Source: a virus | Reading direction: 5' to 3' (one strand) | IMG/VR virus record: IMGVR_UViG_3300020417_001379 | Location: 5,021 to 69,020 of that record | Length of the DNA stretch: 64,000 nucleotides | Part shown: piece by piece, positions 1 to 64,000 of the stretch | How the letters are laid out: each line of letters opens with the position of its first letter | Position numbering within the stretch: the stretch's first letter is position 1 | Program-made: the position numbers and the translations under genes | The notes under the pieces: model-generated | Seen by the model: the letters and a program-made list of their open reading frames with translations, nothing else | Database searches by the model: none | Told to the model about the DNA's origin: nothing

Positions 1-1
1 C

Positions 2-151
2 ATTCTTGCAGAGATATGCGCGGATTTAGCCGCCGCTTTTTATTTGGAAGACGAAGCAGGCACTATAAGAAGTGAGCAGGGCGGACAGATGCTTAGAGAT
101 AGAGGAACGAGAGACCTAAAGAGGCTTGCCCATTTGGGTGTAGTTAATTAG
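2..151 (+). CDS. 3' end of probable head-tail connector/adaptor (partial)
   Basis: Open frame ILAEICADLAAAFYLEDEAG...LKRLAHLGVVN* read manually; lies between the capsid module (window end) and the tail module. Confidence 0.5.
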   Translation: MLAEICADLAAAFYLEDEAGTIRSEQGGQMLRDRGTRDLKRLAHLGVVN

Positions 152-159
152 GTGATAGT

Positions 160-792
160 ATGGTAAGACAAGAAGGCCAAATAGATGCGGGGCGCTTTCT
201 CAAAAAGGATACTAAGAAGTTATTAGACAAGTTTGAGCGTGGGCAAAAACAAAAAATTGCTAATCTTATGGCCGAGATAGGCAGAAAAGAAATGAAAAAC
301 ACACGCAGTAGGCTTTCTTCACAGGGCGGTCTTGGTAAGCACATAGCCCGTAGTAATAAATTAGTCTCTAAATTAAAAATGAGCGGAGACGCAGGAGATT
401 ACGGAACATTATTTTTTGGTATGGAAGGTAAGATAAGGTCTCGTGAAGGTAGGCTTGAATTAGTAGATGATTTAGCCGCTCTATACGCTTTTGGTAAGCA
501 AAATTTTGCCGCAATAGGGGATGGAGACGGTTCGCACGCCTTTATAGGCGTTGATGCTTTGGGCGCAAGAGATAGATTTCCAATACCCGGATTTATTTAT
601 GCAGGTGTAAGTCCTAACAGACGACCTGCCTTTAGAAGAAGGTTAAAAATAGGGTTTGTATCACCGGATATACCGCCCGCAGACGAATTTTTACCTCAAG
701 CAGAAGAAAATATAGTCAATAGGCTACAAGCAGAAGTGCCCGCCGCTATTAGAGAGGCGTGGGAGCAGAGTGAAAGTAAGAGGAAGCGATAA
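160..792 (+). CDS. putative neck/tail-completion (virion morphogenesis) protein
   Basis: 210 aa basic ORF with GGTGA SD; position between connector and tail terminator. Confidence 0.5.
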   Translation: MVRQEGQIDAGRFLKKDTKKLLDKFERGQKQKIANLMAEIGRKEMKNTRSRLSSQGGLGKHIARSNKLVSKLKMSGDAGDYGTLFFGMEGKIRSREGRLELVDDLAALYAFGKQNFAAIGDGDGSHAFIGVDALGARDRFPIPGFIYAGVSPNRRPAFRRRLKIGFVSPDIPPADEFLPQAEENIVNRLQAEVPAAIREAWEQSESKRKR

Positions 793-793
793 C

Positions 794-1855
794 ATGAGTA
801 TAGCGACAAAAAATCAATATTGGAATGCCCGTATGACGGGAGCAGACCCCGCAAATCCGGGCGGTAATAGCAATGATGTTTGGGCAGGTGGTAGTGGTTC
901 AGCAAGCGGTGGGGATTGGGTAATAACCAACGGTCAATGGACTATAACACCGGACGCTACTGACTTATCTTACACTATATTGGCTTGTTTTTCATACACC
1001 ACAGCACCCTCTGACGGCGCTGTTTTACTTTCTCTCGATAACGGAACGCATAAGGTTGAGTTACAATCTAACGGCACTAATACCGGATTGAAAATAGTAG
1101 GTGCTTCAACGGCTACCTTTTCCGACCTTGATTTAAACCTATCAGATTCGTCTTCCGTTCCTATAATTATTAGATTAACTCTTGAAAACGGCGGTGCTGT
1201 TAAGTGTTATAGATACGAAATAGAAGAAGATGACGATGCTAATACAGATTACATAAGCATAACGGGTGCTTCCGGCTCTTCAAGAGGTGTAAAGTGGGGC
1301 AACACAAGCGGAAATGTAAAGTGGTCTGCTGTTTATTACTCAAAATTCGGTGCTTTTACCCCTAAAGAATTAATCCCATCTGCGTTTGCGCAGGATACGC
1401 AGGTTAGAATGGGTCTTTCGGTAGTAGAACATATTAAAAATAGCACAAAACCGTATTTAAAAACACAGGTAGATGACTCAAACATAGTATATGCCTATGA
1501 TATTTCACCGGATAACATAAGAACCATGCAACCGCCTTCTATTCATGTGTATTTAGACAATATATCATCTCCTTCTTTTGAGGCATTAGGTGGCTCATCG
1601 GTAGAACAAAGGTATGATGTAAGGATATTTGTTACTACAAAGGGCACTAATTACGAAAATGCGTATATGTTAGGTTTAAATATACTCGGCGAAGTATTTG
1701 ATGAATTATACACAAGCACAGGGCTTAGTGGTAATACGGATAATATCGAGGGGTATTCTTGTGAGTTAGACACACGGACGGATAATGACGAGATAACTTG
1801 CACGCATGAGTTAATCATAACATATAGAAGAAGAATCAAGATGACTCGTAGGTAA
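794..1855 (+). CDS. virion structural protein; C-terminal tail-terminator-like domain fused to an N-terminal beta-rich domain
   Basis: ATG at 794; C-terminal PSIHVY...YDVRIFV...ELIITY pattern; immediately upstream of tail tube. Confidence 0.55.
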   Translation: MSIATKNQYWNARMTGADPANPGGNSNDVWAGGSGSASGGDWVITNGQWTITPDATDLSYTILACFSYTTAPSDGAVLLSLDNGTHKVELQSNGTNTGLKIVGASTATFSDLDLNLSDSSSVPIIIRLTLENGGAVKCYRYEIEEDDDANTDYISITGASGSSRGVKWGNTSGNVKWSAVYYSKFGAFTPKELIPSAFAQDTQVRMGLSVVEHIKNSTKPYLKTQVDDSNIVYAYDISPDNIRTMQPPSIHVYLDNISSPSFEALGGSSVEQRYDVRIFVTTKGTNYENAYMLGLNILGEVFDELYTSTGLSGNTDNIEGYSCELDTRTDNDEITCTHELIITYRRRIKMTRR

Positions 1856-1857
1856 AG

Positions 1858-1869
1858 CGTATATTTATA
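1858..1869 (+). promoter_or_regulatory. putative late promoter (CGTATATTTATA)
   Basis: TATA box upstream of tail tube; matches CGAATAyTTAT at 52756 (+) and 52533 (-). Confidence 0.5.
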
Positions 1870-1908
1870 GGACACTTACGGCTTACAGAAAGACATAGAG
1901 GTATCCAA

Positions 1909-3510
1909 ATGGGTGTTGAATGGTTGAATAGGTATGTCGCTCTTGAGAAAGAAGACTCGTATGGGGTAGAACCCGGAGCAGTCTCAAAAATTGTATTGTC
2001 GGGTGGTGGAACAGGATGGTCTTCAAGTGCTACGGGCACTTGGACTATGACTTCTGCTGAAGGTGGAAAAGGTGCAAGCGGAACGCTAACTACGGTTGGT
2101 GGGACTGCTACTACTATTACATCTTTTACGGTTCTTGAGGGCGGACAGGGTTTCTCACACAATGATACCTTCGCTATTGTAATAAGCGGATTGGGTAGCG
2201 GTAATGCGCCTACTATGACTGTATCTATCGGCGGACAGCCGGAAAGCACAGATGGAGCAACAAACGGAACACACAACACTAACGGACTTATCTACGGTGA
2301 AGTAGATGACGAATCCATGAAGCAAACCTTTGAGTTACTTACTCGCTCAGACATGAGCAGACAAGTAGCATCTAAGGCTGTTACAAACACACAATACGGT
2401 GAGGGTTCAATTAACCTTGCTATTCAGCCCGATGACTTTATGGGTAACATTCTATACGCTTTCCTACCTGTTGAAGAAATAGGAACAGGTGTTTTGGAGA
2501 CTGTCGCTATTAACAACGCAGGTAGCGGTGGAACAGCAGGTAACTATATTATTGAAGTTACTTCTAACTCTGCAACAGAGAATGCAGAAGTCGGTATGAC
2601 TGTTGATGGTAGCGGTAACATGAGTGCCGTAAATATTATAAATCCGGGTAGAGGCTTGTCTTCAAGCGGATTGGCGGCTGTATCAATGACTAAGGATAAA
2701 GACGGAAGAGCAACCGGACTTTCAAATGCTACTTTGACTCTTACTGTTGGAACAGATGCTTACAAGCATTACTTTAACGAGCCTACTCTAAGCACACACG
2801 CATACCCATCATACACTATGAGGGTTGGTAGAGAAGGTAAGGAACACACATTCACAGGTATGGTTGCTACTAAACTTGGTATCAGCGCTAACCTAAACGA
2901 ATATGTTATGGCTTCCGTTGATTGGGTAGGTAAGAACGAAGAGTCCCCTACTACTCTACAAACTAATGTTCCATTCGCGGGTCTTAACACAGACGCTCTA
3001 CACTTCGCTGACGCTGAGGTTTATTTCAGCGATAACGCAAGCAAGACTATTAAGGTTCAGCAAATCTCCTTTGAGATTAACATTAACCGTGATAATGATT
3101 CAGCATACGCTGTTGGTAGCAGGTCATTTACTCGTGCCCCACCAACACAGACAAGAGAAATCACAGGAACACTTGAGTTTAACGAGGTTATTCACACTAC
3201 AACCACAGCAGAACCTACATACTCAGAATTGACCGGACAATCGGTTCATATCCTTCAACCGGATTTGGGTAAGGGTGCTATTAGAGTTAGATTTAAGAAC
3301 GAAGCAGGAACAGAATTCCTTGAGTTTGAGTTTTACAATGTAAGGTTTGAAGCCCCCGAAGCATCGGTAAGCGGTAGAGACCCTAACAGAATGAGCGTAG
3401 GCTTCCAAGCATTCTACGATGCAAAGCAAGGTGGCGCTCAGAAGTCCGTTCAAGCAATCCTAAAGGGTGTAGCAGGTGGAGCAATCCAAAACACCCGATA
3501 CAGCGCATAA
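1909..3510 (+). CDS. major tail tube protein with two Gly/Thr-rich inserted domains
   Basis: RYVALEKE..YG start, SYTMRVGRE, TREITGTLEF and NVRFE motifs typical of siphoviral tail tubes; upstream of chaperone and tape measure. Confidence 0.8.
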   Translation: MGVEWLNRYVALEKEDSYGVEPGAVSKIVLSGGGTGWSSSATGTWTMTSAEGGKGASGTLTTVGGTATTITSFTVLEGGQGFSHNDTFAIVISGLGSGNAPTMTVSIGGQPESTDGATNGTHNTNGLIYGEVDDESMKQTFELLTRSDMSRQVASKAVTNTQYGEGSINLAIQPDDFMGNILYAFLPVEEIGTGVLETVAINNAGSGGTAGNYIIEVTSNSATENAEVGMTVDGSGNMSAVNIINPGRGLSSSGLAAVSMTKDKDGRATGLSNATLTLTVGTDAYKHYFNEPTLSTHAYPSYTMRVGREGKEHTFTGMVATKLGISANLNEYVMASVDWVGKNEESPTTLQTNVPFAGLNTDALHFADAEVYFSDNASKTIKVQQISFEININRDNDSAYAVGSRSFTRAPPTQTREITGTLEFNEVIHTTTTAEPTYSELTGQSVHILQPDLGKGAIRVRFKNEAGTEFLEFEFYNVRFEAPEASVSGRDPNRMSVGFQAFYDAKQGGAQKSVQAILKGVAGGAIQNTRYSA

Positions 3511-3519
3511 GGTGATTAA

Positions 3520-3612
3520 ATGAGCAGTAAAGTAACTATTATAGCCTTAGACGCAGACGGCAAACCCTACCCTACAAAGGGGAAGAAAAAGGCGGCTTCT
3601 GAGGAAGAATGA
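3520..3612 (+). CDS. small hypothetical protein (30 aa)
   Basis: GGTGA SD + ATG; MSSKVTIIALDADGKPYPTKGKKKAASEEE. Confidence 0.45.
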   Translation: MSSKVTIIALDADGKPYPTKGKKKAASEEE

Positions 3613-3767
3613 ACGAAAACACCAAAACCTTTACAAACTCTATCGGGGTTTGGGAAATACAGGAAGACGGGAGTATCCGTCTGATTAGAGAGGCCGAAGT
3701 GCCGAAAGAGAAAAAGAGAGTAGTGAAAAAGTATGCCGGTAGCAGAAAAGGAAATAGAATTAAATGA
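3609..3767 (+). CDS. small hypothetical protein (52 aa)
   Basis: ATGA overlap with previous ORF; MNENTKTFTNSIGVWEIQEDGSIRLIRE... Confidence 0.4.
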   Translation: MNENTKTFTNSIGVWEIQEDGSIRLIREAEVPKEKKRVVKKYAGSRKGNRIK

Positions 3768-4089
3768 CGGAAGCAAGATACTTGTTAGGCAAGCATCGGG
3801 TAGAAAGAAAATTAGGATAGAGGCTATACAAGCCAAAGTCTTTAGACAATTCAGACATTATGGTAGTCCTACTGATTGGACTATTGAACAGCATGAAGAA
3901 TTCGCAGACGCTTTAGATGAGCAAGGAGCGGGTATAGAAGCACAGATTGAGGCTTGGTTGCCCGACTGTATTAAAACAGAAGGCGTTGATTTAGACGACC
4001 TAACAACCGAAGAAATAATGACTTTACTAAACTTTGTTAGGGGAGACACAGAGGAAGGGGCAATCCCTTTGGAATCTTCGCAAGAGTAG
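3733..4089 (+). CDS. tail assembly chaperone (gpG-like)
   Basis: 118 aa acidic ORF between tail tube and tape measure; slippery heptamer near the 3' end. Confidence 0.75.
   Translation: MPVAEKEIELNDGSKILVRQASGRKKIRIEAIQAKVFRQFRHYGSPTDWTIEQHEEFADALDEQGAGIEAQIEAWLPDCIKTEGVDLDDLTTEEIMTLLNFVRGDTEEGAIPLESSQE
4065..4071 (+). other. -1 programmed frameshift site C CCT TTG
   Basis: In-frame X XXY YYZ heptamer; the -1 frame is open into ORF 4104-4397. Confidence 0.7.
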
Positions 4090-4103
4090 CGCCCTCTCTT
4101 TGC

Positions 4104-4397
4104 ATGGCCTTCAAGGGCGTATTACCTTCCGATTTATGGGACAGGTATGACCGAGAGGACGGGTTTGACCGTCTTATGTTAGACATTGAAATAGCCAATG
4201 AGATTAATGACTTAGTTAGTGAGGCGCACGCCGACTCTAATAAAAAGGTAAAAGCATCTGACGCTAAAGGCGCAGTAGCACGAAGGAATCAGCGAAGAAA
4301 GGATAGAGAGACATATTTAAGCAACACTAACGACTTCTTTAGTGCCGTAGAGAAAGCAGGCGTGCCTGTGCGAAGAGAAGGTGGAGAGGATGCTTAG
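4104..4397 (+). CDS. tail assembly chaperone frameshift extension (gpT-like)
   Basis: In the -1 frame relative to 3733-4089; directly precedes tape measure. Confidence 0.7.
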   Translation: MAFKGVLPSDLWDRYDREDGFDRLMLDIEIANEINDLVSEAHADSNKKVKASDAKGAVARRNQRRKDRETYLSNTNDFFSAVEKAGVPVRREGGEDA

Positions 4398-7228
4398 TGA
4401 TAGACACTATTGATTTAGGTATTATAACCCCTATAATGTTAGTATTCTGTGGGGTGCTAATGGTTGTTCTCCGAGCGGGAGCATCAAGGGTTTTCTTCGA
4501 TGTTGTAGGAACATTCCAAGCACAAAATATGCTTCAAGATACAGAAGCCGCAGTTACTACAATGAACGCTATCGTTATTGACGGTCTTAGCGGTATGGAA
4601 GAATCCGGCGCTATGGTAGCCGAACAGATGCAAAAAATAGTAGAGGCTACTGTTCCGCTTTCACACGAGTTAGAAATGGCTACGCTTGAATTTCAAAAAT
4701 TCGTAAGCGCGGCTGAGGGCGGGAGACTTGCTGATGAAGTAAAGCAGGTGGGATTGCAGTTTGGTTTTACATCTCAAGAGTCTCTTGAGGCCGGTGCAAG
4801 AATGGCTCAATTGTCTTCTATGATAGGAGAAAACGCCGTTCCTGCCGCTACTGAAATGGCTTTGGCTTTCGGACTTATAGGTGATATGACCCCCGAAACC
4901 GCCATGCTCAAACTAATTAACTTACAGCAACAAACAGCGTTTGTTTTTGACGGCACTACAAAAGCCGCTTACGACCAATTAACTGCGGAAGAGCAGAGAT
5001 TAAAAGTAAGACAAGAAATGGCTAATGTCTTGAATACACTTAACAAAGTAGAAGACAATTCCGCCGCAACAATGAGTAAGATAACAGGTGTAATGAATGA
5101 GTTTGCCTCACAAGCCCACCTTGCCGGTGAAGAAATAAGTATGATGGCCGCTATGTCGGCTACGCTTATTGAGGCCGGTGAAGAGCAAGGTAAGGGTGGT
5201 AGGGCGCTCCGTATGATTTACGCTCGTCTCGGTGCTGATACAAGCGGTGCGGCTTCTTTCTTACAAGAGTTAGGTGTTGAGACGGAAACAGCAGATGGGT
5301 CTTTGCGTGCGCTTTCAGACATATTAGCAGACCTAAACCCACATTGGGAGAAAATGACTGCGGGACAAAAACAGACAACCGCACAAATGGTAGCAGGTAA
5401 CAGACACTATGTTAGATTTATTAAATTGGCTGAAAATTACGAAAGAATACAGCAGTTAAATAACGCTACTATGGGGGATATGGGCGCTGTTTATAACGAG
5501 TCCGGCGAAGCAGTAGGGTTCTTAAATGAAATGATGAACAGTAATGCTGTTGCTTTAGATGCGGCAGAAGCAAAACTTGAGTTAGTAAATGCACAAATAG
5601 GTGATTTCTTTATTCCAACAGTAATAGATGCTACCGAATTTCAAGCATTATTCAACCAAGAAATCTTAAATATGCTTGAGGCTTCCGGTAGTGTAGGCGA
5701 TACATTACAAGGGTTTTTTGAATTCCAACAAATAATGTCTTCTACTTTCGCTCCTTTCTTTAGCGCTGTTATTAATGTAAAGGCAATGAATGTAGCAATG
5801 ATGACGCAAAGACAAATTATGAGAGCGTTAAACGGTGAAACAATAGCCGCTACTACAAAGACTAAAGCCGCAAGAAATACAGAAATAGCGCAAGTAGAAA
5901 GAATAGAGCAACAACACAAAGAAATGATAGGCTTAACCAAACAAGAAAGAATTGCTCGCGTGGAAGCAGACCGAAAGGCTATTGAAGGCAATGAGAAAAA
6001 AATAGCCGCCAACAAAGAACAAAGGGCGGCTATACAAACCGTGATTGCGGCCATAGAAAAACAAGAAATAGTAGAAACCGATTTATTGGCTTTACAAATA
6101 CAAGCAGAAACCTTTAACAACAAACGCAACAGGGCTATGACTCACAGAAAAAAGAATGAGTTAATAATTACTGATGCGGGTTTGATAAAGGGTAAAGCAT
6201 CTGCGCAAGTAAAGGGAACGCAGGCCAAGAGAACCAAAGAATTAGAGATAGCCACAGAAGATTTAATACTGACTATTAACGAAGAATTGCTTTCCTTAGA
6301 TAGAGAGGACGCAAAATTAGAAAGGAGAAATAACAAGTTAAGAGAAAGTGCTATGGTAACTGATATAACAACCGGAGCAGTAATAGGATTAAAACCCGCG
6401 CTTGACGGGACTACTGTTGCTACTGAAAGACAAACGCAGGCTATAATGAAATTGTCTATGTTCACTATGAAAATAGGTATGGCTTTCTTTGCCGCAGAAA
6501 TGGCCGTTATGATGTTCAAAGATTCAATTCCCGGTGTCCGAAGCGAAGCCCACGCCGCAAGAATAGCGTTTATTCTTATGGGTATGGGTATGGCTATAAT
6601 GACGGCAGAAATGATATTTTCTACACAAAGTATGATTGGTAACACAGTAGCAAAAACAGGAAACTCATTAGCGTCCTTTATAGCCGCAGGTGCTAACGCT
6701 ATTCTTACCGCCGCCTTTGGCGCTACTGCCGCCGCTTCTACTGTCGCTACTGCCGCAGTTACCATATTTTCGGGTGTCTTAAGCGGTGGTATAATGGTAG
6801 CGGGTGCTATTGCTATTGCTGTGGCTGTTGATAGATATTTACTGCCTAAACTAAAAGAGACTACTGAGGCGGCAATTGATACAACAGCCGCTTTGGATGA
6901 ATCGGGAGAAGCAACAGCGCAATATGCGGCTGATGTTAATGCCGCTTTCGGTGATATAGACATGAGCGTATTCGATGAAGGCGCAAGTAAAATTAAAGAA
7001 TTCGATAACGCAAGAGAAGAATTGTTCTTTGGCTTCAAAGCAGGACAGGTTACGGGCGATTTGATAAAACAGGTGCAACAAAAAGGAGTAGAAAACTTCG
7101 TAGCCAATACGGAAATAATTATGAATAATACTTTCAATGGTTTAACTACTGATGAATTGGCGGAAGAAGTTATAAGCCAAATAGAGAGAAGGGCAGGCAT
7201 AGGCGGTATCAATACCGCTATTGCATGA
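4397..7228 (+). CDS. tail tape measure protein
   Basis: 943 aa helical Ala-rich protein; TP901-like core (GRALRMIYARL...LQELGV...DGSLRALSDIL); hydrophobic C-terminal segments; start may be a downstream ATG. Confidence 0.9.
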   Translation: MIDTIDLGIITPIMLVFCGVLMVVLRAGASRVFFDVVGTFQAQNMLQDTEAAVTTMNAIVIDGLSGMEESGAMVAEQMQKIVEATVPLSHELEMATLEFQKFVSAAEGGRLADEVKQVGLQFGFTSQESLEAGARMAQLSSMIGENAVPAATEMALAFGLIGDMTPETAMLKLINLQQQTAFVFDGTTKAAYDQLTAEEQRLKVRQEMANVLNTLNKVEDNSAATMSKITGVMNEFASQAHLAGEEISMMAAMSATLIEAGEEQGKGGRALRMIYARLGADTSGAASFLQELGVETETADGSLRALSDILADLNPHWEKMTAGQKQTTAQMVAGNRHYVRFIKLAENYERIQQLNNATMGDMGAVYNESGEAVGFLNEMMNSNAVALDAAEAKLELVNAQIGDFFIPTVIDATEFQALFNQEILNMLEASGSVGDTLQGFFEFQQIMSSTFAPFFSAVINVKAMNVAMMTQRQIMRALNGETIAATTKTKAARNTEIAQVERIEQQHKEMIGLTKQERIARVEADRKAIEGNEKKIAANKEQRAAIQTVIAAIEKQEIVETDLLALQIQAETFNNKRNRAMTHRKKNELIITDAGLIKGKASAQVKGTQAKRTKELEIATEDLILTINEELLSLDREDAKLERRNNKLRESAMVTDITTGAVIGLKPALDGTTVATERQTQAIMKLSMFTMKIGMAFFAAEMAVMMFKDSIPGVRSEAHAARIAFILMGMGMAIMTAEMIFSTQSMIGNTVAKTGNSLASFIAAGANAILTAAFGATAAASTVATAAVTIFSGVLSGGIMVAGAIAIAVAVDRYLLPKLKETTEAAIDTTAALDESGEATAQYAADVNAAFGDIDMSVFDEGASKIKEFDNAREELFFGFKAGQVTGDLIKQVQQKGVENFVANTEIIMNNTFNGLTTDELAEEVISQIERRAGIGGINTAIA

Positions 7229-7238
7229 GCGTGATTGT

Positions 7239-10200
7239 ATGGTTAGAAAAGTTAAAGACAAATATAATGTATGGCTTGTAGGCTACTACGATGACTTCAA
7301 TGGTGCGAGAGCCATACCGAATGACGATAACTCACCGGATAACACAAACATTGGTGATTACTCACACGCTTTTACGCACTTTGGTAATCCTCTTAACGGA
7401 GAGGCAACACTTAACCCTCGTTACAGATGGTCTTATTATGATAGAACCACAGTAAGCGGATACCCAAACGCTGACGAGCCTTATATGTTTTCTCTTGCTA
7501 CTAACAGACTTTTACACAATAAAGGAGCGTTTGAATGGTTATCTTTTGATACTATTAGAAACCGACCTAACAAACAACAAGGGCGCTCACAATTACAATA
7601 TCCCGATGGGCACACAAATACTAACAAATTTAGAATTCACCCATTTACTAACGGTGGTAATGACGCATACCAAATGTTTTCTAATGGGCACGATACATTA
7701 GGTAGATATATAGTCCCTACGGGTGATATTGATAGCACCTTTGGTAGAAGAGATATGCAGGGCTATGGCTCTACTTACACAAGCAAAACAGATGGTAAGA
7801 ATTCTTGGGTTAAAGACTCAGAGATGGGTGGCTCTAATCACGGTGTTGATGACGGCATCACTATGGTTCGCAGGGCACATTTAGCAGGTAAATGGATGGG
7901 CGAAGCGTTTAAGTATAGTAGTGCCTCAGAAGACAAACCGTTGAATGTTTTTGCACCTTTAGAATCCCCTTCCGGTATGCCTTTCTTATGCGTCCAACAA
8001 TACAACCAAACAGGTAGCAACAGCACCCCCTCTATACCTACTATTTATTATGACGGGACTTTGAATTCAAGAGACACGCACGATGTTTTACATTTCCGAT
8101 TAGCGGTTAGAAGTTTTGAAGGAACACCAAATGATTCTGATGCAGGTAAAATAACCCCTAAAGTAACTATCAAGGCGGGATACACAAGTGGGCCAACACC
8201 AATAACTACTTCCGGTGTAACTGATATGGAAGGCGGACTAACAGGAACAGCCGCTATATCCTTTGACCTCGATTTAACAGATTACGATACACACCCTCAA
8301 TTGTATAAAGGTAACGATACTAAATTAACCTATAACAACGATGATTCTTGGATAGATGTTGATGTGGTTTTAGACTATGATAACAACACATACAAGGTAT
8401 ATCAAGACGGTAACTTAAAATCTACAACAGGAAGTTTTACTGCGTCTGCCGAAGACCTATATGGTTGGGAAATATATATGCACCCCGCAAGCGGAGACAA
8501 CAATGTAACTTCAACGCTTATGTTAGATAGAGCGGCGCTATGTAGGCCACTAACAGATGACCCCGCCGATAGAGACCTGCCGCCTTTAGATAACCTTAAT
8601 ATTGAGACTGTAATAAACGGTTATTCTTCCTGTGGATTCAATCTGATAGATTCTGCGGTTAATTATGAAGAGGCGCAATATGGATTTTCAACAGATAATT
8701 ATAGTCATAATTTTACTTCAATGTTTTCCGGTAACAAATTATCAGATTGGGGTATTGTAGTTTTTGCAGGTGCGGGAGAAACCGGAAGTAAAGATATACC
8801 AAGAATAGATAGACCTATATGGAGAGGATTGATAAGTAATATAGGCATTAAAGAAAAAGCAAACACCAATGACCGCATTATATCTTTTGTAGCGCAGGAT
8901 AGTTTATCTCTCTTAGACAAACAAATACCGATGTGGGAATTAGGACAAAACAAAACAAACACATTAGAAACCTTTAGCCCCTATTGGTCTTATAGCGCAG
9001 AGGGTCTAAAAGAAGCAATGGATTTGGGGGCTACTTCCCTTAAGCAATTCGCGGCAAATATAGGAAGAACAAAATTAACTAACCACGAAAACACATTAGA
9101 CCAAAGAACGCAATTACAAACAGGCCACCCTATACAAATGTATAACAATGAAGATGCTAATGGGCCAAATGATTTGGAAGATGATTACGAAGGAGCGGGT
9201 ATTGATTATATTTTTAGAGACAATACCGGAGTAAGAATAGTGCTTACAGGTAATCCAAATGTAGGTGCTTCCGGTAATATAGTTATAGACAATACAGGAC
9301 AGGCATACGATGGTAGAACCTTAGCAATAACAGCGCACCACAGTATAGATGACGCAGGTAACATAGTAACTTATAATTCTGCGCATTCGCAAGAGGTTCT
9401 TACTATTGCTCATGGTTCGGGCACAGGACAAATACCCTTTGTAGATAACTACACAAATCATATAGCATACATAGGAAAATATGTTGGCCCATTAGTAGCA
9501 CATGACGACCCTAATTATTCTTTTGTAAGTTATACAACAGACAGCAATATACCTGTGCTAAGACGCTTTAACAATTATATGCAATTTATAGAAATGAATC
9601 CGGCTACCTTTGAAAATAGTAGAGGTTCTATTGGCGGACTTAGAATAACAAATCAAGGTTCGGGATATACAAAGGAAGCAGGATACTATACTTTGATAGG
9701 TGGCGTAAAGCATAACAGAGGTTTAATTAATTTACCTGCACCTGTTAATCAAGACCCAAGCGCTTACCCATATTGGGCAGGAGAAACAGCAATAGCAGAA
9801 TGGGAGTCAAATTATTCTTACACACAACCTACTTCATCTCCGGCCTCTTGGGAACACGGAATAGATTGGAATAAAGGTGAAATAACAGATGTTACGATAA
9901 CTAACGGCGGTAAGGGGTATTACAGCATACCCGACCTTACAGGCGTAGATAGAGTATTGGGAGAAACAGGAACGGCGTTTTCTAACAACGGTATTAAGAG
10001 TGTTACTGTGAATTCAAGCAACGGTTGGCCTACACAGTCGGGCACAAGCACAGGTTTGGCTACTACTGTTACACAAAAACACATAGTAAGTGGGACAACC
10101 GTAAATCCAAGTAACCCAAACGATTATGGCGGTTATTTCTTCGCAACAAGTGGTAGTCATTCTACTTCTTCTACTAACGATGCTATATTAGAGGTAAGTA

Positions 10201-13200
10201 TAACCCCCGACTATTCCGGTAGTGGAACAATATCAATAGATGTTCTCAAAGCCGGTGGTGGGCTTGGCGCTCCATACGCAGTTAATGATACTTTAGTGAT
10301 AGTAATACCCTTTAATAATCCGACCGCTACGCAATTAAATATATTTGTTACCGTTAGCGAATTAACAGAAGATGCAGAATTTGAAGTTATACCCGCAGAG
10401 CAAGCCCACACAAACACTTTGAATTTCTTTATGGATACTCAATACGCTGATGTAATGTCTTCTCTACAAGCAGGAGACGAGTTTGTTGTATCGGATACAA
10501 ACGCCACAAGTTACATTAGAGGAAAACATATTATTAAGAGCATAAAAAAGGTATTGAATTTTCACGGAATACCCACCGATGACGCAAGGCGTTATCTTTG
10601 GTGCATACAAACATATACTGATATTCACCCTTCATTCCCCGAAGGACAGCAAGCCTCACAGGGCGGCTACGGAAATTTCAATGAAAAATGGGGACTCTTA
10701 GGCTCACAAGATTATTGGAAGGAATCATGGAGAAACAACGAAAGGTTGTCTTGGAACAAGAAAATTACAGGGACTATAACACCCAAACCCGCAAGTATGA
10801 CGGAAGACATTTCTTCAAGAGGAATACACGCTCGTTGGATGAGAGATTTGCCTAAGTCTTTATGGTTTAGGTATCATTTTGCTTCTATACAGTATAACGC
10901 AACAGCGACTATGAACGCACAAGGCGCTATAAGTGCAGGTGCAACAGAAGTAGAAATAGACCAAACCACCTTTAATAAAATAGATAATTCCGGTATAGTA
11001 GAGATAGTAAGAGCAGGAAAATCTGTGTCTTATGATACTCGTAAAGACACAAGAGATTTCTTTATCTACAAATGTAAATACGAAGAGGGCGGTCAATGGT
11101 TTATAGGCGGTTGTAAATACATTAGTTTAGACCACCCTACAAATGTTGTGGCCTACAATGCCGACTCTTCGTATGTAGTAACGCCTACTTTACTTAAATT
11201 TATAGACAACAAAGATTCGTATAAACATATTTGGTTGCTTTGGGCTGATATGAGAAATGATGGTTTGGCTGACGCAGACGGCGGCAAAAGAAAAAAGGTA
11301 TTTGGGTTACAAACACCTACTATTGATAATTATTCAGTAGAATTACAATTTGACGACCAAGTAGATGATGACGGCAACCCGCAATCTTGGACTGAGTTAA
11401 GACATGGAGAAGATTACAATATGTGGGATACAGATTCTACTTTGGATGATTCAACAGGCGGCGCGTTTTCAAAACCATTAGATTATGATAATGCAGTAGC
11501 AATAAACGGCAATGCAGTTAGTAGTGTAAATAGTAAGTTAAGTATTAACAAAACAAGTCATGGTCTAACAACAGGAGATTATGTGGGGCTGATTAACTTT
11601 GTGCAGGGCGCTAACAATTACGATGGTGTATATACTATAAGCGTTACAGATGCTAATAATTTTGTTGTTAATGTGGCTTACTCAAGCGGTATAAGTGGGA
11701 CTTCAAACAGATATTTTTACGCGGCTACAACGGGTAGCGATAAAGACGAAACACAATACCAAGATTGGGAAGACAAGGGCGGAGCGTTTGTTATAGTAGA
11801 TACAAGTAAATTCTTTAATCTTAATACTTTAGCCAATAGAGGTAGAGTAGGGCAAGACGGTGGCGGAGAAACAGATGTTGGAGATTATACAGCAATAGGT
11901 GTAGGAGACCCTGTTTTGGTTGATTCTTATTATAGGAATGCACCATCTACAACAGCGACTACAAATAGTAATTATAGAAAACACCCAAGACTAAACAAAT
12001 TAGTGTCTCTAAATACCGAGTTAGCAAGTAGCGTTAATGCAGGTCATTTTTGGTTAGAGCCTACTGACGCTACAATGTTTGAAGATACGGGCGTAGGTAA
12101 AATAGTGGGTAAAAAATTAGAAGGCACATTAAATTCTACCTTTTACTTTACTTGGAATGGTAGGGTAGAGTCCGATATACAACACACAAATGTAACCGTA
12201 GCAACGCCTAATACATTGCATACTTATTGGTCTATAACTAAAACAGGCGCTACATTTATTTCAGATGGAGTAAAAGCAGGCGCTTATGTAGAAAATGTAT
12301 CAAAACCATTGGTAGCGGGTGTAGGAGATTCTTGGAAAACTTCTCATGTGCAGAAGCATTATTACAGGGTAAAAAAAGTAGTATCTGAAACACAATTACA
12401 AGTCGAAAGAGTATCATACTATAATGGTAGTATGTCCTACAATGTTCATTTAAGTAGCGAAGATTTCTCCGGTTGGAGAAATGGCTTATACAAAAGAAAT
12501 GGTGGTTTTACTCAAGATATGATAGATGATGGTTGGGCAACAGGTCATACTCTAAAGATATGCAAACAATTATTTAATGTAATGCTTGATAGTGTTAATT
12601 CCGGTGAATTTGATAGTGAGTGGAGTCCGGCAAGTATAAAGGCAGAATTCACAGATAGATTAGAAAAAGATGTAGGGACAAATTTTGATGTTAATTATCC
12701 TTATGCTTCTACGGGAGTAATATTAGGTCAATTTGATGAGACATTGGTTTATACCTCTACGGCTAATCAATATGCTTACAGAATGATGATGAAAATAAAC
12801 GGTAAATATAAAAATACTAATAGCGGAACATTTTATGAAAGCGATAAAATGAGAGCGCTGTGGTCTCTTTCTTTACTTGATTCTTGGTGGGCAAAAACAA
12901 GATTAACTTCTATCTTTGATATACAAAATGTCCCTATTACGGAAAATATGACTACTTACAATACAAATTCTACTTACGATTCTTATGGTAGTATTTTCGA
13001 TAGCAATGGAAAGCAATTGATGAAGACTATAAAGGAAAATCAAAAGATGGCGGGCGTAGGGGATGAATCTTCTACCTTTACATCATTTTCGTGGTTAGTA
13101 GGTAGAGATAATAGGATTGATTTCAGACCTAAATATAATAGCGGTTATAATATTACAAGAGATAAAGTAAAAATATCAGATTTCAATATGATTCAATCTA

Positions 13201-15260
13201 CAAGAATAGATAATGTGAGAGTAAGATATAATGGTGGTAATAGTTTTGTAGATTACCCCGAACCTGCTGTTAGCGATACCACATCTTGGAAAATAATTGA
13301 TATGCCTAAAGTATTAAAAAGTAGCGAAGCATTAGTAATAGCAGAAAAGGAGTATAACGCTCGTAAGAAAAACCCATTACAATTAAATGTAGCAATGTTA
13401 AGACACAATACTGATGATAAAGACAGTATGTTAGATGGTGGCCGCTATGGGTATATAGCAGATGCTCAAGTAGCCTTACAAGGAAATGCAGACAACGCTC
13501 TTGGAACAGCATGGTGTTGGACTATTATGGGAACAGGGGGAGTGCCCTTTTCCGGTATGGTAAATGCTCTTGACGGTAACTTAGGAAGCGTAGTTACATC
13601 ATCTACTCTACATTCAAGATTTGGTTTATCGGATAATACGGGTAGTGGAACAGTAGAGCATCAAGATAATTACAAATGGTATGGTTCTCGCTCTATATCT
13701 AAGGCTTTACAAATAGTCCATGTAGCCAAAGACATACCAAAAATAAGCCCAACCACAGGAGAAAAATTAAGAGTAGTAATTGCCGTAACGCCTAACCAAG
13801 CAACCACTACTACCATAGATGAAGCACAATTTAGAGTTTTATTACTTGATTGCTCTTTTACTACTAACACTTCAAGCGGATATGCTGTGGATTTAAAAGA
13901 AAACATTGAAGGGCATTCCTATGTAGATATACAACACAACGGTTTTTACGAAATGGATATTCCTACTACTTACGGCACAGGTAAGGTAGTTATTTCTTTT
14001 AATGCAGATTATTGCCGAGACCTTTTGAGAAGCAGATGCGGAGACCCAACCGCCACCGCAGGTTCGGGAAGGCTTAATGTATTACACAATTCAGTAGCCG
14101 CTTTAGGAATACCCGTTAATGGAGCATACCCTGTTGTGCTTGATTCGTATAATTATAGTAAAACCATCTTCCCATTAGGTTGTAGGGAATATACGAATAT
14201 GGGTGGGGGCTTTGGTGATGATAGAGCCATGTGGTATGCTCCTACCCTAAACATTGTAGATGATGTTATGTATGTCCCCGCTACTTATGTAAAATACACA
14301 GATGCGGGTTTTGATATTAACAATAAAACAATGGTTATAGATTCGGTATCATGGAAAGTAGGACATAAAAAGGGCGAAGAAATTTTGTTAGGTTTGAGAG
14401 AAGACGAATCAACGGCGGCAGGCGGTGTTATGAGTTATATTTTACAACCTGCACCGGACTTAGGAGACCCTAACTACATTAGTAATGTAACGACAACCGT
14501 TCCACCAAGCGGTAACATTACAGACGAAGTAACACAAGATGTATCTATTAACGGTAAAAACCCAAGCCAAGCGGGTTATTCCGATACCCCTAAGTTAAGT
14601 GTGAATCAAATAAATAGCGGCACATATTCTGCTTTAAACAATTCTATGAATGTAGATGGAAGTAAGTATTCTGCTCAATATGATAATAGTATTTTAGGTC
14701 AAAATGTTATGCCTACTACACCTGCAAGTATGAGAGGAATGCCCGGTGCATTAAGAGTATTCCCAACGGAAGGTTCGGCTACTGAAATAGAAGACGGTAT
14801 TAGTTTGCCGGGAGCAGGTAGAAGAAAATTATTTACAGAAGGCGCGCAGAGGAAGCAAGAGGTTATACACAGAGCAGAAGCAAAGGTCAAATCTCCACCG
14901 GACGCTATCAATGATGAAATAAATGTAACAGCAGACATTAGTTTGCCTCATAGTGTAAATTCGGGAGACGCTGTTTTGTATGTAGATATAACCTGTGCTG
15001 AGACAAGCACGACTATATCTGAAGCCATCTCTATCAAAACAGGTAGTAATATTTCTAATATGCAATTAACTTCTACGGGTATTCTTAGTGGTGCGGGGAC
15101 TACGGGTAATACAATAACAGTAGGGTTATCGAGACAAGCAGGTAAGCGTGGAGACAGCGCAAAATATACAGCCCTAAAGGTAAGCAATCTAAATATTAAC
15201 TTCAAAAGAGCGGCTGTTAATGCGCCATCCTCAAGTAATATATTTAAGCCCTATAATTAA
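7239..15260 (+). CDS. giant tail tip/baseplate-hub and adhesin protein (~2670 aa)
   Basis: Follows tape measure; beta-rich; hub-like segments (IWRGLISNI..., IDNVRVRY..., MVIDSVSW). Confidence 0.75.
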   Translation: MVRKVKDKYNVWLVGYYDDFNGARAIPNDDNSPDNTNIGDYSHAFTHFGNPLNGEATLNPRYRWSYYDRTTVSGYPNADEPYMFSLATNRLLHNKGAFEWLSFDTIRNRPNKQQGRSQLQYPDGHTNTNKFRIHPFTNGGNDAYQMFSNGHDTLGRYIVPTGDIDSTFGRRDMQGYGSTYTSKTDGKNSWVKDSEMGGSNHGVDDGITMVRRAHLAGKWMGEAFKYSSASEDKPLNVFAPLESPSGMPFLCVQQYNQTGSNSTPSIPTIYYDGTLNSRDTHDVLHFRLAVRSFEGTPNDSDAGKITPKVTIKAGYTSGPTPITTSGVTDMEGGLTGTAAISFDLDLTDYDTHPQLYKGNDTKLTYNNDDSWIDVDVVLDYDNNTYKVYQDGNLKSTTGSFTASAEDLYGWEIYMHPASGDNNVTSTLMLDRAALCRPLTDDPADRDLPPLDNLNIETVINGYSSCGFNLIDSAVNYEEAQYGFSTDNYSHNFTSMFSGNKLSDWGIVVFAGAGETGSKDIPRIDRPIWRGLISNIGIKEKANTNDRIISFVAQDSLSLLDKQIPMWELGQNKTNTLETFSPYWSYSAEGLKEAMDLGATSLKQFAANIGRTKLTNHENTLDQRTQLQTGHPIQMYNNEDANGPNDLEDDYEGAGIDYIFRDNTGVRIVLTGNPNVGASGNIVIDNTGQAYDGRTLAITAHHSIDDAGNIVTYNSAHSQEVLTIAHGSGTGQIPFVDNYTNHIAYIGKYVGPLVAHDDPNYSFVSYTTDSNIPVLRRFNNYMQFIEMNPATFENSRGSIGGLRITNQGSGYTKEAGYYTLIGGVKHNRGLINLPAPVNQDPSAYPYWAGETAIAEWESNYSYTQPTSSPASWEHGIDWNKGEITDVTITNGGKGYYSIPDLTGVDRVLGETGTAFSNNGIKSVTVNSSNGWPTQSGTSTGLATTVTQKHIVSGTTVNPSNPNDYGGYFFATSGSHSTSSTNDAILEVSITPDYSGSGTISIDVLKAGGGLGAPYAVNDTLVIVIPFNNPTATQLNIFVTVSELTEDAEFEVIPAEQAHTNTLNFFMDTQYADVMSSLQAGDEFVVSDTNATSYIRGKHIIKSIKKVLNFHGIPTDDARRYLWCIQTYTDIHPSFPEGQQASQGGYGNFNEKWGLLGSQDYWKESWRNNERLSWNKKITGTITPKPASMTEDISSRGIHARWMRDLPKSLWFRYHFASIQYNATATMNAQGAISAGATEVEIDQTTFNKIDNSGIVEIVRAGKSVSYDTRKDTRDFFIYKCKYEEGGQWFIGGCKYISLDHPTNVVAYNADSSYVVTPTLLKFIDNKDSYKHIWLLWADMRNDGLADADGGKRKKVFGLQTPTIDNYSVELQFDDQVDDDGNPQSWTELRHGEDYNMWDTDSTLDDSTGGAFSKPLDYDNAVAINGNAVSSVNSKLSINKTSHGLTTGDYVGLINFVQGANNYDGVYTISVTDANNFVVNVAYSSGISGTSNRYFYAATTGSDKDETQYQDWEDKGGAFVIVDTSKFFNLNTLANRGRVGQDGGGETDVGDYTAIGVGDPVLVDSYYRNAPSTTATTNSNYRKHPRLNKLVSLNTELASSVNAGHFWLEPTDATMFEDTGVGKIVGKKLEGTLNSTFYFTWNGRVESDIQHTNVTVATPNTLHTYWSITKTGATFISDGVKAGAYVENVSKPLVAGVGDSWKTSHVQKHYYRVKKVVSETQLQVERVSYYNGSMSYNVHLSSEDFSGWRNGLYKRNGGFTQDMIDDGWATGHTLKICKQLFNVMLDSVNSGEFDSEWSPASIKAEFTDRLEKDVGTNFDVNYPYASTGVILGQFDETLVYTSTANQYAYRMMMKINGKYKNTNSGTFYESDKMRALWSLSLLDSWWAKTRLTSIFDIQNVPITENMTTYNTNSTYDSYGSIFDSNGKQLMKTIKENQKMAGVGDESSTFTSFSWLVGRDNRIDFRPKYNSGYNITRDKVKISDFNMIQSTRIDNVRVRYNGGNSFVDYPEPAVSDTTSWKIIDMPKVLKSSEALVIAEKEYNARKKNPLQLNVAMLRHNTDDKDSMLDGGRYGYIADAQVALQGNADNALGTAWCWTIMGTGGVPFSGMVNALDGNLGSVVTSSTLHSRFGLSDNTGSGTVEHQDNYKWYGSRSISKALQIVHVAKDIPKISPTTGEKLRVVIAVTPNQATTTTIDEAQFRVLLLDCSFTTNTSSGYAVDLKENIEGHSYVDIQHNGFYEMDIPTTYGTGKVVISFNADYCRDLLRSRCGDPTATAGSGRLNVLHNSVAALGIPVNGAYPVVLDSYNYSKTIFPLGCREYTNMGGGFGDDRAMWYAPTLNIVDDVMYVPATYVKYTDAGFDINNKTMVIDSVSWKVGHKKGEEILLGLREDESTAAGGVMSYILQPAPDLGDPNYISNVTTTVPPSGNITDEVTQDVSINGKNPSQAGYSDTPKLSVNQINSGTYSALNNSMNVDGSKYSAQYDNSILGQNVMPTTPASMRGMPGALRVFPTEGSATEIEDGISLPGAGRRKLFTEGAQRKQEVIHRAEAKVKSPPDAINDEINVTADISLPHSVNSGDAVLYVDITCAETSTTISEAISIKTGSNISNMQLTSTGILSGAGTTGNTITVGLSRQAGKRGDSAKYTALKVSNLNINFKRAAVNAPSSSNIFKPYN

Positions 15261-15970
15261 TACTTTTTACGCAAGTCAAGTATTTTTTTGGCTTTGGTTC
15301 TACCTATACCCTTTACTTCCATTAGGTCTTTTTGCGTCCGCCTACTGTGTAGTATCTGAGGGATGCTACCAAAATGTTCTAACAAATCAATAGCCATCGT
15401 ATTAGTTACTCCACCGACAGAAGTTAGAAGATTGACCCTATCATCGGCTTTTTTACTGTTTTTTACTTTCACGAATTCCGGTATTCTGTTAAGGCCGGAC
15501 TGCCCATCTAAGGTCATCTGTGTGTGGTTAGTTATTAGGAAATCTACGAAGGCATCCATAGTAGGCAATTCCATATATCGTATCTTAGGGAAGCGCTGAT
15601 AGAATGTAAGTTTGAATTGGTCTATAACCTTCTTCATCTTAGCCATCTCGATAGCCATAGCCTGTCTTGAAGACTTGCCTCTAACATAGGGCTTCAATTG
15701 CGTCCCATAAACAATTAGGAATGGCTTATCAAAGTTTTCTTGAAGGTCTCTCAATTGGTCTATAATAGTCCTCGTTCTTCCAAATCCCATAATGGAACGG
15801 TATAGGTCATTGATTTCTTTAGCCTCTATTCCCCATTGTCCTATCACATAATCTGCGCTTTGCATACGCAAGACTTTGCCCTGTCCTTTAGGGTCTAAAG
15901 ACCAATCGCCTATCCTCATCAAGAGTTTGTTTATGACCTTCTCGTTCTCTCGGTCATCTATCAGTAGCAT
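15257..15970 (-). CDS. ERCC4/XPF-family structure-specific nuclease with C-terminal HhH
   Basis: IDDRE, ADYVI, IEAKEINDLYRSI motifs; VGGVT and VKGIGRTKA HhH motifs. Confidence 0.85.
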   Translation of the reverse strand: MLLIDDRENEKVINKLLMRIGDWSLDPKGQGKVLRMQSADYVIGQWGIEAKEINDLYRSIMGFGRTRTIIDQLRDLQENFDKPFLIVYGTQLKPYVRGKSSRQAMAIEMAKMKKVIDQFKLTFYQRFPKIRYMELPTMDAFVDFLITNHTQMTLDGQSGLNRIPEFVKVKNSKKADDRVNLLTSVGGVTNTMAIDLLEHFGSIPQILHSRRTQKDLMEVKGIGRTKAKKILDLRKKY

Positions 15971-15997
15971 TAATAAAAATTATTCTGTAATCTGTAT

Positions 15998-16141
15998 TTA
16001 AGATATTTTGTGTTCCATACTACAATTTAAGCATACAGGTGGGGTGAATTGGTTATACAGGAAGCCTATTTTACTACCACACCATCTGCATTCTTTAGGG
16101 ACTAAATTTAACATAACTTTTGTGTATCTTTCTTCTATCAT
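15998..16141 (-). CDS. small Zn-finger protein (47 aa)
   Basis: CRWC...CLNC; ATG at 16141 just after the primase stop. Confidence 0.5.
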   Translation of the reverse strand: MIEERYTKVMLNLVPKECRWCGSKIGFLYNQFTPPVCLNCSMEHKIS

Positions 16142-16142
16142 T

Positions 16143-17159
16143 CTATCCTCTCCTTGTCCCATCATCTCTCCAACATGGGCCTGTGCAAAGGTCTCTTGCT
16201 TGTAGTTTAGCGCAAGAAGTAACCTGCTCATAATCCATGAGGCTGTTAATGTGGAATCGTGAAGTATGCGGGTTGTAATCTCTCCAACCCAAAGTGCCTA
16301 TGAAGTCTGCTATCTTATCAGCAATGTCTGACTTTTCTTTAGCGGTTAAAGTAGAAGGGTGAGCAAACCATCTTAGGTTGTCGGCCAAGTGTTGAACCAA
16401 AGCAACCCTTACATGGTGTCTTGGGTTCTCGTGCCTCATAGCCTTGTCGAGACACGGTGGAATAGGCACTTGGTCTAATGTCCCTATGTCGCCTTCAAAG
16501 GGTGCTTTAGCCTCATAGAATACAGTTTGCTGTGGGTTCTTAGCAATCCACTTTACTATACTGAAAGCAGAGTCTCTTGCCTTGCCTCTAAAGGGGTCTA
16601 AATTAGAAAGGCTCTGTTGTGGTTTGTTAGGAATATCATAGCCAAGCGGGTCTTCGTGGAATCTTTTAGCGTCTATATTTACTGCCCACTTCTTGCGTGT
16701 AACATTGTAAGTGTCGGGGACTCTCGTTAATTTTTGTGGGTTGCCCACACCATCGAGAGTCTTAAGTCCCTTAGCCATTTCATTCTCATAACGAATAATA
16801 TGTTTGGAAATAGCAGTCCCCTTTACAGGCTTCTCAAATAACTCATGCACATGGAATCCCCTACCTGTCGCAACGACTCTTACATCTCCTGTTAGTTTAG
16901 ACAGCAATTGTGCTACATCTTTTTTAACCTGTATAATATCGTATTCTTCTGTGGTATCGAAGTCCCACCATGCTCGGTCTATCACAACCGATTCGGGGTC
17001 GAATTTCCAAGACCGTGTAGGGTGTCTTCTCTCAAAGGAATACAAAGAAGTGTATATAGAAGACTTGCCGTTCAAATTACTAATGTATGTATCGAAGTCG
17101 CTACGGGAATCACAGGGCTTACGGCGTAACCCAATCTCTCGCGGAAAATTAAGAAGCAT
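16143..17159 (-). CDS. archaeo-eukaryotic primase: catalytic domain fused to a PriL-CTD-like Cys-rich domain
   Basis: WDFD and TGRGFHVH catalytic motifs; C-terminal PPC...SC....C..C. Confidence 0.85.
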   Translation of the reverse strand: MLLNFPREIGLRRKPCDSRSDFDTYISNLNGKSSIYTSLYSFERRHPTRSWKFDPESVVIDRAWWDFDTTEEYDIIQVKKDVAQLLSKLTGDVRVVATGRGFHVHELFEKPVKGTAISKHIIRYENEMAKGLKTLDGVGNPQKLTRVPDTYNVTRKKWAVNIDAKRFHEDPLGYDIPNKPQQSLSNLDPFRGKARDSAFSIVKWIAKNPQQTVFYEAKAPFEGDIGTLDQVPIPPCLDKAMRHENPRHHVRVALVQHLADNLRWFAHPSTLTAKEKSDIADKIADFIGTLGWRDYNPHTSRFHINSLMDYEQVTSCAKLQARDLCTGPCWRDDGTRRG

Positions 17160-17163
17160 AGTA

Positions 17164-17349
17164 TTACCTCGCTACTTCCTGTTGGTGTCCGCAGGCACAA
17201 CCGCCTATTGTTACTATCTCCGGCGCGTGTCCTTCTTGACCTGTTACTCTAACAACATCTTCAAAGCCTTCCCATTCGTCATCCTTACCACAGGCGCTAC
17301 ACACGACATTGATAAATTCTCTTGAAGCGCCTACTCTACTCATATCCAT
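17164..17349 (-). CDS. small Zn-ribbon protein
   Basis: CSAC...CACGH. Confidence 0.6.
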   Translation of the reverse strand: MDMSRVGASREFINVVCSACGKDDEWEGFEDVVRVTGQEGHAPEIVTIGGCACGHQQEVAR

Positions 17350-18191
17350 TCCTCTATACTACCCGTTAATTCCGACTCGCAATTCAAATGAAAATCGCAC
17401 CAAACCGGACAGAAATACTCGTTCCAATTCATGTGAAAATCTTGGAGTTTAAGTGAGTCAATAGTGTCGTATAAACCTTGTTCAAAGGCATTAATAGAGC
17501 GGGTGGTAACAGGCTCTAACAAAGCGTATCCACCGTTCTCGCCGAGCCACATTGTCTTGCCTCTCTTTTTATACTCGTTAAGTAACTTGTCTCCTTCTAC
17601 TACTTCGTAGTCGGGAGTCAGATACAAAAAGTGTGTTACTTCATCGTATCCCATCTTCTTTAGCATACGAGTATAGAATACCATTTCCTTTCTCGTTCTG
17701 CCTAACTTACCCATATTCATTTTACCTGTCTTCAATTCTACTACAATCAACCCACCTTGAGGGTGTCTGAGAACACCATCTATCATGCCTACCCATATTA
17801 TGGGAGTCATACCGCTTTGTGTAGTGAATTCTTCATAGACTTGGTGCTTGACTTCCGCCTCTACAACATCAAAAGAACCTAAGTCGCTCGCAATAGAATG
17901 AATAAGAGAGGCAAGGTTCTTTGCTCCCCTGTCTTCTTCCATGCCTTCGGCAATCAAGTATCTTTCCATGTCTTCGGGTTCGCCAAGAATACCATGCTCC
18001 ATAGCACTATGCACTATCGTTCCCCTAATCGCCGCCTCGCTTGGGGGCGGTGAAGGAACATCTGCGACATAGCGCCAATAGAATTGTCTTGGGCACATAG
18101 AGTAAGTCATGTAAGACGACTTACTTACCCGTAGAATCTCTCCGTCCGGCTTATAGGAAGAAGCGTCTATCTGCTCTTGTGTAGCACGCAT
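17340..18191 (-). CDS. Cas4-like PD-(D/E)XK exonuclease with Fe-S cysteines
   Basis: SKSS...CPRQ, GTIVH, GMID, ELKTG, C-terminal CPVWCDFHLNC; no CRISPR locus nearby. Confidence 0.85.
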   Translation of the reverse strand: MRATQEQIDASSYKPDGEILRVSKSSYMTYSMCPRQFYWRYVADVPSPPPSEAAIRGTIVHSAMEHGILGEPEDMERYLIAEGMEEDRGAKNLASLIHSIASDLGSFDVVEAEVKHQVYEEFTTQSGMTPIIWVGMIDGVLRHPQGGLIVVELKTGKMNMGKLGRTRKEMVFYTRMLKKMGYDEVTHFLYLTPDYEVVEGDKLLNEYKKRGKTMWLGENGGYALLEPVTTRSINAFEQGLYDTIDSLKLQDFHMNWNEYFCPVWCDFHLNCESELTGSIEEWI

Positions 18192-18194
18192 ACA

Positions 18195-18533
18195 TCATTC
18201 TTCCTCTGTTGTTCCGTTATCCCAATTCTCAATAGTCATCTGTGTGCCCTCTTGCTCAAATTTGTGTCCGCAAGCAGGGCATTGCGTTGCCTTTGGTAGA
18301 GCCTTAAGTTTAGGTTCAAACAAAACCTGCCCACAGGCAGGACAATTGCTTTCTTCTAACCTACCATCCTCTTGTAAAAGAGCATATACAATACCGTTTA
18401 TCCTCGCCATATCGTTAGACATAGCGTTAATTAATTGGTTTAATACCTGCTGTATCTCATTCACTTGCTGTCCTAATTGTTTAGTGGTTAATTTACCACT
18501 TGCCTTCCTACTTCTCGTCATGTTTTGTCTCAC
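18195..18533 (-). CDS. coiled-coil + Zn-ribbon protein
   Basis: Two CPACG motifs. Confidence 0.65.
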   Translation of the reverse strand: MRQNMTRSRKASGKLTTKQLGQQVNEIQQVLNQLINAMSNDMARINGIVYALLQEDGRLEESNCPACGQVLFEPKLKALPKATQCPACGHKFEQEGTQMTIENWDNGTTEEE

Positions 18534-18553
18534 CTTCTATCCGAATATAAATA

Positions 18554-20782
18554 TTACACCCAAACAAGTCCGCCCAAACCTTGTTGCGCGTTGAGTAGCG
18601 GTTGCATACTCCACTTCATTAGGTCATAATAAGGTTGAATCTTATTCAATACGAATCGCTCACACATAATATCGTATCCTACATTTACTATACCGTCTAT
18701 ATCAGAGGGGTCATCGAAAGCAATATACTTACCGGCTTCGTCTATTGTTACTTTGAAGAATGAGCCTGCTGTATATCCCTTACCTAAATGCTCATTAGCC
18801 CACGCCGCCGCCGCCGCGTTGCCGGACAAAACCTTGTATTCGGCAAGCCTCTTATCTAATTTACCCTTCATAGAAATATCTTCAATAGCAATATCTTTCT
18901 TGACTATACTATCTATAATGGGTATAATAGTATTATTAACTTCTTCCTCAGACTTATTAGTTAGTATCATGTCTATTGTCTTGCCCATTACTTCTTTCAT
19001 AATTGGGGGCATACGAGACTGCTTTAACTCTATACCCTTTATGTAAAGGGTAGGCTCATGGTTCTCACCATCAGTCCAAGACACATTGCCTGCGTATCTA
19101 TTCTTAGCCATAAGAATCATGCTACTACACCACTTCTCAAATTCTACTTCTATCGGCTTCATTTGCTTGTTGAGAGAGGCCATCAATTGCATTCCCTCTA
19201 TCGGACTGCCTATTTCACAAAACACGCTGTCTGTGTGCCCGTATAGCACCTTACAGCCTGCTTCCTCAGCCAAGTCCTTGAGCCTACCTAAAGTGGAACG
19301 GGAAGTATAGGTTATAGCGGAAGCAATATCGGGGTGGTAAAGACCATACTTAGAATCTCCCGCCACACCATACATAGAAGCAACAAGAGTCTTGGCCGCA
19401 AATTGCATTGTGTCCCACTTCGCCTTTGCCTCTCCATCACTTAGGAACATCTTAGTCTTAAACACATCACGAAGGTTAGTCATCTTATCCATTTGGCGTA
19501 TGAGTAGCCCCTTTTTGTCCTGTGTAAAACAAGTGCCGTTACCACAGTCCTTGCCGTCTTCATCTAAGGTGTCCCAAGAAATATTATGTAGAGAAGCGTT
19601 GCTATGATACATTGCTTTAATGTCTAAAATACCTACATTATTGTAAAGCCCTGCCTCTACTTGCATAATATCAGCGCCCTCGTATGCTTGGTATTCAAAT
19701 TGTGGCTTCGTAGGAATACGAAGTCTATTGTCCTTATCCATAAGAACAAGGTTGCTAAACATCTTGGTAATGAAAGGCGTTGAACGAATATCGCATTGAA
19801 CAATATGCTGTAAAGAAGTAAAGTAATCCAAAGCATTTACTTTAGCGTCTAATTTAGGCAACAGTCTTACATCTTGCCTACAATAGTGTAAGTATAGAGG
19901 CAAGTCTGTTAGGTAGGTATCGTGCCCATCGGGTAACTCTACCTTCCTTTCTTTCAGAACCTCATACGCTACATCATCAAGTTTTTTAGACGGTAATTTA
20001 CCGTTCTTTAACTCCCATAATTTAGTGAATGCGAGCATCAAGTCAATACAATTTCTACCCGCAATAGGTTGCTCCCAATCCTTGTAAGAATAATTTATCT
20101 TACGCATTGGACTCATCATTGTGGCGTGAATACCTGTTGCTCTACATCTTTCTACAATGGTCTTTATATCCGCACCGACAACGAACCATCCGGTAATTAT
20201 ATCGGGGTCTTGTTTATCCATGTGTCTTAGGAAATGCACTAACATTTCTCTCTCGTTAGGAAATCCTATGGCGGGCACATCATATTTGTATCCGCCGTAT
20301 TCCTCGTATAGAGTAGTCTTGTCGAGACTTCTATTTACAAACCAAACATACTCATTCTCAGTAGTAGAATCATAGACTACTATAACGCGCATTTTATTTG
20401 TTGTAGGACTCCACTCACAATCTAAATACCAAGTCCTGTGTTCGTATTGCTTGAAAGGGGTATGCCCGTCCTTAATGCGGTCTGTGAGAACCCTATTAAC
20501 AAACGGAATGTTTGCTTCCCATGTAGGAATGTTAGGGTAATCCTTTTTGAAATCGTAAATCTGTTGCGGAACGGCAACCATTATTTTTGTTAGCGACTCA
20601 CCATACACGCCTTCGTAACCACGCTCTTTGGCTAAACATTGTATTCCTTCGGCATCAGAATCTCTGACGAAAAAATAGGGTCTATAATTATCTATCTTAG
20701 TCTCTATCCTTGCGCCATCTTCGTCCCTATGCCTAACAATGACTGTCCTTCCCTTGCCCTTAGTTACTATCATGGCTTCCAC
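18554..20782 (-). CDS. polB: family B DNA polymerase
   Basis: Exo motifs DCE, GWFVVGAD, YCRQD; pol motifs DIKAMYHS, KTLVASMYG, YGHTDS. Confidence 0.97.
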   Translation of the reverse strand: MEAMIVTKGKGRTVIVRHRDEDGARIETKIDNYRPYFFVRDSDAEGIQCLAKERGYEGVYGESLTKIMVAVPQQIYDFKKDYPNIPTWEANIPFVNRVLTDRIKDGHTPFKQYEHRTWYLDCEWSPTTNKMRVIVVYDSTTENEYVWFVNRSLDKTTLYEEYGGYKYDVPAIGFPNEREMLVHFLRHMDKQDPDIITGWFVVGADIKTIVERCRATGIHATMMSPMRKINYSYKDWEQPIAGRNCIDLMLAFTKLWELKNGKLPSKKLDDVAYEVLKERKVELPDGHDTYLTDLPLYLHYCRQDVRLLPKLDAKVNALDYFTSLQHIVQCDIRSTPFITKMFSNLVLMDKDNRLRIPTKPQFEYQAYEGADIMQVEAGLYNNVGILDIKAMYHSNASLHNISWDTLDEDGKDCGNGTCFTQDKKGLLIRQMDKMTNLRDVFKTKMFLSDGEAKAKWDTMQFAAKTLVASMYGVAGDSKYGLYHPDIASAITYTSRSTLGRLKDLAEEAGCKVLYGHTDSVFCEIGSPIEGMQLMASLNKQMKPIEVEFEKWCSSMILMAKNRYAGNVSWTDGENHEPTLYIKGIELKQSRMPPIMKEVMGKTIDMILTNKSEEEVNNTIIPIIDSIVKKDIAIEDISMKGKLDKRLAEYKVLSGNAAAAAWANEHLGKGYTAGSFFKVTIDEAGKYIAFDDPSDIDGIVNVGYDIMCERFVLNKIQPYYDLMKWSMQPLLNAQQGLGGLVWV

Positions 20783-21096
20783 CTAAATGCTGTCTGTTGG
20801 GTAGCACTTGAGCCTGTAATACGGCTGACGCTGACTTTCTTTTTGCTCACCCAATCTACTCTACTCCCAAGATATTGAGATACCCTGTGAGGGTAGGGAC
20901 TGTTACGCATTCTGTATAGAGGCTTACCTGTATTAGCACTACTCTTGTTGCCTATCATAGTAGCCTGTTCTACAATCTGCCGACCTGTAAAGTAAGCATC
21001 GGGGTCTCTGTCGAATTCAGACATAAGAAATCTCTTTACTGCTTCCAACCATTGAGGCTGACCCGCATACTTGTTAGGCGTAAATCGTCTATCCAC
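20770..21096 (-). CDS. putative winged-helix DNA-binding protein
   Basis: FTGRQIVE...VSQYL...W pattern; basic. Confidence 0.5.
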   Translation of the reverse strand: MDRRFTPNKYAGQPQWLEAVKRFLMSEFDRDPDAYFTGRQIVEQATMIGNKSSANTGKPLYRMRNSPYPHRVSQYLGSRVDWVSKKKVSVSRITGSSATQQTAFRWKP

Positions 21097-21100
21097 AGAA

Positions 21101-21397
21101 TCACCTCTGAGTCTTACTGCCTCTTGGCCGCGTTTGAATGTTATGCTTTGTAAGCCAATGGTTCACCGCCATAGGGGTAATACCAAATTCTGTCGCTATG
21201 TCCGCCATAGTCCTATTGTGTTGCACATAATTTTCCTCTAACCACACAGGGTCTCGGTAATCCTTAGCCTTTGTTTTATCTACAACGGTTATATTAATTG
21301 AGTATCGGTCATTATCTACGACCGCCAAACCCTCTACGCCTACCATAAGCATATTTCTTACCGTCTCTGTTACTTCATTCACTATCTGCTCATCCAT
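21101..21397 (-). CDS. HTH DNA-binding protein
   Basis: WLEENY...TMADIATEFGITPMAVNHWLTKHNI. Confidence 0.75.
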   Translation of the reverse strand: MDEQIVNEVTETVRNMLMVGVEGLAVVDNDRYSINITVVDKTKAKDYRDPVWLEENYVQHNRTMADIATEFGITPMAVNHWLTKHNIQTRPRGSKTQR

Positions 21398-21401
21398 TTT
21401 A

Positions 21402-22226
21402 TCACTCCACTATACTTGACTGAAATACATAGTCTCCGTTGCCGAAGTCAAAGAGTATCTTCCAACCCTGTCCGTATTCCGAGAAATTGAAAAAGTTAAT
21501 ATTAACATCACCGTTATAATTAGAGAGTAGGTTTTCAAGCCCGCCCTCAAAGGAAGCATCAATATCATAGGTAGGCTCACATGGTCTAATCATAGAGGAA
21601 GTCTGCCCTTTGAGCATCTTCCCTGTCTCTACCTTGTAGCCATCTGTATCGCTGTAAATTCTATAACGGTTAATTTTCTGACCGTTCATTGAATCGCATC
21701 TGAATGCCTCGTAAAGAGTTAGCGCATCCGTCTTTAGAATCAAAGAAGCATATATCTCATCGTTAGGGGCTACATACTTGTAGTGAAGGTTAGCATCCCT
21801 TTGTAACTTTGAGGCAATACTCTCAGAGGTGTTAGTCCATTCCCTAAGAGTCTTAGGGTTGTGAGGAAACGCAAGAGCCTCAGAAGAAGCACTCAGCGTA
21901 GTCTGTTTGTTAGAAGACTTAATCCTTAACTTGTCTCCGTCCTGCTCTAATGTTAGTATGGTCGAATGGTATTTCAAAACACCTAACAAGGTGTCTATGT
22001 CTGTTATGAAAAAGTCGCCATCTGTAAGCGTATCAATAGGAATAGACATTCTGCTCAAAGAGGTTAGCCCGTCCTTCACTAAGGAAGTAACAATGGCTCT
22101 ACCATCTCTACACTTTAGAATACAGGAAAGCACTTGGTCTTGCGACTTACCGCCTACCGTTTGCGTTCTTTTGACCCTATTTAAAAGGGAAGTCAATTGC
22201 TCATTGTGTATCTGTGTTGTCGCCAT
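21402..22226 (-). CDS. putative sliding clamp (PCNA/gp45-like)
   Basis: 274 aa two-domain alpha/beta pattern; sits with PolB and RFC; divergent. Confidence 0.6.
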   Translation of the reverse strand: MATTQIHNEQLTSLLNRVKRTQTVGGKSQDQVLSCILKCRDGRAIVTSLVKDGLTSLSRMSIPIDTLTDGDFFITDIDTLLGVLKYHSTILTLEQDGDKLRIKSSNKQTTLSASSEALAFPHNPKTLREWTNTSESIASKLQRDANLHYKYVAPNDEIYASLILKTDALTLYEAFRCDSMNGQKINRYRIYSDTDGYKVETGKMLKGQTSSMIRPCEPTYDIDASFEGGLENLLSNYNGDVNINFFNFSEYGQGWKILFDFGNGDYVFQSSIVE

Positions 22227-23184
22227 CCTTACTCACCTTCTCTCTCAAGAACGGTAAGCCGAACCATTCAACCTTACCGTTATTCACAGACAGAACCGTA
22301 TGAGTAGAACCGACATATTCCATGTTGCTTCCCTTCATTTCTTCAATAGTCGCCTTGACGCACCACTCCCCTTCATTGAGGCTTTTGTCTCCCTTGACTC
22401 CTGCGGCCATGTCTGCTTTCTTCATGTATCTACTTAGGAATATTTGTTGTGAGAATCGGCGCATAGTGCCCTTTTCCCAATCGGGTCTTTCCCCGACAGT
22501 CATTAGAACCTTCTTACCTGTGCCGTCATCCATATACTGTTGAACGGCCTTCAAGTGGAAGGTGTTGAAAATCTTAGAGACAGGTAGGGCGTGTAGCCTA
22601 TCCAATACATCTCTGTTGAGTCTGTTACGCTCTCTCCACTCCTTTTGGTTGAAGGAGTCGTCTTCATTCTCAATAATACCTTTAGCGAGTAAAGACTGTC
22701 TCATAGCGAATTCGCACCACTTTAGGAAAGTAGAACCACCATCGAAAATAATCCCACCGTATGCTTCGGGGTCTTTCTCAATGTCTTCTGCTAATAGGTT
22801 AATGAACCACTTGGTTTTATTCACAAGAGCCATGTGGTCTATCGAATTGTCTTCGTGGTAAATCGAATCATCGGCTTCGTCCAACAATGGTATAATCATT
22901 ATATTATCTGCATCGGGGTAAATGTAATCAACCGTAGAAGACGCGGAATTATCCACATCTAAAATAACTACCTTTTTACCCTGCTTAATTTCATTGTCTA
23001 ACAAATCAAGAGCGAGTCCTGTCTTGCACGCATTCTCGTGTGCTACAAGAGCCATTCTATACTTCTGTGTAGTCTTTCTATTACCGTCTAATAGGTTACG
23101 GTAATAATCTCTATCATAGAGCGTAGCGGGTGCTTGCTCTACTACTGCCTTCTTAACTGCTGTTCCTTGTGTTCCCCAAGTCAT
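22201..23184 (-). CDS. RecA-fold ATPase (Sak4/AAA_24-like recombinase/annealing protein)
   Basis: Variant P-loop AHENACKT, VILDVD, IIFDGG. Confidence 0.65.
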   Translation of the reverse strand: MTWGTQGTAVKKAVVEQAPATLYDRDYYRNLLDGNRKTTQKYRMALVAHENACKTGLALDLLDNEIKQGKKVVILDVDNSASSTVDYIYPDADNIMIIPLLDEADDSIYHEDNSIDHMALVNKTKWFINLLAEDIEKDPEAYGGIIFDGGSTFLKWCEFAMRQSLLAKGIIENEDDSFNQKEWRERNRLNRDVLDRLHALPVSKIFNTFHLKAVQQYMDDGTGKKVLMTVGERPDWEKGTMRRFSQQIFLSRYMKKADMAAGVKGDKSLNEGEWCVKATIEEMKGSNMEYVGSTHTVLSVNNGKVEWFGLPFLREKVSKDGDNTDTQ

Positions 23185-23198
23185 ATATCATCCATCTC

Positions 23199-23213
23199 CT
23201 ATCCGCATATAAA
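23199..23213 (-). promoter_or_regulatory. promoter motif TTTATATGCGGATAG (also 26176, 27177, 27583; variants 18537, 27083, 32582, 36722; + strand variant ~41495)
   Basis: TATA box with conserved downstream GCGGATAG repeated upstream of minus-strand genes. Confidence 0.75.
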
Positions 23214-23214
23214 G

Positions 23215-24717
23215 TTAGTCTCTCGGTAGTGCTACCATAGCCTCACTTAGTAAAACAAGTGTAGCAATGGAAATAGCGCTACGAATAGAATTGACTACAA
23301 CATCTACGGGGTCAATGACTCCCGCCTCTATCATGTTACACCATTCGTTAGTCTTAGCGTTGTATCCTATACCGTTGAATTCGCCGTCAATCATTTCCGG
23401 CTCTACGAAAACATCACAGTAGGCCGCAATTAAATTAAGGGGCGTAGTAAATGCCTCTACAATCAGAGGGTTGTCTGAGTCTTTACTCAGAGCGTATAGT
23501 AGTGAGCCACCACCTGCAATAATACCATTGCGTTGTGCCGCCCGAACCGCATTAACCGCATCGTCAATGCGCTCCTTACGCTCTCTCAATTCTACCTCGC
23601 TGTCTGCCCCCACAATAATAGAGGCTACACCGCGCTGTAATCTTGCTATCCTACGAGCATAGACTTGCTTATCCCAAGAAGACTCGGCACTTTCCATCAA
23701 TTCTTGTAGGCTTTCAATCTTAGAATCAACAGCATTAACTTTACTCTCTATAACGCACGAGTCTTTCTTACACACTACTGTATCAGCGTAGCCCATAGAA
23801 AGGTCTCCTTCTAATGACTTACCGTTTTCTTTTGCGTGTATTTCTCCGCCCGTTATCGCTTGTATATCCTCAGCCCAAGCCCATTGTGTATCTTTCATAC
23901 CCGCCATCTTTACAAGAGTAGCGTTTATCTTACCCTGCACTACATTAATTAATAAGTTAGGAAGAATAGCGGGGTTGTAATCAGAACAGACAATAAGCAA
24001 GCCTCTACCTTCTTGTAGAGAGGCTTCCATAGCAGGGACTATACTCTCAAAAGTATTTATCTTATCCATGCTAATCAGAACATTAGCGTTGTTAATACTC
24101 TCGGTAAAGTAGGGACTTGCCGACCCTGCCTGTATATCCAAGCCTTCTGTTATCTCATAGTATGTCTCATAACTACTACCGTTCTTCATAGCAATAGCAC
24201 CCTCAGAACCAATCTCGTGCATTACTTCTGCAATGAGACCGCCTAACTCACTATCGTTGTTAGCGGAAATCGTAGCCACATCAATAAGGTTAGCCAACGC
24301 CTCACACTCTGTTGAATTTTCTTTAAGCCCTGTAATAATCTTCTCGGCATCAGCCTTCAATGTATCTACTACCTCTACGGGGTCATCTCCCGCATTAATC
24401 ATATCCATGCCTTCGTTGCATAGAGACTGAGCAATAACAGTAGCAGTAGTCGTTCCATCACCGGAAGAATTCTGAGCCTGTGTAGCCACTTGCTTAATCA
24501 AGTCAATGCCCATCTGCACATACGGGTCGGGGTCATTGACTGCTTGTGCTATGCTAACCCCATCATTTAGAATGAGAGGAAATGAATCCTCTTGCTCTAT
24601 AATGACTGTTGTTGCGTTAGCACCGAGAGTATTCTTGACTGCGTTAGCGACTTTATTTACTCCCTTTAGTAATTTCTTTCTCGCTTCTTTACCCGTTATA
24701 AGTGTATCTTCGCTCAT
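23215..24717 (-). CDS. groEL: group I chaperonin (GroEL/Cpn60-like)
   Basis: NDGVSIA, GDGTTTAT, ERIDDAVNAVRAA, AGGG, GVIDP. Confidence 0.95.
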   Translation of the reverse strand: MSEDTLITGKEARKKLLKGVNKVANAVKNTLGANATTVIIEQEDSFPLILNDGVSIAQAVNDPDPYVQMGIDLIKQVATQAQNSSGDGTTTATVIAQSLCNEGMDMINAGDDPVEVVDTLKADAEKIITGLKENSTECEALANLIDVATISANNDSELGGLIAEVMHEIGSEGAIAMKNGSSYETYYEITEGLDIQAGSASPYFTESINNANVLISMDKINTFESIVPAMEASLQEGRGLLIVCSDYNPAILPNLLINVVQGKINATLVKMAGMKDTQWAWAEDIQAITGGEIHAKENGKSLEGDLSMGYADTVVCKKDSCVIESKVNAVDSKIESLQELMESAESSWDKQVYARRIARLQRGVASIIVGADSEVELRERKERIDDAVNAVRAAQRNGIIAGGGSLLYALSKDSDNPLIVEAFTTPLNLIAAYCDVFVEPEMIDGEFNGIGYNAKTNEWCNMIEAGVIDPVDVVVNSIRSAISIATLVLLSEAMVALPRD

Positions 24718-24950
24718 ACTATCGCCACCACATCACTTTCTCTCACAGCGAAGACATTGTTATAGCGGGCAACGGGAATTAGAATGTCGCCCTTTGTAAC
24801 TATAACTTTGTCTTCTACCTGTGCGTTTATGCTTACATCTGTTCCTTTTGAGACTATCTCAAAAACATGAGACTGTCCCATAATGAGACCGCTCTCGGTC
24901 TCTTCATCTTCCTGTCTCTTAATCAGTAGAAAGTTACCTAATGCTCTCAT
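24714..24950 (-). CDS. groES: co-chaperonin (GroES/Cpn10-like)
   Basis: MRALGNFLLIK...TESGLI...VRESDVVAIV; overlaps groEL start. Confidence 0.9.
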   Translation of the reverse strand: MRALGNFLLIKRQEDEETESGLIMGQSHVFEIVSKGTDVSINAQVEDKVIVTKGDILIPVARYNNVFAVRESDVVAIV

Positions 24951-26143
24951 CAATCCCACCCATCGGCCTCAAGTGTGGCCTGTGTGGTCTCGGTTACTGC
25001 TTCTACCTCGTCAAACGGCCACCATCCATTCACGGACAATCTTTGTTCGTCAGTATCTCGTGTTCTCCATGTTTGTCCCACGAGTAGAATTTTTGTTCCA
25101 ACGGCAAAGTCAATGCGGTGTGCATCAGAAGCACCAACATAGACTTCGACAACGGGGGCAGAGGAAGTTATATCCAAATCAGCACAGACAAGGGTAAAAC
25201 CGCCGTTATCTCTTGGGTCAATGTGAATGACCTCAGCGACAACGCCAAGTATTCTATCCCACCACCCGTCAGAACCGTTGAATGTATCGTAGTATGTTCG
25301 CAAGTCATCAAGGCTCGCAACCATGTTCTCTTCTCCTAAGTAAGAAGCCATAAGTCCCTTCGGGTCAGACTCAAAAATGTCTGCCTTAGACGGGTCAATG
25401 GTGAAATCGGCCATGTCCGCCTTAACATAGGCTCTTGTGCCGTCCTTACCAAGCCTTAGCGCCATAGTTAGTGGCGTGAAGGTAGGGAATTGAATGTCCG
25501 CAGAGTTACCCTGCGCTGTTACGGTCATAGCCTTCCAACCATCTTGGCCTTCTTGCCTACCGAAGAATAGCGAAGTGCGCTCTCTCTCGTTCTGTGGTCT
25601 CGGTGCGCCAAACTTGAAGTTAGGGTCTCCGCTTGGGAAGGTCTTGTTATTCTTATCCCAAACACAGTAGAAATGTGTAATACCGTCTAACTGCATAGCG
25701 TTAGAAGGTAACTCGCTCACGGTAGAAGTATCTTCACCGTAAAAGTCTTCTCGTGCGTATCTTGTAAATGTCCCATCGGCATTATCTGTGTAGAGAACAA
25801 CCGTTCCGTTATCTACAAAGGTCATCCTTACTTCCTCAGAGGCATTCATCAATTGGTTTTTCATCTTGTTGTAGAGAATCTTACCCCATTCTTTAGGTCG
25901 TGGAACGCTTACAAACATACCTTCCATCTTGGAAGCACCGGAGCGTGCGAGTCTTGCGTTGGCGTTGCGTATTTTACTACCCGCTACCTTTAGCGCGAGA
26001 GCGTAAGCATCTGCTTCACTCTTACCTGCACTTGCCCATGCTGAACCCTGTTCTGCAAGAACCGAATCGGTCATTGCCTTTAGGGTCGCAACATCGGTAT
26101 TCAATGTCTTTGCTGTTCTCTCAATTACTTTCTCGTCTATCAT
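24950..26143 (-). CDS. putative RPA/SSB-like OB-fold ssDNA-binding protein
   Basis: OB-like beta patterns (VVAEVIHID...ILLVGQT...LSVNGW); acidic tail; replication cluster. Confidence 0.55.
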   Translation of the reverse strand: MIDEKVIERTAKTLNTDVATLKAMTDSVLAEQGSAWASAGKSEADAYALALKVAGSKIRNANARLARSGASKMEGMFVSVPRPKEWGKILYNKMKNQLMNASEEVRMTFVDNGTVVLYTDNADGTFTRYAREDFYGEDTSTVSELPSNAMQLDGITHFYCVWDKNNKTFPSGDPNFKFGAPRPQNERERTSLFFGRQEGQDGWKAMTVTAQGNSADIQFPTFTPLTMALRLGKDGTRAYVKADMADFTIDPSKADIFESDPKGLMASYLGEENMVASLDDLRTYYDTFNGSDGWWDRILGVVAEVIHIDPRDNGGFTLVCADLDITSSAPVVEVYVGASDAHRIDFAVGTKILLVGQTWRTRDTDEQRLSVNGWWPFDEVEAVTETTQATLEADGWD

Positions 26144-26191
26144 GGCTCTTCACCTTGCTGTATCCACCGCTTTACCTATCCGCATATAAAG

Positions 26192-27064
26192 TTAAGCATC
26201 CAAACACATTCTCACGAAGTTAGCAATGACTATTGCAGGTTCGACACCTGCTATGAAATCACGCTCTGCTGTTACGGACGCATCTATAACCGCTAATTTA
26301 GAGGCGGTTCTCGCGTTGGAATCTACCGCGTGCAGAAATACTCTACGCACGCTTCTTCGTGGGTCAAAGCCCACTATACACTTGTATGCTTCTTCGTAAT
26401 CCTTCTCACGGAAAACCATAGTCAAGAATAAATTAGGTTGAAAGTCATCGTCTAACAGGGAATGCAAAAACTTGTCGCCGTTCTCCATGCCTGCATACGC
26501 TTGTAAGCAATTTATAGCGGAGCGCAAGTCGCCTTTGTTAGCCTCTATAATTAAATCCAATTGAGTATCATTAATCTCTACGCCTTCTTTGCCCGCTATA
26601 ATAGTTAGTCTATCTTTCATGTCGCCGTCTGCAATAGGCTTGAAGTGCAAGACCCTACAACGAGACTGTAACCAAGTAGAAATCTTGCTTAGGTCGTTGC
26701 AGGTGAGAATAAAATACCCTGTTGCATTCTCAATAACTCCTTTGAGAGCGGACTGAGCAGAAGCAGTCAATTGGTCTGCTTCGTCAAGTAGGAATATCTG
26801 CTTCCAATTACCTGTGCGGGACATAGGTAGTAACTCTTCTTCTACAAACTCTATGCCTCTTGTCTTCTTGCTACTTGCATTGAAGGTGTGAATAACAAAA
26901 TCATATCTCTCGGCCAAAGCATTAGCCAAACTCGTTTTGCCTGTGCCCGCTTCGGGGCTGTGGAATATCATGTGTCCCATAGAAGGTATAGCGTCAAGCA
27001 CCCTGTCCTGCCCTACTATCTCATCGAGACTTGGCCTGTGTTTGACTGCCCATAATTTACTCAT
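26192..27064 (-). CDS. rfcS: replication factor C small subunit (clamp loader)
   Basis: WAVKHRP, GTGKT, NAS, LDEAD, LQSRC, GDLRSAIN. Confidence 0.95.
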   Translation of the reverse strand: MSKLWAVKHRPSLDEIVGQDRVLDAIPSMGHMIFHSPEAGTGKTSLANALAERYDFVIHTFNASSKKTRGIEFVEEELLPMSRTGNWKQIFLLDEADQLTASAQSALKGVIENATGYFILTCNDLSKISTWLQSRCRVLHFKPIADGDMKDRLTIIAGKEGVEINDTQLDLIIEANKGDLRSAINCLQAYAGMENGDKFLHSLLDDDFQPNLFLTMVFREKDYEEAYKCIVGFDPRRSVRRVFLHAVDSNARTASKLAVIDASVTAERDFIAGVEPAIVIANFVRMCLDA

Positions 27065-27192
27065 TAAATCACCTGTTATGGCTTATCCGACTTTTATACG
27101 AAAATGTAGCGCACATGGTTACGGTTTAGGACTACCACCTTGTTTTCGGTAATCTCGCCATATTTACACGCTGAATCTATCCGCATATAAAG

Positions 27193-27552
27193 TTAGCCAA
27201 AGCGCTTCTCAATGAGTATCGCTGTGAGGAATCTGTATAGTAAAGCCATCTCGTGCTTGAATCCCATAGGGTTCTTGCTATCAGTATCTATACCCATTAA
27301 AATACCGATAGTTAAACCACGAATGTAATCAACCGACCATTCATCTGCTTCTCCGAGATGCTTGACTATCTCATCGAAATGCTCATCATCGGGCAAAGCA
27401 AAATCTACATCGGCTAAATATGCTATGCAGTCTTTGATATATGCAACCTGCATAGAATTGTCCTCAGTAAGTATGTCCGCTAATAGCGGGTCTGTTCCGT
27501 ATGCGCTTACTGAGTTAATGAAGTCCAACATGAATCTCATCTCGTCTTCCAT
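27193..27552 (-). CDS. hypothetical protein
   Basis: 119 aa ORF with its own TTTATATGCGGATAG promoter. Confidence 0.6.
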   Translation of the reverse strand: MEDEMRFMLDFINSVSAYGTDPLLADILTEDNSMQVAYIKDCIAYLADVDFALPDDEHFDEIVKHLGEADEWSVDYIRGLTIGILMGIDTDSKNPMGFKHEMALLYRFLTAILIEKRFG

Positions 27553-27598
27553 GCTTCATGTATGGTTATAGTGATTCATAATCTATCCGCATATAAAA

Positions 27599-27994
27599 TT
27601 ACTTTCTAACACAATGGAGACATACCTTACTCTTAGGTGGAAGGACTCTTATTCTCCCGCATTTGCACTTCACAGCCAAAGATTTCTGCTGTGGAGTCAT
27701 TACAGTTAAAGAACGGCTATAAATAATATCTTCCTTACTCTTGATTAATTTCCTATCAACATCATAAATCAAGTGATTAGCCTTAGTGCCTACTGCATTC
27801 TCCACTTGCTCAGAGCCTACGGCTACAACCTGTGGGTTCTTAGACATTAAAGCACTCAAACTATGGGGTGAGGGGACTGTTCTAACAGATTTCTCCTTGC
27901 TAAGAAGGTCAGCCATACCCTCTTTAGTCATCTCCCCATACTTGAATAGCAAATCAACAATGATGCGCCGGATTCTGCGGTTGTTGGCGCTCAT
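27599..27994 (-). CDS. winged-helix + Zn-finger protein
   Basis: GEMTKEGMADLL...SLSALM; C-terminal CKC...CLHC. Confidence 0.6.
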   Translation of the reverse strand: MSANNRRIRRIIVDLLFKYGEMTKEGMADLLSKEKSVRTVPSPHSLSALMSKNPQVVAVGSEQVENAVGTKANHLIYDVDRKLIKSKEDIIYSRSLTVMTPQQKSLAVKCKCGRIRVLPPKSKVCLHCVRK

Positions 27995-28032
27995 GTCCCT
28001 CTGTGATACTTAAGGGTATATGAATAGTATTA

Positions 28033-28194
28033 TTAATCATTTTGAGACAAATACATTGCTGAATAGAAAAAGGCATCATCATCTTCCCTTTCTTGTGGTG
28101 GCTCTTCCCAATGTGTAAAATACTTTACCCATAAAATATTAAGGATAATGTAACAAAACAGCGTGAAAAGGATAAAAAACCACGCTACACCCAT
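28033..28194 (-). CDS. small single-TM membrane protein (53 aa)
   Basis: MGVAWFFILFTLFCYIILNILWVKYF + acidic tail; read manually. Confidence 0.5.
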   Translation of the reverse strand: MGVAWFFILFTLFCYIILNILWVKYFTHWEEPPQEREDDDAFFYSAMYLSQND

Positions 28195-28844
28195 TCATTC
28201 ACCGCCTGCTTTCGCTTCTTCATGCCTTTAGGCACAGCATCATTGCCCTCTCGCACTTCATTAGCGACAGCAGGGGCGGTCTTTAATATCTCCCGCCAAT
28301 ACTTATCATTTTGTCTGAAAGGGTAAGGCACTTCCTCTGCTTCGCCTTTCTTTTTAGGAAATTGTGTTCTACTTCTTTTTGGTTCTACTCCGTATGCAAA
28401 TATAGCCCTTACATAATCATCGGGCAATTCCATATTAGCATCTGCAATCCTACGCCACAGGTTAATATCATCTCTATTTACTCTAAGGAAAGCCAAGCCG
28501 TAGGGTATAGGTAAATCCTGTATGCTTTTCCATACTCTTTTTCTATCAGTCCAAGAAAGTATAGAGGTTATATTATTCATAAAATTATTCTTGGGCTTCT
28601 TGTAGGAGTCGTCAAAAATCACAGAGTCTTTTAACTTACCCGTTATCTTTGGTGGTTTGTCTATACACACTACTAATTTCTTAGCGACATAGGGAAGCCA
28701 AGCCTCTACATCTTTCTGTGTGAATCTGCTCGTCCTTAGTATGTAGGTTAGGTCTCTACTCGTAGGTGGTGTGTCTATTCTACCGACCATTAACACATGA
28801 GGCTCTGCTAAGAATTTCTCATCATCGTTGGTGAATATAATCAA
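28185..28844 (-). CDS. hypothetical protein
   Basis: 219 aa ORF in a tightly packed operon. Confidence 0.65.
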   Translation of the reverse strand: MIIFTNDDEKFLAEPHVLMVGRIDTPPTSRDLTYILRTSRFTQKDVEAWLPYVAKKLVVCIDKPPKITGKLKDSVIFDDSYKKPKNNFMNNITSILSWTDRKRVWKSIQDLPIPYGLAFLRVNRDDINLWRRIADANMELPDDYVRAIFAYGVEPKRSRTQFPKKKGEAEEVPYPFRQNDKYWREILKTAPAVANEVREGNDAVPKGMKKRKQAVNEWV

Positions 28845-28856
28845 AATTTTTTCCCC

Positions 28857-29126
28857 CTATTTTTCTGAATCTGCTATATATACAAACGGGTCATGTGCAT
28901 AGACATAATCGCATAGTCTTCTGTATTGGGAATCAGTAAGTAGCCAAGCATCCCTAACTGCTTTAGCCGTTAAATTATAGCCGTTGTTAGACCAATTAAT
29001 TTTGTTGTTACCAAGAGTAGCAACCAAGCCATCTTCTTGCATGGCTTGTATCAATTTAGGCCACTCGCTCTTGTATATCGGGCGTGTGAATAAATGCCTA
29101 TTCGTTTTGCTTCGCCAACGCTTCAT
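28857..29126 (-). CDS. hypothetical protein
   Basis: 89 aa ORF overlapping its neighbour. Confidence 0.55.
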   Translation of the reverse strand: MKRWRSKTNRHLFTRPIYKSEWPKLIQAMQEDGLVATLGNNKINWSNNGYNLTAKAVRDAWLLTDSQYRRLCDYVYAHDPFVYIADSEK

Positions 29127-29409
29127 CTAACGGACTCTCCTTTTTCTTGTAGGTCTTTACACCTGCTCTTGCACCTTCCGGCCATTTAGTATTCATTGTT
29201 ACCTTGACCGAGTATTCATTGCGTGAGCCTTCGGGGTTACGAGACCATAAAATACCTATCTCTAAACCTTCAAGGTATTCTAACGCCTTTACCTCGTCAT
29301 CGAAAAACATAGGGGGCATTCTTACCCAATTGTAATCAGACCTAAAGTAATCGTATCGCCCGTCTGTTCCCATACCCGTTACTTTAAAGGGCATATTACT
29401 CATACTCAT
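29098..29409 (-). CDS. hypothetical protein
   Basis: 103 aa ORF with ATGA overlap. Confidence 0.6.
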   Translation of the reverse strand: MSMSNMPFKVTGMGTDGRYDYFRSDYNWVRMPPMFFDDEVKALEYLEGLEIGILWSRNPEGSRNEYSVKVTMNTKWPEGARAGVKTYKKKESPLDEALAKQNE

Positions 29410-30032
29410 TCAATCACCTCGTATTCTGCATCTATAACATTAGACGGGGCTTTCAGAGAAGCCATCCTTAACTCTATGTCGTCAAGCAATTCGGGGTGTC
29501 CTCTCAAAGTATCAACAAGAATAGCGCTTAAACTATTCATCTGTGCTTGAGCCAAAAGCAATTGTGAATCAACACCAATCTCTTTCTTCAATTGACCCAC
29601 TAACTTTAGGCTTGAGTTAGCCTGCGCTATGAGTCTCGTAGCATCGGCTACGAAGTCAGAAGTAATACCACCATGCGCCTCTTTCCTTTCCTCTAACTCA
29701 TCAAGGTAGGAGCGAATACGAACCACAATATCTTCTGCGGAATCAAGCGTGTTAATTGACTGCTCTCTCGCTCGTTCCATGTGTGTTGCTTCTTCGGGGT
29801 CATACTCAATATGACTTTCCATGTGCTTCATTACTGTGCCTTCCGGCCAATTATGTTTAGACTCTAAATAATCCGGTGTTGCATCTTCCGACATAATATC
29901 CTTCTCGTATTGCTTACGGTTTTTATGGTCGCACATGGGGCAACCACCATCGAGAACCCATCGTAGCACTTCTACTACGAACATATCATTTTCATTAGCA
30001 AGTCTCTGTTGTATCTCTAATCGCGTCTTCAT
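29406..30032 (-). CDS. Zn-finger/coiled-coil protein (possible terminase small subunit or helicase partner)
   Basis: CPMC.H...H...H then helices ending VIDAEYEVIE; coupled to the MCM-like gene. Confidence 0.45.
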   Translation of the reverse strand: MKTRLEIQQRLANENDMFVVEVLRWVLDGGCPMCDHKNRKQYEKDIMSEDATPDYLESKHNWPEGTVMKHMESHIEYDPEEATHMERAREQSINTLDSAEDIVVRIRSYLDELEERKEAHGGITSDFVADATRLIAQANSSLKLVGQLKKEIGVDSQLLLAQAQMNSLSAILVDTLRGHPELLDDIELRMASLKAPSNVIDAEYEVIE

Positions 30033-31324
30033 TCTATACCACCTGTCCCTATTCTACAAAGCATACCTTTACGCCCTCGCCTACTCGTCTCCGGCTCATA
30101 CTCCTTATACCAAGACTGTCCTTCAAGGTTTTCTATCAGCCAACGCTTTGCGCTTTGGTAATCTCCTTGTGTAATCATACGAGAAATCTCCTTCAACAAT
30201 TGACTCTTAGGTAGGTCTTGCTTCCAAAAGGTAGAGCGTATCAATTCAAGGTCAGCATCCATAACTCTTCTTCTCTGCTTGAGAGAGAAGTTAAGTATCT
30301 CTTCTAAAGTATCGTCCATAGTAATCAGTAGCGGTTGTCCGCCTCTGTATGTGGGTTGCATCATGTGGTATCCTATCGCAAGCCTGCGGAACAGGTCTGC
30401 CTCGTAGGAACGAACATCGGGTCTGTTTATCCATTCGCCTATCTCGTCATCAAATATAATGCCTGTTGGTGGGTTGGCTACTGCCGTCTCCATCCTGTTC
30501 TTTAACCATTGTTTTATTTCAAAAGCCAACGAAGCCAATTGTGTTCTCTCTTCTACGGTCATGTTTGACTGTTGGTGTTGAGCCTTTTTGTATAGCAATT
30601 CTTTTTCGGGAGTCATTTCAATGTCTATAATAAAGAATCTACGGTCAAGTCCCGAATCCAATTCAAACCTCGCAGGCTGTGTTCCTGCCCATACTGTGTA
30701 GCGGGTAGTGTATCTAACCCACCCGTTGCGTAGAGCCTTCTGCACCCTGCCGTTATCAAGAGAAGTTAGCAATTGGTTTTTCATATCCATGCTGTGGTCT
30801 TTCTTTGACGCATCAGACATACTACTAAACTCTTCAAAGCCTAAGAATCCGCCACACATCTCACGAGCAATCGGTCTGCCCGCTATGTTACCTTCTTCAT
30901 CTACTGAACCAAACATACCTGCTTCTGTTACAGAGTTAGCACCCATCATGGTTTTCATACCCTGTCCCATGTCTTCGTTTTGGTTGTGTAGTAATCCCGT
31001 TCCTTCGGCAAGGAATAACAAAATCAAAATTGACTTACCGCTACCCTTCTGCCCTCTCAACATAAGGTGAATCCTTGTGTCCGGTAATTGGGACATAGGA
31101 GTATAGAACGGCATATTGTTATGTCTTAGCGGGCAATTAGGAATAGTGAAGTCGTGGTCTTCATCTACCAATGGGCTGTCGGGGTCGAAGTCGCAACGGC
31201 TACACTTGTTAAGAGCGTTGAATACATGGCTACCTATACTACATAGGAATATAGGTAATTTATCTTCCACATCTACATAGTAATTTCTTCGTGCAAATTC
31301 TTTAACGGTTGTAAATATATTCAT
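30029..31324 (-). CDS. mcm: MCM-like AAA+ helicase (short N-terminus)
   Basis: HLMLRGQKGSGKS, SVTEAGMFG, GGFLGFEEF, LDRRF arginine finger. Confidence 0.8.
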   Translation of the reverse strand: MNIFTTVKEFARRNYYVDVEDKLPIFLCSIGSHVFNALNKCSRCDFDPDSPLVDEDHDFTIPNCPLRHNNMPFYTPMSQLPDTRIHLMLRGQKGSGKSILILLFLAEGTGLLHNQNEDMGQGMKTMMGANSVTEAGMFGSVDEEGNIAGRPIAREMCGGFLGFEEFSSMSDASKKDHSMDMKNQLLTSLDNGRVQKALRNGWVRYTTRYTVWAGTQPARFELDSGLDRRFFIIDIEMTPEKELLYKKAQHQQSNMTVEERTQLASLAFEIKQWLKNRMETAVANPPTGIIFDDEIGEWINRPDVRSYEADLFRRLAIGYHMMQPTYRGGQPLLITMDDTLEEILNFSLKQRRRVMDADLELIRSTFWKQDLPKSQLLKEISRMITQGDYQSAKRWLIENLEGQSWYKEYEPETSRRGRKGMLCRIGTGGIE

Positions 31325-32223
31325 GGTATGAAGTCTCCCTTGTCTGTGCTGTCTGTGTTAAAGCCATCCTTATTAAACCCATCGGGGGAGAATACTTCGG
31401 TAGCATCAACATAGGTCATGTCTTTTAACTGCGACAATTTCATAGTCAATTCCTCTAATGCTTCCTCGTCATGCAAAAGCCCATACTTTTCTTCCATGTG
31501 CCTTAACATTGTATCTGCTGTATCGCTATCCATAAAGTCTGTGCTTATCGCACCCATCACCACTTCTGAGAAGCGGGGCGTGTTAGCACAGAAGGTAGCG
31601 AATACATCACACCATATCCAAACATTGGGTGCTACCGCGAAGTCATCTCTTGTCTCTACTGTATTATCACCGTAATATTTATCCACTTCCTCAGTCAATC
31701 TAAGGAAGTCGTATTCTACAATGTGTCCGTGTCCTACTTCTCCGAAGTCCTCAAACTCCCTATGGAATCTAAAGAGGTTCGCTGTAAGGTAAGTCATTCT
31801 ATTTACGCCCACATCATTTAGTAGCATTACTATATCCCTTACAATAGGGTAGGTGTAAAGCCAAACCATAGGGTTAGCGTTGGGTCTCATCGTAGGCTCT
31901 ACGGGGTAGAGCGAAGGAATCCTAAGTATGAATGTCCTATCTCCATTTTTATTATAGACCTCATACAACCTATACTCCGGCCAAAACGGAGACGGAATAT
32001 AATTCACACCGCCTACCGACATTAGGTTGGAATATATTTTAGCAATCGGCTCTTGCTGTCCTATCAACGCCTGTCCTGCAAGAGCGGTAGCGTAGCCGTG
32101 TTCCTGTTGGTGGTAAATTACCAAGTGGGTATTCTTTTTTTCGGGCTTCTCTCCCGTCCAAGCAATATCCACATTCATTCTACTTTCTATAACGCCTATA
32201 ATACTCCCCCCTGTCTTACCCAT
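31321..32223 (-). CDS. PAC2/PbaA-B-like (proteasome assembly chaperone family) protein
   Basis: GYATALAGQALI...IYS...LLNDVGVNRMTYL...D.DTA..ML..MEEKYGL..D.EALEE pattern. Confidence 0.55.
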   Translation of the reverse strand: MGKTGGSIIGVIESRMNVDIAWTGEKPEKKNTHLVIYHQQEHGYATALAGQALIGQQEPIAKIYSNLMSVGGVNYIPSPFWPEYRLYEVYNKNGDRTFILRIPSLYPVEPTMRPNANPMVWLYTYPIVRDIVMLLNDVGVNRMTYLTANLFRFHREFEDFGEVGHGHIVEYDFLRLTEEVDKYYGDNTVETRDDFAVAPNVWIWCDVFATFCANTPRFSEVVMGAISTDFMDSDTADTMLRHMEEKYGLLHDEEALEELTMKLSQLKDMTYVDATEVFSPDGFNKDGFNTDSTDKGDFIP

Positions 32224-32591
32224 TCTTCCTTAGCAAACTTAGGTAAAGCCTGCGGTGAAAGAATAGTATGTTTGTAAGAAAGCATCTTGGCTATCTGCTC
32301 TTTAACATCTACAATATCATATACAAACACGGTGGTTGAACCGCCATACCCAAGAGACTTCATTTTTTCTTCCCCTACCTTCTCAAAAAACTTAGATTTT
32401 TTCAAACATTGAGCGACTTGATTAATCGTGTATGTGTTATAGGTCTTAGTCCCTTTCATCTCATTCATCCTTTCGCATATCTCTCTTGTAGTCAATGCGT
32501 CTCCATTGTCCTGTATTATCTTGTAGGCGTTTTCTTGTAACCGCCTACTGCCTGTCGTCTTAGCCATATATCTCACAATCCCTTTCCGCAT
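32196..32591 (-). CDS. winged-helix DNA-binding protein
   Basis: LTTREICERM...TINQVAQCLKK..FFEKVG. Confidence 0.7.
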   Translation of the reverse strand: MRKGIVRYMAKTTGSRRLQENAYKIIQDNGDALTTREICERMNEMKGTKTYNTYTINQVAQCLKKSKFFEKVGEEKMKSLGYGGSTTVFVYDIVDVKEQIAKMLSYKHTILSPQALPKFAKEEWVRQGGVL

Positions 32592-32746
32592 TTAATTCTT
32601 TTTAATTCATCCACACAAGCAGAAATAATAAATCGCATTACTGCAAGCCTGCGTGTTTATTTTTTTTATTTCTTCAATGGTATGTTAGAGACTTTCCCTT
32701 TAACCTAAACTACTATTGAAATAATTGAAGAATTAATCAAAACGCT

Positions 32747-33574
32747 TTACTGCTCCCCTGTTTTTCTTTTTTCGTTGTAGTCCGTGAATTGAAAGAATTG
32801 CTTTCCCCAAGCAATTTCCAATGCGTCTCTTTCTTTAGGGAGCATTTTTTGTGTGCATCTTACGCCTGTTACCTTACCGTTAGCACCCCTTCTCGCTGAA
32901 TAATTCGTAGCCAACATTACTGTTGCGAACACTTCCTGTAACTTAGCGTCCTCTATCATTGTAATAAGCCCCTTAATCAGTATAGGTTTGCACACTTGCA
33001 CATACAAGCCCTCACCTATTTTTATTTTACCGCTTATTTTTACATGAAAATTAGGTGCTGAATGAAGACTTATGAACACTCTACCATTCTCGTGTGCAAG
33101 TATCTCATAATAAACTGCGTGTCTATCTACCCAAGTGCGGGCAATAGTGCCTAAACCCTCTACTATGGGTCTTGCATCTACAATTCCCTTCACAGGTAAG
33201 GCAGGGTGGTCTTCTACCTTAACAATCTCCGCAGTCGTTAGGTAAGAGGTAGTATCAATCGGTAAGCAATGCTTAGTATATACTACTACTGCCTTTTCTT
33301 CATCGTTAAAATACTCACTAACAATTCCTTTCATCGGCAAGCCTGCGTCCCATAGGGAAGCATACTCTCTATACTTCAACGCCCTGTCCCAAACATGAAT
33401 TATATCATACATTATCTTGTGGTCTCTCACAATCAATCTTTTATTTTTAGTCTCTAAAATAACATAGGGCTTCTTAATTAACTTCCTTGTTTTTTCGCTA
33501 CGAGAAAATGGAGTCGCACTAATTACTTTAATATCTTTAAAGGCTAAAGTCATTGCTTCCATGCTTTCCACCAA
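32747..33574 (-). CDS. hypothetical protein
   Basis: 275 aa ORF. Confidence 0.65.
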   Translation of the reverse strand: MVESMEAMTLAFKDIKVISATPFSRSEKTRKLIKKPYVILETKNKRLIVRDHKIMYDIIHVWDRALKYREYASLWDAGLPMKGIVSEYFNDEEKAVVVYTKHCLPIDTTSYLTTAEIVKVEDHPALPVKGIVDARPIVEGLGTIARTWVDRHAVYYEILAHENGRVFISLHSAPNFHVKISGKIKIGEGLYVQVCKPILIKGLITMIEDAKLQEVFATVMLATNYSARRGANGKVTGVRCTQKMLPKERDALEIAWGKQFFQFTDYNEKRKTGEQ

Positions 33575-33741
33575 TCCTCATTCTCTACCTTATCATTCCT
33601 AACCCAAGCACTATACGCCTTCATGGTCTTGTAATAATCGTCTCTCAACGCAAAGGTGTATTTGGTTGGTGCTTTAACACCAAACCACTTGTATGCCCTG
33701 CGTAGTATCTCTTCTGCATTCATTGTTTCTTCTTCACTCAT
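33550..33741 (-). CDS. hypothetical protein
   Basis: 63 aa ORF overlapping its neighbours. Confidence 0.55.
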   Translation of the reverse strand: MSEEETMNAEEILRRAYKWFGVKAPTKYTFALRDDYYKTMKAYSAWVRNDKVENEDWWKAWKQ

Positions 33742-34027
33742 TTTCCTTCCCTTCTATCCAATTACTATAATCAGTAAAACTATTCATCTTGTATATTTTT
33801 ACTTCTTGTTTAGTCGTCTCACATTCTCTCGCCTCAATCTCGGACTCAATACCCTTAGCACCACGCATTAACTGTGCTACCTTTATCGGGTTAGCCTGCA
33901 CCGTTCTTCTCTCTCTATTGTTTAGCGCTTCTGCTATCTCATTAGCCGACATACCGACCATCCTATCTCTAAGAATATGGCCGACTGCTCGCCTTGTCCG
34001 TATAAACCTCTTACCTCTACTCTTCAT
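33734..34027 (-). CDS. winged-helix DNA-binding protein
   Basis: MSANEIAEAL...NPIKVAQLMR. Confidence 0.6.
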   Translation of the reverse strand: MKSRGKRFIRTRRAVGHILRDRMVGMSANEIAEALNNRERRTVQANPIKVAQLMRGAKGIESEIEARECETTKQEVKIYKMNSFTDYSNWIEGKENE

Positions 34028-34061
34028 AAAATCACCATGCGTTGAACCTTAATAAAACCTT

Positions 34062-34301
34062 CTACAACAATGGGAAATCATTGTCGTCTCTCGGCGCTTC
34101 TTCATTTAACGGTTGTAATAATGGTAGTAACGACAAGAGCCGTTCTACATATACGCTCGCGTCCATCAATTCTTCCTGCAAATGTATAAGCCACTCTTCG
34201 TTGGTTAGGTCTTCCCTCTCCATAGTTACTCCATACTTCTTTTTACCTGTCTCTGCTCGTGCCTGTATTTTAGCACATACTTTATCCTCTATTTTACTCA
34301 T
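34062..34301 (-). CDS. MazG-like all-alpha NTP pyrophosphohydrolase-type protein
   Basis: R.E.GKKKYGVT...WL.HLQEELMDA.VY motif; ATG at 34301. Confidence 0.65.
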   Translation of the reverse strand: MSKIEDKVCAKIQARAETGKKKYGVTMEREDLTNEEWLIHLQEELMDASVYVERLLSLLPLLQPLNEEAPRDDNDFPLL

Positions 34302-34377
34302 TTTTATTCCACCTGTCTCTCCAACAACCGCAGTATCTATCGTTATATGCCCCGCATAATAAACATTTTTCGGGCAC

Positions 34378-34701
34378 TTACTCACCCCAAGAATCTTCAT
34401 CAATGTCTAAGCCACCTGTATGCTCAAACTCCTTCCTTAGAAGGTCTAATACTTGTGTGTATGGGACTCTACCGTATGCTTCTCTTTCGCAATGGTCGCA
34501 CTTAATTTCTATAACCGCTAAAGGAATCTCCATCTTTTTTCCGTTCTTGTAACTCTCAACATCTACTATACCGGCATCTGTTATGCTCCATTCTTCGTGC
34601 TTACAATTCCAATACGCTTCCTCTGCGAGAGCGTCATACGCCTCGTCTGCTCGGTATTCGTCCCGTATATCTGCTTCGTAATCTTCTCTACTGTAACTCA
34701 T
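34378..34701 (-). CDS. acidic hypothetical protein with Zn ligands
   Basis: CKH...CDHC. Confidence 0.55.
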   Translation of the reverse strand: MSYSREDYEADIRDEYRADEAYDALAEEAYWNCKHEEWSITDAGIVDVESYKNGKKMEIPLAVIEIKCDHCEREAYGRVPYTQVLDLLRKEFEHTGGLDIDEDSWGE

Positions 34702-35094
34702 TCAATCACTTTCCTTTTGTTATATTCTTTTAATACTTCAAGGTGGTTTTCAGCCAACCAACATACCAAATCTACCAATTTATCTTGACTCACTCTACAA
34801 TCACCGCTATTTGTCTTAGCACATATTGTAGTGCCTCACACCAACCCTCGCAATTGTGCATATCGGGGTCGTTAAACATTGGGTCATACGCCTCAAGGTT
34901 CTTCTTCTCTTGCTCAAGTGTGGCCTCTATTTCTTCTACTAATACTCCTATCTTATTCATTGTATCACCAATCCTATACCTACGCATACTATCGCAAAGA
35001 ATAGTAGCGCAATGGTTTGCACCCAATCCATCATGTCGTCTTTTCTTTCTTCTATTAATTCTTCTATGCTTTCTTTTATCATCTTTTTTACCCC

Positions 35095-35403
35095 CTAAAA
35101 ATCACTTAGGAATAGTCCCCGCCTCTGCTGTATCATAGGAACAGGTGTAGGCTTATGAACCTTTGGTCTCGGCTTACTCAAGTCCGGCATCATTACCTCT
35201 CCTTTCTCTAAGCATCGTGGGCAAGCCTTGACTTCATGCAATAATTTTTCATCAGTCATATACTTGTTAGGCCACGACCCCCCTTCCTTTCCTGTGCATT
35301 CTTTAACCGTTATACTTTTTTGGTAATCTCCCTTTCCTACAATCTTTGTCTTCCATCTGTGGAACATAGGAACGCCTTGAATAACATCGTCATTCTCCTT
35401 CAT
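35095..35403 (-). CDS. hypothetical protein
   Basis: 102 aa; H...C...CPRC. Confidence 0.55.
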   Translation of the reverse strand: MKENDDVIQGVPMFHRWKTKIVGKGDYQKSITVKECTGKEGGSWPNKYMTDEKLLHEVKACPRCLEKGEVMMPDLSKPRPKVHKPTPVPMIQQRRGLFLSDF

Positions 35404-35627
35404 TGCTTCACCTCGTAGTCGGGGTGGTCTTCCGGTAGCCTGTGCTTCCTTCGGTCAATGAGGTTCTGTATCAATTGCTTGGCGGACTTAGCACCCTTGT
35501 TGAATCTCTCTTCTGCGTGCTTGTCTCCTACCGGACACATATTTTCTTTAACCTCTAAAATATCTATCTCATTCATAACATGAAGGAATATCTCGTATTC
35601 CACATGAGGTATAGTCTTCGCTCTCAT
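35400..35627 (-). CDS. hypothetical protein
   Basis: MRAKTIPHVEYE... start overlaps the glycosylase stop. Confidence 0.55.
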   Translation of the reverse strand: MRAKTIPHVEYEIFLHVMNEIDILEVKENMCPVGDKHAEERFNKGAKSAKQLIQNLIDRRKHRLPEDHPDYEVKQ

Positions 35628-36160
35628 TCGCCACACCACCATGTAGGCGTAGGTCTGCCTTCCCATGACGCAAACTCCTTGCTGTGGTAGTAGCGTCTGT
35701 ATGCTTGCACCGCTACATTACCGCTTGCGTGCGTATCGCCTCTATAATTCGACTTGTAGTAATTAGGTCTATACTCATCGGGCATAGCAAGAGCAAACGG
35801 TGTAAGGTCGCCTTCGGGTATGAGGTCAGCCATCTTATCTAAGTGGCGAATACCTGCCTCGCAAAAGTGAGTCTTGCCGTATTTTTTACTATACTCGTAA
35901 CATAACGCTTGGCCGTGTGTAACAGCCCATAGAAAGTTAGTGCGTGAATCGCCAACCCAACGGGTGCAAGGGTGGTTGTGGTAGCCACCTTTTAGTGGTG
36001 TGCCCTTCTTAGTAAGAGGCATCATGTCGGGTGTAGCGCCGTGTCTAATCACAGCCGAACCACACATCTGCAATAACTCCACGCACATTTTAGGCAGGTG
36101 CTTATTGCAGTAGTCTTTGGCGCTTGCTATTGGGCTTTCCTGTAATACAAATATGTTCAT
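35624..36160 (-). CDS. pyrimidine-dimer DNA glycosylase-like (DenV/Pyr_excise family)
   Basis: MNIFVL...CNKHLPKM.VE..QM, HNHPCTRWV, FALAMP, AYRRYY. Confidence 0.8.
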   Translation of the reverse strand: MNIFVLQESPIASAKDYCNKHLPKMCVELLQMCGSAVIRHGATPDMMPLTKKGTPLKGGYHNHPCTRWVGDSRTNFLWAVTHGQALCYEYSKKYGKTHFCEAGIRHLDKMADLIPEGDLTPFALAMPDEYRPNYYKSNYRGDTHASGNVAVQAYRRYYHSKEFASWEGRPTPTWWCGE

Positions 36161-36187
36161 ACAAATTACTCCACTAAGCCTGTGCTA

Positions 36188-36430
36188 TTAAACCTGTTGG
36201 TCTCGACCACGCAAGCAATCTTCCTTTGTTACTTCCATCACATTCTGAGCAAACGAAGTGCTTAACCATACGGCTACCACCTCACTCAGCATTTCCGGTG
36301 TCTCGGTCAAGGTGAAATGCAAGTCCCACAGCAGTAATCCTACTGCCTCGCCCATTTCGCCTATTTGTTTATCCATTCTCTCAACGAGGCTTTCAAGCCT
36401 CGCAAGAGTCGTCTCTGTCTCTGTATCCAT
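36188..36430 (-). CDS. hypothetical protein
   Basis: 80 aa ORF. Confidence 0.5.
   Translation of the reverse strand: MDTETETTLARLESLVERMDKQIGEMGEAVGLLLWDLHFTLTETPEMLSEVVAVWLSTSFAQNVMEVTKEDCLRGRDQQV
36204..36217 (-). promoter_or_regulatory. upstream motif TGCTTGCGTGGTCG (also 38812, 39401, 40636, 41439; variant 40697)
   Basis: Identical 14-mer about 10-11 nt upstream of TATA boxes of minus-strand genes. Confidence 0.7.
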
Positions 36431-36488
36431 AGATGAGTAGCGGGTATCGCTACATCAATTTCTTCCCATACTTTACCGGCTATAATAA

Positions 36489-36707
36489 TCACTTCCTTTC
36501 ATCGTATGGGCTGAATACTAACTTCAAATTGTTAAGTGTGCTTTCGTCATAATCTATAACGGTAAAAATAGTGCCCGACTTCAAATGGACTTCCAATGTT
36601 CCGTCTTCGGTCTCGACAATACCGGACACATCTCTCCTGTCTATCCACGCAACGCCCGTAGCGGTGCGTAGAGGCATAGTCCAATAGTCGTATTTCCTCT
36701 CGCTCAT
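36489..36707 (-). CDS. hypothetical protein
   Basis: MSERKYDYW...; downstream of promoter motif at 36722. Confidence 0.55.
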   Translation of the reverse strand: MSERKYDYWTMPLRTATGVAWIDRRDVSGIVETEDGTLEVHLKSGTIFTVIDYDESTLNNLKLVFSPYDERK

Positions 36708-36738
36708 GTATTCTACTCTTCCTGTCCGCATATAAATC

Positions 36739-38373
36739 TCACTCTTCTTCATCACTCATAAAGGCAGTAGCAACACTACCCATTACTTTACCCATAGTAA
36801 TATTCCACTTTGCGTTTGTTAGTATCATTGTAGCCTTCAAATTAGACACCGCTTGCTCCGTCTCTAAGACCCATGTTGTTAGGTCTTCAAGTGTAGGTAT
36901 GTTAGCCAATGCTTCTGCTTGCATTTTTACACACTCCGCTTCTATCTTCTCGTCATCCCACATTATAGCATCAGTATCATGGGTGCTTCGGTTGCATCCA
37001 TTCTTAATGTAGTAAGCCATACCCCAATAGTCTCTATTATCATGGTCTTCGTTTTCGTTGCTTAGGTAGTCCCTTGCTAAGTCGTAAGCCTTCTCGTTCT
37101 TGACCGCCACTCTAATGTTTTCAATGTCTTCCAACCATTCTTTAACGGCTATAATATCTTCCATTCCAAACCTTGTTAGTGCCCTGTCTAAACTCCAAGT
37201 CAAACTGTGGCCGAATGCTTCCGGTATCCAATCGTGGTTATACCTTTTTTTACTTAGGTTTAACATATATTCTATGTTTCTCCTTACCATACTGTGGTAA
37301 TCAGTCGGACTCCTTATGCTTGAGACTCTACCCTCAGCCTCTTGGAATGCCTTTCTGTAATCCTCGTAAGGTGTGTAAAGAACATCACTTACGCTCATGC
37401 CGTTTATGTTGAAGTATTCTCCGTCCTTTCTTGTGCATAGGAATTGCTTAAACACTTCTTTTTGCGCAGGCTTTGTTAGCATTTTAGTCAAGTAAAAAGA
37501 GCGAATTACTTTATCCGTTAAATAACTTGAATTGTTTTTCATGTCCTTCAAATTACTCTCTATACTTTCTTTAGCATTCTCAACATTCTTTTTAGCCCTA
37601 AACAAAGTCAAAGTCTTGTTGTATCCTTCACTCCAAATCTCTTGCTTGTTTTGGTTTGCCTTCCACTCATTGTATAGAGGTCTCATGCTCTCATAGAAAG
37701 CCTCGTTTGCTATAATTGCGTTGCTTCTCATGTTGTATGCTTGGTCGCTACTCGTGCTTGGGTTTAGCCTCGCTACCCATCTGTTACTCTCTGTGTGGGC
37801 ATCGTTTTGGTTGTTGTGCGTAATCATCAAACCGCCACGCTTGAAGGCATAGTAGAGGTTATCAAACATTCTCATACCCCAATGGTTGCCGTAACCGCCG
37901 AAGTCGTTTTCAAACTTCTTTAGTGTAATCCATCCCCCATAGTCATTCCACGCATTCATTCGCTTCATTTTATAGTATAGGTCTCCTGCTCCGCTCGACT
38001 TCTTCCTTACGCTTTGTCTGTCGGTGCTTGAGTAGTCGTTAGTCTTGAGGTCGTAAGCATAGACTAAAGCATCCCATCTATCAGTCTCTACCCACTTTTT
38101 ACCTACCCACTTGTAGTAGGTATATCTCTCATCCATTAGTCTAATACTTGTGGACATTCTGTTTTTTCTGTCTTCCAAGTCTTCAATATTGTTTATTGTT
38201 TTAACACGGCCAACAGAATTGTAAGACAAGCCCGTAGAATACTGCGTGTATCCTTCTTCGTTTTCGTCTATTCCTTCTGCCTCTGTTCCGTTACGGACTC
38301 TCTTAATTAATTTAGTCGTTGTATATATTCCATTCTTTTCATTCATTCTTCTTCCTCTCCTTTCTTTCCCCAT
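36739..38373 (-). CDS. hypothetical protein (544 aa)
   Basis: Long ORF; no recognised motif. Confidence 0.75.
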   Translation of the reverse strand: MGKERRGRRMNEKNGIYTTTKLIKRVRNGTEAEGIDENEEGYTQYSTGLSYNSVGRVKTINNIEDLEDRKNRMSTSIRLMDERYTYYKWVGKKWVETDRWDALVYAYDLKTNDYSSTDRQSVRKKSSGAGDLYYKMKRMNAWNDYGGWITLKKFENDFGGYGNHWGMRMFDNLYYAFKRGGLMITHNNQNDAHTESNRWVARLNPSTSSDQAYNMRSNAIIANEAFYESMRPLYNEWKANQNKQEIWSEGYNKTLTLFRAKKNVENAKESIESNLKDMKNNSSYLTDKVIRSFYLTKMLTKPAQKEVFKQFLCTRKDGEYFNINGMSVSDVLYTPYEDYRKAFQEAEGRVSSIRSPTDYHSMVRRNIEYMLNLSKKRYNHDWIPEAFGHSLTWSLDRALTRFGMEDIIAVKEWLEDIENIRVAVKNEKAYDLARDYLSNENEDHDNRDYWGMAYYIKNGCNRSTHDTDAIMWDDEKIEAECVKMQAEALANIPTLEDLTTWVLETEQAVSNLKATMILTNAKWNITMGKVMGSVATAFMSDEEE

Positions 38374-38503
38374 GCTCTTAACCTGTATTCGTAGGCTTTT
38401 ACTGTATATGTTGGGTCGCTTTTCTTTAGGCGGTAAAGTCCTGCATCTGCGTGCCTCTTCCTCGCCTTATACTTGCTAAAGTATCTTGCCTTCTCTCCTT
38501 TAT

Positions 38504-38770
38504 TCATTCTTCCTCGCCTCTGCTCTTGTCGTAAATAACCGTAGTGTAGCCATCTGAAATATCTTTTACCATTATTTTTGGGTTAGCACCAAGTCTAATC
38601 CAATGGCTTCTATCACTCTCACTAAACCAATTTCTTTTTTCGGTTTCTACATCAACACCACGCCACAGAATAATACCTGTGTCGCCTATGTGTCTTTGGT
38701 CTATTACCATCGTTCTTCCGTTATGCTTGTTGGCGTATGTAACGCCCATCTCAAAGGTCTCTTTGCTCAT
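38504..38770 (-). CDS. hypothetical protein
   Basis: ATG at 38770 after GGAG and TATA. Confidence 0.6.
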   Translation of the reverse strand: MSKETFEMGVTYANKHNGRTMVIDQRHIGDTGIILWRGVDVETEKRNWFSESDRSHWIRLGANPKIMVKDISDGYTTVIYDKSRGEEE

Positions 38771-38826
38771 ATTATCGTCTCCTTGTCTGTTGTTTATAAT
38801 GCTTTTTACTGCGACCACGCAAGCAT

Positions 38827-38994
38827 TCAGCGTGCTACTGCTCCCCCGCCGTTGTCTCGGTTGCTATACTTAGTCAAGCATGGGTCGCATATCCACGCCG
38901 TCATCCTGTTAGCATTCATCACCATTCTCAGAGGCACTTTTTTGGCCTCGCAAATTGGGCAGTCGCCCAAACTAAATCTAATCGTATCATCCAT
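38827..38994 (-). CDS. small Zn-finger protein (55 aa)
   Basis: CPIC...CDPC; read manually. Confidence 0.5.
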   Translation of the reverse strand: MDDTIRFSLGDCPICEAKKVPLRMVMNANRMTAWICDPCLTKYSNRDNGGGAVAR

Positions 38995-39012
38995 TTTCTT
39001 TACCCCCTATAA

Positions 39013-39360
39013 TTAGTAGTCCCACTCGTCTTCGTCTTCGTCATCATTGAGTCCGAACATATCATAAATGTCTTCCTCGCTGTATCTCTCATCGTCTCTA
39101 ATCTCTAAGTGGTCTTCAATCTCTATACCATCTATTTGAGGCATAATGCCTTGCCGGTATTTCTCTTGTAGTAATTCCTCTGCCTCTCGGTTAGTAATCC
39201 TCTTGTGTGTGGAGTCTTCGTGTGGCCTTTGCACATTTGTAAAATGTTTTAATTCGGGGTCTTGCATTCCTCTACAAGTCGGGCATTGGTTAGCCCTGCT
39301 CGTAGGGGAATAAAACTTCTTGTAACATACTATGCAGTATCGGTTCGGTTCTTCGCTCAT
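39013..39360 (-). CDS. Zn-finger protein with acidic tail
   Basis: CIVC...CPTC; ATG at 39360. Confidence 0.6.
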   Translation of the reverse strand: MSEEPNRYCIVCYKKFYSPTSRANQCPTCRGMQDPELKHFTNVQRPHEDSTHKRITNREAEELLQEKYRQGIMPQIDGIEIEDHLEIRDDERYSEEDIYDMFGLNDDEDEDEWDY

Positions 39361-39414
39361 ATTTCTTCCTCTCATCTGTCTTATTTAAACGCAACGCTTC
39401 CGACCACGCAAGCA

Positions 39415-39580
39415 GGTGCGGGGTTGTGAAGGCAATATGAAAAAATGAACCCGACAATTTATTCTTGTCTTTCTCACAGGGCACATCTCCCTCACAACCC
39501 CGACTTTTTGAGGTGCAATGCACCCTGCGAGTCGTGATTGGTGGGGTGAGCAGGGGACAACCCCTACCCACCCCTTGCGT
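39415..39580 (-). ncRNA. candidate structured RNA element (hairpin + pseudoknot)
   Basis: 14-bp hairpin 39543-39574; stem 39474-39487/39517-39530; loop 39490-39502 complementary to 39419-39432. Confidence 0.5.
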
Positions 39581-39596
39581 TCTTTTACCGTTATAC

Positions 39597-40563
39597 TTAG
39601 GCTACCGTCCTTGCTACTGCATCTGCCCATGCCTTGCCCTTAATGCGCTGTCCTGTTCCCATTATTGCGCTCTCTGCTCGGCGGTCATTCACTCGTCCGT
39701 CTTTGGTAGTTACCCAAGCGTGGTCTATGAAGTCGGTTACGACATTTACTGTTTGGAACAGCGTTCCGTCCATGTCGCCAATTTGGTTCTGTGGCTCTGC
39801 CTCAAGTGCAATCACTTGGTCGAGAATATTCTTGCCTCGTGTAGCAAGCCCGTAAGGGTTCTCTTTTGAAATCAATTCCTCGTTGGTCTGAATCGGCAGG
39901 TGTTCCAAGTAAAACTCTACTCTCTCGCCAATATCCATCTCTACTTCCAACATACCGAGAGCGTCCTCAGCCCATTGGTCTAACATTACATTAGTCATCT
40001 TCATGGCTTCCTTCATCTTCTCAATCTGCTCATCCATTTTTGAGGTGTGCCTAATTGTGAAGTAGTTACCTGTCTTTTTTGCTTCCCTCAGAACCATGTT
40101 CATTTGGTTTCCACAATTCATTCTAATGCAGTTAGGTATAACCCTAATAGCACCCGAACCATCGTGCGCATTTGTAAGCGTCATAAAGCCTTGAACCGGC
40201 TCATTTCCGTTAATCAGAATCTCATCCGGTAGAGCCAAATTGACCCAAAACTTTGCGCCATTATTTACTACCCCTATTTTATTAAACTCAAGGTCTGTTA
40301 CCTGCGTCAATTCGTGGGCTAACTGAGTTACTTCTTGGTGTTGCTTTACATGGTATGACTTACCTACTACTCCTAAGCAATCGTGCGTATCATCTCTAAA
40401 CACACCTCTATGCTTTTGGGTCAATACCTTGCCCCTTGTATCATATAGAGGCTCTAACTGAGCCTTCCATGTTAAGCCTGCGTTTTCGCAAACCTCTTTC
40501 GCTGTCGTTCCTATTGCGTCTTGGCCGAATGACCCCCACGCTTCTTGTCTTGCTGTCGTCATG
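39597..40563 (-). CDS. DUF932 / phage-plasmid-like protein (TIGR03299-like)
   Basis: AGLTW, R.DT..LGVVG..Y, TNAHDGSG, RMNCGN, IRHT motifs. Confidence 0.85.
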
Positions 40564-40812
40564 TTTTCATCTCCTGTATCCGGCTTCTTTGCCGATATTT
40601 GCTCCACCGACCATCTGCATTTAAAGATTCCGATTCGACCACGCAAGCACCCCTCGCGCGTATAGTATAGTAAAGAGAAATATACCCGTCAAAAAACGAC
40701 CACGCAAACAGAAAACGCTTGGAAGGGGTCATAGAGCCACGCAAATTGAAAATAGGTAGTAAGGTAGTGCCGACTATCTAAAACGGCTATATATAGCACT
40801 ATTTGGAATTAC

Positions 40813-40975
40813 GCTACATTTTGTAGCATAAAAAATTGTAGCAAAGAAATTGTAGCATAAACTTTGTAGCATAGAAATTTGTAGCATAAAAATTTGTAGC
40901 CTGCGCTCGCTCGCCTGCACGCTACAAAAAAAATTTGTAGCAAAGGGGGTCAGCCAAAAAAACCGATGCTACAAA
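40813..40975. repeat. tandem TTGTAGC repeats (~15-bp period), left boundary cluster
   Basis: Six direct copies at 40821-40900 plus inverted GCTACA copies. Confidence 0.9.
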
Positions 40976-40996
40976 CTTTTTTACTCGCAAAAAAAA

Positions 40997-41434
40997 TCAT
41001 GCGCACTTTCGGCACATGACTCTCATTGGGTTTGAAGTTATGTCGGACTTATGCACCTTTTTACTTTCATGGGCATTTATGTTTGCATTGCATCCAACGC
41101 ATACGCCTCTCGTATTGTAGAGCATCGAAATCACAGGGGCACTTTCAATAAAATTGGGGTCAATTTTCATTTTAGGCGCGACTATTTTAGGCGTTATACT
41201 TTCCTTGCGTAGTGCCCTCGCAATCTTGTTTGACCTGTGGTTGGGGCAGGTTTTCTTGTGGCTACGCCCCTTAATAGCGCCACAGCATGGGTGTCTCTCT
41301 CGACCTTCTGAATATCTACCATTGCTTGCGCCTAATCGCTTCTTTGAATCTCCGGTAGCGAGTCCGCCTTTGCGTCCTGCTTCCCGCTTTTGCTTGTCTA
41401 TCGGCTTGAATGTGCCGTCCTCATACCTGCGCAT
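40997..41434 (-). CDS. basic Cys/His-rich nucleic-acid-binding protein
   Basis: REAGRKGG, HPCC...H..C, CVGC...CRKC; divergent from the large RNA candidate. Confidence 0.55.
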   Translation of the reverse strand: MRRYEDGTFKPIDKQKREAGRKGGLATGDSKKRLGASNGRYSEGRERHPCCGAIKGRSHKKTCPNHRSNKIARALRKESITPKIVAPKMKIDPNFIESAPVISMLYNTRGVCVGCNANINAHESKKVHKSDITSNPMRVMCRKCA

Positions 41435-41520
41435 AATACGACCACGCAAGCATTTGCTTATGAACCTGTCGGTCAAGGCCAAAAATCGGAAGGTTTAAGT
41501 GCGGATAGCCTTCCGCCCCA

Positions 41521-42180
41521 ATTACTGCTACCGAGTAGTGGTGTTGGGAGATGGCTCGCCATCCCCTTCGGGACTGAACGATGTAAGATAGTCAAGTAAG
41601 TGAGCGAACATGAGATAAACAGAACGGAAGCACCCGAGCGGAAGTAGTTGAGACACGAAAAGCGACCAAAGGAGGAATACTCAGCACCTATACGCCCCCA
41701 CAGGGTAGGAAAGGAGCATTACTCACCGAAAGACTCCAAGCCTCGCAGGTAGCGGGTGAATCAGAGCAACGAGACACTTGAGGGATACTGAGCGAGGGTT
41801 GTTATGAATCTGTGGCTACGCCTGCCTCTCATTACCGAGAGGTGGGAAAGTCATCATTCATAGGCGAATTAGAACGGGTTTGGTCGGACGAGCAAGGGGT
41901 GTGGAAATCCCTTGAGCGGTGTCGGCTGAATCTTAGTAAGTCCATACCTTAAGCAAGTATGGGGGAAGTAGTATGAAGTGATGTGGCGAAAGAGCAATGA
42001 CCTGCCCACCATCCACCTCAGCGTAACGCGGGGCAATGGAGCGAAATGGTGCGGAGAGGGAGCGAAAGCGGTAGTTAGGTTGAAGGCGTAGGTGAGGGCG
42101 TGGTAAGCCCAAGACCCGTAAAGCGTGCGGTTGGTGGACAGATAGCAGTAAGGCATTCGGAGAATGTTCAGTCCCACCTA
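41521..42180 (+). ncRNA. candidate large ornate ncRNA (~630-660 nt)
   Basis: No credible ORF; promoter TTTAAGTGCGGATAG at ~41495; end pairing 41522-30/42143-51; long-range pairs and many hairpins with UUCG/GNRA-type loops. Confidence 0.65.
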
Positions 42181-42557
42181 TATTTAATGGTGAAAGAAAA
42201 ACAAGAAAATTGTAGCATGAACAAAAAGTAGGAGGTTATTTGTAGCATATAGAAATGTAGGATTGGATTTTTGTAGCAAGAGGCGCGATACCTAACCTTA
42301 ATAAAGGTTTTCTTTTAGGGGTTATTTGTAGCATACTAACTTTGTAGCAAAACACTTGGCGGTGGTATGGATACTTGGTGCATTTTTCACACTAACTTTT
42401 TTTTGTAGCATAAGCATTTTTACACGCGCAACATTTTTTTGTAGCATACTTTTTTTGTAGCAAAGCACGACACGACATTACGCTACAAATTTGTAGCATA
42501 GGGGGGAACAGACTTGCTACAAAAAAACCTTATAAGGGCAACCCCACTCGGAGTATC

Positions 42558-42764
42558 ATGGACAATTACACGAAGCGAGATGAAGCACACACGCATTGCG
42601 ACCATTGCAGGACAGAATACTTTAAGTGTTATATTAGTGAGTTTGGGTATAGCCTGTGGGTATGCAGATGCACCCAAGACGCTTGCCCTCATGGGTTTTA
42701 TAATTTGATGCTCGACAACAGAATTAGCAAGGTAAAAGGCTCGGAGCGTAATTTAGTTTGGTAA
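42558..42764 (+). CDS. cassette 1: small Cys-rich protein
   Basis: ATG 44 nt after motif-promoter at 42514; CDHC...CRC. Confidence 0.65.
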   Translation: MDNYTKRDEAHTHCDHCRTEYFKCYISEFGYSLWVCRCTQDACPHGFYNLMLDNRISKVKGSERNLVW

Positions 42765-42932
42765 AACCCGCAAGAATAGGCAAAAACCGCCTTTTTTCGC
42801 ATGAAAGCAAAAATTTGTAGCATAAGTTAGCGAAAACCCCGTATTGCTACAAATTTGTAGCATAAGGGGGTAAAACCGTAGCCTACCATGCTACAAAAAA
42901 GACTTAAGTAGGGATACCCCGTCCGCTCAAAT

Positions 42933-43088
42933 ATGACGACATGGACGGCAATGACCCCCGCGTATATTGATATGCTATTGGACACGAGACACAGTAAAGA
43001 GGCAAAAGATTTAGCCATTAAAGAATTAATGAAAATGGCTCGTGCCCTTGACGCTTACCAACAGGTATTCGGTATGGAAGAAGAATGA
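42933..43088 (+). CDS. cassette 2a: small helical protein (51 aa)
   Basis: ATG 45 nt after motif at 42888; MTTWTAMTPAYIDMLL...ELMKMARALD. Confidence 0.65.
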   Translation: MTTWTAMTPAYIDMLLDTRHSKEAKDLAIKELMKMARALDAYQQVFGMEEE

Positions 43089-43129
43089 AGCAGGACAAGA
43101 CTTATAAGCAAAACAGGAGTGGAAGAAAT

Positions 43130-43285
43130 ATGGAAGAAGACGAGACGACAGAATATGTGGATATAACACCGAGTAACGAAGGTATGGCTATGATGCTATG
43201 GGAATTAGCAATGAACCATACTGACTATGAAAAGAGAGAATGGGCCAAGATGAAATTAATTAAGGGCTATTTAGCAGGTGAATGA
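43130..43285 (+). CDS. cassette 2b: small helical protein (51 aa)
   Basis: Own TTATAA at ~43102; MEEDETTEYVDITPS... Confidence 0.6.
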   Translation: MEEDETTEYVDITPSNEGMAMMLWELAMNHTDYEKREWAKMKLIKGYLAGE

Positions 43286-43508
43286 GTAACGGAGAATGAG
43301 TAAGACCCAACCCCGCCTCGCCCACGAAGAGGAAGCGTGGAGGACAAGTGCGGGGGGGCATCATTTTTTCGTGCGCGCAAAAATTTGTAGCATAGTGCTT
43401 TTTTGGGGCTACGCATATACGCTACAAATTTGTAGCATACGGAAGTAAATACACACGCTCGATATGCTACAAAAAAACCTTATAACCCCCTACCCCTTCG
43501 GCTCTAAT

Positions 43509-43790
43509 ATGGAGAAAGACGACATACGACTTGACGACTGCGGACATATTGTGATGGATAAGGACATGACTGACCTTTGGGTTAGAACCCCGAAAGGTTT
43601 GATTGCTATACACCTTAACCAATACACCGGCCTTTACCACATGACTGCTTGGAACACCCATGAAGGAAATAAGATGAGCAAGAAAAAAGAGGGCAACGGA
43701 TATTTCAAGATAGCCCAAGAGATGAGCGGAACATATAGCGAGGAAAAAGCAAGATACAAAACAGGCATGATACACACTCCCACGCCTTGA
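43509..43790 (+). CDS. cassette 3: hypothetical protein
   Basis: ATG 45 nt after motif at 43464; followed by GC hairpin and T-run. Confidence 0.65.
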   Translation: MEKDDIRLDDCGHIVMDKDMTDLWVRTPKGLIAIHLNQYTGLYHMTAWNTHEGNKMSKKKEGNGYFKIAQEMSGTYSEEKARYKTGMIHTPTP

Positions 43791-44000
43791 GATACTTTGG
43801 CGTTAGAAGTCGGATACTCGACCCCCCAAAGCGCGCGGGGGGTCGGGTGGCGCATTTTTTATACCCGTTAAAAATTTGTAGCATAGCAACAGTAGGTGTT
43901 GTAAAACACACTAAGTTACAAATTTGTAGCATACCGACCGTGAGAGTAGGATACCTATGCTACAAAAAAACCTTATAAGGGGGTATGGGGTCGCAGGACT

Positions 44001-44264
44001 ATGGAGCGAAGGTTCGCAATGGTATGCCTGCACGAGACAGACACGATGGAAGACGGAACAGTTAGATATATTCCGTGTTGCATTAAAGAGGGAGTCGCCG
44101 GTTACTTCCCTATGAGGGGAAACCCCGACAAGTTACAAAGCGCTTGGTATTGGGGTAAGACGCATGAGGAATGTTCCGAGATATGCGATATTTACAACCA
44201 AGACTTAGGTTTAACGGCTGAAGATGTTAGGGAGATTATAGCAAGTAGCATGAGACTTTCTTGA
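44001..44264 (+). CDS. cassette 4: hypothetical protein
   Basis: ATG 44 nt after motif at 43957; hairpin at ~44270-44300. Confidence 0.7.
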   Translation: MERRFAMVCLHETDTMEDGTVRYIPCCIKEGVAGYFPMRGNPDKLQSAWYWGKTHEECSEICDIYNQDLGLTAEDVREIIASSMRLS

Positions 44265-44439
44265 ATTGGGGCGGGGGTTCTCAACCCCCCCGTTCCTTTT
44301 GGCTCTCAAAAATTTGTAGCATAGGGATTCCTTTTTTGGGCGTAACGAGGTGGGCTACAAATTTGTAGCATACATACCGTAACCACTACTGAGTTATGCT
44401 ACAAAAAAAGGTTATAACCATATACCCCAACCGCGATAC

Positions 44440-44757
44440 ATGAAGCGACAACGCGACATAAGGACGCACAACCGAGACAGGTTCAAGGGCGCGCGCCTCA
44501 ACGATGAAGAAAGAAAGGAATGCGCAAGCATCATGGAGAGACTACGAGGGCAAAAGCCTGCGAGATTCGCAACAGGCACAAGCACACTTGTAGTCCTCAA
44601 GGAGATTGCATGGAGAGAAGCAGAAGGGTCAAGCGGGGACTTGATTTGTTGTATTGTCCGTAATGGTGTGGAAAATACTTGGATGCTACGAGGCAAGAAC
44701 CAAATGAAAGGCAGTAAAGAAAAATTACGAGTAAAGAAGATTCTATGGGGATACTGA
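44440..44757 (+). CDS. cassette 5: basic hypothetical protein
   Basis: ATG 44 nt after motif at 44396; hairpin at ~44775-44803. Confidence 0.7.
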   Translation: MKRQRDIRTHNRDRFKGARLNDEERKECASIMERLRGQKPARFATGTSTLVVLKEIAWREAEGSSGDLICCIVRNGVENTWMLRGKNQMKGSKEKLRVKKILWGY

Positions 44758-44948
44758 GATTCTACGGGTATTGTGGGCGGGGGGACGCATCACCCCCCGT
44801 CCCAAACCTTATGCACGACAGAAATTTGTAGCATAGCGTAACAAACACAACAACAACACACACTACAAATTTGTAGCGTATCTCGGTAGAGAAAACAACG
44901 CTATTATGCTACAAAAAAAGGTTATATATGGATACCCTGTCCGCTAAA

Positions 44949-45238
44949 ATGTAAGTGGGGGGCGAACTGAACACTCGCCCCCATGAAGACCGGAGTTATA
45001 CCCCCGAAGGCAAGTAGGGCAGGTAAAGAGCCGGTGCGTCCCTAACTGCAACGCCAATAAGACAGGATACACGCACACGAGAAGACCCCTCTCCGAGTCG
45101 AGTGAAAAAGGGTGGCCGATATTTTCAGAAAGCGTAACACTTACCCGACCTGCCCACGAGTTAGGCATAACGCGTGGGTTGCCCCTGTTTAGGGGTAAGT
45201 CCCTGTTTGTTCGCAGGCGATTGGTCGGCAATTTTTTT
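44949..45238 (+). ncRNA. cassette 6: candidate structured ncRNA (~290 nt)
   Basis: Standard cassette promoter at 44906 but ATG is followed immediately by TAA; many complementary segments; ends in a T7 run. Confidence 0.65.
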
Positions 45239-45524
45239 AGCGCTCATAAAAATTTGTAGCATATCTTTCTATTGTTTCCGCACGCTACTGAAAGAATAAA
45301 ACGCATGACTGCTACAAATTTGTAGCAATTATTTTATTTCTTCATATATGTTTTAGATTACTTCTCTATTACTAAAAATACTAATGAAAGAATTAATTAA
45401 TTACAAATTTGTAGCGTAGTATAGCGTTTAATTAATTTTGTTGGCTACAAAAACAAAAAAATAAATAACGATGCTACAAAAAAACCTTATAAGCAAATAC
45501 CTTTAGGGTCGGTTTGGTGATACA

Positions 45525-45680
45525 ATGCTAACGCGCAGACACTTTGAGGCGATTGCCTCTATTATACAGATGAAAGAAAGCCGAACAGAAAAAATGATTG
45601 CATACGAGACCATTAGGCCGATTTGCATGGAGAACCCCCGCTTTGATGAAGCCAAGTTTCTCAAGGCTTGCGGGATTTGA
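45525..45680 (+). CDS. cassette 7: small protein with NPRFD..KF..AC motif (51 aa)
   Basis: GGTGA SD; MLTRRHFEAIA...NPRFDEAKFLKACG, a pattern I recall from small phage proteins. Confidence 0.7.
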   Translation: MLTRRHFEAIASIIQMKESRTEKMIAYETIRPICMENPRFDEAKFLKACGI

Positions 45681-45883
45681 GTAGGTTGGGGGTTCGCCCC
45701 CTTCCTCTCTTTTCTTTGGCCGTTAAAAATTTGTAGCATAACGACAACAAAAAAGGCGCGCGTTGCTTACACGCACGAGGCTACAAATTTGTAGCGTAGC
45801 CCGCTTATGCGTGCGCGCGGGGCGTAACACCCTTGACCTATGCTACAAAAAAAGGTTAAATAGGCATACCCCTTCGTCTGTTT

Positions 45884-46027
45884 ATGTGCGAGTATTACGA
45901 CAAGTATTGGGCATTAGTGAAGGCAATAAGAGAAAGCACAGGCAAGGGAACAGAAACACTTGTCTGTATAGATGATATATTATATAACATAGACACAGGC
46001 CAACTCTTCTGCCCTTACGCGCCTTGA
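45884..46027 (+). CDS. cassette 8: small protein (47 aa)
   Basis: ATG 44 nt after motif at 45840. Confidence 0.6.
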   Translation: MCEYYDKYWALVKAIRESTGKGTETLVCIDDILYNIDTGQLFCPYAP

Positions 46028-46282
46028 GCGGAGCGCGTTTGCGCTTATAATCTTTTCTTTAGCGCTGAAAAATTTGTAGCATAACCCCGCAACGGTTTTG
46101 CGCGCACGCGCTTTTCTTGATAAGCCACAAATTTGTAGCATAGGGTGTAAGGGTTTGCGCGCGTGGCGTTTGCCGTATCACACTACAAATTTGTAGCATA
46201 CTTACTCATACACGCTGAAGCGAAAAAGCGCGCGACCTATGCTACAAAAAAACCTTATAAGTAGATACCCGCTCCGATAAAC

Positions 46283-46447
46283 ATGAGCAAGAGAGGCGAG
46301 ATAGTCTTCACCTACAAAGGCATATTAGAGTTATACGACTGCACCTGCTGTAAGGGGACAGATGAATTCCCCGAAGTAGAGCCGGACGAGTCCGGCGTTT
46401 ATTGCTACACCTGCGGGGCTTCAGCCTCGTGGCCTAAGCCCGCATGA
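46283..46447 (+). CDS. cassette 9: small Zn-finger protein (54 aa)
   Basis: ATG 44 nt after motif at 46239; CTCC...CYTC. Confidence 0.65.
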   Translation: MSKRGEIVFTYKGILELYDCTCCKGTDEFPEVEPDESGVYCYTCGASASWPKPA

Positions 46448-46760
46448 GCGAGAGGCCAAATTTTGTAGCATAATTTCTTTAGCCCGTAAAAATTTGTAGC
46501 ATAGCGTGAGCGTTGCGCGCGCAACGGCGCGTAAGTATATAGGTTACAAATTTGTAGCATAGCGCGCTTAACCCTACGCCCCCGCACCTTACTGTATTAG
46601 ACTACAAATTTGTAGCATAGACCGCTTGTGTTCCCCGCCCCCCGTTGCCCCCACGAGTTATGCTACAAATTTGTGGTCTGCCTACTCGCTATTGCTTCCC
46701 CGCTATGCTACAAAAAAACATTATAAGGGGATACCCACCCCGATAGAACGAGGTATCAAT

Positions 46761-47078
46761 ATGGAAGATATGAGATATGAAATGAAAGCAGACTGCGGGG
46801 ACGCTCAAGAGCGTTCCTATGAGTGGGAGCAACCCCACGAAAAAGAGGCGTTTGAAAACGCCGTAGATGGCGTTAAATGCCCTTGCTGTGGGTCAAGCGA
46901 CCTTGTAATGTGCGACCGTGAATTAATGGGTAGAGACACCTATTATGATATGGAAGACGATTGGGGCTACGAAACCTACGAATACAGGTTTTGGGCGCAA
47001 TGCACAGGCGTAGAGAGCGGTGAGTGCAAGCATGACGAATGGATAATGATTTATGGGGAAGTCGAAATAGATTACTGA
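46761..47078 (+). CDS. cassette 10: acidic Zn-ribbon protein
   Basis: GAGGT SD; CPCC...C...C; hairpin at ~47087-47105. Confidence 0.7.
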   Translation: MEDMRYEMKADCGDAQERSYEWEQPHEKEAFENAVDGVKCPCCGSSDLVMCDRELMGRDTYYDMEDDWGYETYEYRFWAQCTGVESGECKHDEWIMIYGEVEIDY

Positions 47079-47435
47079 AAAGGTTTGGGGGGGCTTTGCC
47101 CCCCCTTACGCTTTACTGTGTAAATATTTGTAGCATAGGTTTTTTTAACCCCTAAAAAAATTTGTAGCATAGCGACACACGCGGGCGGGCAAACGCACAG
47201 AGTAACAACGCTACAAATTTGTAGCATAACAACGCTTAACATACCCACCCCCTACCCCCTAAACGCTAAGTTACAAATTTGTAGCACCGACCCCCTACAC
47301 AACGCGCGCGCGAAAGACGCAGGAGTTAAGATACAAATTTGTAGCATGGTTGGTTGTAACGCAAGCGCGCGAGCGAAAAACAAACCGCGCTATGCTACAA
47401 AAAAGAGTTATAAGGGAATACCCCCACCGCCAATC

Positions 47436-47630
47436 ATGCCTTACTTGAGCATGGAACAAGCCGAAGAAATGTATGATGATATGATAGACGAAATATACGG
47501 AGAGGTAAAGGTTGGAGTAACATTCAACGCCTCTCGCGTATTGAAGGAGTTAGACCCCATTGCGTATAGATGCGGGTTCAACGACTACATGGACAGCCTC
47601 TTTGAAGACGGTTACACCTTAATGGATTAA
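47436..47630 (+). CDS. cassette 11: small acidic protein (SRVLKELDPIAYRCGFNDY motif)
   Basis: ATG 44 nt after motif at 47392. Confidence 0.7.
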   Translation: MPYLSMEQAEEMYDDMIDEIYGEVKVGVTFNASRVLKELDPIAYRCGFNDYMDSLFEDGYTLMD

Positions 47631-47637
47631 GCGAGTA

Positions 47638-47668
47638 AGTCCCGCCTTCGGGCGGGCTTCGCTTTTTT
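47638..47668 (+). terminator. hairpin terminator AGTCCCGCC-TTCG-GGCGGGCT + T-run
   Basis: cUUCGg stem-loop then TTTTT; similar hairpins follow most cassettes. Confidence 0.7.
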
Positions 47669-48094
47669 AGGGCGCAAAGATATTTGTAGCATGGCTTTTT
47701 TTAGACTTTGAAAATATTTGTAGCATACGCTTTTTTAGACTCTGAAGAAAATTTGTAGCAAGCGGTTTTTAACAAAAAAAAAAATTTGTAGCATAGCAAA
47801 AAAAAATTTGTAGCATAGCAAATTAATAAAAAATCGTCAAAAATTAATAATTAATAATATGCTACAAAAAAATAATAATTTGTAGCATAGATAACCCCGA
47901 AATCATGCTACAAAAAAAGGCCGAAATCATGCTACAAAAAAAGGTCAAAATTAGTTATTAATTAACCCTAAAAATTAGGCTACAAAAAATACGCTTGGCG
48001 CGGTCAGAAAAAAAGCAAAAACCCCGAAATTAGCCCCTAATCGGCGACACTATCATAAGGGGTGCTTATCTCCCAATTGATGAGGTGAACAAGT

Positions 48095-48859
48095 ATGAAT
48101 ACTGTATTACTGAACATATGCCTGCTGATAGACGCCCTCTCTGCGGATGCCGTAGAGAAGGTCAAGGAGACTTCCAGAAGTCTCCGAAAGGAGGGATTCA
48201 AAATCCCTTCAATGAACCACAAAGTCTTGGTTCTACATGGAAGCGCTCCATTCCGCTCATTGAGCGAAATGGTGTCGCCTGCTTGGATTCGTGCTTCATT
48301 TATGAAGCACAACGCCATTGAATGGGTCTCAGCAATGAGAACCCGATGTTCATGTGGAGCATGGTTCGCTAAGGGTGAAGTTATCTGCCGTTCCTGCAAT
48401 GGCCGATTATGGAACACCGGAGAAGGACAGTCATTGAGAGATGGCGAGTCTAAGGCTTACGAACAGGGAATCAAGGGTGGTATATCCTGCCTTCGATTAA
48501 TCCCATTCGTAAGAGCAAATTGGGGCGTTCTCGATTGGAGAGACGCACGATTCGGAATTACCCAACCACGACTTAGGAAGGGCAACCTTCGCAATGGGTC
48601 GAATGCTAAGGTGTGGATGATGCCTCTCGGTCGCTCTGCTCACAAAGTAGCATGGGCACTTGAGAGACTCGGACAAACTGAGGAAGCCAAGACATATCGA
48701 GCAATGTCGAGAGATGCTCAAGTATGGCGAGAAGTGGTCTTCGTTGATGCTGTCCATTCATGGAACAATGACGAATTGATTGACTTCGCTGTTGATGTTG
48801 CATTCATTCCTCAATTAGAGGAAGCAGGTCTTCGATACCGAAGGCAACCAATAGCCTAA
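48095..48859 (+). CDS. hypothetical protein with Zn ligands (254 aa)
   Basis: GAGGTGA SD; CSC...CRSC; follows the right boundary repeat cluster. Confidence 0.65.
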   Translation: MNTVLLNICLLIDALSADAVEKVKETSRSLRKEGFKIPSMNHKVLVLHGSAPFRSLSEMVSPAWIRASFMKHNAIEWVSAMRTRCSCGAWFAKGEVICRSCNGRLWNTGEGQSLRDGESKAYEQGIKGGISCLRLIPFVRANWGVLDWRDARFGITQPRLRKGNLRNGSNAKVWMMPLGRSAHKVAWALERLGQTEEAKTYRAMSRDAQVWREVVFVDAVHSWNNDELIDFAVDVAFIPQLEEAGLRYRRQPIA

Positions 48860-49052
48860 GATTGACGCAACCACCTCAGCAAGTGGCTAAACTGCTGAAT
48901 ATCTCAATCCGTATCCATTAGAGAGCGATAGAGCGCCCCTAATGGCCTCAGAGGATGCGACCTACCACCGCAGGGCTTCGCCATTAATTTGACCCCTCCA
49001 TTTGACCCTTATGGTTAGCACCACGAGAAATTTTTAAAAATTTTTTTCAAAA

Positions 49053-49421
49053 TTATTTTATAAACTTGCCTCTATACCCAACCGACTTTTTATAGAAGGC
49101 TACCCTTTGGCCGTTATGCGTATCTTTTTTGCGCAGTATCGTTTGGTCGGCAATCATGGGTCTTACAATTTGCCCAAGAACGGAAGGTGTAATCTGCTTC
49201 CATGTTTTGGGAATGCCCTTCGATGCTTCCCAAGCAAATTCTTCACTCGTGCGCCATTCATTTAGGAAGTCGCTCTTTATCACATTCTCTATGTGTATTT
49301 GGTAGGTCTGTCTCTTGGGAAGTGGGCCATGCGCTCTTACGGAGCGGTCTTGCCGATTGAATTTTACTCCCGTTATCTTGCTGTGCGTCCTTCTTCTATT
49401 CTTTGGTTTTTTGCCCGCCAT
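49053..49421 (-). CDS. basic putative winged-helix protein
   Basis: WRTSEEFA...TPSVLGQIV; downstream of terminase. Confidence 0.5.
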   Translation of the reverse strand: MAGKKPKNRRRTHSKITGVKFNRQDRSVRAHGPLPKRQTYQIHIENVIKSDFLNEWRTSEEFAWEASKGIPKTWKQITPSVLGQIVRPMIADQTILRKKDTHNGQRVAFYKKSVGYRGKFIK

Positions 49422-49422
49422 A

Positions 49423-50922
49423 TTATCTTCTCCTTCTCATAACTTTACCGCCAAAACTTGTTGGCGACCTATTGATTCTTCTTTGTCCGCCCGTCCATTC
49501 TCCTTTCCGCATTGTTTTGAAAACGGAAGGCATTTCCGGTGTCCTATATGTAAATTGGTCTAATGCGTGTGCTAAGGCCATAGCACAATCGTTGTGCCTA
49601 CCCAAATCTATGATTTCGCCGTCTCTCCAAGCATGACTGTTTAACTCTTCAAGCAGTATATTGACTTGTCTGCGAGTAGCGTCATCTCCATACGGGAATA
49701 TTATCATCTCACGCTCAAACCACACTCTCATACGGTTCATCAAGCCTTGCTTCAAGGTCTTGTTGCTTACCTTGCTTTCTCGGTAGTCAATCATAGCGCC
49801 CTTTTGTGATAACAGACTTTCATACATCTGTTGGAAGCCTACTGCCTCAACCGCAAACGCAGGTGTGCCGTATCTTTTACTCCACTCTATCATCATGTCC
49901 GCTTGCCTGTCCGGTGCGAAGTCATTTCTTCTCCATATATTTACAAGGTGAATAAAACCGTCAGAATCTTGCTTTAGGCAAATCATAACGGAATAGTCCT
50001 TACCGAGACCATGCGCAGGGTCAAAGCCAATTGCGTATTTACAATCGTCCTGCTTTTCCTGCCCTAATGTAACATCTAAATCTAATTGCTTGTGTGTTAA
50101 AGAGCGAGGATATACCGAAGCCTCATCGTCTATAACCTTACACATATACTCTTGGATAAATGATAACTCACCCATAGCCTCTTTTTGCTCAAGTAAGAAT
50201 TCAACAGGTCTAAACTCCGGCCATAATTCGATAGCCTTTACATTTTCGGGGTCAGCCTTGTATTCATCCCAATTCTTTACAGCAGACCATGTGCCGCTTT
50301 TCCAAGTATCGTTATCTAACATCTCTGTGTGGTATAGGTCAGTCATAGACATGGGCGTGCCCACACAGTAAATCGAAGTGCCCGGACTCAGCATAGGCGT
50401 AACTTTCTTTCTGAACCATTGCCTTATCCCCTCAAAATTTTGGTCGCCTGTATCATCCAATACATCATCAAAGGCAATACAAGCGGGGTGTTCTCCGCGT
50501 ATAGCCGAACCAACCGATGTAGCACGAATCCATGCACCATTAGTAAATCGTAATTCAAGTTTATTCCCTCTGCGTGTATCTAAGTATCTACTTAACTGCG
50601 GGTGTCTTTTCATATCTTCCCTTATTTCCTCAAGTCTTCTTACAGCCAAGTCTTTGCTTGCGGAAAACAGCCAACAAGTAAAGGGCTTGTCCCGCCACTT
50701 CTCAAACAAAGCGCTGTGTAATAATTTAACCCTTAAAGTAGTGGATTTACTGTGGTCTCGTGGTGCAATAACGCAGACTCTATGAACCTGCACATCACCC
50801 CGCTCTCCATACATATCCATCCATTCGCCAATGTGGTCGCCCCAAGTATAACCAAGCCACTTGTAAAAGTATTCTACATCATCACGAGAACGAGCCATAG
50901 CAAAGTCTGTGTTGAATTTCAT
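49423..50922 (-). CDS. terL: terminase large subunit
   Basis: APRDHSKST Walker A, IRG...IAFDD Walker B, VGTP, GFDPA...DYS, HND nuclease motifs. Confidence 0.95.
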   Translation of the reverse strand: MKFNTDFAMARSRDDVEYFYKWLGYTWGDHIGEWMDMYGERGDVQVHRVCVIAPRDHSKSTTLRVKLLHSALFEKWRDKPFTCWLFSASKDLAVRRLEEIREDMKRHPQLSRYLDTRRGNKLELRFTNGAWIRATSVGSAIRGEHPACIAFDDVLDDTGDQNFEGIRQWFRKKVTPMLSPGTSIYCVGTPMSMTDLYHTEMLDNDTWKSGTWSAVKNWDEYKADPENVKAIELWPEFRPVEFLLEQKEAMGELSFIQEYMCKVIDDEASVYPRSLTHKQLDLDVTLGQEKQDDCKYAIGFDPAHGLGKDYSVMICLKQDSDGFIHLVNIWRRNDFAPDRQADMMIEWSKRYGTPAFAVEAVGFQQMYESLLSQKGAMIDYRESKVSNKTLKQGLMNRMRVWFEREMIIFPYGDDATRRQVNILLEELNSHAWRDGEIIDLGRHNDCAMALAHALDQFTYRTPEMPSVFKTMRKGEWTGGQRRINRSPTSFGGKVMRRRR

Positions 50923-51044
50923 TACATCGGCCTCAATTTTTTCTGATTACAATACGGACAGATACCTGCTTCTGCTTTAGATTTCATCATGCGGTTGGCT
51001 TTCCACCCGCAACCATCACATTCAGCAGATACCCATTCAACCAT
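50922..51044 (-). CDS. small Zn-ribbon protein (40 aa)
   Basis: CDGC...CPYC; bridges phosphoesterase and terL with overlapping stop/start. Confidence 0.6.
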   Translation of the reverse strand: MVEWVSAECDGCGWKANRMMKSKAEAGICPYCNQKKLRPM

Positions 51045-52497
51045 GTCTTACCACCGGACAGAAGAGATGGCCTATAACGCCTTGCTCCTTATCTATTATA
51101 TGCGCGCTCATGCCCGCCTTATTCATTGTATAACCCTTTTTGTAATGGTATCTATCGTGGCCTGCAAGACTTGGTAACTGCATAATCAAAGCACCGTTCA
51201 TTTCAGTAGTCTTCATGTGGTGCAAGTGCCCATGAAACCAAGTGTGGTTCTCCAAGTCTCCCCAAGCCTGCCTTTCTTCGGTAGCCATGAGAGCAGGAAG
51301 GTCATTACCCTTCACACCATCTCCATGTGTAAAACCTAAGAGGTTGTTACCGTAGTGTAGGTATTGACGAGTCTTAGGGTCGCATACAACCTGCACTTCG
51401 TCAGTATCCTCATACACCGCGTCAAGATACATCATAAGAGCCAAAGCACTATGCCTATCGTGATTACCGCGCATGAATACTACCTCTACCGGACACACAG
51501 CCCTAAGCATATCAATATGTTCTCTTGCTAACTTACAGCCTTCCATTAGAATCTGAGCGGGACTGCCCGCCATATCCTGTGGTGTGCCTTTTGTCGTTCC
51601 GCCGTTTTCGTTATCTATGTGAAACCAATCAGAACCCGTAGCAACAATAATCTTTTCCGGCCTACCCGCAAATCTACTGATTAGATTAGCGGTAGAAGAA
51701 AGAAGGCGCTCACGAGCAATCTCTAAAGAATACTCTTCGCCTACTTCGTCCTTCCATCCATGCTTACCGTAGTGCAAGTCTGTTGGAGACATAACTACTG
51801 CGTAAGGTGCATCTGATTTCTCAATCTTGTATGGTTTTACTTTAGTAGCCTTTTGTCCGATTAAAGACTTGAATTCGTTAGCCCAAGTCTCTTGTAGTAG
51901 TCTGTAATTATCAGCATCCTTCTCTATGCTTGCCCAATATTTCTTAGCGGACTTTTCTAATATCTTGTTACGCTTGATATTGACGCTTTCTTCTACTAAA
52001 TCATCTATTGTGCGACTTTGTATTTCTTCATCGGTATAAATATCCATACCGTGAGTCCAACCGCACATCTTTACATAATTACTAAGGAATGATGTAGGTA
52101 ACTTGAATTTTCTACTCATCTGTTCGATAGTATCTCCTTCGCCATCGTCAGAGTAGGATTTCTTCATTTGCCTGTGCATTTCTCCGTCTATTTTTACTAT
52201 ACCTGTATTATCCAAGTTAGCAGTCAAATAAACATCGTTCTTTTCATCGTAATACATTGTAGTATGCCTATCTACCGGCGATATACTATCATAGTCTTCT
52301 TTCTTCAATAAATCCTTTACCGTAGAGTCTTGCATCTTAGCCCAACGATATGTCCTTGTTCTCCAAGCCTCTACACTACATCTCGGCTCTAACTTGTGCA
52401 GATACCGCGCCAATTCTCTTATGTTCGCCCATGACCTCTCATTCACCGCTTTTTCGATTAAATCATAGCCGCCAACGAAGTTTTCTTTCGTCCCCAT
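51037..52497 (-). CDS. calcineurin-like metallophosphoesterase with N-terminal HTH region
   Basis: DLHYG, GSDWFH, GNHD, HGD, GHLHH. Confidence 0.85.
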   Translation of the reverse strand: MGTKENFVGGYDLIEKAVNERSWANIRELARYLHKLEPRCSVEAWRTRTYRWAKMQDSTVKDLLKKEDYDSISPVDRHTTMYYDEKNDVYLTANLDNTGIVKIDGEMHRQMKKSYSDDGEGDTIEQMSRKFKLPTSFLSNYVKMCGWTHGMDIYTDEEIQSRTIDDLVEESVNIKRNKILEKSAKKYWASIEKDADNYRLLQETWANEFKSLIGQKATKVKPYKIEKSDAPYAVVMSPTDLHYGKHGWKDEVGEEYSLEIARERLLSSTANLISRFAGRPEKIIVATGSDWFHIDNENGGTTKGTPQDMAGSPAQILMEGCKLAREHIDMLRAVCPVEVVFMRGNHDRHSALALMMYLDAVYEDTDEVQVVCDPKTRQYLHYGNNLLGFTHGDGVKGNDLPALMATEERQAWGDLENHTWFHGHLHHMKTTEMNGALIMQLPSLAGHDRYHYKKGYTMNKAGMSAHIIDKEQGVIGHLFCPVVRHG

Positions 52498-52520
52498 GAA
52501 CACCCGTATGTGCAAGATAC

Positions 52521-52767
52521 TAATAAATATTCGTTTGTATTTAATTAGTTTGATTCATTTTGTTATCCGTAGAAGAAAATACAGGCTCGCAGTATAACGG
52601 TTTTTTATTTTCTTCAATTTCTTCAATGGTATGGGTAGGGGTTGCCCTGTTTTCATCTCTCACACATCTTTGAAAAAATTAAAAAAAATGAAAAAATATG
52701 TTCAGTATGGCGATTAATTTCTTCTGAAAGTCGAAAAAAACGCGAAAAGAATAAACGAATACTTATA
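52521..52767. promoter_or_regulatory. divergent promoters (CGAATATTTATT on -, CGAATACTTATA on +) flanking an AT-rich element
   Basis: Matching motifs upstream of the phosphoesterase/terL and portal operons. Confidence 0.55.
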
Positions 52768-52791
52768 AGATACCTGTTGCGTAGGATTGCT

Positions 52792-54177
52792 ATGGCCGAG
52801 AGAACACTATTGGATAGACTTCTTGGAAGAAATGTGCAAGCGGCTGTTCCAAAGAGAATTCCAACAAATGAAACCTTCAAAGCGGTAGCGGGTATTCCCG
52901 ATATTGTAAGAGATACTGAAAAATTAAATAAAGACAGTAATTATGATAACGAATTCGATATGTATGACCTCATGTTGAAACTTGACCCCGAATTGAACGG
53001 GGCTGTGCGCGCCGTATCTTTAACCGCTAACAATTTTGAGATACATTATGATAAAGCGAAAAATGCAAAGATAAGAAATGCTGTGCGCGAGTTAGTAGAA
53101 GATACTCTCGACTTTGACGACATTATGATTAACGCCATGCGCAACCTAATGGTCTATGGTAATGATATTAACAAGATAGTAGGAAAGCAAGGACAGGGTA
53201 TCTTAGAATTGCAGAATCTACCTGTTGCACAGGTCAATATTGTAGATGAGAGAGGTGGCTTGGGGTCATATTTCGTAGCGTCAAAAGAAAACCCCATCAT
53301 TAGACCCGTAACATATATGCTTAGGGAAGCATCAACATACGAAAAGGCAATCTCGGCTAAAGAGATTTTACACTTTAAGGTTGATTACCGAAGTAATTGG
53401 TTTGTAGATAACAAAGGTCGAAGCACTTACGGCGTTTGGGGCGCATCTCGATTCTCTGCTCTAAAGCAAGCAATACGCATGAAGTATAACAGTATGAATA
53501 ATCGTATCAGTCTTGAAGACTCGATGACTAAGCAATTTATCACTATTGATAAATCCGCCATCGAGCATATTCAAGACCCTGCGGAGCAGTATGATAGATT
53601 GAATACTATTATGAATGATGTTATCTCTTTGTTTGAGGGACTACGCGGAGACCAAATACCTGTTCTACCCCACTATGTAGAATTACACCATGTTAATTTG
53701 GAAAACTCTCTACCAAACAGTAGCGACTTCTTAGATTCTATCAACGGAGATATTGCCGCCGTTCTACAAGTGCCGAGAGTAGCCGCAGGTCAAGAGCGAG
53801 GTTCAACATTTGCGGCCACATACAACGCAAACCTATGGGCGGTTCAAGCAATTTCTCGTATGCACAAAATATTAGAGCAGGCTTGTGCCGATTTGTTTTC
53901 GATGCACTTAAATTTAATCGGTATAGAACACAGAAAACAAGACCTACCAAGAATCAGATTCGATACTATGGATAGCGAAACACCTCTCAATGTTATGCAG
54001 AGAGCGGTCATGGGTTACGAGTCGGGAATACTAACTTTGAACCAATCATTAGACATTCTAAATATGCCTAAAGCAAAGGACGGAGACGAAAGAAAGGACT
54101 TATCTCCGGTAGCACCACAAGTCGGAGAATTACCTCGTGAAAATTCCCAAGAGGGAAAGAAAGAAGGGGATAATTGA
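52792..54177 (+). CDS. portal protein
   Basis: YDLM..LDPELNGAV, MVYGN, EILHFK, YGVWG.S, IAAVLQVP, GILTLNQ. Confidence 0.85.
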   Translation: MAERTLLDRLLGRNVQAAVPKRIPTNETFKAVAGIPDIVRDTEKLNKDSNYDNEFDMYDLMLKLDPELNGAVRAVSLTANNFEIHYDKAKNAKIRNAVRELVEDTLDFDDIMINAMRNLMVYGNDINKIVGKQGQGILELQNLPVAQVNIVDERGGLGSYFVASKENPIIRPVTYMLREASTYEKAISAKEILHFKVDYRSNWFVDNKGRSTYGVWGASRFSALKQAIRMKYNSMNNRISLEDSMTKQFITIDKSAIEHIQDPAEQYDRLNTIMNDVISLFEGLRGDQIPVLPHYVELHHVNLENSLPNSSDFLDSINGDIAAVLQVPRVAAGQERGSTFAATYNANLWAVQAISRMHKILEQACADLFSMHLNLIGIEHRKQDLPRIRFDTMDSETPLNVMQRAVMGYESGILTLNQSLDILNMPKAKDGDERKDLSPVAPQVGELPRENSQEGKKEGDN

Positions 54178-54203
54178 TAAATCAATAACTTACTTAGGAG
54201 TCC

Positions 54204-54638
54204 ATGCGTAAGCCTGCCCCTAACGATATGCTCATGCTTGTCTTCGGTTTTGCCGTTGTTTTATCATGGGTAGTTATAGCCTCATCAGCGTCCTACTTTA
54301 GTCTTGTAGAGAAGCAAGACATTACAGATTCCCAATTGACTGTTATAGGTCTTTTGGGTGGCCCTGCACTACTAATTATAACTTCCGTTCTTGATTTATT
54401 CAAGGGCAAAGAAAGTGCAAAAATTAACATTCTACCCGATGAGTTAGCATCAGAGGTAGAGGCAACAGAGGCACATAAAAACCACACAAGGACAATGCAA
54501 GGTTTGAGAATCAAGCACGAATTGGAAATGGAAGCATTGCGTCAGAAACACGACCTAAAGATGGATGAGTATTTGACTACTAACGGCAAAGTGGGAGACA
54601 AGTTAAGAAACATTGTGCCGAAGAGTAAGAAAGACTAA
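54204..54638 (+). CDS. two-TM membrane protein (holin-like?)
   Basis: Two hydrophobic helices then a charged tail. Confidence 0.55.
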   Translation: MRKPAPNDMLMLVFGFAVVLSWVVIASSASYFSLVEKQDITDSQLTVIGLLGGPALLIITSVLDLFKGKESAKINILPDELASEVEATEAHKNHTRTMQGLRIKHELEMEALRQKHDLKMDEYLTTNGKVGDKLRNIVPKSKKD

Positions 54639-54656
54639 ATCATCTGAGGGAGAAAA

Positions 54657-57600
54657 ATGCCGAGAAACCGTCCGCACCAAAATATTATAGGCACTATACA
54701 TATTACTGATGCGGCAGAGGCGGCTATTGCGGCTCAAGCAAGTGTTACTGCTGAACAGGTAGAAGACTATGTAGGTGGTATGCTTGGTGGGACACAAACT
54801 TTTATTAGTGTATCGTATGATGATGTTAATGGTAATTTAGAGTATATCGTTCCCGTCAAAGACGAAGACAATATGGCTTCTAATTCGGCGACACATCTTG
54901 CTACCCAACAATCAATCAAGGTTTATGTAGATACCGAATTGGCTAATTTGGTTGATTCTTCACCTGCCGCACTAAACACCCTAAACGAGTTAGCGGCGGC
55001 ACTTGGAGATGATGCAAACTTTTCTACCACTATGACTACTGCTCTTGGTAACAGACTAAGAGTAGATACGGCCTCACAAGGTTTAAGCACTACACAACAA
55101 GCCAACGCTATTGATAACTTAGGTATAACAGCAAGCAAGGCTGAAATAAATATTCTTGACGGTGGTTTATCAGCAAGTGATATTCCAAACATTGGTGCAA
55201 GTAAGATTACAAGCGGAACATTCGCAACAGCAAGAATAGCAGATGACGCAATAACAGCCGCAAAATTAAATGTTACAGGTAACGGCACATCTTCACAATT
55301 CCTACGCTCTGATGGTGATGGTTCTTTTACATGGGCTGTTCCCGTAGATACTACTTACTCAGTAGGTGATGGTGGCTTAACACAAAGAAACTTTACTTCT
55401 ACGCTAAAAGATAAATTAGATAGCGTAGCCATGAACGCTAACAATTATTCTATTTCGTCTGATTTACTCGATGAAGATAATATGGCTTCTAATAGTGCAA
55501 CAAAGGTAGCGAGCCAACAATCTATCAAAGCGTATGTAGATGCAGAAGTAGCCGGTCTCGTAGATTCCGCCCCTTCTGCTCTTAATACATTAAATGAGTT
55601 AGCGGCGGCTTTGGGTGATGACGCTTCGTTCTCTACAACAGTCTCTAATAATATAGGCACTAAACTTGCTAAGTCAAGCAACCTATCGGACTTAACTAAT
55701 GTAGGAACAGCAAGGACTAACTTGGGTTTGGGTAGTGCCGCTACAAAGGACACAGGTTCAGTAGCAGATGGTAACGCAGGATTGGTTACGGGTGATGCAG
55801 TCTATGATTATATCGCCGCTCAAAACTTTACTACTGCGGGTTCATCTAACTTTGTTATAGGCGACATTACAGGGCAGACTGCTTTAACAAGCGGTCTTGC
55901 TTCTACTGATGAATTGGTGTTAAGTGATGCAGGCGCATTGAAGAGAATGGATATTAGCGTCCTACAATCTTATATGCAAAGTAACCTAACCTTCACAACA
56001 AATACGCAATTGAACCTAATTGATGAAGACGACATGGCTACGAATTCGGCTACAAGGCCACCAAGCCAACAGTCGGTTAAGGCTTATGTTGATGCTGAGG
56101 TTGCAGGGATAGTAGATTCAGCGCCTACTGCATTAAACACACTTAACGAATTGGCGGCGGCATTAGGAGACGATGCTAACTACGCCGCTACGACTACTAC
56201 TGCGTTAGGTCAAAAATTAGTAAAGACAAGTAACTTGTCTGATTTGGCTAACGCAGGAACAGCAAGAAGTAACTTAGGTTTAGGGGCGGCGGCAGTAAAG
56301 GCAGTCGCTACTGATGGTGCGGGTGGAGTAGCAAACGGAGAAAGCGGTTTAGTTACAGGTAACGCAGTCTTTGATTACTTCGCCGCTAATGTCCCAAGCC
56401 TTGCGGGGGCGGCGGACGGTTCAGCAGGCTCACCGTCATTCTCTTTCGCTAATGATACTAACACAGGTATGTATTTGGCGGCATCTGATAAAATAGGGTT
56501 TTCAGTAGGCGCAACAGAAGTATTTACATTATCTTCCGGCGGCATCAATGTTGAAAATAACTACAAATTAGGTATATCAGACGGTGGAGCGTCTAACCCA
56601 ACCTTAAGATTCAAAGACGATACAGACACAGGTATGTATAGACCCTCCGCAAATAAAATGGGCTTTGTAACAGGCGGGACTGAGAGACTTAACATACAAT
56701 CTGATGGTGCGGTTGATTTCATAAATTCAAAGATAAAAATTGGTGGTTCGTATGGTAGTGATGGGCAGGTGCTTACTTCTACCGGAAGCGGGGTCGCTTG
56801 GGAGGCGGCTACACCGGCCACTACCTTTACTCTAACTGCTGATTCCGGCAGTAACCAAACTATTAGTAACGGTAACACTTTAGATATAGCAGGTGGAACA
56901 GGATTAACTTCTGTTGTTGGTGCTACCGACACAGTAACAATCAATCACGATTCTCACACAGGAGAAGTTACAGGTTCTACTGCTTTAACAATAACAGACA
57001 ATGTGGTTGATGAAGCAAACTTAAAGGTATCTAACAACCCTGTTGATGGTTATATATTAACCGCAAGAAGCGGTAACACAGGCGGAATGACTTGGGAAGC
57101 GGCGGCTTCGGCAGGCGCTACCGCTATTGGTGGTTTATCTGATGCTATTACAACCGCTACATCAAATGTTGGATTAGGTAGCGGTGCTTTAGATTCCTTA
57201 ACTGCATCGAGTGGTAACTACAATGTAGCATTAGGTATTAATGCAGGAACGGCAGTAACAACCGGAGATAACAATGTCGCTATTGGTTTTGATGCTTTGA
57301 AAACAGCAACCACGCAAAGCGAAGCAACAGCCGTTGGATACAAAGCGGCAGAAGATTTGGCGGGTGGTGTTTTCGGTAGCACATTTATTGGTGTTAGAGC
57401 CGGAAGCAATGTAACAACCGGATGGGGTAACACAGGTTTAGGACATGATGCTCTAAACTCGGAAAACGGCGCAGGAACAGGCTCGTCAAATGTTGCAGTA
57501 GGTTATCAAGCCATGCGTGGAGCAACAAGTAGCACCGCAATAAGTGGTTCTCAAAATGTTGCAGTAGGTGGTAACGCAATGGAAGACCTTACAAGCGGTG

Positions 57601-60473
57601 CTTCCAATGTAGCAGTAGGTTATCAAGCATTAACAAATCTAAATAGTGGTGCAAACAACACCGCAGTAGGTCATAGAGCAGGAGACGCAGTAACAACCGG
57701 AACGGACAATACTTTAATCGGTAAAGATGCAGGAGGCGCTTTATCAACCGGAGAAGACAATGTAGTTATTGGTAACGAAGCCGGATTAGCGCTTACAGGT
57801 AGTGATGCGGTAATTATTGGTGATTGGGCAGGGAAGTCTCAAACGCAAGGTGGAAATGTATTAGTCGGTAGCCTTGCGGGTTACAATGCAAACTCTACTT
57901 GGGGTAACAATGTAGCCATAGGAAATCAAGCGGCCATGAATCTACACGGAACGGGTAGCATCTACATAGGTTACAATGCCGCAGGTTCGGGCACGCATAA
58001 TGCCGCACACCGTAACATAGGTATAGGTGATAGCGTCCTTAACGCTCTAACTGAGGGAGACCAAAATATTGCTATCGGTTACGGAGCAGGAGATAATATT
58101 ACTACCGGAAGTAACAATGTAGTAATTGGAAAGGCAGATGTAGCAAGCGCAACAGGTAACGACCAATTATCCATATCTTCGGGTGATGGAAGCCCTGTTT
58201 GGATTACAGGAGCGAGTGATGGTTCAATCAATCTTCCTGCCGCTATTCTCAAAATCAATGGTTCAGTCGGCTCTGATGGGCAAGTGCTAACCTCAACAGG
58301 TAGCGGAGTAGCATGGGAGTCTGTAAGTGCGGGCGGTGCTACTTCCATTAACGGTTTATCAGATGCTTTCGTAGCAGGCTCTAACATATCTATTGGTAAT
58401 TCGGGTTCGGGCGCTTATAGCGGCGCTAACCGTAACGCCGCAGTAGGTGATACAGCACTTGACGCTATTACAAGCGGAGACGATAACATAGCGTTTGGAA
58501 CAGGCGCAGGTTCAGCAGTTAATACAGGTTCTATGGGTGTTTATCTTGGAACATACGCAGGTATGAGTCAAACAGACGGTGGGCAAGTAGTAGCGATAGG
58601 CCACAATGCTATGCGCTCTTCGACAGGCGCACTAAACAGCGTAGCCATAGGTATAAATGCCGCTTATAATATGTCGAGTAGATACAATACTACCATTGTA
58701 GGAGCAAGCGCAGGATACAGCGTAAATGCCGGAGATACTACACTAATAGGTTCTGAGGCGGGTTATTCAACATCTACTACGGGAGCAGTAGCCGTTGGTA
58801 TGCAATCATTGTATAGAAGCACAGGTAACAGAAACACAGGTTTAGGTTACAGAGCCGGACAGCAATTGACGAGCGGTGGAGATAACCTTTTCGTTGGGTA
58901 TGAAGCAGGGCAGGGTGTTTTCAACGCTCATCAAACAGGTGATAGAAACATAGGTCTTGGTAACTATACTCTCAAGACTCTTACAAGCGGTGGTAACAAC
59001 ATTGGTATAGGACACGAAGCAGGTAAGATAATAACTACGGGTGGTAGCAACATAGCAATAGGTTCTTACGCCCTTAACAACGCAGACACAGAATCACATA
59101 ACATAGCGATAGGTTATGATGCTTTAGGCGGAGCAGTAGCGGGTGCGACATTCAATGTAATAATGGGTAATTATGCGGGTGATGCTTTGACTTCGGGTAG
59201 TAGCAACATAGGTATAGGATACCAAGCACTATCGGGGACAGCCGCAGGCTCACAGAATACTGCTGTCGGTCATCAAGCGTTGTTTAGCACAGGAGATAAA
59301 AACAACAACACAGCAGTAGGTTATACTGCTCTATATAGTGCAACCACAGGCGGTAATAACACAGCATTAGGATATGAGGCCGGATATGGTTTTGATACAG
59401 AATCACACAACACAGCAATAGGATATAGAGCCTTTAGGCAACAAGGTGGAGACCATAATACTGCTATTGGTGCATTCTCACAATATGGTGCGGGCGCTTC
59501 TAACGCCGGAGACTACAATGTATCTGTTGGTGGTTATTCTATGGAAAAGATTACTTCCGGTGATAACAACACAGCATTAGGATATGAAGGCTTAGAAGAA
59601 ATTACTACGGGTTCAAACAACATAGCAATAGGTTGGACTGCCGGAGACAATATCACAACCGGAAGTCATAATGTTGTTATAGGTTCTGCTGATGTAACGG
59701 CAACAGGAGACAGTCAATTAAAGATTTCATCCGGTAATGGTAATGTAACATGGATAGAAGGGTCAAGTGCAGGAGTAGTAAATATTCCCGGTTCGCTAAC
59801 AGTAGCAGGTAGCGCTGTTGGTGGTGGAAGTTATGCAGGGCCACCTCTTAAGGCTGATGGTTACAATTGGTATGGCGGTCAATCAAAAGATATTAGGACT
59901 ACTTCTTTACCACCATACGGTTCAAAGACTTCTACAATTTTCACAATGAATACTTCTACACAATGGGATAAAACTATGTTCTTCCCATTCATTGCACCAA
60001 AGACAGGTAACTTAAGTCAAGTTATGGCTTATTTACAAGCGGGCGCAAGCGGATTGAATCTTCTTGTTGCTGTTTATAGCGACAGTAATGGATACCCTGC
60101 TTCGTTACTTTTCAAGGGCACAATGGATGCAAGTAGCGGTGGTAACAAGACCATTACATCATTTACTGATGCGAGCGGAAGTAGCGTTACCCCTTCTTTG
60201 ACTAAAGATACTCAATATCATTGGGGCTTTGTAAGAGATACTTCCGCTACACAATTGCAGATTTACGCGGCAAACGGGCAGTATTCAGCAAACTCCGGTT
60301 TGAATCTAAACATGACCGATGCTTATGTAGGAACGCATGATTGTATTATACAATATGGCGGTTCTGATAACACATTGGCCGCTTCTTATGGTAGTGGGTC
60401 TCCTACTTGGGATGATTTTACGGTGTTAAACACAACATTCCATCCCCCATCTTTTGGAATAAGGTATTCGTGA
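54657..60473 (+). CDS. long fibre/spike adhesin (1938 aa)
   Basis: 3x LNTLNELAAALGDD fibre repeat; many N(T/V)A(I/V)G beta-roll repeats; C-terminal globular domain. Confidence 0.85.
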   Translation: MPRNRPHQNIIGTIHITDAAEAAIAAQASVTAEQVEDYVGGMLGGTQTFISVSYDDVNGNLEYIVPVKDEDNMASNSATHLATQQSIKVYVDTELANLVDSSPAALNTLNELAAALGDDANFSTTMTTALGNRLRVDTASQGLSTTQQANAIDNLGITASKAEINILDGGLSASDIPNIGASKITSGTFATARIADDAITAAKLNVTGNGTSSQFLRSDGDGSFTWAVPVDTTYSVGDGGLTQRNFTSTLKDKLDSVAMNANNYSISSDLLDEDNMASNSATKVASQQSIKAYVDAEVAGLVDSAPSALNTLNELAAALGDDASFSTTVSNNIGTKLAKSSNLSDLTNVGTARTNLGLGSAATKDTGSVADGNAGLVTGDAVYDYIAAQNFTTAGSSNFVIGDITGQTALTSGLASTDELVLSDAGALKRMDISVLQSYMQSNLTFTTNTQLNLIDEDDMATNSATRPPSQQSVKAYVDAEVAGIVDSAPTALNTLNELAAALGDDANYAATTTTALGQKLVKTSNLSDLANAGTARSNLGLGAAAVKAVATDGAGGVANGESGLVTGNAVFDYFAANVPSLAGAADGSAGSPSFSFANDTNTGMYLAASDKIGFSVGATEVFTLSSGGINVENNYKLGISDGGASNPTLRFKDDTDTGMYRPSANKMGFVTGGTERLNIQSDGAVDFINSKIKIGGSYGSDGQVLTSTGSGVAWEAATPATTFTLTADSGSNQTISNGNTLDIAGGTGLTSVVGATDTVTINHDSHTGEVTGSTALTITDNVVDEANLKVSNNPVDGYILTARSGNTGGMTWEAAASAGATAIGGLSDAITTATSNVGLGSGALDSLTASSGNYNVALGINAGTAVTTGDNNVAIGFDALKTATTQSEATAVGYKAAEDLAGGVFGSTFIGVRAGSNVTTGWGNTGLGHDALNSENGAGTGSSNVAVGYQAMRGATSSTAISGSQNVAVGGNAMEDLTSGASNVAVGYQALTNLNSGANNTAVGHRAGDAVTTGTDNTLIGKDAGGALSTGEDNVVIGNEAGLALTGSDAVIIGDWAGKSQTQGGNVLVGSLAGYNANSTWGNNVAIGNQAAMNLHGTGSIYIGYNAAGSGTHNAAHRNIGIGDSVLNALTEGDQNIAIGYGAGDNITTGSNNVVIGKADVASATGNDQLSISSGDGSPVWITGASDGSINLPAAILKINGSVGSDGQVLTSTGSGVAWESVSAGGATSINGLSDAFVAGSNISIGNSGSGAYSGANRNAAVGDTALDAITSGDDNIAFGTGAGSAVNTGSMGVYLGTYAGMSQTDGGQVVAIGHNAMRSSTGALNSVAIGINAAYNMSSRYNTTIVGASAGYSVNAGDTTLIGSEAGYSTSTTGAVAVGMQSLYRSTGNRNTGLGYRAGQQLTSGGDNLFVGYEAGQGVFNAHQTGDRNIGLGNYTLKTLTSGGNNIGIGHEAGKIITTGGSNIAIGSYALNNADTESHNIAIGYDALGGAVAGATFNVIMGNYAGDALTSGSSNIGIGYQALSGTAAGSQNTAVGHQALFSTGDKNNNTAVGYTALYSATTGGNNTALGYEAGYGFDTESHNTAIGYRAFRQQGGDHNTAIGAFSQYGAGASNAGDYNVSVGGYSMEKITSGDNNTALGYEGLEEITTGSNNIAIGWTAGDNITTGSHNVVIGSADVTATGDSQLKISSGNGNVTWIEGSSAGVVNIPGSLTVAGSAVGGGSYAGPPLKADGYNWYGGQSKDIRTTSLPPYGSKTSTIFTMNTSTQWDKTMFFPFIAPKTGNLSQVMAYLQAGASGLNLLVAVYSDSNGYPASLLFKGTMDASSGGNKTITSFTDASGSSVTPSLTKDTQYHWGFVRDTSATQLQIYAANGQYSANSGLNLNMTDAYVGTHDCIIQYGGSDNTLAASYGSGSPTWDDFTVLNTTFHPPSFGIRYS

Positions 60474-60483
60474 GGTAATTAAA

Positions 60484-60771
60484 ATGACGCAAGATTTAAG
60501 GACTTGGACTAACATTAACGCTGACGGCGAAAAAGAAACTGTTGTTGTAGATGCAGATTGGGATTTAGTAAGGGGAGCAAGACTAAATTACTTACAGATG
60601 ACTGATACTCTAATGGGTAGTCAATGGGATAGGCTAACAGAGGAACAGCAAACAGAATTAAAAACACTAAGACAACATTGGAGAGACATACCAACACTAT
60701 ACGATACACCTAACGAGGCTTGTGATAACCTACAAAATATGCCGACATGGGTAACTCTTTTATTCATGTAA
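60484..60771 (+). CDS. tail-fibre assembly chaperone-like protein
   Basis: W..VR..R...L..TD...RQ.WRDIP motif; directly after the fibre gene. Confidence 0.75.
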   Translation: MTQDLRTWTNINADGEKETVVVDADWDLVRGARLNYLQMTDTLMGSQWDRLTEEQQTELKTLRQHWRDIPTLYDTPNEACDNLQNMPTWVTLLFM

Positions 60772-60791
60772 GTGGTATCGTGGAAAATGAT

Positions 60792-61130
60792 ATGGTAATA
60801 GCGGTCTTCCTTTCGCTAATAGTTACGGCGGCAATAGCCGGTGGTGGCGGTGTTATACCCTCTAAAGAAGATATAGGATTCCAATGCACTACTGTAAGTG
60901 GCGAAGTAGTATTCAAAGACCATTCCGAAGGATGGTTTAAATTATATGTTACTTTGAATGAAGAATTTAGCGGGCAAAGTAATTACTCATTATATGTTAG
61001 TCCCGATACATACGATAGATACCAAATAGGGGATAATTATACAGAAACCATGTGTGATATAGTGGTCTATCAAGAATTAAAACAAACGATACAAGATTTG
61101 TTAGATGCGGGTATTTTAGAGGAAATATAA
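60792..61130 (+). CDS. membrane-anchored hypothetical protein
   Basis: N-terminal hydrophobic helix; GEVVFKD...VSPDTYDRYQIGD. Confidence 0.55.
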   Translation: MVIAVFLSLIVTAAIAGGGGVIPSKEDIGFQCTTVSGEVVFKDHSEGWFKLYVTLNEEFSGQSNYSLYVSPDTYDRYQIGDNYTETMCDIVVYQELKQTIQDLLDAGILEEI

Positions 61131-61156
61131 TAAAACAATATACTACTGCGTAGCCC

Positions 61157-63037
61157 ATGTCGTGTGGATGCGGTTGCGGTGGCGAGGTTGTAGCCTATGA
61201 AGATTGGGACGAAGAAAATGTTAGCGCCGCAGAATATCAAGGACGAAAAGTTACTCTTAACAAACCCTTTAGAACAAAGGGCGCAAATAAGAAATTCGGA
61301 GTCTATACAAAAAATGAAAAAGGAAATGTGGTTCTCGTAAGATTTGGAGACCCAAATATGGAAATAAAGCGTGATGACCCCGAAAGGAGAAAGTCTTTCC
61401 GCTCACGGCATAACTGCGATTCTCCCGGCCCAAAATGGAAGGCTCGCTATTGGTCTTGCAGACAATGGCGAGGCGGTAACAAGGTAGAAGCAAGCGAAGA
61501 GCCATGCGGTTGCGGCTGTGAAGAAGATACAGTAGAAGCCGCAGAGCCTACACCAAAAGATGGTGAAAGCCACGATGAGTATATGTCTCGCTGTATGGAA
61601 ATGGGTTACTCAAAAGAAGAGTGCATGAAAGCACATGAAGGACATGAGTTTGAAGTAGAAGGCTACTATGACGAAGATAAGAAAAAGAAAAAGAAGTATG
61701 CTAAGAGCGAAGATGACCCATGCACATCGGGTTACGAGCAATACGGCATGAAAATGAAAAATGGTCGCAAAGTCCCTAATTGTATTCCTATTAAGAAAAA
61801 GGCTGAGGCAGAATTCCAAGTATGCTCTTCTTGCACTACACAATCGGCTTGTGCCGAAGCAGGAGAATGCAAGGCTGAGGCTTCTTACGATTCCTGCCCT
61901 GCCGGTGAAAAAATGGTAGATGGCGAGTGTCGAAAGGTAGCAGTAACAATAGAATTAGAAATTGATGAAATGAAGGCTATCGTAGAAGCATCCACAGGTA
62001 AAACAATTGTAGAGATACGAGGCGTAGCATTCCACGAAGGAATGAATAAGAATAAGTGGTCTCTTACTACTGAGGGCGCTAAAGCACTTGTTACACAGAT
62101 GGAAGGTGCAGATTTAACACTAAACCATCCCCAAGCATCTGAGCATGGGGTAGGATTCACAAGAAATATGGATGGCGGCGTAGAAGAATCCGTAGTAGGA
62201 TATATACAGGCCGCTACTTTCCACACAACACCGGATGGTGGATATGAAGTAAGATATGTAGCCCATGTGGTAAGGCCGGAATTATTTGAGGCTCTTGAGT
62301 CGGGTCTTTGGTCGAGAGACGAGTATGGTGTAAGTATCGGCGGTTCGGGTGTGCCCGTAAGCGCAGATGATAATGGGGTAGTCTTCGGAGAAGACTTCAC
62401 CTTCGACCATTTGGCTATCGTCCATAAGCCCGCTTACCCTCGCGCTACTATCGAAAGTGTAAGGAGAATAGAAAAACCTACCAAAAGTAAAGCAACCTTT
62501 ATATCACATTCAGATAGTGGGGTAATACAGAACAACCAAAAGATGGTGAGTGCAATGACTGACGAAACAACAGACACAACAAATCTTGAAAACGAAATAG
62601 AGGCTCTAAAGGCTGACCTTGTGTTGGCTTCATCTCGCGTAGCGGAGTTTGAAGCGGCGGAAGCGGCACGCATCGAGTCTGACCGAATGACTCTCGTTGA
62701 GAGAGCAAGCGAAATGGGTATGTCCGGCCACGATGACTTGAAGGCTGAGACTCTTGAAACTCTTATCGCTTCTTGGGAAGCATCCCACCCCGAACCAACC
62801 CCTGTGGTTATGGAGTCGGTAGAATCTGAGCCAAGCGCTGAGATTCCTGTTGAGGCTTCCGAAGCACCACGCTCCGTTGTAGCAAACTACCTAAACGGAA
62901 AGATGGTTGAAACTGACGAATCAATTTACGCTCGTGCTTGGAACGCATGGGCTAAGGCATGGAACGGAACACTTGCAGTAGATGAGAAAGCAAGAATGGC
63001 CGCTCCAAGATATGAAGACATGAAGGAGATGAATTAA
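61157..63037 (+). CDS. prohead protease/scaffold fusion with extra N-terminal modules
   Basis: G.NKNKW, LNHP, GVSIG, FDHLAIVHKPAY protease motifs; C-terminal coiled coil. Confidence 0.8.
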   Translation: MSCGCGCGGEVVAYEDWDEENVSAAEYQGRKVTLNKPFRTKGANKKFGVYTKNEKGNVVLVRFGDPNMEIKRDDPERRKSFRSRHNCDSPGPKWKARYWSCRQWRGGNKVEASEEPCGCGCEEDTVEAAEPTPKDGESHDEYMSRCMEMGYSKEECMKAHEGHEFEVEGYYDEDKKKKKKYAKSEDDPCTSGYEQYGMKMKNGRKVPNCIPIKKKAEAEFQVCSSCTTQSACAEAGECKAEASYDSCPAGEKMVDGECRKVAVTIELEIDEMKAIVEASTGKTIVEIRGVAFHEGMNKNKWSLTTEGAKALVTQMEGADLTLNHPQASEHGVGFTRNMDGGVEESVVGYIQAATFHTTPDGGYEVRYVAHVVRPELFEALESGLWSRDEYGVSIGGSGVPVSADDNGVVFGEDFTFDHLAIVHKPAYPRATIESVRRIEKPTKSKATFISHSDSGVIQNNQKMVSAMTDETTDTTNLENEIEALKADLVLASSRVAEFEAAEAARIESDRMTLVERASEMGMSGHDDLKAETLETLIASWEASHPEPTPVVMESVESEPSAEIPVEASEAPRSVVANYLNGKMVETDESIYARAWNAWAKAWNGTLAVDEKARMAAPRYEDMKEMN

Positions 63038-63038
63038 G

Positions 63039-63434
63039 ATGGCCGCATTGAATGAAACAAGAAACGCAACAATCGCTGACGCAAGCATGGCTTCACAAGG
63101 ACTTCTTGTGATGTATCACGCTGACGGTGTTAAGAAAACAGCCGCAGTAACCGATGTAGCAGTAGGAGTTACTGCCGCAGAATCCTCAAGGGATGCTTCG
63201 GGCGCTCTTGAAGGAAGCGGAGTCGGAACAGTAGCAGTTTATCCACTAAGCGGAATTGTCTATGTTAAGTGCATGGCTATTGCTTCCGCAAAATTCGGAA
63301 TTCCTCTATATGTAGGAACAGACGATGGATTCGTAGATGATTCATCCGCAAACAGCGCAGTTAAGATGGGATACTACGCAGGTGAGAACAAGGCTATTAC
63401 AGCAGGAGACTTAGTGCCGATGTTCTGCCTCTGA
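63039..63434 (+). CDS. capsid cement/decoration protein
   Basis: 131 aa Ala/Gly-rich ORF between protease and capsid; AVGVT...GIVYV...G..LY pattern. Confidence 0.7.
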   Translation: MAALNETRNATIADASMASQGLLVMYHADGVKKTAAVTDVAVGVTAAESSRDASGALEGSGVGTVAVYPLSGIVYVKCMAIASAKFGIPLYVGTDDGFVDDSSANSAVKMGYYAGENKAITAGDLVPMFCL

Positions 63435-63471
63435 GCAAGATAAAGGATTAAGATAAAGGAGATGAAAAGAT

Positions 63472-64000
63472 ATGGCTAACGAAACATTGGATAAAATACT
63501 AAATGTAGAAGCGGCAGACGGGCCTTTTTCGGTCGGGGATGCTGTTCTTGAACAGACACTAAGAGACTTCATACAATTGCAGTCTAACACTATCGCTATC
63601 GCAACCGACCTTGTTGGTGTGCGCTCAGTCAATTGGCTTGAGTTTAAGTGGTATAGCGGAATTACCGGAACATTCGACTACCCATTGGATGATGTAGCAC
63701 TAACTGACCCAACCAAGATTGGAACAGCAAACTACTCAACCAAACTTGAGAAGGGACAGGGTAGAGTTACTTTCCTTGACGCTGTAAGACTACGCGGCGA
63801 GTCATGGGAAAACATTGACCGACAGCAATTGGCTATCGTCCGCGCTCGCGCAGATGTTATAGACAACACTATTCTAACTGCTCTTGTAGCAGGTAGCGGA
63901 AACTCCGACATTGCGGCTACCGCAGTATTCGGAAGCGGCTCTGCTGACGAAGAGGGAGACATACTAAAGATGATGGATTCAATCTTCGCAAACGGTAAGG
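63472..64000 (+). CDS. major capsid protein (HK97 fold), 5' part, truncated by window end
   Basis: GGAG SD; open frame MANETLDKILNVEAADGPF...KGQGRVTFLD...ARADVIDNTIL; canonical position. Confidence 0.8.
   Translation, partial: MANETLDKILNVEAADGPFSVGDAVLEQTLRDFIQLQSNTIAIATDLVGVRSVNWLEFKWYSGITGTFDYPLDDVALTDPTKIGTANYSTKLEKGQGRVTFLDAVRLRGESWENIDRQQLAIVRARADVIDNTILTALVAGSGNSDIAATAVFGSGSADEEGDILKMMDSIFANGK

Follow-up and report, generated by a model that had tools for sequence, protein, structure and literature searches.

In the window, the 64,000-nucleotide stretch of DNA analysed here (positions 5,021 to 69,020 of the viral record IMGVR_UViG_3300020417_001379), the block at 40813-47990 was confirmed to be a motif-framed array of small genes, as an earlier sequence-only reading had observed. 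Related viruses carry arrays of the same kind with lineage-specific words, and cargo genes turn over between conserved frames. With a probability of roughly 0.55, we favor an explanation in which the block comprises autonomous, probably early units that have a private operator, a regulator encoded within the array, and frames that serve as recombination patches.

A motif-framed array of small transcription units

The word GCTACA was found 124 times on both strands of the window, compared with 32.4 +/- 5.6 times in shuffled sequence, and 0 of 100 shuffles reached 124. By program, the block holds 77 copies of GCTACA/TGTAGC (28 plus and 49 minus), close to the earlier hand count of about 75, and the 61,842 bp outside it, in a viral genome of 69,020 bp, hold 50. 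The perfect 16-bp palindrome GCTACAAATTTGTAGC occurred 7 times and its core ACAAATTTGT 17 times. The real repeat unit is longer than GCTACA, namely the 11-mer TATGCTACAAA; with at most 1 mismatch it matched 61 times, where 2.02 matches were expected and no shuffle exceeded 5. Of these 61 copies, 60 fell within 40820-47986. All 11 motif starts listed previously proved correct, with TGCTACAAAAAA beginning at start+1 in each, and three copies of TGCTACAAAAAA lie beyond the 11 units (at 47860, 47906, and 47930). Misassembly is unlikely, because the stretch is present in 18 DNA runs of 7 studies and two metagenome contigs agree with it at 99.8%, over 3,632 bp and 1,791 bp. The features of the block are compiled in Table 1.

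Table 1. Coordinates (window numbering) of the array features
Feature	Coordinates	Strand	Content
TATATATA box	40788-40795		Faces leftward replication-gene block; adjoins left-border tandem 11-mers
Left border	40813..40975	-	10 GCTACA copies
Left-border 11-mers	40822-40900	-	Six, in tandem, 14-15 bp spacing
Left-border palindrome	40921-40941
Single 11-mer	40965-40975	+	Mirrored 'T-run, spacer, A-run, motif' module behind gene 40997-41434
Leftward cassette	40997..41434	-	145-aa basic protein with Cys clusters; Met at 41434 (ORF listed from TTG at 41482)
ORF-poor transcription unit	41494..42128	+	GGTTTAAGTG box, first T 41494; RNA ~605 nt
Motif cluster	42211..42500	-	9 motif copies and one palindrome, between 605-nt RNA unit and cassette 1
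Cassette 1	42514..42824	+	Promoter 42514-42537, 68-aa ORF 42558-42764, T-run, inverted motif 42814-42824
Cassette 2	42888..43394	+	Promoter, ORFs 42933-43088 and 43130-43285 (51 aa each), hairpin/T-run, inverted motif 43384-43394
Cassette 3	43464..43885	+	Promoter, 93-aa ORF 43509-43790, hairpin/T-run, inverted motif 43875-43885
Cassette 4	43957..44323	+	Promoter, 87-aa ORF 44001-44264, hairpin/T-run, inverted motif
Cassette 5	44396..44835	+	Promoter, 105-aa basic ORF 44440-44757, hairpin, inverted motif
Cassette 6	44906..45263	+	Promoter, ORF-less RNA ~290 nt, T-run ~45233, inverted motif 45253-45263
AT-rich spacer	45264..45470	.	4 motif copies, two TGAAAGAAT repeats (45289, 45385)
Cassette 7	45471..45740	+	Promoter, 51-aa ORF 45525-45680, hairpin/T-run, inverted motif
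Cassette 8	45840..46083	+	Promoter, 47-aa ORF 45884-46027, T-run, inverted motif
Cassette 9	46239..46503	+	Promoter, 54-aa Cys-rich ORF 46283-46447, inverted motifs 46462, 46493
Cassette 10	46705..47171	+	Promoter, 105-aa ORF 46761-47078, hairpin, inverted motifs 47127, 47161
Cassette 11	47392..47693	+	Promoter, 64-aa acidic ORF 47436-47630 (phrog_9294), hairpin/T-run, inverted motif
Right border	47683..47990	.	Four or five tandem 'T-run, 14-15 nt, inverted motif' modules (47683-47817)
Right-border motif copies	47858, 47904, 47928, 47976	+	Ahead of ORF 48095-48859

Promoters, terminators, and RNA

Each of the eleven rightward units reads 11-mer, A-run, TTATAA, and start, and the complete grammar proposed earlier (motif, A-run, 2 nt, TTATAA-like box, cargo, hairpin or T-run, AAAAATTTGTAGCATA, and 1-3 palindromes) was present in 11 of 11. 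Cargo sizes of 47-105 aa also held, unit 2 having two 51-aa ORFs and unit 6 none. The consensus ATGCTACAAAAAAAccTTATAagggnATACCC is common to the 11 promoter copies. In 10 units the first T of the box is followed by the start at 28 nt (8 units) or 29 nt (2 units); the box-to-ATG distance was longer in cassettes 7 (38 nt) and 10 (40 nt), and GAGGT precedes the ATG of the 105-aa ORF in cassette 10. Judged from their letters, the unit promoters are of archaeal BRE/TATA type with a predicted leaderless geometry.

All six pieces from two RNA libraries lay inside predicted units, none crossed a frame, and three ended within 1 nt of box +28 (at 41522, 44949, and 45516), although these pieces are assembled contigs of one study, whose start, end, and strand are unprovable and in which DNA carry-over is possible. 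The 605-nt RNA was represented by a 607-nt contig (X19; 41524-42128, depth 42.4, first letter ~41522 = box +28) and by a second contig spanning 41679-42127 (X20); its strand was assigned solely from the fit to the promoter. This RNA gave no Rfam match and a fold z-score of -0.43. Cassette 6, which reads ATG TAA at 44949, was covered by contigs 44951-45157 (first letter ~44949) and 44959-45135, and its RNA had a fold z-score of -2.19, with 4 of 200 shuffles as good. A contig end at ~45516 in cassette 7 compares with box +28 at 45515, and another contig covered 44030-44233 in cassette 4. The claim that the cassettes are self-contained was thus borne out, each having its own BRE/TATA-type promoter and terminator, with the RNA-library pieces confined to the predicted units.

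The 3' end of a unit consists of a hairpin or T-run, 12-16 nt, the inverted 11-mer, and then lopsided palindromes. A run of at least 4 T was located within 45 nt upstream of 24 of the 46 copies of TTTGTAGC, and the gap between T-run and word was 12-16 nt in 13 of these 24. The single leftward cassette has the same module in mirror image, and in every unit, this one included, both flanking words turn their A-rich end toward the gene body. This tight gap and orientation, together with the 4-5 stacked modules of T-run and word after the last cassette and the 9 word copies after the 605-nt RNA unit, would also suit a polar insulator, in which the bound protein is an orientation-dependent roadblock that forces termination at a T-run lying 12-16 bp upstream of it. 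This protein would also help to load TBP/TFB at the next promoter, and co-regulation would be secondary. Reb1/TTF-I at eukaryotic rDNA units follow a similar logic. Moreover, the distance between word and TATA box in the relative G001 exceeds that in the window by about one helical turn, so the word would remain on the same face of the helix. However, the coupling of T-run and word is absent in several lineages (e.g., the GTTACAAAAC group), the A-run preceding the word may be no more than a bidirectional terminator's T-run, and a roadblock is not required, because T-runs alone terminate archaeal RNA polymerase. We consider insulation an unlikely primary role of the word.

Lineage-specific words and a candidate regulator

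The genome (69,020 bp, rated 100% complete) is that of a marine virus with archaeal-type genes. Its clamp loader best matched RFC small subunit chains (E = 8e-31), compared with E = 8e-13 for phage gp44 and E = 8e-8 for bacterial gamma, and an ERCC4+HhH protein matched XPF and Hef chains. No relatives were found among 185,579 prokaryote genomes. Magroviruses as described carry MCM, whereas MCM was not found in this virus.

The same kind of array, recognized by a 7-mer repeated 10-81 times, was present in 39 of 40 related viral contigs extending at least 3 kb past TerL; control upstream segments had a repeated 7-mer in 15 of 51 cases, in no more than 14 copies. The relatives use at least 15 types of word; these are lineage-specific and mostly of the form nnn(C/T)TACAAA(A/T), and different words were found in viruses only ~0.02-0.05 changes per column apart on the TerL tree. 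Between viruses with different words, nucleotide identity of 96-98% stops ~340 nt past TerL, and the far array flank (DUF932) is again 84% identical. The left-border tandem array, plus TATATATAGCC, is also present in G001.

A dedicated binder would be dispensable if the 11-mer were part of a long strong promoter and bidirectional terminator kept uniform by gene conversion. In keeping with this, the cassette 11 cargo is 91% (aa) and 87% (nt) identical to that of G001, with nucleotide similarity confined to ATG-to-stop and the promoter in each genome's local style, a pattern expected from intragenomic homogenisation; the TATA-to-start segment (GGGnATACCC...), for which no need is known, is conserved as well. 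Such concerted evolution nevertheless appears quite unlikely, given that 49 of the 77 copies stand in the orientation without a TATA box, that palindromes and tandem copies spaced 14-15 bp apart typify protein-binding sites, and that the word differs between near-identical viruses while TATA box and geometry are unchanged.

The 145-aa protein (40997-41434) is the sole array-embedded gene conserved across motif types, with homologues in 15 further loci, placed within the array or at its edge. Between viruses with different words, only its homologue still aligns inside the array, at 58.6% aa and 67-69% nt identity where TerL is 90-98% identical (nt). An AF2 model had a mean pLDDT of 72 (83-91 over the C-terminal 50 residues), and Atlas scores were below 0.9. 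A Foldseek search against PDB gave no match with E below 1.9, Pfam gave none, and PHROG gave one weak match of unknown function (E = 0.0017). From these comparisons, the Cys-rich basic protein is our best candidate for a motif-binding regulator, although its divergence alongside the word could also mean that the whole module is just swapped or fast-evolving. ORF 48095 is a poor candidate for the word binder, as is the 122-aa ORF beside the terminase, which is 98% identical while the word changes. The earlier idea of a single DNA-binding regulator fits the finding that one word frames all units; who the binder is, we only infer.

A host factor exploited by the virus might bind the word instead, with lineage differences mirroring host species; the ACAAA core is common to most lineages, and no DNA-binding fold was recognised in the viral candidate. 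This is decidedly unlikely: different words in viruses with 96-98% identical packaging genes are hard to reconcile with host tracking, and within the viral genome the 11-mer is all but confined to the array. Because the word varies by lineage among relatives, the putative regulator would rather be virus-encoded.

Turnover of the cargo

None of the 11 cargo proteins was assigned to a named family in Pfam and PHROG searches. The closest complete relative (TerL 91% aa) has array homologues for only 4 of the 11, in a different order, and a fifth homologue elsewhere. Cassette 5 cargo has a 57% aa homologue in G001, where the cassette 9 homologue lies outside the array on the opposite strand; cassette 4 cargo has one in L013/L014, and cassette 1 cargo has none among 82 loci. 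A population variant skips 42562-42762 in cassette 1, other variants carry 23 other letters in place of 42923-43136 in cassette 2, and a variant joint runs from 46285 in cassette 9 to 47126. DNA-run contigs of two other studies have cargo replaced between frames (e.g., 44926->45243); for cassette 6, ~392 other letters take the place of 44926-45243 in X9, X14, and contig L132-135. Contig L086 is without cassette 10, and L087 without exactly cassette 8, its junction lying inside the common 'T-run, A-run, motif' terminator frame. In contig L119 a strongly diverged allele replaces the cassette 3 cargo, with 94-99% identity in the frames on either side, and L069 and L074 differ by a 753-bp indel of two cassettes with a palindrome at both boundaries. 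The prediction that cargo varies while frames are conserved was accordingly upheld both between relatives and within natural populations, with two junctions exactly inside frames. A pooled test showed no statistical enrichment of breakpoints at the motifs, 37 of 82 HSP ends lying within 30 bp (null 0.43, p = 0.40); six clean indels had the word at both ends (2), at one end (3), or only nearby (1).

Perfect 11-bp inverted copies flank each unit, the palindromes amount to a left end plus a right end without cargo, some junctions fall exactly in the palindrome, and G001 carries one cargo homologue at a different locus. These observations could indicate that a site-specific recombinase or transposase moves the cassettes in an integron- or TIR-element-like way, with palindromes as empty attachment sites. 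However, the integron-like proposal did not hold: no integrase was found, in line with the sequence-only reading, nor was a resolvase, and tyrosine/serine recombinases were absent from the complete genome and from PHROG and Pfam scans of 53 and 35 proteins. In contrast to integron cassettes, moreover, each unit here has a promoter of its own. Circular forms were not observed, the palindromes have degenerate left halves, and the L087 junction lies in the T-run/A-run frame, away from the word's edge. Mobility of this kind is very improbable. The turnover pattern instead fits homologous exchange between repeated regulatory frames, like that of the T4 PeSLs.

It is hardly credible that the words serve as replication-origin iterons or as a partition/packaging site rather than as transcription signals: the block does lie at a strand-bias switch, with tandem copies at 40822-40900 and inverted copies flanking a conserved AT-rich spacer (the sole spacer with nucleotide-level conservation in G001, and 77% identical over 207 nt to L081 10847-11048), but the copies hold fixed positions at the promoters and terminators of at least 12 units over 7 kb, strand bias tracks gene direction, and the 122-aa ORF beside TerL stays 98% identical when the word changes.

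Proposed explanation

We propose that a tailed virus with replication genes of archaeal type keeps its variable, probably early genes in this block, and that host RNA polymerase would read them as autonomous one-gene transcription units. The canonical BRE/TATA promoter of each unit is placed so as to start transcription at or beside the start codon, and transcription would end at the hairpin or T-run. TATGCTACAAA may be the operator to which a sequence-specific DNA-binding protein, itself a product of the array, binds. The word stands immediately upstream of each BRE and is oriented toward the gene; it recurs, again oriented toward the gene, 12-16 bp past the T-run, and it is also found in the spacer palindromes. 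Because it occupies promoters, sites behind T-runs, and spacers, one protein could switch all units and the leftward replication block together. At the 3' sites the bound protein might also stop read-through, keeping neighbouring units independent. Since the frames are repeated at least 11 times, they could also be homology patches, and recombination between them, the presumed mechanism, would delete, insert, replace, and reorder cassettes. An early timing and a host-takeover or anti-defence function of the cargo are purely conjectural.

The early-gene regulatory sequences of archaeal viruses resemble the array frames. In PMC11065993, virus-specific regulatory sequences around strong BRE/TATA precede early single genes, and the wHTH protein Aca8 is the proposed repressor at them; PMC2839356 and PMC4122927 offer the T4 PeSLs as a further precedent. 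Related viruses of this kind thus swap tiny genes in and out while keeping virus-specific frames.

A repeated word marks both ends of each unit

The hexamer GCTACA occurs 124 times in the window when both strands are counted, compared with 32.4 ± 5.6 in shuffled sequence; 0 of 100 shuffles attained 124. The sequence-only reading had seen these copies as concentrated in the block at 40813-47990 (the array), and the counts agree: 77 copies lie there (28 on the plus and 49 on the minus strand), versus 50 in the remaining 61,842 bp of the single-contig 69,020-bp genome. All 11 motif starts that it had assigned to the rightward one-gene units (cassettes 1 to 11) were correct. Misassembly is unlikely, given the presence of the stretch in 18 DNA runs from 7 studies and its 99.8% match to two independent metagenome contigs. 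The unit proper of the repeat was found to be the 11-mer TATGCTACAAA (the word), with 61 copies at ≤1 mismatch (2.02 expected), 60 of which lie within 40820-47986. The perfect 16-bp palindrome is present 7 times and the palindrome core ACAAATTTGT 17 times.

Once oriented, the word copies sort into three classes. Class A copies (plus-oriented, 11 units) have the consensus ctATGCTACAAAAAAAccTTATAagggnATACCC. Class B copies (minus-oriented) follow the cargo (the gene or RNA carried) and a GC hairpin or T-run, and read AAAAATTTGTAGCATA. Class C copies form palindromes, and of their two halves the minus-oriented one (nnCTACAAATTTGTAGCATA) is invariably the better preserved; towards the right of the block, in its second half, they are frequently spaced 57-60 bp apart. 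It follows from these classes that the A-rich end of the word points to the gene body at both the 5′ and the 3′ end of each unit. A mirrored version of the word/terminator module is present in the only leftward cassette, which encodes a 145-aa protein. Tandem word copies were also found at several sites (see the table).

Features of the window and of the related arrays
Feature	Position	Details
2,679-aa ORF	7221-15260	straight behind tape-measure gene
GroEL-type chaperonin and 81-aa ORF ahead of it	23215-24959	chaperonin 500 aa
TATATATA box	40788-40795	faces leftward replication block; tandem word copies adjoin it
145-aa protein gene	40997-41434	leftward, within array
ORF-poor unit	41494-42128	tandem word copies behind it
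GGGnATACCC..tCCG elements	42530-47440	most units
Cassette 6	44949-45240	no ORF
AT-rich spacer	45264-45470	
Cassette 11 gene	47436-47630	64 aa, phrog_9294
Tandem "T-run + word" modules	47683-47817	four to five, behind last cassette
ORF next to array	48095-48859	
122-aa ORF	49053-49421	
RNA-library contig	41524-42128	607 nt, depth 42.4
RNA-library contig	41679-42127	449 nt, second library
RNA-library contig, unit 4	44030-44233	
RNA-library contigs, unit 6	44951-45157 and 44959-45135	
RNA-library contig, unit 7	45519-45657	
Word of the window		tATGCTACAAA
Word of G001, closest relative		ttsGCTACAAAT
Further words in relatives		ttgACTACAAAT; cTACTACAAAT; tTATCTACAAAT; cGTTACAAAAC
Further words in relatives		aAcCCTACAAAAtA; ctGcCTACAAAAc; agACTACAAAAt; GGTTACAAAA; GGTAACAAAT
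Further words in relatives		CTTACCAACAAAT; CCCTACGAAGT; aGTATATAtaC; GGCCAAAA

Each unit has its own promoter and terminator

An A-run, 2 nt and a TTATAA consensus were present in 11/11 units, each of which has its own TATA promoter. The distance from the first T of the box to the start codon (in unit 6, to the start of the ORF-less unit) was 28 nt in eight units and 29 nt in two; it was 38 nt in unit 7 and 40 nt in unit 10, where GAGGT stands ahead of the ATG. These distances are of archaeal geometry: a purine-rich stretch abuts a TATA box whose centre is ~26 nt from the start, which is how archaeal BRE/TATA promoters are laid out. A sigma-70 promoter was ruled out because the gap between GCTACA and TTATAA is 8 nt. 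The virus-specific sequence around the core promoter consists of TATGCTACAAA upstream and GGGnATACCC downstream. The latter belongs to a second conserved element, GGGnATACCC..tCCG, which lies between the TATA box and the start in most units and is common to the window, to the closest complete relative (G001) and to another relative (L005) despite their differing upstream words or flanks; its role may be that of a second operator, or it may result from concerted evolution.

At the other end, 11/11 units finish in a hairpin or T-run, and the next promoter lies 64-255 nt downstream. When the 46 copies of TTTGTAGC were examined, 24 had a T-run of ≥4 T within 45 nt upstream; the gap from T-run to word was 12-16 nt in 13 of these 24 and exactly 14 nt in 7. 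The unit ends may function as terminator-then-promoter composites, as the layout of the RNA-library contigs described below suggests.

The AT-rich spacer between units 6 and 7 is the sole intergenic spacer conserved with G001 (77% nt) and is near-invariant in population contigs. It contains two TGAAAGAAT repeats and has inverted 11-mer copies on both flanks; it is possibly an origin-like element.

RNA-library contigs

The RNA data consisted of assembled contigs from two marine (environmental) RNA libraries of one study. All six pieces fell within predicted units and none crossed a frame (a word-bearing promoter or terminator surround). Three contig ends, at ~41522, ~44949 and ~45516, lie 28, 27 and 29 nt past the first T of the matching boxes (41494, 44922 and 45487, respectively). 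These data are consistent, though weakly, with the unit layout; such contigs prove neither start, strand nor transcription, and may reflect DNA carry-over. Population variants cluster at 42128-42135, and the contig end common to both libraries at 42128 may therefore be an assembly break.

The ORF-poor unit gave the highest depth among the RNA pieces (42.4, versus 4.6-9.7 for pieces outside this RNA). The contig-covered stretch begins 28 nt past a GGTTTAAGTG box without a GCTACA word upstream. This region had no Rfam match, a fold z-score of -0.43 and no nucleotide similarity to G001; it may encode an abundant viral non-coding RNA. Cassette 6 likewise lacks an ORF, with ATG TAA at its start, and its RNA of ~290 nt was represented in contigs of both libraries (fold z-score -2.19; no Rfam family). 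At gathering score, no Rfam family was found in the window, and at E up to 1 the region 40500-48200 gave a single 27-nt chance match.

Close relatives carry different words

A TerL search of IMG/VR yielded 112 relatives, from which 80 loci were kept. In 39 of the 40 loci reaching ≥3 kb past TerL on the array side, a non-homopolymer 7-mer was repeated 10-81 times; on the opposite side of TerL, used as a control, a repeated 7-mer was present in 15/51 segments, with a maximum of 14 copies. The arrays of the relatives contain at least 15 differing words. On a TerL tree of 45 rows, 15 word types require 16 changes, and differing words occur on rows only ~0.02-0.05 changes per column apart (L060/L064, L069-L074/L066-L070 and L027-L033/L031-L032). 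In such close pairs, 96-98% nucleotide identity ends ~340 nt past TerL, just beyond the homologue of the 122-aa ORF, and 84% identity resumes in the far flank (DUF932). A search of IMG/VR with the exact promoter pattern added one extra contig with a single match. The array of another relative, L061, has an insertion (16260-16580 of that locus) with sequence that is tRNA-like by eye (GTTCGATTC).

Words switch rapidly between viruses with near-identical packaging genes, which places whatever sets word specificity, provided that it is virus-encoded, within the array. Within the arrays of the different-word close pairs, only the homologue of the 145-aa protein gene aligns (67-69% nt, 58.6% aa). 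This family of Cys-rich, basic proteins lies in or at the edge of the array for at least seven word types and, judged from these comparisons, is the best candidate for a word-binding regulator. No recognisable DNA-binding fold was seen in the 145-aa protein (AF2 mean pLDDT 72; Foldseek best E = 1.9; Atlas ≤0.83), and no Aca8, wHTH or RHH protein was recognised.

Two other candidates for the binder were rejected. The 122-aa ORF is ~98% identical where the word changes, and it cannot set specificity because identity spans its homologue while the word differs; from its position, it is probably a packaging protein. The ORF at 48095-48859 has homologues in only 6 loci, an Atlas model with pLDDT 0.42 and feature hits ≤0.76.

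Cargo turns over between conserved frames

The sequence-only reading had suggested testing whether cargo varies while frames are conserved, and comparison with relatives showed that it does. TerL of G001 is 91% identical to that of the window at the amino acid level and 80% at the nucleotide level; nucleotide similarity in its array is confined to the frames, cassette 11 (87%, precisely from ATG to stop), the AT-rich spacer (77% over 45235-45439) and the gene at 40997-41482. Four of the 11 cargo proteins have homologues in the G001 array, namely those of cassettes 3 (36%), 5 (57%), 7 (48%) and 11 (91%), and their order is 7-3-5-11 in G001 versus 3-5-7-11 in the window. The homologue of cassette 9 in G001 lies outside the array on the opposite strand, and for the proteins of cassettes 1, 8 and 10 and one of the two of cassette 2 (c2a), no homologue was present among 82 loci.

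When metagenome contigs were searched with the exact promoter pattern, 64 stretches matched; 12 loci from 9 contigs were kept, and the other 52 were set aside as probable chance matches because they held <4 motif copies each. In one locus (L087), precisely cassette 8 is absent, with the junction within the shared frame 'tcttttcttt..aaaaatttgtagcataac'; in another (L119), a strongly diverged allele of cassette 3 lies between flanking frames that are 94-99% identical. A third (L086) is without cassette 10, and other sequence occupies its cassette 11 site. On the contig holding L132-135, the cargo of unit 6 is replaced and its 3′ part relocated. In related populations, the substitute in unit 6 is an unrelated stretch of ~392 nt within the same frames. 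DNA contigs (X9/X14) from runs of two other studies also showed replacement of cargo between frames, for example 44926->45243 with 392 other letters, and further such joints were found at 45886->46462, 46285->47126, 46736->47141 and 42562->42762. In another lineage (L069/L074), a 753-bp indel corresponds to two whole cassettes, with a palindrome at both borders.

No named family was found for the cargo proteins; their Pfam and PHROG matches were sub-threshold or of unknown function. A Lar-like match of cassette 9 (E = 0.086) and a Q-like match (E = 0.015) fell below any cut-off and were discarded.

Recombination and the comparison with integrons

Enrichment of breakpoints at the words, which an integron-like exchange at the palindromes had been expected to leave, was not significant: in a pooled test over 8 close pairs, 37 of 82 BLAST HSP ends in arrays lay ≤30 bp from a word (null fraction 0.43, p = 0.40; Mann-Whitney p = 0.58). 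Among six clean indels, two had a word at both ends, three at one end and one merely nearby. The words lie in intergenic DNA, so that a break at a word looks no different here from a break between genes.

Like an integron, the array lines up small, unrelated genes that all point one way, can be exchanged and are separated by imperfect palindromes. Unlike an integron, it has no integrase, attI or common promoter Pc, each unit has its own promoter and terminator, and the palindromes are 16-19 bp words rather than attC hairpins. Tyrosine recombinase (PF00589) gave 0 matches in the 69,020-bp genome (controls matched in 14 of 14), and serine recombinase (PF00239) also gave 0 matches. As regards a TIR-bounded, MITE-like transposable element, 11-bp inverted copies of the word flank each unit, and PHROG, Pfam and genome searches yielded no transposase or recombinase family. 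Thus, the part of the sequence-only reading that described cassettes, a shared control word and cargo turnover holds, but its "integron-like" label does not: there is no IntI-type recombinase and every unit has its own promoter. Backward joints in DNA contigs (46080->45307 and 47145->46068) fit rearranged relatives, repeat mis-placement or circles alike. Homologous recombination could, we infer, be served by three of the encoded proteins: the ERCC4 nuclease, an exonuclease and a RecA-like AAA_24 protein whose match (E = 1e-5) narrowly misses the Pfam cut-off.

Genome type and host

PHROG and Pfam scans identified the terminase, portal, tape measure, tail tube and tail fibre of a tailed virus; also present were a family B DNA polymerase (PolB), a clamp loader, an ERCC4+HhH nuclease, GroEL, a GroES-like ORF and DUF932. 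The best solved relatives of the clamp loader are replication factor C small subunit chains (E = 8e-31, compared with 8e-13 for phage gp44 and 8e-8 for bacterial gamma), and those of the nuclease are XPF and Hef chains. Both these sequence matches and the promoter geometry argue for an archaeal host. A TerL search of 185,579 prokaryote genomes gave no relative and hence no link to a host. No tRNA was found in the window, nor was a viral TFB or TBP found.

Magroviruses (viruses of Poseidoniales) have an archaeal-type replisome set with MCM in all 26 described genomes (PMC5434244). In the present virus, PolB, the RFC-like clamp loader, the ERCC4 nuclease and GroEL are present, but MCM (PF00493) gave 0 matches in the genome; we therefore did not file the virus there. 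The genome is not T4-like. In the named phage collection, TerL reached only ~25% identity, and the block had no relative except for a 138-nt match of cassette 11. Homologues of the cassette 11 protein occur in rV5-like coliphages, FV3 among them (72% nucleotide identity over 138 nt), and sit there in a row of small hypothetical genes with short spacers. The 2,679-aa ORF behind the tape-measure gene had no PHROG or Pfam match. Ahead of the chaperonin gene, an 81-aa ORF matches the GroES PHROG (E = 4e-5); in the magrovirus paper, phages with a chaperonin are described as lacking GroES, and magrovirus chaperonins are expected to be no different.

Likeness to known systems

The closest parallels come from two described principles. 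Promoter-early stem-loops (PeSLs) of T4-type phages are terminator-plus-promoter modules between small non-essential genes of hyperplastic regions (PMC2839356, PMC4122927). Where close relatives differ by an indel or a replacement, the modules form its borders, and the process is proposed to be driven by homologous recombination from module to module. The array likewise repeats terminator-promoter composites between small genes. Some of its indels and replacements are module-bounded (L087, L119, L069/L074 and the X9/X14 joints), but the pooled breakpoint test showed no significant enrichment. However, its promoters are of archaeal BRE/TATA type with leaderless starts, whereas PeSL promoters are of sigma-70 type, and it adds a lineage-specific 11-mer in promoter, post-terminator and palindrome settings that far outnumbers the promoters.

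Viruses of Sulfolobales and Thermoproteales, and MAGs, have strong BRE/TATA cores with virus-specific flanks, among them inverted repeats overlapping the BRE. Such sequences precede clustered small single genes of unknown function that are early and putatively anti-defence, with proposed repressors of the Aca8 type; the differing flanks imply different viral regulators (PMC11065993). The units of the window share the BRE/TATA core plus virus-specific flanks, but belong to a marine tailed virus, and the word, always in a set orientation, is found at 3′ ends and in spacers as well.

Work on haloarchaeal viruses describes 7 + 2 long, promoter-bearing intergenic repeats (58 and 29 bp) in halovirus HF2, which head long transcripts at positions conserved among relatives (PMC8707807), and a suspected PeSL-like motif in HGTV-1, a TATA-like box plus inverted repeat before most ORFs of one genome arm (PMC3950731). 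The repeats of the window are also intergenic and promoter-carrying in an archaeal-type tailed virus; unlike those of HF2, the word is short, has 61-77 copies, encloses single genes and differs from one close relative to another.

In eukaryotic rDNA, one polar site bound by Reb1/TTF-I serves twice: it lies, frequently as tandem copies, past a T-rich release element, and again immediately before the promoter that follows. The likeness is an analogy of layout only, and no homologous protein was found.

Interpretation

The most economical reading is that the array is a row of autonomous units that would be transcribed by the host polymerase, in which a private operator would link the unit promoters and the promoter of the leftward block to one array-encoded regulator, and the repeated frames would double as homology for cassette exchange. 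This reading unites the regulatory sequences of PMC11065993 with the T4-type PeSLs (PMC2839356, PMC4122927). Three features seem to be new. One is that the word points inward at either end of each unit; another is its constant distance from the T-run, suggestive of a function as roadblock or insulator; the third is the fast switching of words among near-identical viruses. This architecture was undescribed in the full-text literature searched, although Supplementary Data 1 of PMC11065993 may list relevant motifs; magrovirus papers made no mention of promoters, intergenic DNA or palindromes, nor, where this was searched, of motifs.

A stronger proposal, which we regard as unlikely, is a family-wide private gene-insulator code of marine archaeal-type tailed viruses. 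Each lineage would encode in its array a fast-evolving, polar DNA-binding protein, and a 10-12-nt word would bracket each one-gene unit inward; at the 5′ end the protein would gate TBP/TFB loading, at the 3′ end it would act as an RNA polymerase road-block 12-16 bp past the T-run, and word and protein would co-diversify. If this were true, the units would be plug-and-play, recombination between brackets would move any cargo with neighbours undisturbed, and co-infecting relatives would be unable to cross-regulate one another.

This virus group is known from metagenomes alone, and the majority of its genes are unnamed. Word-framed promoters provide a sequence rule for spotting autonomous, fast-turning-over accessory genes and RNAs. 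Such genes are a likely hunting ground, in keeping with PMC11065993, when uncultured marine archaeal-type viruses are screened for functions in host takeover or anti-defence. The finding would show that modular shuffling of the PeSL type is not confined to T4-type phages but reaches a marine virus whose promoters follow an archaeal grammar.

What the first reader, a model, noticed from the sequence alone, without database searches (positions are those of the whole stretch)
41495..42180. Large ornate non-coding RNA candidate in an archaeal virus
Seen: ~660 nt, purine-rich, without a credible ORF, downstream of TTTAAGTGCGGATAG (same promoter class as the replication genes). Closing helix TTACTGCTA 41522-30 / TAGCAGTAA 42143-51. 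Long-range pairs CGACCAAA 41663-70 / TTTGGTCG 41879-86 and CACCTATACGCC 41685-96 / GGCGTAGGTG 42085-94. Local hairpins at ~41550, 41821, 41893, 41942 and 42096. Established: ROOL and GOLLD are large structured RNAs of this size class associated with bacterial phages. Inference: a relative of these or a new class.
Basis: partly seen in the sequence, partly recalled or inferred. Interest (0 to 1): 0.85.

Follow-up and report, generated by a model that had tools for sequence, protein, structure and literature searches.

The report
Expressed non-coding RNA gene in archaeal virus
A marine archaeal virus carries a roughly 650-base gene that makes RNA but no protein and turns up in seawater RNA samples; it belongs to no known RNA family, and there is little sign that it folds into an elaborate shape.

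Summary
The stretch is real. It is about 650 nt, 60% purine, and has no credible ORF in any frame or under any single stop reassignment. It lies in a 69-kb marine tailed virus that looks like a group C magrovirus. A purine-rich stretch, TTTAAG and TGCGGATAG sit about 26 nt before 41524. The same TGCGGATAG box follows the TATA boxes of replication genes. RNA-library contigs from 3 studies lie only within 41524-42177.

No Rfam family matches, ROOL and GOLLD included. Folding energy is no better than shuffled sequence (z -0.68). Two hairpins show compensatory changes.

Related viruses hold an ORF-free counterpart at the same place, with the same promoter but unrelated sequence. A more distant relative has none.

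Verdict: a genuine, lineage-restricted, fast-evolving viral non-coding RNA co-regulated with replication genes. "Ornate" and "ROOL/GOLLD relative" are not supported, and the function is inferred only.

The parts
41450..41474 (-). Block of 25 nt identical in the window, L001, L003 and L004. Read on the - strand it holds a TATA-like TTCATAAG about 26 nt before the ATG (41434) of the 145-aa gene, so it is the probable leftward promoter of that gene.
   Evidence: identical block in an otherwise ~70% identical region; upstream context. The promoter role is inferred.
41487..41508 (+). Rightward promoter of the RNA: purine-rich BRE-like CGGAAGG (41487-41493), TATA-like TTTAAG (41494-41499) and the proximal box TGCGGATAG (41500-41508).
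   Evidence: L001 has CGAAAGG+TTTAAG at the same place. TGCGGATAG occurs 5 times exactly, and the other four lie in the replication module; two of those were seen directly after TTTATA. Spacing to 41524 fits the archaeal TATA-to-start distance of about 26 nt (established knowledge; inference).
41524..42177 (+). Body of the non-coding RNA, about 654 nt. The ends are approximate and are taken from the outermost RNA-library contigs.
   Evidence: contigs X6 41524-42128, X8 41524-42148, X17 41540-42112, 42083-42177 and 42083-42162, X18 41546-41798 and 41837-42076. Strand is inferred from promoter direction, purine richness and G-U pairs in the hairpins.
41524..41542 (+). Hairpin ACUGCUAC-CGA-GUAGUGGU (8 bp, two G-U pairs).
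   Evidence: T41526C in L003 and L004 turns U-G into C-G.
41546..41567 (+). Hairpin with core GAUGG-CUCG-CCAUC (41550-41563), extended by GGG/CCC.
   Evidence: L004 has A41551G together with T41562C (A-U to G-C), and its loop changes from CUCG to UUCG (columns 28/39: AU 2, GC 1).
41821..41846 (+). Longest local hairpin: CCUGCCUCUC-AUUACC-GAGAGGUGGG (10 bp, two G-U pairs). L001 has a hairpin that starts with the same ACCUGCC.
   Evidence: There is no variation among the close relatives.
41893..41914 (+). Hairpin CAAGGGGU-GUGGAA-AUCCCUUG (8 bp).
   Evidence: In the X18 contig, 41900 and 41901 change in the loop, while 41899 and 41908 are the stem's inner G-U pair and that pair is lost.
41941..41963 (+). 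Hairpin UCCAUAC-CUUAAGCAA-GUAUGGG (7 bp).
   Evidence: T41945C occurs together with A41959G (U-A to C-G) in L003 and in the RNA contig of X17. RNAalifold placed these two columns in other, long-range pairs.
41570..41579 (+). 5' arm of the best long-range pair: GGGACUGAAC with GUUCAGUCCC (42166-42175), 10 bp perfect. It would close almost the whole RNA.
   Evidence: A 10-mer pair is found in 33 of 500 shuffles. There is no variation to test it.
42166..42175 (+). 3' arm of that 10-bp pair. It ends 2 nt before the last RNA-contig base (42177).
41602..42065 (+). Four copies of GAGCGA (41602, 41790, 42039, 42060). The counterpart in L001 has three more.
   Evidence: 7 copies against 0.63 expected, 0 of 300 shuffles; the copies share no structural context.
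40997..41434 (-). Divergently transcribed 145-aa Cys-rich gene of no known family. It marks the locus in relatives.
   Evidence: 22 homologues, most of them starting at MRR; no Pfam match; model pLDDT 68.5; no fold match at E<=0.001.

Best explanation
The region 41524-42177 (+) is a real non-coding RNA gene of a magrovirus-like tailed virus of marine archaea.

Inferred: the host RNA polymerase starts near A41524, about 26 nt after a TTTAAG box that is preceded by a purine-rich stretch. The TATA box is followed directly by TGCGGATAG, the same box that follows the TATA boxes of replication-module genes. The RNA would therefore be made together with the replication proteins, and not with the small rightward genes that are governed by TTGTAGCA repeats.

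Shown: the product has no translatable frame. It carries several stable, tetraloop-capped hairpins, two of which keep pairing through double changes. It evolves at roughly half to the full synonymous rate, and its counterpart in the next related virus keeps the promoter and position but not the sequence.

Inferred, weakest step: it acts in trans as an RNA during the replication phase. The most likely role is a protein-binding scaffold or decoy built from hairpins and repeated short motifs (GAGCGA is enriched in both versions), a design that tolerates rapid sequence turnover. A precisely folded machine is less likely.
For: Non-coding:
- The longest internal + strand ORF is 46 aa with a GTG start.
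- The + frames carry 10-16 stops of all three kinds.
- The 102-aa antisense ORF is frameshifted in L003, giving 94 aa with a different end.
- The ORF fragments have no Pfam hit at E<=1.
- tblastx finds no protein-level similarity between the three counterparts beyond the shared promoter block.

Promoter:
- CGGAAGG+TTTAAG in the window matches CGAAAGG+TTTAAG in L001.
- TGCGGATAG occurs 5 times exactly, and the other four copies lie in the replication module on the coding strand. My arithmetic gives about 0.5 expected for a 9-mer in 2 x 64,000 positions. Two copies were seen directly after TTTATA, about 30 nt before an SD-like GGTGA or the ATG.

RNA:
- 8 of the 20 runs that hold the stretch are RNA libraries, from 3 studies.
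- In the 4 runs laid, the contigs on the stretch are 41524-42128, 41524-42148, 41540-42177 (three pieces) and 41546-41798 plus 41837-42076. None bridges into a flanking gene, and there were no joints or loose ends.
- The DNA assemblies L003 and L004 run straight through these ends.
- In X17, a run of 6.7 million letters, a 572-nt contig has word depth 4.9.

Structure:
- A41551G with T41562C, and T41945C with A41959G, keep two hairpins paired. T41526C turns U-G into C-G.
- G-U pairs in the hairpins fit the + strand only.

Constraint:
- Against L004, 19 of 226 columns differ (8.4%), while flanking pS is 0.175-0.185.
- Against L003, 31 of 654 columns differ (about 21 events), while pS is 0.048-0.055.

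Motif:
- GAGCGA occurs 7 times against 0.63 expected across the window and L001 versions, in 0 of 300 shuffles.
Against: - Contigs cannot show strand, ends or level. The runs were chosen because they hold this stretch, and RNA libraries can contain DNA (the tool's own caveats).
- The 5' ends agree exactly only within one study (41524 twice). The other two studies give 41540 and 41546.
- Folding energy is ordinary: z -0.17 and -0.68 for the RNA, against -2.15 and -0.35 for two coding controls.
- Of the substituted positions that the single-sequence fold pairs, about as many break the pair as keep it. Examples are 41545, 41673, 41636, 41639, 41648-41649, 41978-41979 and 42132.
- RNAalifold found only 1 of 155 pairs with a double change, and it drew a different global fold.
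- Only three near-identical DNA sequences exist for the window type.
- The complete relative G001 and the relative G002 show no sequence similarity (best E 0.35-0.52).
- G011 has the neighbouring genes but no such block.
- The GAGCGA copies share no structural context.
- No binding partner is known, so the scaffold or decoy role is pure inference.
Confidence: 0.55

Rival explanations
1. One reading: a large, ornately folded RNA of the ROOL/GOLLD kind, either a distant relative or an analogous new class. It would have a defined tertiary or multimeric architecture closed by long-range helices.
For: - The size (about 650 nt), the virus setting and the presence in RNA libraries fit.
- Many hairpins are capped by UUCG/CUCG or GNRA-type loops.
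- Long-range perfect complements are somewhat above shuffles: 8-mers 8 against 2.08, reached by 6 of 500 shuffles.
- A 10-bp pair, 41570-41579/42166-42175, brackets the RNA.
- Two hairpins show compensatory changes.
Against: - No Rfam hit even at E<=10 in the window region, and none in L001 or L005 at E<=1.
- MFE z-scores are -0.17 and -0.68.
- The single-sequence fold and the alignment fold disagree globally.
- The sequence is not retained in viruses whose neighbouring protein is 66-73% identical.
- The counterpart lengths differ widely, at about 395, 654 and 615 nt.
Confidence: 0.12
2. A replication-linked transcript. Transcription through this spot, at the junction of the leftward replication module and the rightward genes, would open or prime an origin by R-loop or primer formation. 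The act of transcription would matter more than the RNA sequence.
For: - It shares the promoter class of the replication genes.
- It lies at the minimum of cumulative GC skew, about 40-41 kb.
- It is flanked on both sides by repeat arrays.
- Position and promoter are conserved while the sequence is free to change.
Against: - The skew minimum coincides with the switch of gene direction, so it is not independent evidence.
- The TTGTAGCA repeats continue over 7 kb in front of each small gene and look like promoter operators, not iterons.
- No AT-rich unwinding block is seen inside the stretch, which has GC 0.49.
- Compensatory changes and below-synonymous divergence point to selection on the RNA itself.
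- The RNA persists as contigs of 570-630 nt in RNA libraries.
Confidence: 0.12
3. A transcribed spacer without a function of its own. It would be the remnant of a lost gene, or filler behind a strong promoter, whose RNA survives because it contains stable hairpins.
For: - The interval differs completely between relatives. L005 holds an intact 65-aa ORF plus about 600 nt, L001 holds 395 nt, and G011 has nothing comparable.
- Purine richness equals that of coding strands in this genome.
- Divergence from L003 is close to the synonymous level.
- There is no thermodynamic signal.
Against: - Neither tblastx nor tblastn finds a trace of a former gene.
- Divergence from L004 is about half of pS.
- There are two compensatory hairpin changes.
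- The GAGCGA enrichment is shared with L001.
- A consensus-like promoter is kept in two lineages.
Confidence: 0.12
4. A messenger for one or more very small proteins, for example the 36-aa frame with an ATG at 41981-42091.
For: - That frame is intact and identical in L003.
- It lies in the least variable part: one change in four variant sequences.
- Its LSVTRGNGAK resembles LSVARQKGAK at the end of a 46-aa ATG frame in L001, with different Ser and Arg codons.
Against: - The frame starts about 460 nt from the apparent 5' end and has no SD-like sequence.
- The resemblance covers 10 residues and scores 16.6 bits, which is near chance for this search space.
- The one variant seen is non-synonymous (C42027T).
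- No frame is shared with L005.
- There are no family hits.
Confidence: 0.07
5. Not an RNA at all: the matches in RNA libraries would come from contaminating viral DNA or from assembly chance.
For: The tool warns that DNA can be present in RNA libraries and that holders were selected for this stretch.
Against: - The result comes from four runs of three studies.
- Every contig on the stretch ends inside 41524-42177, while DNA assemblies continue on both sides.
- A promoter stands at the right distance.
Confidence: 0.04

Closest known systems
ROOL and GOLLD RNAs (large RNAs often carried by phages and prophages; cryo-EM shows homo-oligomeric assemblies; PMC12286853, abstract seen in the listing)
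   Same: Several hundred nucleotides long, virus-borne, non-coding and of unknown function. All were found or seen through abundance in environmental or transcript data.
   Different: No covariance-model match. The host domain is archaeal, not bacterial. There is no conserved core among relatives and no evidence of an elaborate fold.
phi29-family packaging RNA (pRNA; recalled, no call)
   Same: A virus-encoded RNA that acts as RNA. Its primary sequence drifts fast between related viruses while position and role are kept.
   Different: pRNA is about 170 nt, has a conserved secondary structure and sits next to the packaging genes. Here the lengths differ (395-654 nt), no shared fold has been shown, and the promoter class is that of the replication genes.
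Protein-sequestering RNAs with repeated short motifs, such as CsrB/RsmZ (recalled, no call)
   Same: Works-like comparison only: many hairpins, a short motif repeated above chance (GAGCGA), and tolerance of rapid sequence turnover.
   Different: The motif is different and is not consistently in loops. No partner protein has been identified, and those RNAs come from bacteria.
Tan1, a 229-nt abundant non-coding RNA of the marine group II archaea themselves (PMC5069720, passages read)
   Same: An abundant non-coding RNA without an Rfam family, from the same ecosystem and the presumed host group.
   Different: It is cellular, not viral, and a third of the length. Its sequence sits in a figure or supplement that I could not read, so no comparison was possible.

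Membership tests
ROOL / GOLLD / OLE / HEARO and other large Rfam RNAs | Match to the family's covariance model (sequence plus structure) at or near the gathering score | tested here: not met
   0 matches in the whole window at gathering. 0 matches at E<=10 in 41000-42700 on both strands. 0 matches at E<=1 in L001 and L005.
Group II intron (a GTGCG at 41499-41503 recalls the 5' GUGYG; motif recalled) | Domain V/VI and D1-D4 models in Rfam; the 5' GUGYG must lie at the RNA's own start | tested here: not met
   No Rfam intron model matches. GTGCG lies before the first RNA-contig base, 41524. No reverse transcriptase or interrupted gene was seen.
RNase P, SRP, tmRNA, tRNA-like and ribosomal fragments | Rfam or ARAGORN match | tested here: not met
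   (no match). (0 tRNA or tmRNA genes in the window).
Structured RNA in general (covariation standard) | Several helices kept through changes on both sides in independent lineages | tested here: inconclusive
   Two hairpins each show one double change. RNAalifold gives 1 of 155 pairs. Only 3 near-identical sequences exist, and the more distant counterparts cannot be aligned.
Structured RNA in general (thermodynamic standard) | Folding energy clearly below dinucleotide shuffles | tested here: not met
   z -0.17 for 41495-42180 and -0.68 for 41524-42177. The coding controls give -2.15 and -0.35.
Archaeal BRE/TATA promoter | An A/T-rich box about 26 nt before the start, with a purine-rich element directly upstream of it | tested here: met
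   CGGAAGG-TTTAAG at 41487-41499, with the first RNA-contig base at 41524. It is conserved in L001. The rightward genes show TTATAAG-type boxes 27-33 nt before their ATG. The start site itself is inferred from contigs only.
Replication-class promoter of this virus | A TATA box followed directly by TGCGGATAG | tested here: met
   5 exact copies: 23199, 26176, 27177 and 27583 on the - strand, and 41500 on the + strand. Two gene contexts are shown.
Magroviruses (group C-like), as described in PMC5434244 (passages read) | Tailed-virus morphogenesis genes; PolB, clamp and RFC; a GroEL-type chaperonin in the replication cluster; a PolD-exonuclease-like gene inside the structural module; marine origin | tested here: inconclusive
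   Terminase, portal, PolB, a weak processivity-factor hit, an RFC-like AAA protein, a Cpn60 protein, and a phosphoesterase/exonuclease between terminase and portal were found. The runs are marine. No primase, MCM or capsid match was obtained, no tree was made, and the genome is 69 kb against the roughly 100 kb reported.

The most novel reading that the evidence does not exclude
This may be the first example of a large, highly expressed regulatory or architectural RNA of archaeal tailed viruses. It would be a replication-phase RNA of magroviruses, one of the most abundant marine virus groups. Under this reading it is built from exchangeable hairpin modules and GAGCGA repeats, captures a host or viral protein or assembles into a higher-order particle, and evolves so fast that each virus lineage carries its own version behind a conserved promoter.
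Probability: 0.3. Interest if true: 0.8.

Novelty: new variant of a known kind. Interest (0 to 1): 0.58.

Why it matters
Magroviruses infect uncultured marine group II archaea and rank among the commonest viruses in surface oceans (PMC5434244 passages; bioRxiv 10.1101/2025.10.05.680483 passages). Their study has been entirely protein-centred.

My searches of the held library found no paper on a non-coding RNA of these viruses. If a dedicated RNA gene switched on with the replication genes were confirmed, it would add an RNA layer to archaeal virus-host interaction. It would also give metatranscriptome studies a strain-specific marker of active infection.

The locus is also a warning. Size, purine richness and hairpins alone do not make an ornate RNA.

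Tried and rejected
**Rfam and repeats**
- Rfam gave nothing at either threshold on the window, nor on two relatives.
- ARAGORN found nothing.
- Repeats inside the stretch are short two-copy matches only.

**Similarity searches**
- blastn of the stretch against 50,697 phage records found no match.
- A search of the complete records G001, G002 and G003 gave best E 0.35-0.52, which is chance.
- Complementarity of the RNA to the virus's own genome gave only matches of 13 nt or less at chance level, so I dropped an antisense role.

**Looking for more versions of the locus**
- Protein- and pattern-guided scans of viral contigs returned only two relatives' contigs plus one distant contig without the element.
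- One metagenome scan gave two close relatives, L003 and L004.
- The genome contigs protein scan found nothing.
- The genome contigs pattern scan gave 16 loci in unrelated bacteria. By blastn and tblastx they are chance hits.
- 40 PolB-related loci were found. Of the 21 handles I sent, 19 records were searched (2 not held) and only 2 carry the DUF932 neighbour. G011 was fetched and shows an AT-rich junction with other repeats and no comparable block.

**Motifs and neighbours**
- TTTAAGTGC with up to 1 mismatch is not enriched (20 against 23.1). The informative box turned out to be TGCGGATAG.
- The GAGCGA copies showed no common pairing state.
- The 145-aa neighbour gave a model of pLDDT 68.5 and no Foldseek match at E<=0.001, so it offers no clue to an RNA partner.

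**Read laying**
- In X8, X17 and X18 nothing else in 37000-47000 is covered.
- In X6 only four short pieces are covered, at word depth 4.56-10.9 against 42.4 on the RNA.
I therefore do not count this as evidence of relative abundance.

**Tools and files that were unavailable**
- As a result, the contigs of the 22 homologues of the neighbour gene could not be fetched.
- Supplements are closed and I did not ask for them. Table S5, the datasets and Figure 5 of PMC5069720 (Tan1 sequence) and Table S1 of PMC5434244 (genome list) could bear on identity and novelty.
Full report
**What is there**

The window is bases 5021-69020 of a single 69,020-bp virus record. The 9-nt pair 41522-41530/42143-42151 is a perfect inverted repeat, and the five local hairpins exist.

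The stretch is 60% purine. On the + strand, no ORF lying inside it exceeds 46 aa, and that one starts with GTG. A 69-aa + strand frame (41390-41599) begins upstream of the promoter and runs only into the first 76 nt. The three + frames contain 15, 16 and 10 stops of all three kinds, so no single stop reassignment opens a frame. The only long frame is antisense (102 aa), and a 1-nt deletion changes it in the 97%-identical relative L003, giving 94 aa with a different end. None of eight ORF fragments from this stretch and its counterparts reached a Pfam cut-off; only the 65-aa L005 ORF gave two hits, both far below the cut-off.

**The virus**

The following genes were identified:
- a terminase, a portal-like protein and a family B DNA polymerase;
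- a weak processivity-factor hit and an RFC-like AAA+ protein;
- a Cpn60-type chaperonin inside the replication cluster;
- a phosphoesterase-type exonuclease between terminase and portal.

The polymerase's best named relatives are haloarchaeal tailed viruses at about 24% identity. Its unnamed relatives run to hundreds in marine data, and all runs that hold the stretch are marine.

This set of genes fits the published description of magroviruses, especially group C, which has a GroEL-type chaperonin and a PolD-exonuclease homologue inserted in the structural module (PMC5434244, passages read). I did not find a primase, MCM or capsid match and made no tree, so 'group C-like magrovirus' is an inference.

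**Promoter**

The interval 41435-41523 holds two back-to-back promoters.

A 25-nt block (41450-41474) is identical in the window, L003, L004 and the much more distant L001. Read leftward, it puts a TATA-like TTCATAAG about 26 nt before the ATG of the 145-aa gene.

Rightward, CGGAAGG-TTTAAG (41487-41499) is matched by CGAAAGG-TTTAAG in L001. This is the classical arrangement of a purine-rich BRE abutting a TATA box (established knowledge). It is followed at once by TGCGGATAG.

That 9-mer occurs exactly five times in the window. The other four copies are on the - strand inside the replication module. In the two contexts I printed, it directly follows TTTATA ahead of genes 24950-26143 and 27193-27552. 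My first test, TTTAAGTGC with one mismatch, showed no enrichment.

The small rightward genes use a different design: TTGTAGCA repeats, then an inverted copy, an A run and a TTATAAG-type box 27-33 nt before the ATG.

**Transcript**

Twenty public runs hold the stretch. Eight of them are RNA libraries, from three studies. I laid four RNA runs on 37000-47000. The contigs on the stretch are:
- X6: 41524-42128
- X8: 41524-42148
- X17: 41540-42112, 42083-42177 and 42083-42162
- X18: 41546-41798 and 41837-42076

None reaches into a flanking gene, and there are no joints or loose ends. The metagenome assemblies L003 and L004 run through both ends.

The first contig base, 41524, is an A after a T, about 26 nt from the centre of the TATA box. 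Contigs cannot prove a start, an end, a strand or a level, and these runs were selected for holding the stretch. I therefore treat the ends as approximate and transcription as well supported but not proven. The + strand is inferred from the promoter, the purine bias and the G-U pairs in the hairpins, which would be A-C mismatches on the other strand.

**Is it elaborately folded?**

The evidence is thin.
- Energy. The z-score is -0.17 for 41495-42180 and -0.68 for 41524-42177. Two coding controls of the same length gave -2.15 and -0.35.
- Hairpin count. Hairpins of 5 bp or more number 25 against 19.2 +/- 3.8 in shuffles.
- Long-range complements. These are modestly enriched: 8-mers 8 against 2.08, reached by 6 of 500 shuffles; 10-mers reached by 33 of 500.
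- Best long pair.
- Closing helix. That helix loses 2 nt to the 5' end and gains a C-A mismatch through T41526C in L003 and L004. The same change improves the local hairpin 41524-41542.
- Compensatory changes. Two double changes keep local hairpins paired: A41551G with T41562C in L004, and T41945C with A41959G in L003 and again in the X17 RNA contig.
- Broken pairs. About as many substitutions break pairs of the single-sequence fold as keep them. RNAalifold on the three sequences drew a different global fold, with 1 of 155 pairs doubly changed, and placed 41945 and 41959 in other pairs.

I conclude that some local hairpins are under selection and that a global architecture is not established.

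**Relatives**

The neighbouring 145-aa protein has only 22 homologues in 5.8 billion clusters. The polymerase has hundreds, so the locus marks a narrow sub-lineage.
- G001 is a complete 72-kb genome whose neighbour protein is 66-73% identical. The same place there holds a 395-nt ORF-free, purine-rich stretch behind the same promoter.
- In G002 the interval holds a 65-aa ORF plus about 600 nt.
- Neither relative shows nucleotide or translated similarity to the window's RNA beyond the promoter block. L007 and G011 have nothing comparable.

Within the close cluster the RNA differs from L004 in 19 of 226 columns (8.4%), where flanking pS is 0.175-0.185. It differs from L003 in 31 of 654 columns, or about 21 events once the alignment resolves a shifted block, where pS is 0.048-0.055. 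This indicates moderate constraint at best, and it would erase similarity at the distance of G001.

One shared feature did emerge. GAGCGA occurs four times in the window RNA and three times in the G001 counterpart, against 0.63 expected (0 of 300 shuffles). By my Poisson arithmetic this survives correction for 4096 hexamers. The copies share no pairing context.

**Known families**

No Rfam model matches the window, the region at E<=10, or the two relatives. This covers ROOL, GOLLD, OLE, HEARO, RNase P, SRP, introns and ribozymes. There are no tRNA-like genes. The GTGCG that recalls a group II intron start lies upstream of the transcript. Membership in any described family is therefore not met.

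**Mechanism**

I commit to a trans-acting viral RNA made with the replication genes, which most probably works through bound proteins as a scaffold or decoy.
- Shown: the non-coding nature, the promoter class, presence in RNA libraries and selection on two hairpins.
- Inferred: the start site, the strand, abundance and the mode of action.

The rivals are scored in their own section: an ornate folded RNA, an origin-linked transcript, a functionless transcribed spacer, a micro-peptide messenger and DNA carry-over.

**Novelty**

Searches of the held library found no paper on a non-coding RNA of magroviruses or Poseidoniales viruses. Two papers were searched for such terms. The nearest item is Tan1, a 229-nt abundant RNA of the host group (PMC5069720, passages read), and I could not read its sequence. 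I rate this a new variant of a known kind (virus-borne large non-coding RNA), restricted to a small lineage.

**Limits**

- Supplements are closed.
- Only one call each of the look-up of sequencing runs and read laying was allowed, so the counterparts in G001 and G002 were not tested for expression.

Noticed in passing
window 40821-47937: TTGTAGCA occurs 66 times against 2.8 expected, almost all between 40.8 and 47.9 kb. The copies form arrays of direct repeats that end in an inverted copy, followed by an A run and a TTATAAG-type box 27-33 nt before the ATG of each small rightward ORF. In seven cases the inverted copy starts 43-44 nt before the ATG. This looks like an operator plus leaderless archaeal promoter cassette for a separate gene class.
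   Followed up: partly
window 36204-41449, - strand: TTGCGTGGTCG occurs six times exactly against 0.47 expected. All copies are on the - strand, upstream of leftward genes including the DUF932 gene and the 145-aa gene. This is a third promoter or operator class.
   Followed up: partly
L052 1593-4284 (G011): A relative with a 62%-identical polymerase uses another repeated cassette in front of 8-9 small genes: GACGCTTGCGAG, then a TTAAATA-type box, then GGAGA and the ATG. Its divergent junction (L052 4912-5450) is AT-rich and carries three copies of a 43-nt repeat that ends in GGTATATATAC.
   Followed up: no
L005 2702-2896 (- strand of the locus): In G002 the interval that corresponds to the RNA begins with an intact 65-aa acidic ORF that has no counterpart in the window or in G001. 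Its only Pfam hits are sub-threshold.
   Followed up: partly
window 51037-52515, - strand: A 492-aa phosphoesterase-type exonuclease (phrog_704, 5.9e-62) sits between the terminase and the portal-like gene, as described for the PolD-exonuclease homologue of group C magroviruses.
   Followed up: partly
window 7221-15260 and 54657-60473, + strand: Two giant ORFs of 2679 and 1938 aa. They were not examined.
   Followed up: no
L007 1600-2600: A more distant relative repeats TTGTTGGTAA in front of its small genes instead of TTGTAGCA. The repeat word seems to be lineage-specific.
   Followed up: no
protein P0048: A 62%-identical polymerase on a 69-kb contig is filed in a public database under a Legionellales metagenome bin. 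It is probably a virus contig binned with a bacterium.
   Followed up: no

What the first reader, a model, noticed from the sequence alone, without database searches (positions are those of the whole stretch)
44906..45238. Cassette whose cargo is a structured RNA with a cloverleaf-like 3' domain
Seen: normal cassette promoter, but ATG-TAA at the expected start (44949). Pairings: GTAAGTG 44951-57 / CACTTAC 45138-44; hairpin 44957-81; ACCGG/CCGGT. The 3' domain is closed by CCGACC 45145-50 / GGTCGG 45223-28 and encloses three hairpins (four-way junction), then a T7 run. GGGCAGGT 45017-24 can alternatively pair with ACCTGCCC 45148-55, which excludes the cloverleaf. Inference: tRNA mimic, decoy/antitoxin RNA, ribozyme or switch expressed as an early gene.
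Basis: partly seen in the sequence, partly recalled or inferred. Interest (0 to 1): 0.8.

Follow-up and report, generated by a model that had tools for sequence, protein, structure and literature searches.

The report
Structured RNA gene in phage cassette
One small early-gene cassette of an uncultured marine phage carries a folded RNA of about 290 bases instead of a protein gene; it belongs to an RNA family that matches no catalogued family, and its job is still unknown.

Summary
Window 44906-45238 is one unit of an 11-unit array of small cassettes that share one promoter-like element. This unit has ATG-TAA where the others start an ORF, no conserved ORF on either strand, and a GC-rich fold.

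Homologues exist in related uncultured phages: L147 and L148 (metagenome contigs), G001a (L094:5107-5420), L165, and L161 (P1/P2 only). They support the fold by compensatory changes. In one search, 97.7% of pair cells are paired and 17 of 80 pairs changed on both sides (0/500 shuffles).

The RNA has a 5' domain and a 3' domain:
- 5' domain: P1, P2 with an invariant loop GAACUGAACACUC, and a long irregular P3.
- 3' domain: a four-way junction (P4-P7). Its sequence was swapped wholesale between near-identical relatives while the shape was kept.

ARAGORN and Rfam 15 find nothing, so it is not a tRNA or any catalogued family. The proposed alternative pairing and the 20-aa ORF are not conserved. 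Contigs from two metatranscriptome runs cover the 5' domain. Relatives carry other cargo in the same slot, so the RNA is accessory.

Function is inferred only. The most likely role is a trans-acting early RNA that binds a partner through the invariant loop, for host takeover or anti-defence. This is a new family, of moderately high interest.

The parts
44863..44876 (.). Upstream 14-bp palindrome CTACAAATTTGTAG, one of 17 in the array; putative operator or promoter-associated site of the cassette
   Evidence: (17 matches, 0.04 expected)
44907..44928 (+). Cassette promoter-like element TGCTACAAAAAAAGGTTATATA, shared with 10 other cassettes
   Evidence: 11 exact + strand matches. The sigma-70 consensus scan finds nothing here.
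44927..45242 (+). Exchangeable cargo. In two DNA runs of relatives exactly this stretch is replaced by 392 other letters.
   Evidence: joint 44926>45243 in X9 (depth 38.6) and X15 (18.8)
44949..44954 (+). Start-stop pair ATG-TAA at the slot where other cassettes begin their ORF. A start-stop pair is kept in all members: ATG-TAA, TTG-TAA, GTG-TAA, ATG-TAG.
44951..44957 (+). P1, 5' strand (GTAAGTG); pairs with 45138-45144
   Evidence: helix 1; I11
44958..44982 (+). P2 hairpin. The 8-bp stem covaries; the apical sequence GAACUGAACACUC is identical in 5 of 5 members.
   Evidence: (helix 2: 2 pairs changed on both sides)
44984..45127 (+). P3, a long irregular arm with a variable tip (GUGCG/CGCAC stem, loop of 33 vs 16 nt). 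It is little conserved in G001a and L165.
   Evidence: (three one-sided changes, all GC<->GU)
45128..45137 (+). Purine-rich linker (GAAAGCGTAA) between P3 and P1; GAAAGC(C)G recurs in G001a and L165
   Evidence: (alignments)
45138..45144 (+). P1, 3' strand (CACTTAC)
45145..45150 (+). P4, 5' strand of the stem that closes the four-way junction (CCGACC)
   Evidence: 3 of 6 pairs changed on both sides, 100% paired
45152..45179 (+). P5 (hairpin 1). The junction-proximal GCC/GGGU is conserved; the distal part is replaced in L147, G001a and L165.
45180..45197 (+). P6 (hairpin 2), 7-bp stem with a variable 3-4-nt loop
   Evidence: 2 pairs changed on both sides; degenerate in L165
45198..45222 (+). 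P7 (hairpin 3). The stem covaries. The loop UUGUUC (45207-45212) holds the only GUUC of the RNA and is complementary to GAACA of the P2 loop.
   Evidence: (5 pairs changed on both sides in helices 4-5)
45223..45228 (+). P4, 3' strand (GGTCGG)
45232..45238 (+). T7 run, a likely transcript end in the window, L147 and L148; not present in G001a or L165

Best explanation
The cassette carries a gene for a stable structured RNA of a family that matches nothing catalogued.

Shown:
- It is read on the + strand.
- It folds into a 5' domain and a 3' domain. The 5' domain has P1, a P2 hairpin with an invariant apical loop GAACUGAACACUC, and a long irregular P3. The 3' domain is a four-way junction (P4 closing stem, hairpins P5-P7).
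- It has homologues in at least four other uncultured phage contigs.
- It is accessory cargo that sits in different cassette slots and is replaced by other cargo in close relatives.

Inferred:
- Transcription starts at the shared cassette promoter a few bases upstream of 44949.
- A ribosome loaded on the shared leader meets a start codon followed at once by a stop. It leaves without unwinding the fold.
- The RNA ends at the T7 run.
- The P2 loop (tandem GAAC) touches the GUUC loop of P7, within one molecule or between molecules.
- The RNA acts in trans early in infection by binding and holding a host (or phage) partner through the invariant loop. This would be a host-takeover or anti-defence decoy.

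My odds: functional structured RNA about 0.9; trans-acting binder or decoy about 0.35-0.4.
For: Cassette context:
- The same promoter-like element precedes 11 units.
- This unit alone lacks an ORF.
- GC is 0.54 against about 0.44 around it.

Homologues:
- A covariance model built from the window fold found L147 (E 5.5e-69), L094:5107-5420 (2.4e-4) and L148 (0.063), three matches at E<=10 in 92 loci (861 kb).
- It also found L165 (1e-14) and the P2 of L161 (3e-5).

Structure:
- On the model-fitted alignment of 4 sequences, 97.7% of 213 cells are paired and 17 of 80 pairs changed on both sides. 0 of 500 shuffles reach this. Slid controls give 37-48% paired and 1-2 such pairs.
- For the 3' domain alone: 96.4% paired, 11 of 33 pairs, 0 of 500 shuffles.
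- Without any alignment, the 3' domains of the window, L147 and G001a each fold into a closing stem plus three hairpins (z -4.7, -3.5, -2.8).

Strand:
- The three one-sided changes in 5' stems between the window and L147 are all GC<->GU.
- Several G-U pairs are invariant.

No coding:
- The 20-aa ORF is not kept.
- The 94-aa minus-strand ORF is broken in L147 and L165.

Accessory and mobile:
- Of 12 metagenome contigs sharing the downstream AT-rich anchor, 4 carry the RNA and 8 carry a protein cassette.
- Cargo 44927-45242 is replaced by 392 letters in X9 and X15.
- G001 carries its copy in the first slot of the region.

Expression (weak):
- Contigs of two metatranscriptome runs from one study cover 44951-45157 and 44959-45135. 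In X20 nothing else of the 3-kb stretch is covered.

Loops:
- GUUC occurs once per RNA, always in the P7 loop.
- It offers 5-6 bases complementary to the P2 loop in shifted registers: UGUUC, UGUUCA, GUUCAG.
Against: - No function was tested and no partner was found.
- Pfam on 30 larger ORFs shows no RNA-binding or RNA-processing protein, reverse transcriptase or RNA polymerase.
- The family is small: five loci, with about three independent lineages for the 3' domain and about two for P3. The pair counts were made on alignments fitted to the model.
- The loop-loop contact has no covariation, because both loops are conserved. L161 has no P7.
- The RNA-library evidence comes from contigs. They show neither strand nor ends, and DNA carry-over cannot be excluded.
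- The whole-RNA z-score is modest (-1.99; G001a -1.55).
- The host is unknown, so 'decoy of what' cannot be asked.
Confidence: 0.5

Rival explanations
1. tRNA-like decoy or processing signal. The 3' four-way junction mimics a tRNA. It would then be cut by RNase P/RNase Z, or would soak up a tRNA-directed host nuclease or enzyme, and the 5' domain would be released.
For: - Four helices meet with at most one linker base.
- The closing stem has 6-7 bp.
- The arm next to the 3' strand carries a GUUC(R) loop, as a T arm does.
- The P2 loop could be read as a 7-nt CU-GAA-CA loop (my own reading).
Against: - ARAGORN finds no gene in 64 kb.
- No Rfam tRNA, tmRNA or YrlA match at E<=10.
- The 'D arm' has 11 bp, the 'anticodon' loop has 3-4 nt, and there is no discriminator-CCA (CAAUUUUUUU instead).
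- P6 is degenerate in L165.
- L161 has P1/P2 but no such domain.
Confidence: 0.12
2. Cis-acting primer or R-loop transcript of a replication origin. A non-coding transcript reads into the conserved AT-rich region 45243-45500.
For: - The AT-rich stretch has GC 0.17 and repeats.
- A 29-nt anchor is conserved in 12 metagenome contigs.
- In G001 another ORF-less cassette (L094:8395-8862) also precedes it.
Against: - 8 of 12 contigs with the anchor have a protein cassette upstream.
- The G001, L165 and L161 family members are not next to such a region.
- A T7 run and the junction stem lie between the RNA and the AT-rich DNA.
- Conservation is of RNA pairing, including G-U pairs.
Confidence: 0.07
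3. Conformational switch. GGGCAGGT (45017-24) pairs with ACCTGCCC (45148-55) and so toggles between the junction and an alternative fold.
For: Perfect 8-nt complementarity in the window (I7). It is largely kept in L147, where the 5' arm is identical and CCUGCC is conserved.
Against: - GGCAGG is absent from G001a, L165 and L161.
- CCUGCC is conserved because it forms the P4/P5 junction.
- No ligand or riboswitch family matches.
Confidence: 0.05
4. Self-cleaving or other catalytic RNA.
For: A compact multi-helix fold with invariant unpaired segments: the P2 loop, the GAAAGCSG linker and the P7 loop.
Against: No match to any ribozyme family of Rfam 15 at E<=10. No processing evidence.
Confidence: 0.05
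5. Not an RNA gene: a decayed protein cassette, or a gene on the minus strand (ORF 44944-45231, 95 aa, TTG start).
For: The minus-strand frame is open for 94-97 codons in the window and 88-98 in G001a.
Against: - That frame is broken in L147 (longest stop-free stretch 67 aa; the window's frame survives only as a 36-aa ORF) and in L165 (longest ORF 33 aa).
- The two long translations share only the stretch antisense to P2.
- G-U pairs fit the + strand only.
- Compensatory changes are not expected in a pseudogene.
Confidence: 0.02

Closest known systems
GOLLD and ROOL, large ornate RNAs of phages and prophages
   Same: Phage-encoded, elaborate multi-helix RNAs of unknown function. One part is conserved and another is variable. 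Kissing loops hold them together as homo-oligomers (PMC12286853, passages read).
   Different: - About 290 nt against roughly 500-800 nt and more.
- No Rfam match.
- It sits in an early-gene cassette rather than near tRNA islands.
- Oligomerisation here is only a possibility raised by GAAC/GUUC complementarity.
phi29 packaging RNA (pRNA)
   Same: A phage non-coding RNA made from an early promoter, whose loops are complementary to each other and allow ring formation (recalled knowledge).
   Different: - No match to the Rfam pRNA family.
- This phage has an ordinary large terminase and portal.
- The RNA is accessory, not universal in the clade.
tRNA-like RNAs of phages and bacteria (T4 stable RNAs, bacterial YrlA; recalled)
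   Same: A four-way junction with a GUUC-bearing arm beside the closing stem, attached to a second module.
   Different: The arm and loop sizes are not those of tRNA. There are no ARAGORN or Rfam hits. No Ro/TROVE-like protein was found among the 30 ORFs scanned.
Phage RNA decoys against defence (RNA anti-CRISPRs, pseudo-ToxI; recalled)
   Same: Small non-coding RNAs carried as accessory early cargo and evolving in modules.
   Different: Those are copies of host repeat units. Here there are no internal or tandem repeats, and the host repeats are unknown.
Candidate structured RNAs predicted from IMG/VR (Fremin et al. 2023, PMC10690425)
   Same: Same data source, and the same kind of evidence (covariation in intergenic regions of viral contigs).
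   Different: Their candidates are 29-151 nt and needed at least 3 unique regions (section 2.1, read). Their lists are in supplements that I could not see, so a fragment of this RNA may or may not be among them.

Membership tests
tRNA / tmRNA | Recognised by ARAGORN as a cloverleaf or tmRNA | tested here: not met
   0 genes in the 64-kb window
tRNA / tmRNA | Match to the Rfam covariance models | tested here: not met
   No match at gathering score. None among the 6 chance-level matches at E<=10 in 44700-45500.
tRNA / tmRNA | Canonical arm sizes (7-bp acceptor, 5-bp anticodon stem with 7-nt loop, 5-bp T stem with 7-nt loop) and a 3' CCA or discriminator | tested here: not met
   P4 has 6-7 bp, P5 11 bp with a 4-nt loop, P6 7 bp with a 3-4-nt loop, P7 9 bp with a 6-nt loop. 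The tail is CAAUUUUUUU.
Any Rfam 15 family (including GOLLD, ROOL, pRNA, 6S, RNase P, SRP, Y RNA-like, ribozymes, riboswitches) | Covariance-model match | tested here: not met
   Window: none at gathering. 44700-45500: only snoRNA or miRNA-type chance matches outside the RNA. G001 region: none.
   GAACA (P2 loop) and UGUUC (P7 loop) are complementary, duplex -6.3 to -8.7 kcal/mol. There is no covariation, and it is not known whether the contact is within or between molecules.
phi29-type pRNA | Phage with a phi29-like packaging motor that depends on the RNA | tested here: not met
   A conventional large terminase and portal are present. The RNA is absent from close relatives.
Type III antitoxin RNA (ToxI-like) | Tandem direct repeats of a short unit next to or targeting a toxin | tested here: not met
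   No tandem repeat inside 44949-45240. Direct repeats are at most 11 nt.
RNA anti-CRISPR (repeat mimic) | Sequence and fold of a host CRISPR repeat | not testable with these tools
   The host is unknown. No internal repeat units.
Intrinsic terminator | Simple GC-rich hairpin directly followed by a U run | tested here: inconclusive
   The consensus scan does not call 45145-45238. A U7 run follows P4 in the window, L147 and L148 but not in G001a or L165. Termination may therefore be a local add-on, not the domain's conserved role.
New family proposed here | Start-stop pair, then P1, then P2 with the loop GAACUGAACACUC | tested here: met
   Present in 5 of 5: window, L147, G001a, L165, L161
New family proposed here | 3' four-way junction with CCUGCC ... 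GGUUGC junction bases and a GUUC loop in P7 | tested here: met
   Present in the window, L147, G001a and L165. L148 is cut at P6 and shows P7 and the P4 3' strand only. The junction is absent in L161.

The most novel reading that the evidence does not exclude
The RNA is a new kind of phage counter-defence or takeover particle. This oligomer traps a host factor early in infection. The swappable four-way junction is the face that changes in the arms race.
Probability: 0.12. Interest if true: 0.85.

Novelty: new variant of a known kind. Interest (0 to 1): 0.62.

Why it matters
Phage early regions are read almost entirely as lists of small proteins. Here a slot in such an array is filled by a complex RNA supported by covariation. 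The RNA moves between slots and phages like any other cargo, and its 3' domain is exchanged as a module.

- If it is a binder or decoy, it adds an RNA player to host takeover in abundant marine phages that have no cultured relative.
- The start-stop pair suggests a simple way for an RNA gene to live behind an mRNA-type leader.
- The RNA is small enough for probing, cryo-EM and pull-downs, so the question can be tested directly.

Tried and rejected
- **Public phage records.** DNA searches of the region and of 20 kb around it found no match. The closest cultured terminase is below 26% identical, so no published transcript data apply.
- **Direct sequence search in relatives.** blastn and nhmmer of the RNA against 80 terminase-linked loci found nothing.
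- **Neighbour protein as anchor.** Only G001 encodes it.
- **26-mer and 16-mer anchors in viral contigs.** They returned G001 and L098 only, or chance hits.
- **P2 pattern in 185,579 genomes.** 93 stretches matched. I ranked them by flanking stem length and read only the top 15. None has the start-stop/P1 context. This is no evidence for or against a host copy.
- **3' junction pattern in viral contigs.** 9 stretches matched; 2 are known members and 7 look like unrelated coding DNA.
- **Single-sequence 3' domain model R2.**
  - It found no such domain in L011, L026, L161 or elsewhere in the window, and it missed G001a with default filters.
  - It found G001a only with filters off on a small set.
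  - That alignment (A12) also holds one spurious antisense fragment of P5, which adds only unchanged pairs to helix 2.
- **Other ORF-less cassettes.** L011:7130-7385(-) and L026:7915-8165(-) fold no better than shuffles (z -0.10 and 0.10). G001b (z -2.68) and window 41500-42190 (z -1.05) gave no model hit.
- **Antisense targets.** Only 11-12-mers at about chance level elsewhere in the genome. Sites complementary to the P2 loop are not enriched: 9 against 14.8 expected.
- **Leader-tail pairing.** CGCTAAAA/TTTTAGCG (I5) is not kept in L147 (read).
- **RNA-run contigs.** They do not cover 45158-45240. This shows nothing, because contigs break at variant branch points.
- **Earlier notes of this scan.** None for this genome.

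Full report
**Context**

The window is most of a complete 69-kb virus record (G000). It encodes a DNA polymerase, a clamp-loader-like ATPase, nucleases, a GroEL-like chaperonin, large terminase, portal, tail tube and tail proteins. It has no cultured relative: the best terminase identity in public phage records is below 26%, and there is no DNA match.

An array of small units on the + strand lies between the leftward replication genes and the rightward structural genes, at 42.4-47.4 kb.
- Each unit has a 14-bp palindrome CTACAAATTTGTAG (17 copies with at most one mismatch; 0.04 expected).
- Each has a promoter-like element TGCTACAAAAAA-NNN-TTA (11 exact + strand copies; 0.03 expected).
- Each has a conserved leader ending in ATG, a short ORF and a GC-rich hairpin.

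**The observation**

The unit at 44863-45242 has the same palindrome and promoter (44907-44928). At the usual start position it has ATG-TAA (44949-54).
- Its longest + strand ORF is 41 aa, or 20 aa from ATG. The other units hold ORFs of 51-246 aa.
- The minimum-energy fold reproduces the closing stem CCGACC/GGTCGG around three hairpins.
- By itself the fold is only modestly better than shuffles (z -1.99). The 3' domain alone is much better (z -4.7, 0 of 300 mononucleotide shuffles).
- ARAGORN finds no tRNA or tmRNA. Rfam 15 finds nothing at gathering score in the window, and only chance-level matches outside the RNA at E<=10.

**Finding relatives**

Direct DNA searches failed. I used a conserved 29-nt anchor in the AT-rich DNA just downstream to pull 12 metagenome contigs.
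- Two (L154, L157) carry the identical RNA.
- One (L147) carries a variant.
- One (L148) carries the 3' end of a variant.
- Eight carry a protein-coding cassette in that slot.

L147 is the key sequence. Its 5' 200 nt differ from the window by a few substitutions and one replaced hairpin tip. Its 3' 100 nt are almost entirely different in sequence, yet fold on their own into the same closing stem with three hairpins.

I built a covariance model from the window sequence and the window/L147 consensus fold. In 92 loci it gave three matches at E<=10: L147, L148 and one at L094:5107-5420 in the closest complete relative G001 (E 2.4e-4). A scan of viral contigs for the P2 apical sequence added L165 (E 1e-14 with the model) and L161 (P1 and P2 only). 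L165 comes from a lineage whose cassettes use a different palindrome.

**Structure**

On the model-fitted alignment of the window, L147, G001a and L148:
- 97.7% of 213 pair cells are standard pairs.
- 17 of 80 pairs changed on both sides, and 0 of 500 shuffles reach this.
- Sliding the partners by 1-3 columns gives 37-48% paired and 1-2 such pairs.

For the 3' domain with L165 added, the figures are 96.4% paired, 11 of 33 pairs and 0 of 500 shuffles. One of the five rows there is a spurious antisense fragment that touches only P5.

Caveats: these alignments are fitted to the model, the family is small, and P3 is informed by only two near-identical sequences.

Independent support:
- Three 3' domains fold alike without any alignment.
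- The three one-sided changes in 5' stems between the window and L147 are all G-C to G-U or back.
- Together with invariant G-U pairs, this fixes the + strand as the folded one and argues for RNA rather than a DNA structure.

The resulting anatomy:
- P1 (44951-57 with 45138-44).
- P2 (44958-82), with a covarying stem and the apical GAACUGAACACUC identical in 5 of 5 members.
- A long irregular P3 with a variable tip.
- A purine-rich linker.
- P4 (45145-50 with 45223-28), joined to P1 without a spacer and closing P5, P6 and P7.
- Conserved junction bases CCUGCC and GGUUGC, and a P7 loop with the only GUUC of each RNA.

**What is not conserved**

- The 20-aa ORF survives only in L147, with one replacement and a different end. 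It has no counterpart in G001a, L165 or L161.
- The 94-aa minus-strand frame is broken in L147 and L165. The RNA is 54-58% purine in the five members, and stop codons are purine-rich, so I attribute the stop-free antisense frame to composition (inference).
- The alternative pairing GGGCAGGT/ACCTGCCC exists, but its 5' arm is missing from three of five members.
- A leader-tail pairing seen in the window is not kept in L147.
- The U7 tail follows P4 only in the window, L147 and L148.

**A start-stop pair is conserved**

The start-stop pairs are:
- window and L147: ATG-TAA
- G001a: TTG-TAA
- L165: GTG-TAA
- L161: ATG-TAG

They stand behind three or four different leaders. The stop lies inside P1, and P1 changes around it in L161. 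I read this as selection for immediate release of ribosomes that load on the shared leader (inference).

**Mobility**

- The G001 copy sits in the first slot of the region, next to the divergent 162-aa gene.
- In that slot the window has a 700-nt ORF-less stretch of its own.
- The slot syntenic with the finding holds a different ORF-less cargo in G001 (L094:8395-8862).
- In two DNA runs of relatives, the stretch 44927-45242 is replaced by 392 other letters.
- In L161, the RNA with a remnant of its promoter follows directly on another cassette's ATG.

The RNA is therefore accessory cargo moved by recombination in the shared flanks, and its 3' domain is itself exchanged as a module.

**Expression**

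Two metatranscriptome runs from one study hold contigs over 44951-45157 (X19) and 44959-45135 (X20). X19 also holds pieces of two neighbouring cassettes, and X20 holds nothing else of the 3-kb stretch. This is weak support. Contigs give no strand or ends, and DNA carry-over is not excluded.

**How it may work**

No known family fits. No RNA-handling protein was found among the 30 larger ORFs scanned. The following features fit a trans-acting RNA that binds a conserved partner, in the manner of known phage RNA decoys or of the ornate phage RNAs:
- accessory status;
- position in the early-type array;
- an invariant 13-nt apical loop on a covarying stem;
- a modular, fast-changing second domain;
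- high stability.

The P2 loop (tandem GAAC) is complementary to the P7 loop in shifted registers: UGUUC in the window and L147, UGUUCA in G001a, GUUCAG in L165. This suggests a loop-loop contact, within one molecule or between molecules. ROOL, GOLLD and OLE use such contacts to form RNA-only oligomers (PMC12286853, passages read). None of this is tested.

The origin-primer idea is weakened because most contigs with the AT-rich anchor lack the RNA, and other family members are not next to such DNA.

**Novelty**

Nothing matches in Rfam 15. Two literature searches turned up no description. The search terms are general and would not retrieve a sequence-level description, so this is weak evidence that the RNA is undescribed. 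The IMG/VR-wide catalogue of 10,006 candidates (PMC10690425; abstract and section 2.1 read) lists motifs of 29-151 nt in supplements I could not open, so a fragment may be listed there without function.

I rate this a new RNA family of a known broad kind: phage-borne structured RNAs of unknown function.

Noticed in passing
window 45243-45500: An AT-rich spacer (GC 0.17 at 45314-45402) with TGAAAGAAT repeats and palindromes. A 29-nt anchor is conserved in G001, L098 and 12 metagenome contigs whatever cargo lies upstream. Candidate origin or regulatory hub.
   Followed up: partly
window 41483-42180: About 700 nt without an ORF behind a cassette-type promoter, at the slot where G001 carries its copy of the RNA. 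It is purine-rich, with fold z -1.05. It holds GAATGTTCAGTCC (42162-74), complementary to 8 of 9 bases of the P2 loop.
   Followed up: partly
L094:8395-8862 (G001): The cassette syntenic with the finding is also ORF-less. It starts TTG-TAG and folds well (z -2.68, 0 of 100 shuffles), but is not matched by the models. It may be a second RNA cargo family.
   Followed up: partly
L011:7130-7385(-), L026:7915-8165(-): Further ORF-less cassettes in related phages. L026 is GC-rich against its neighbours (0.47 vs about 0.35). Their folds are no better than shuffles.
   Followed up: partly
window 42483-47344; L012-L015, L026, L165: The palindrome in front of each cassette changes between phage lineages while keeping its two-fold symmetry: GCTACAAATTTGTAGC, ATCTACAAATTTGTAGAT, CCAACAAATTTGTTGG, CTACATAATGTTATGTAG. 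This suggests the operator of a dimeric regulator or a hairpin element.
   Followed up: no
window 44926/45243 (runs X9, X15); L161:4960-5030: Cargo exchange with exact borders (392 other letters in relatives). There is also a nested arrangement in which the RNA with a promoter remnant follows another cassette's ATG.
   Followed up: no
window 7221-15260: A 2679-aa ORF with no PHROG, Pfam or PDB sequence match, next to tail genes.
   Followed up: partly
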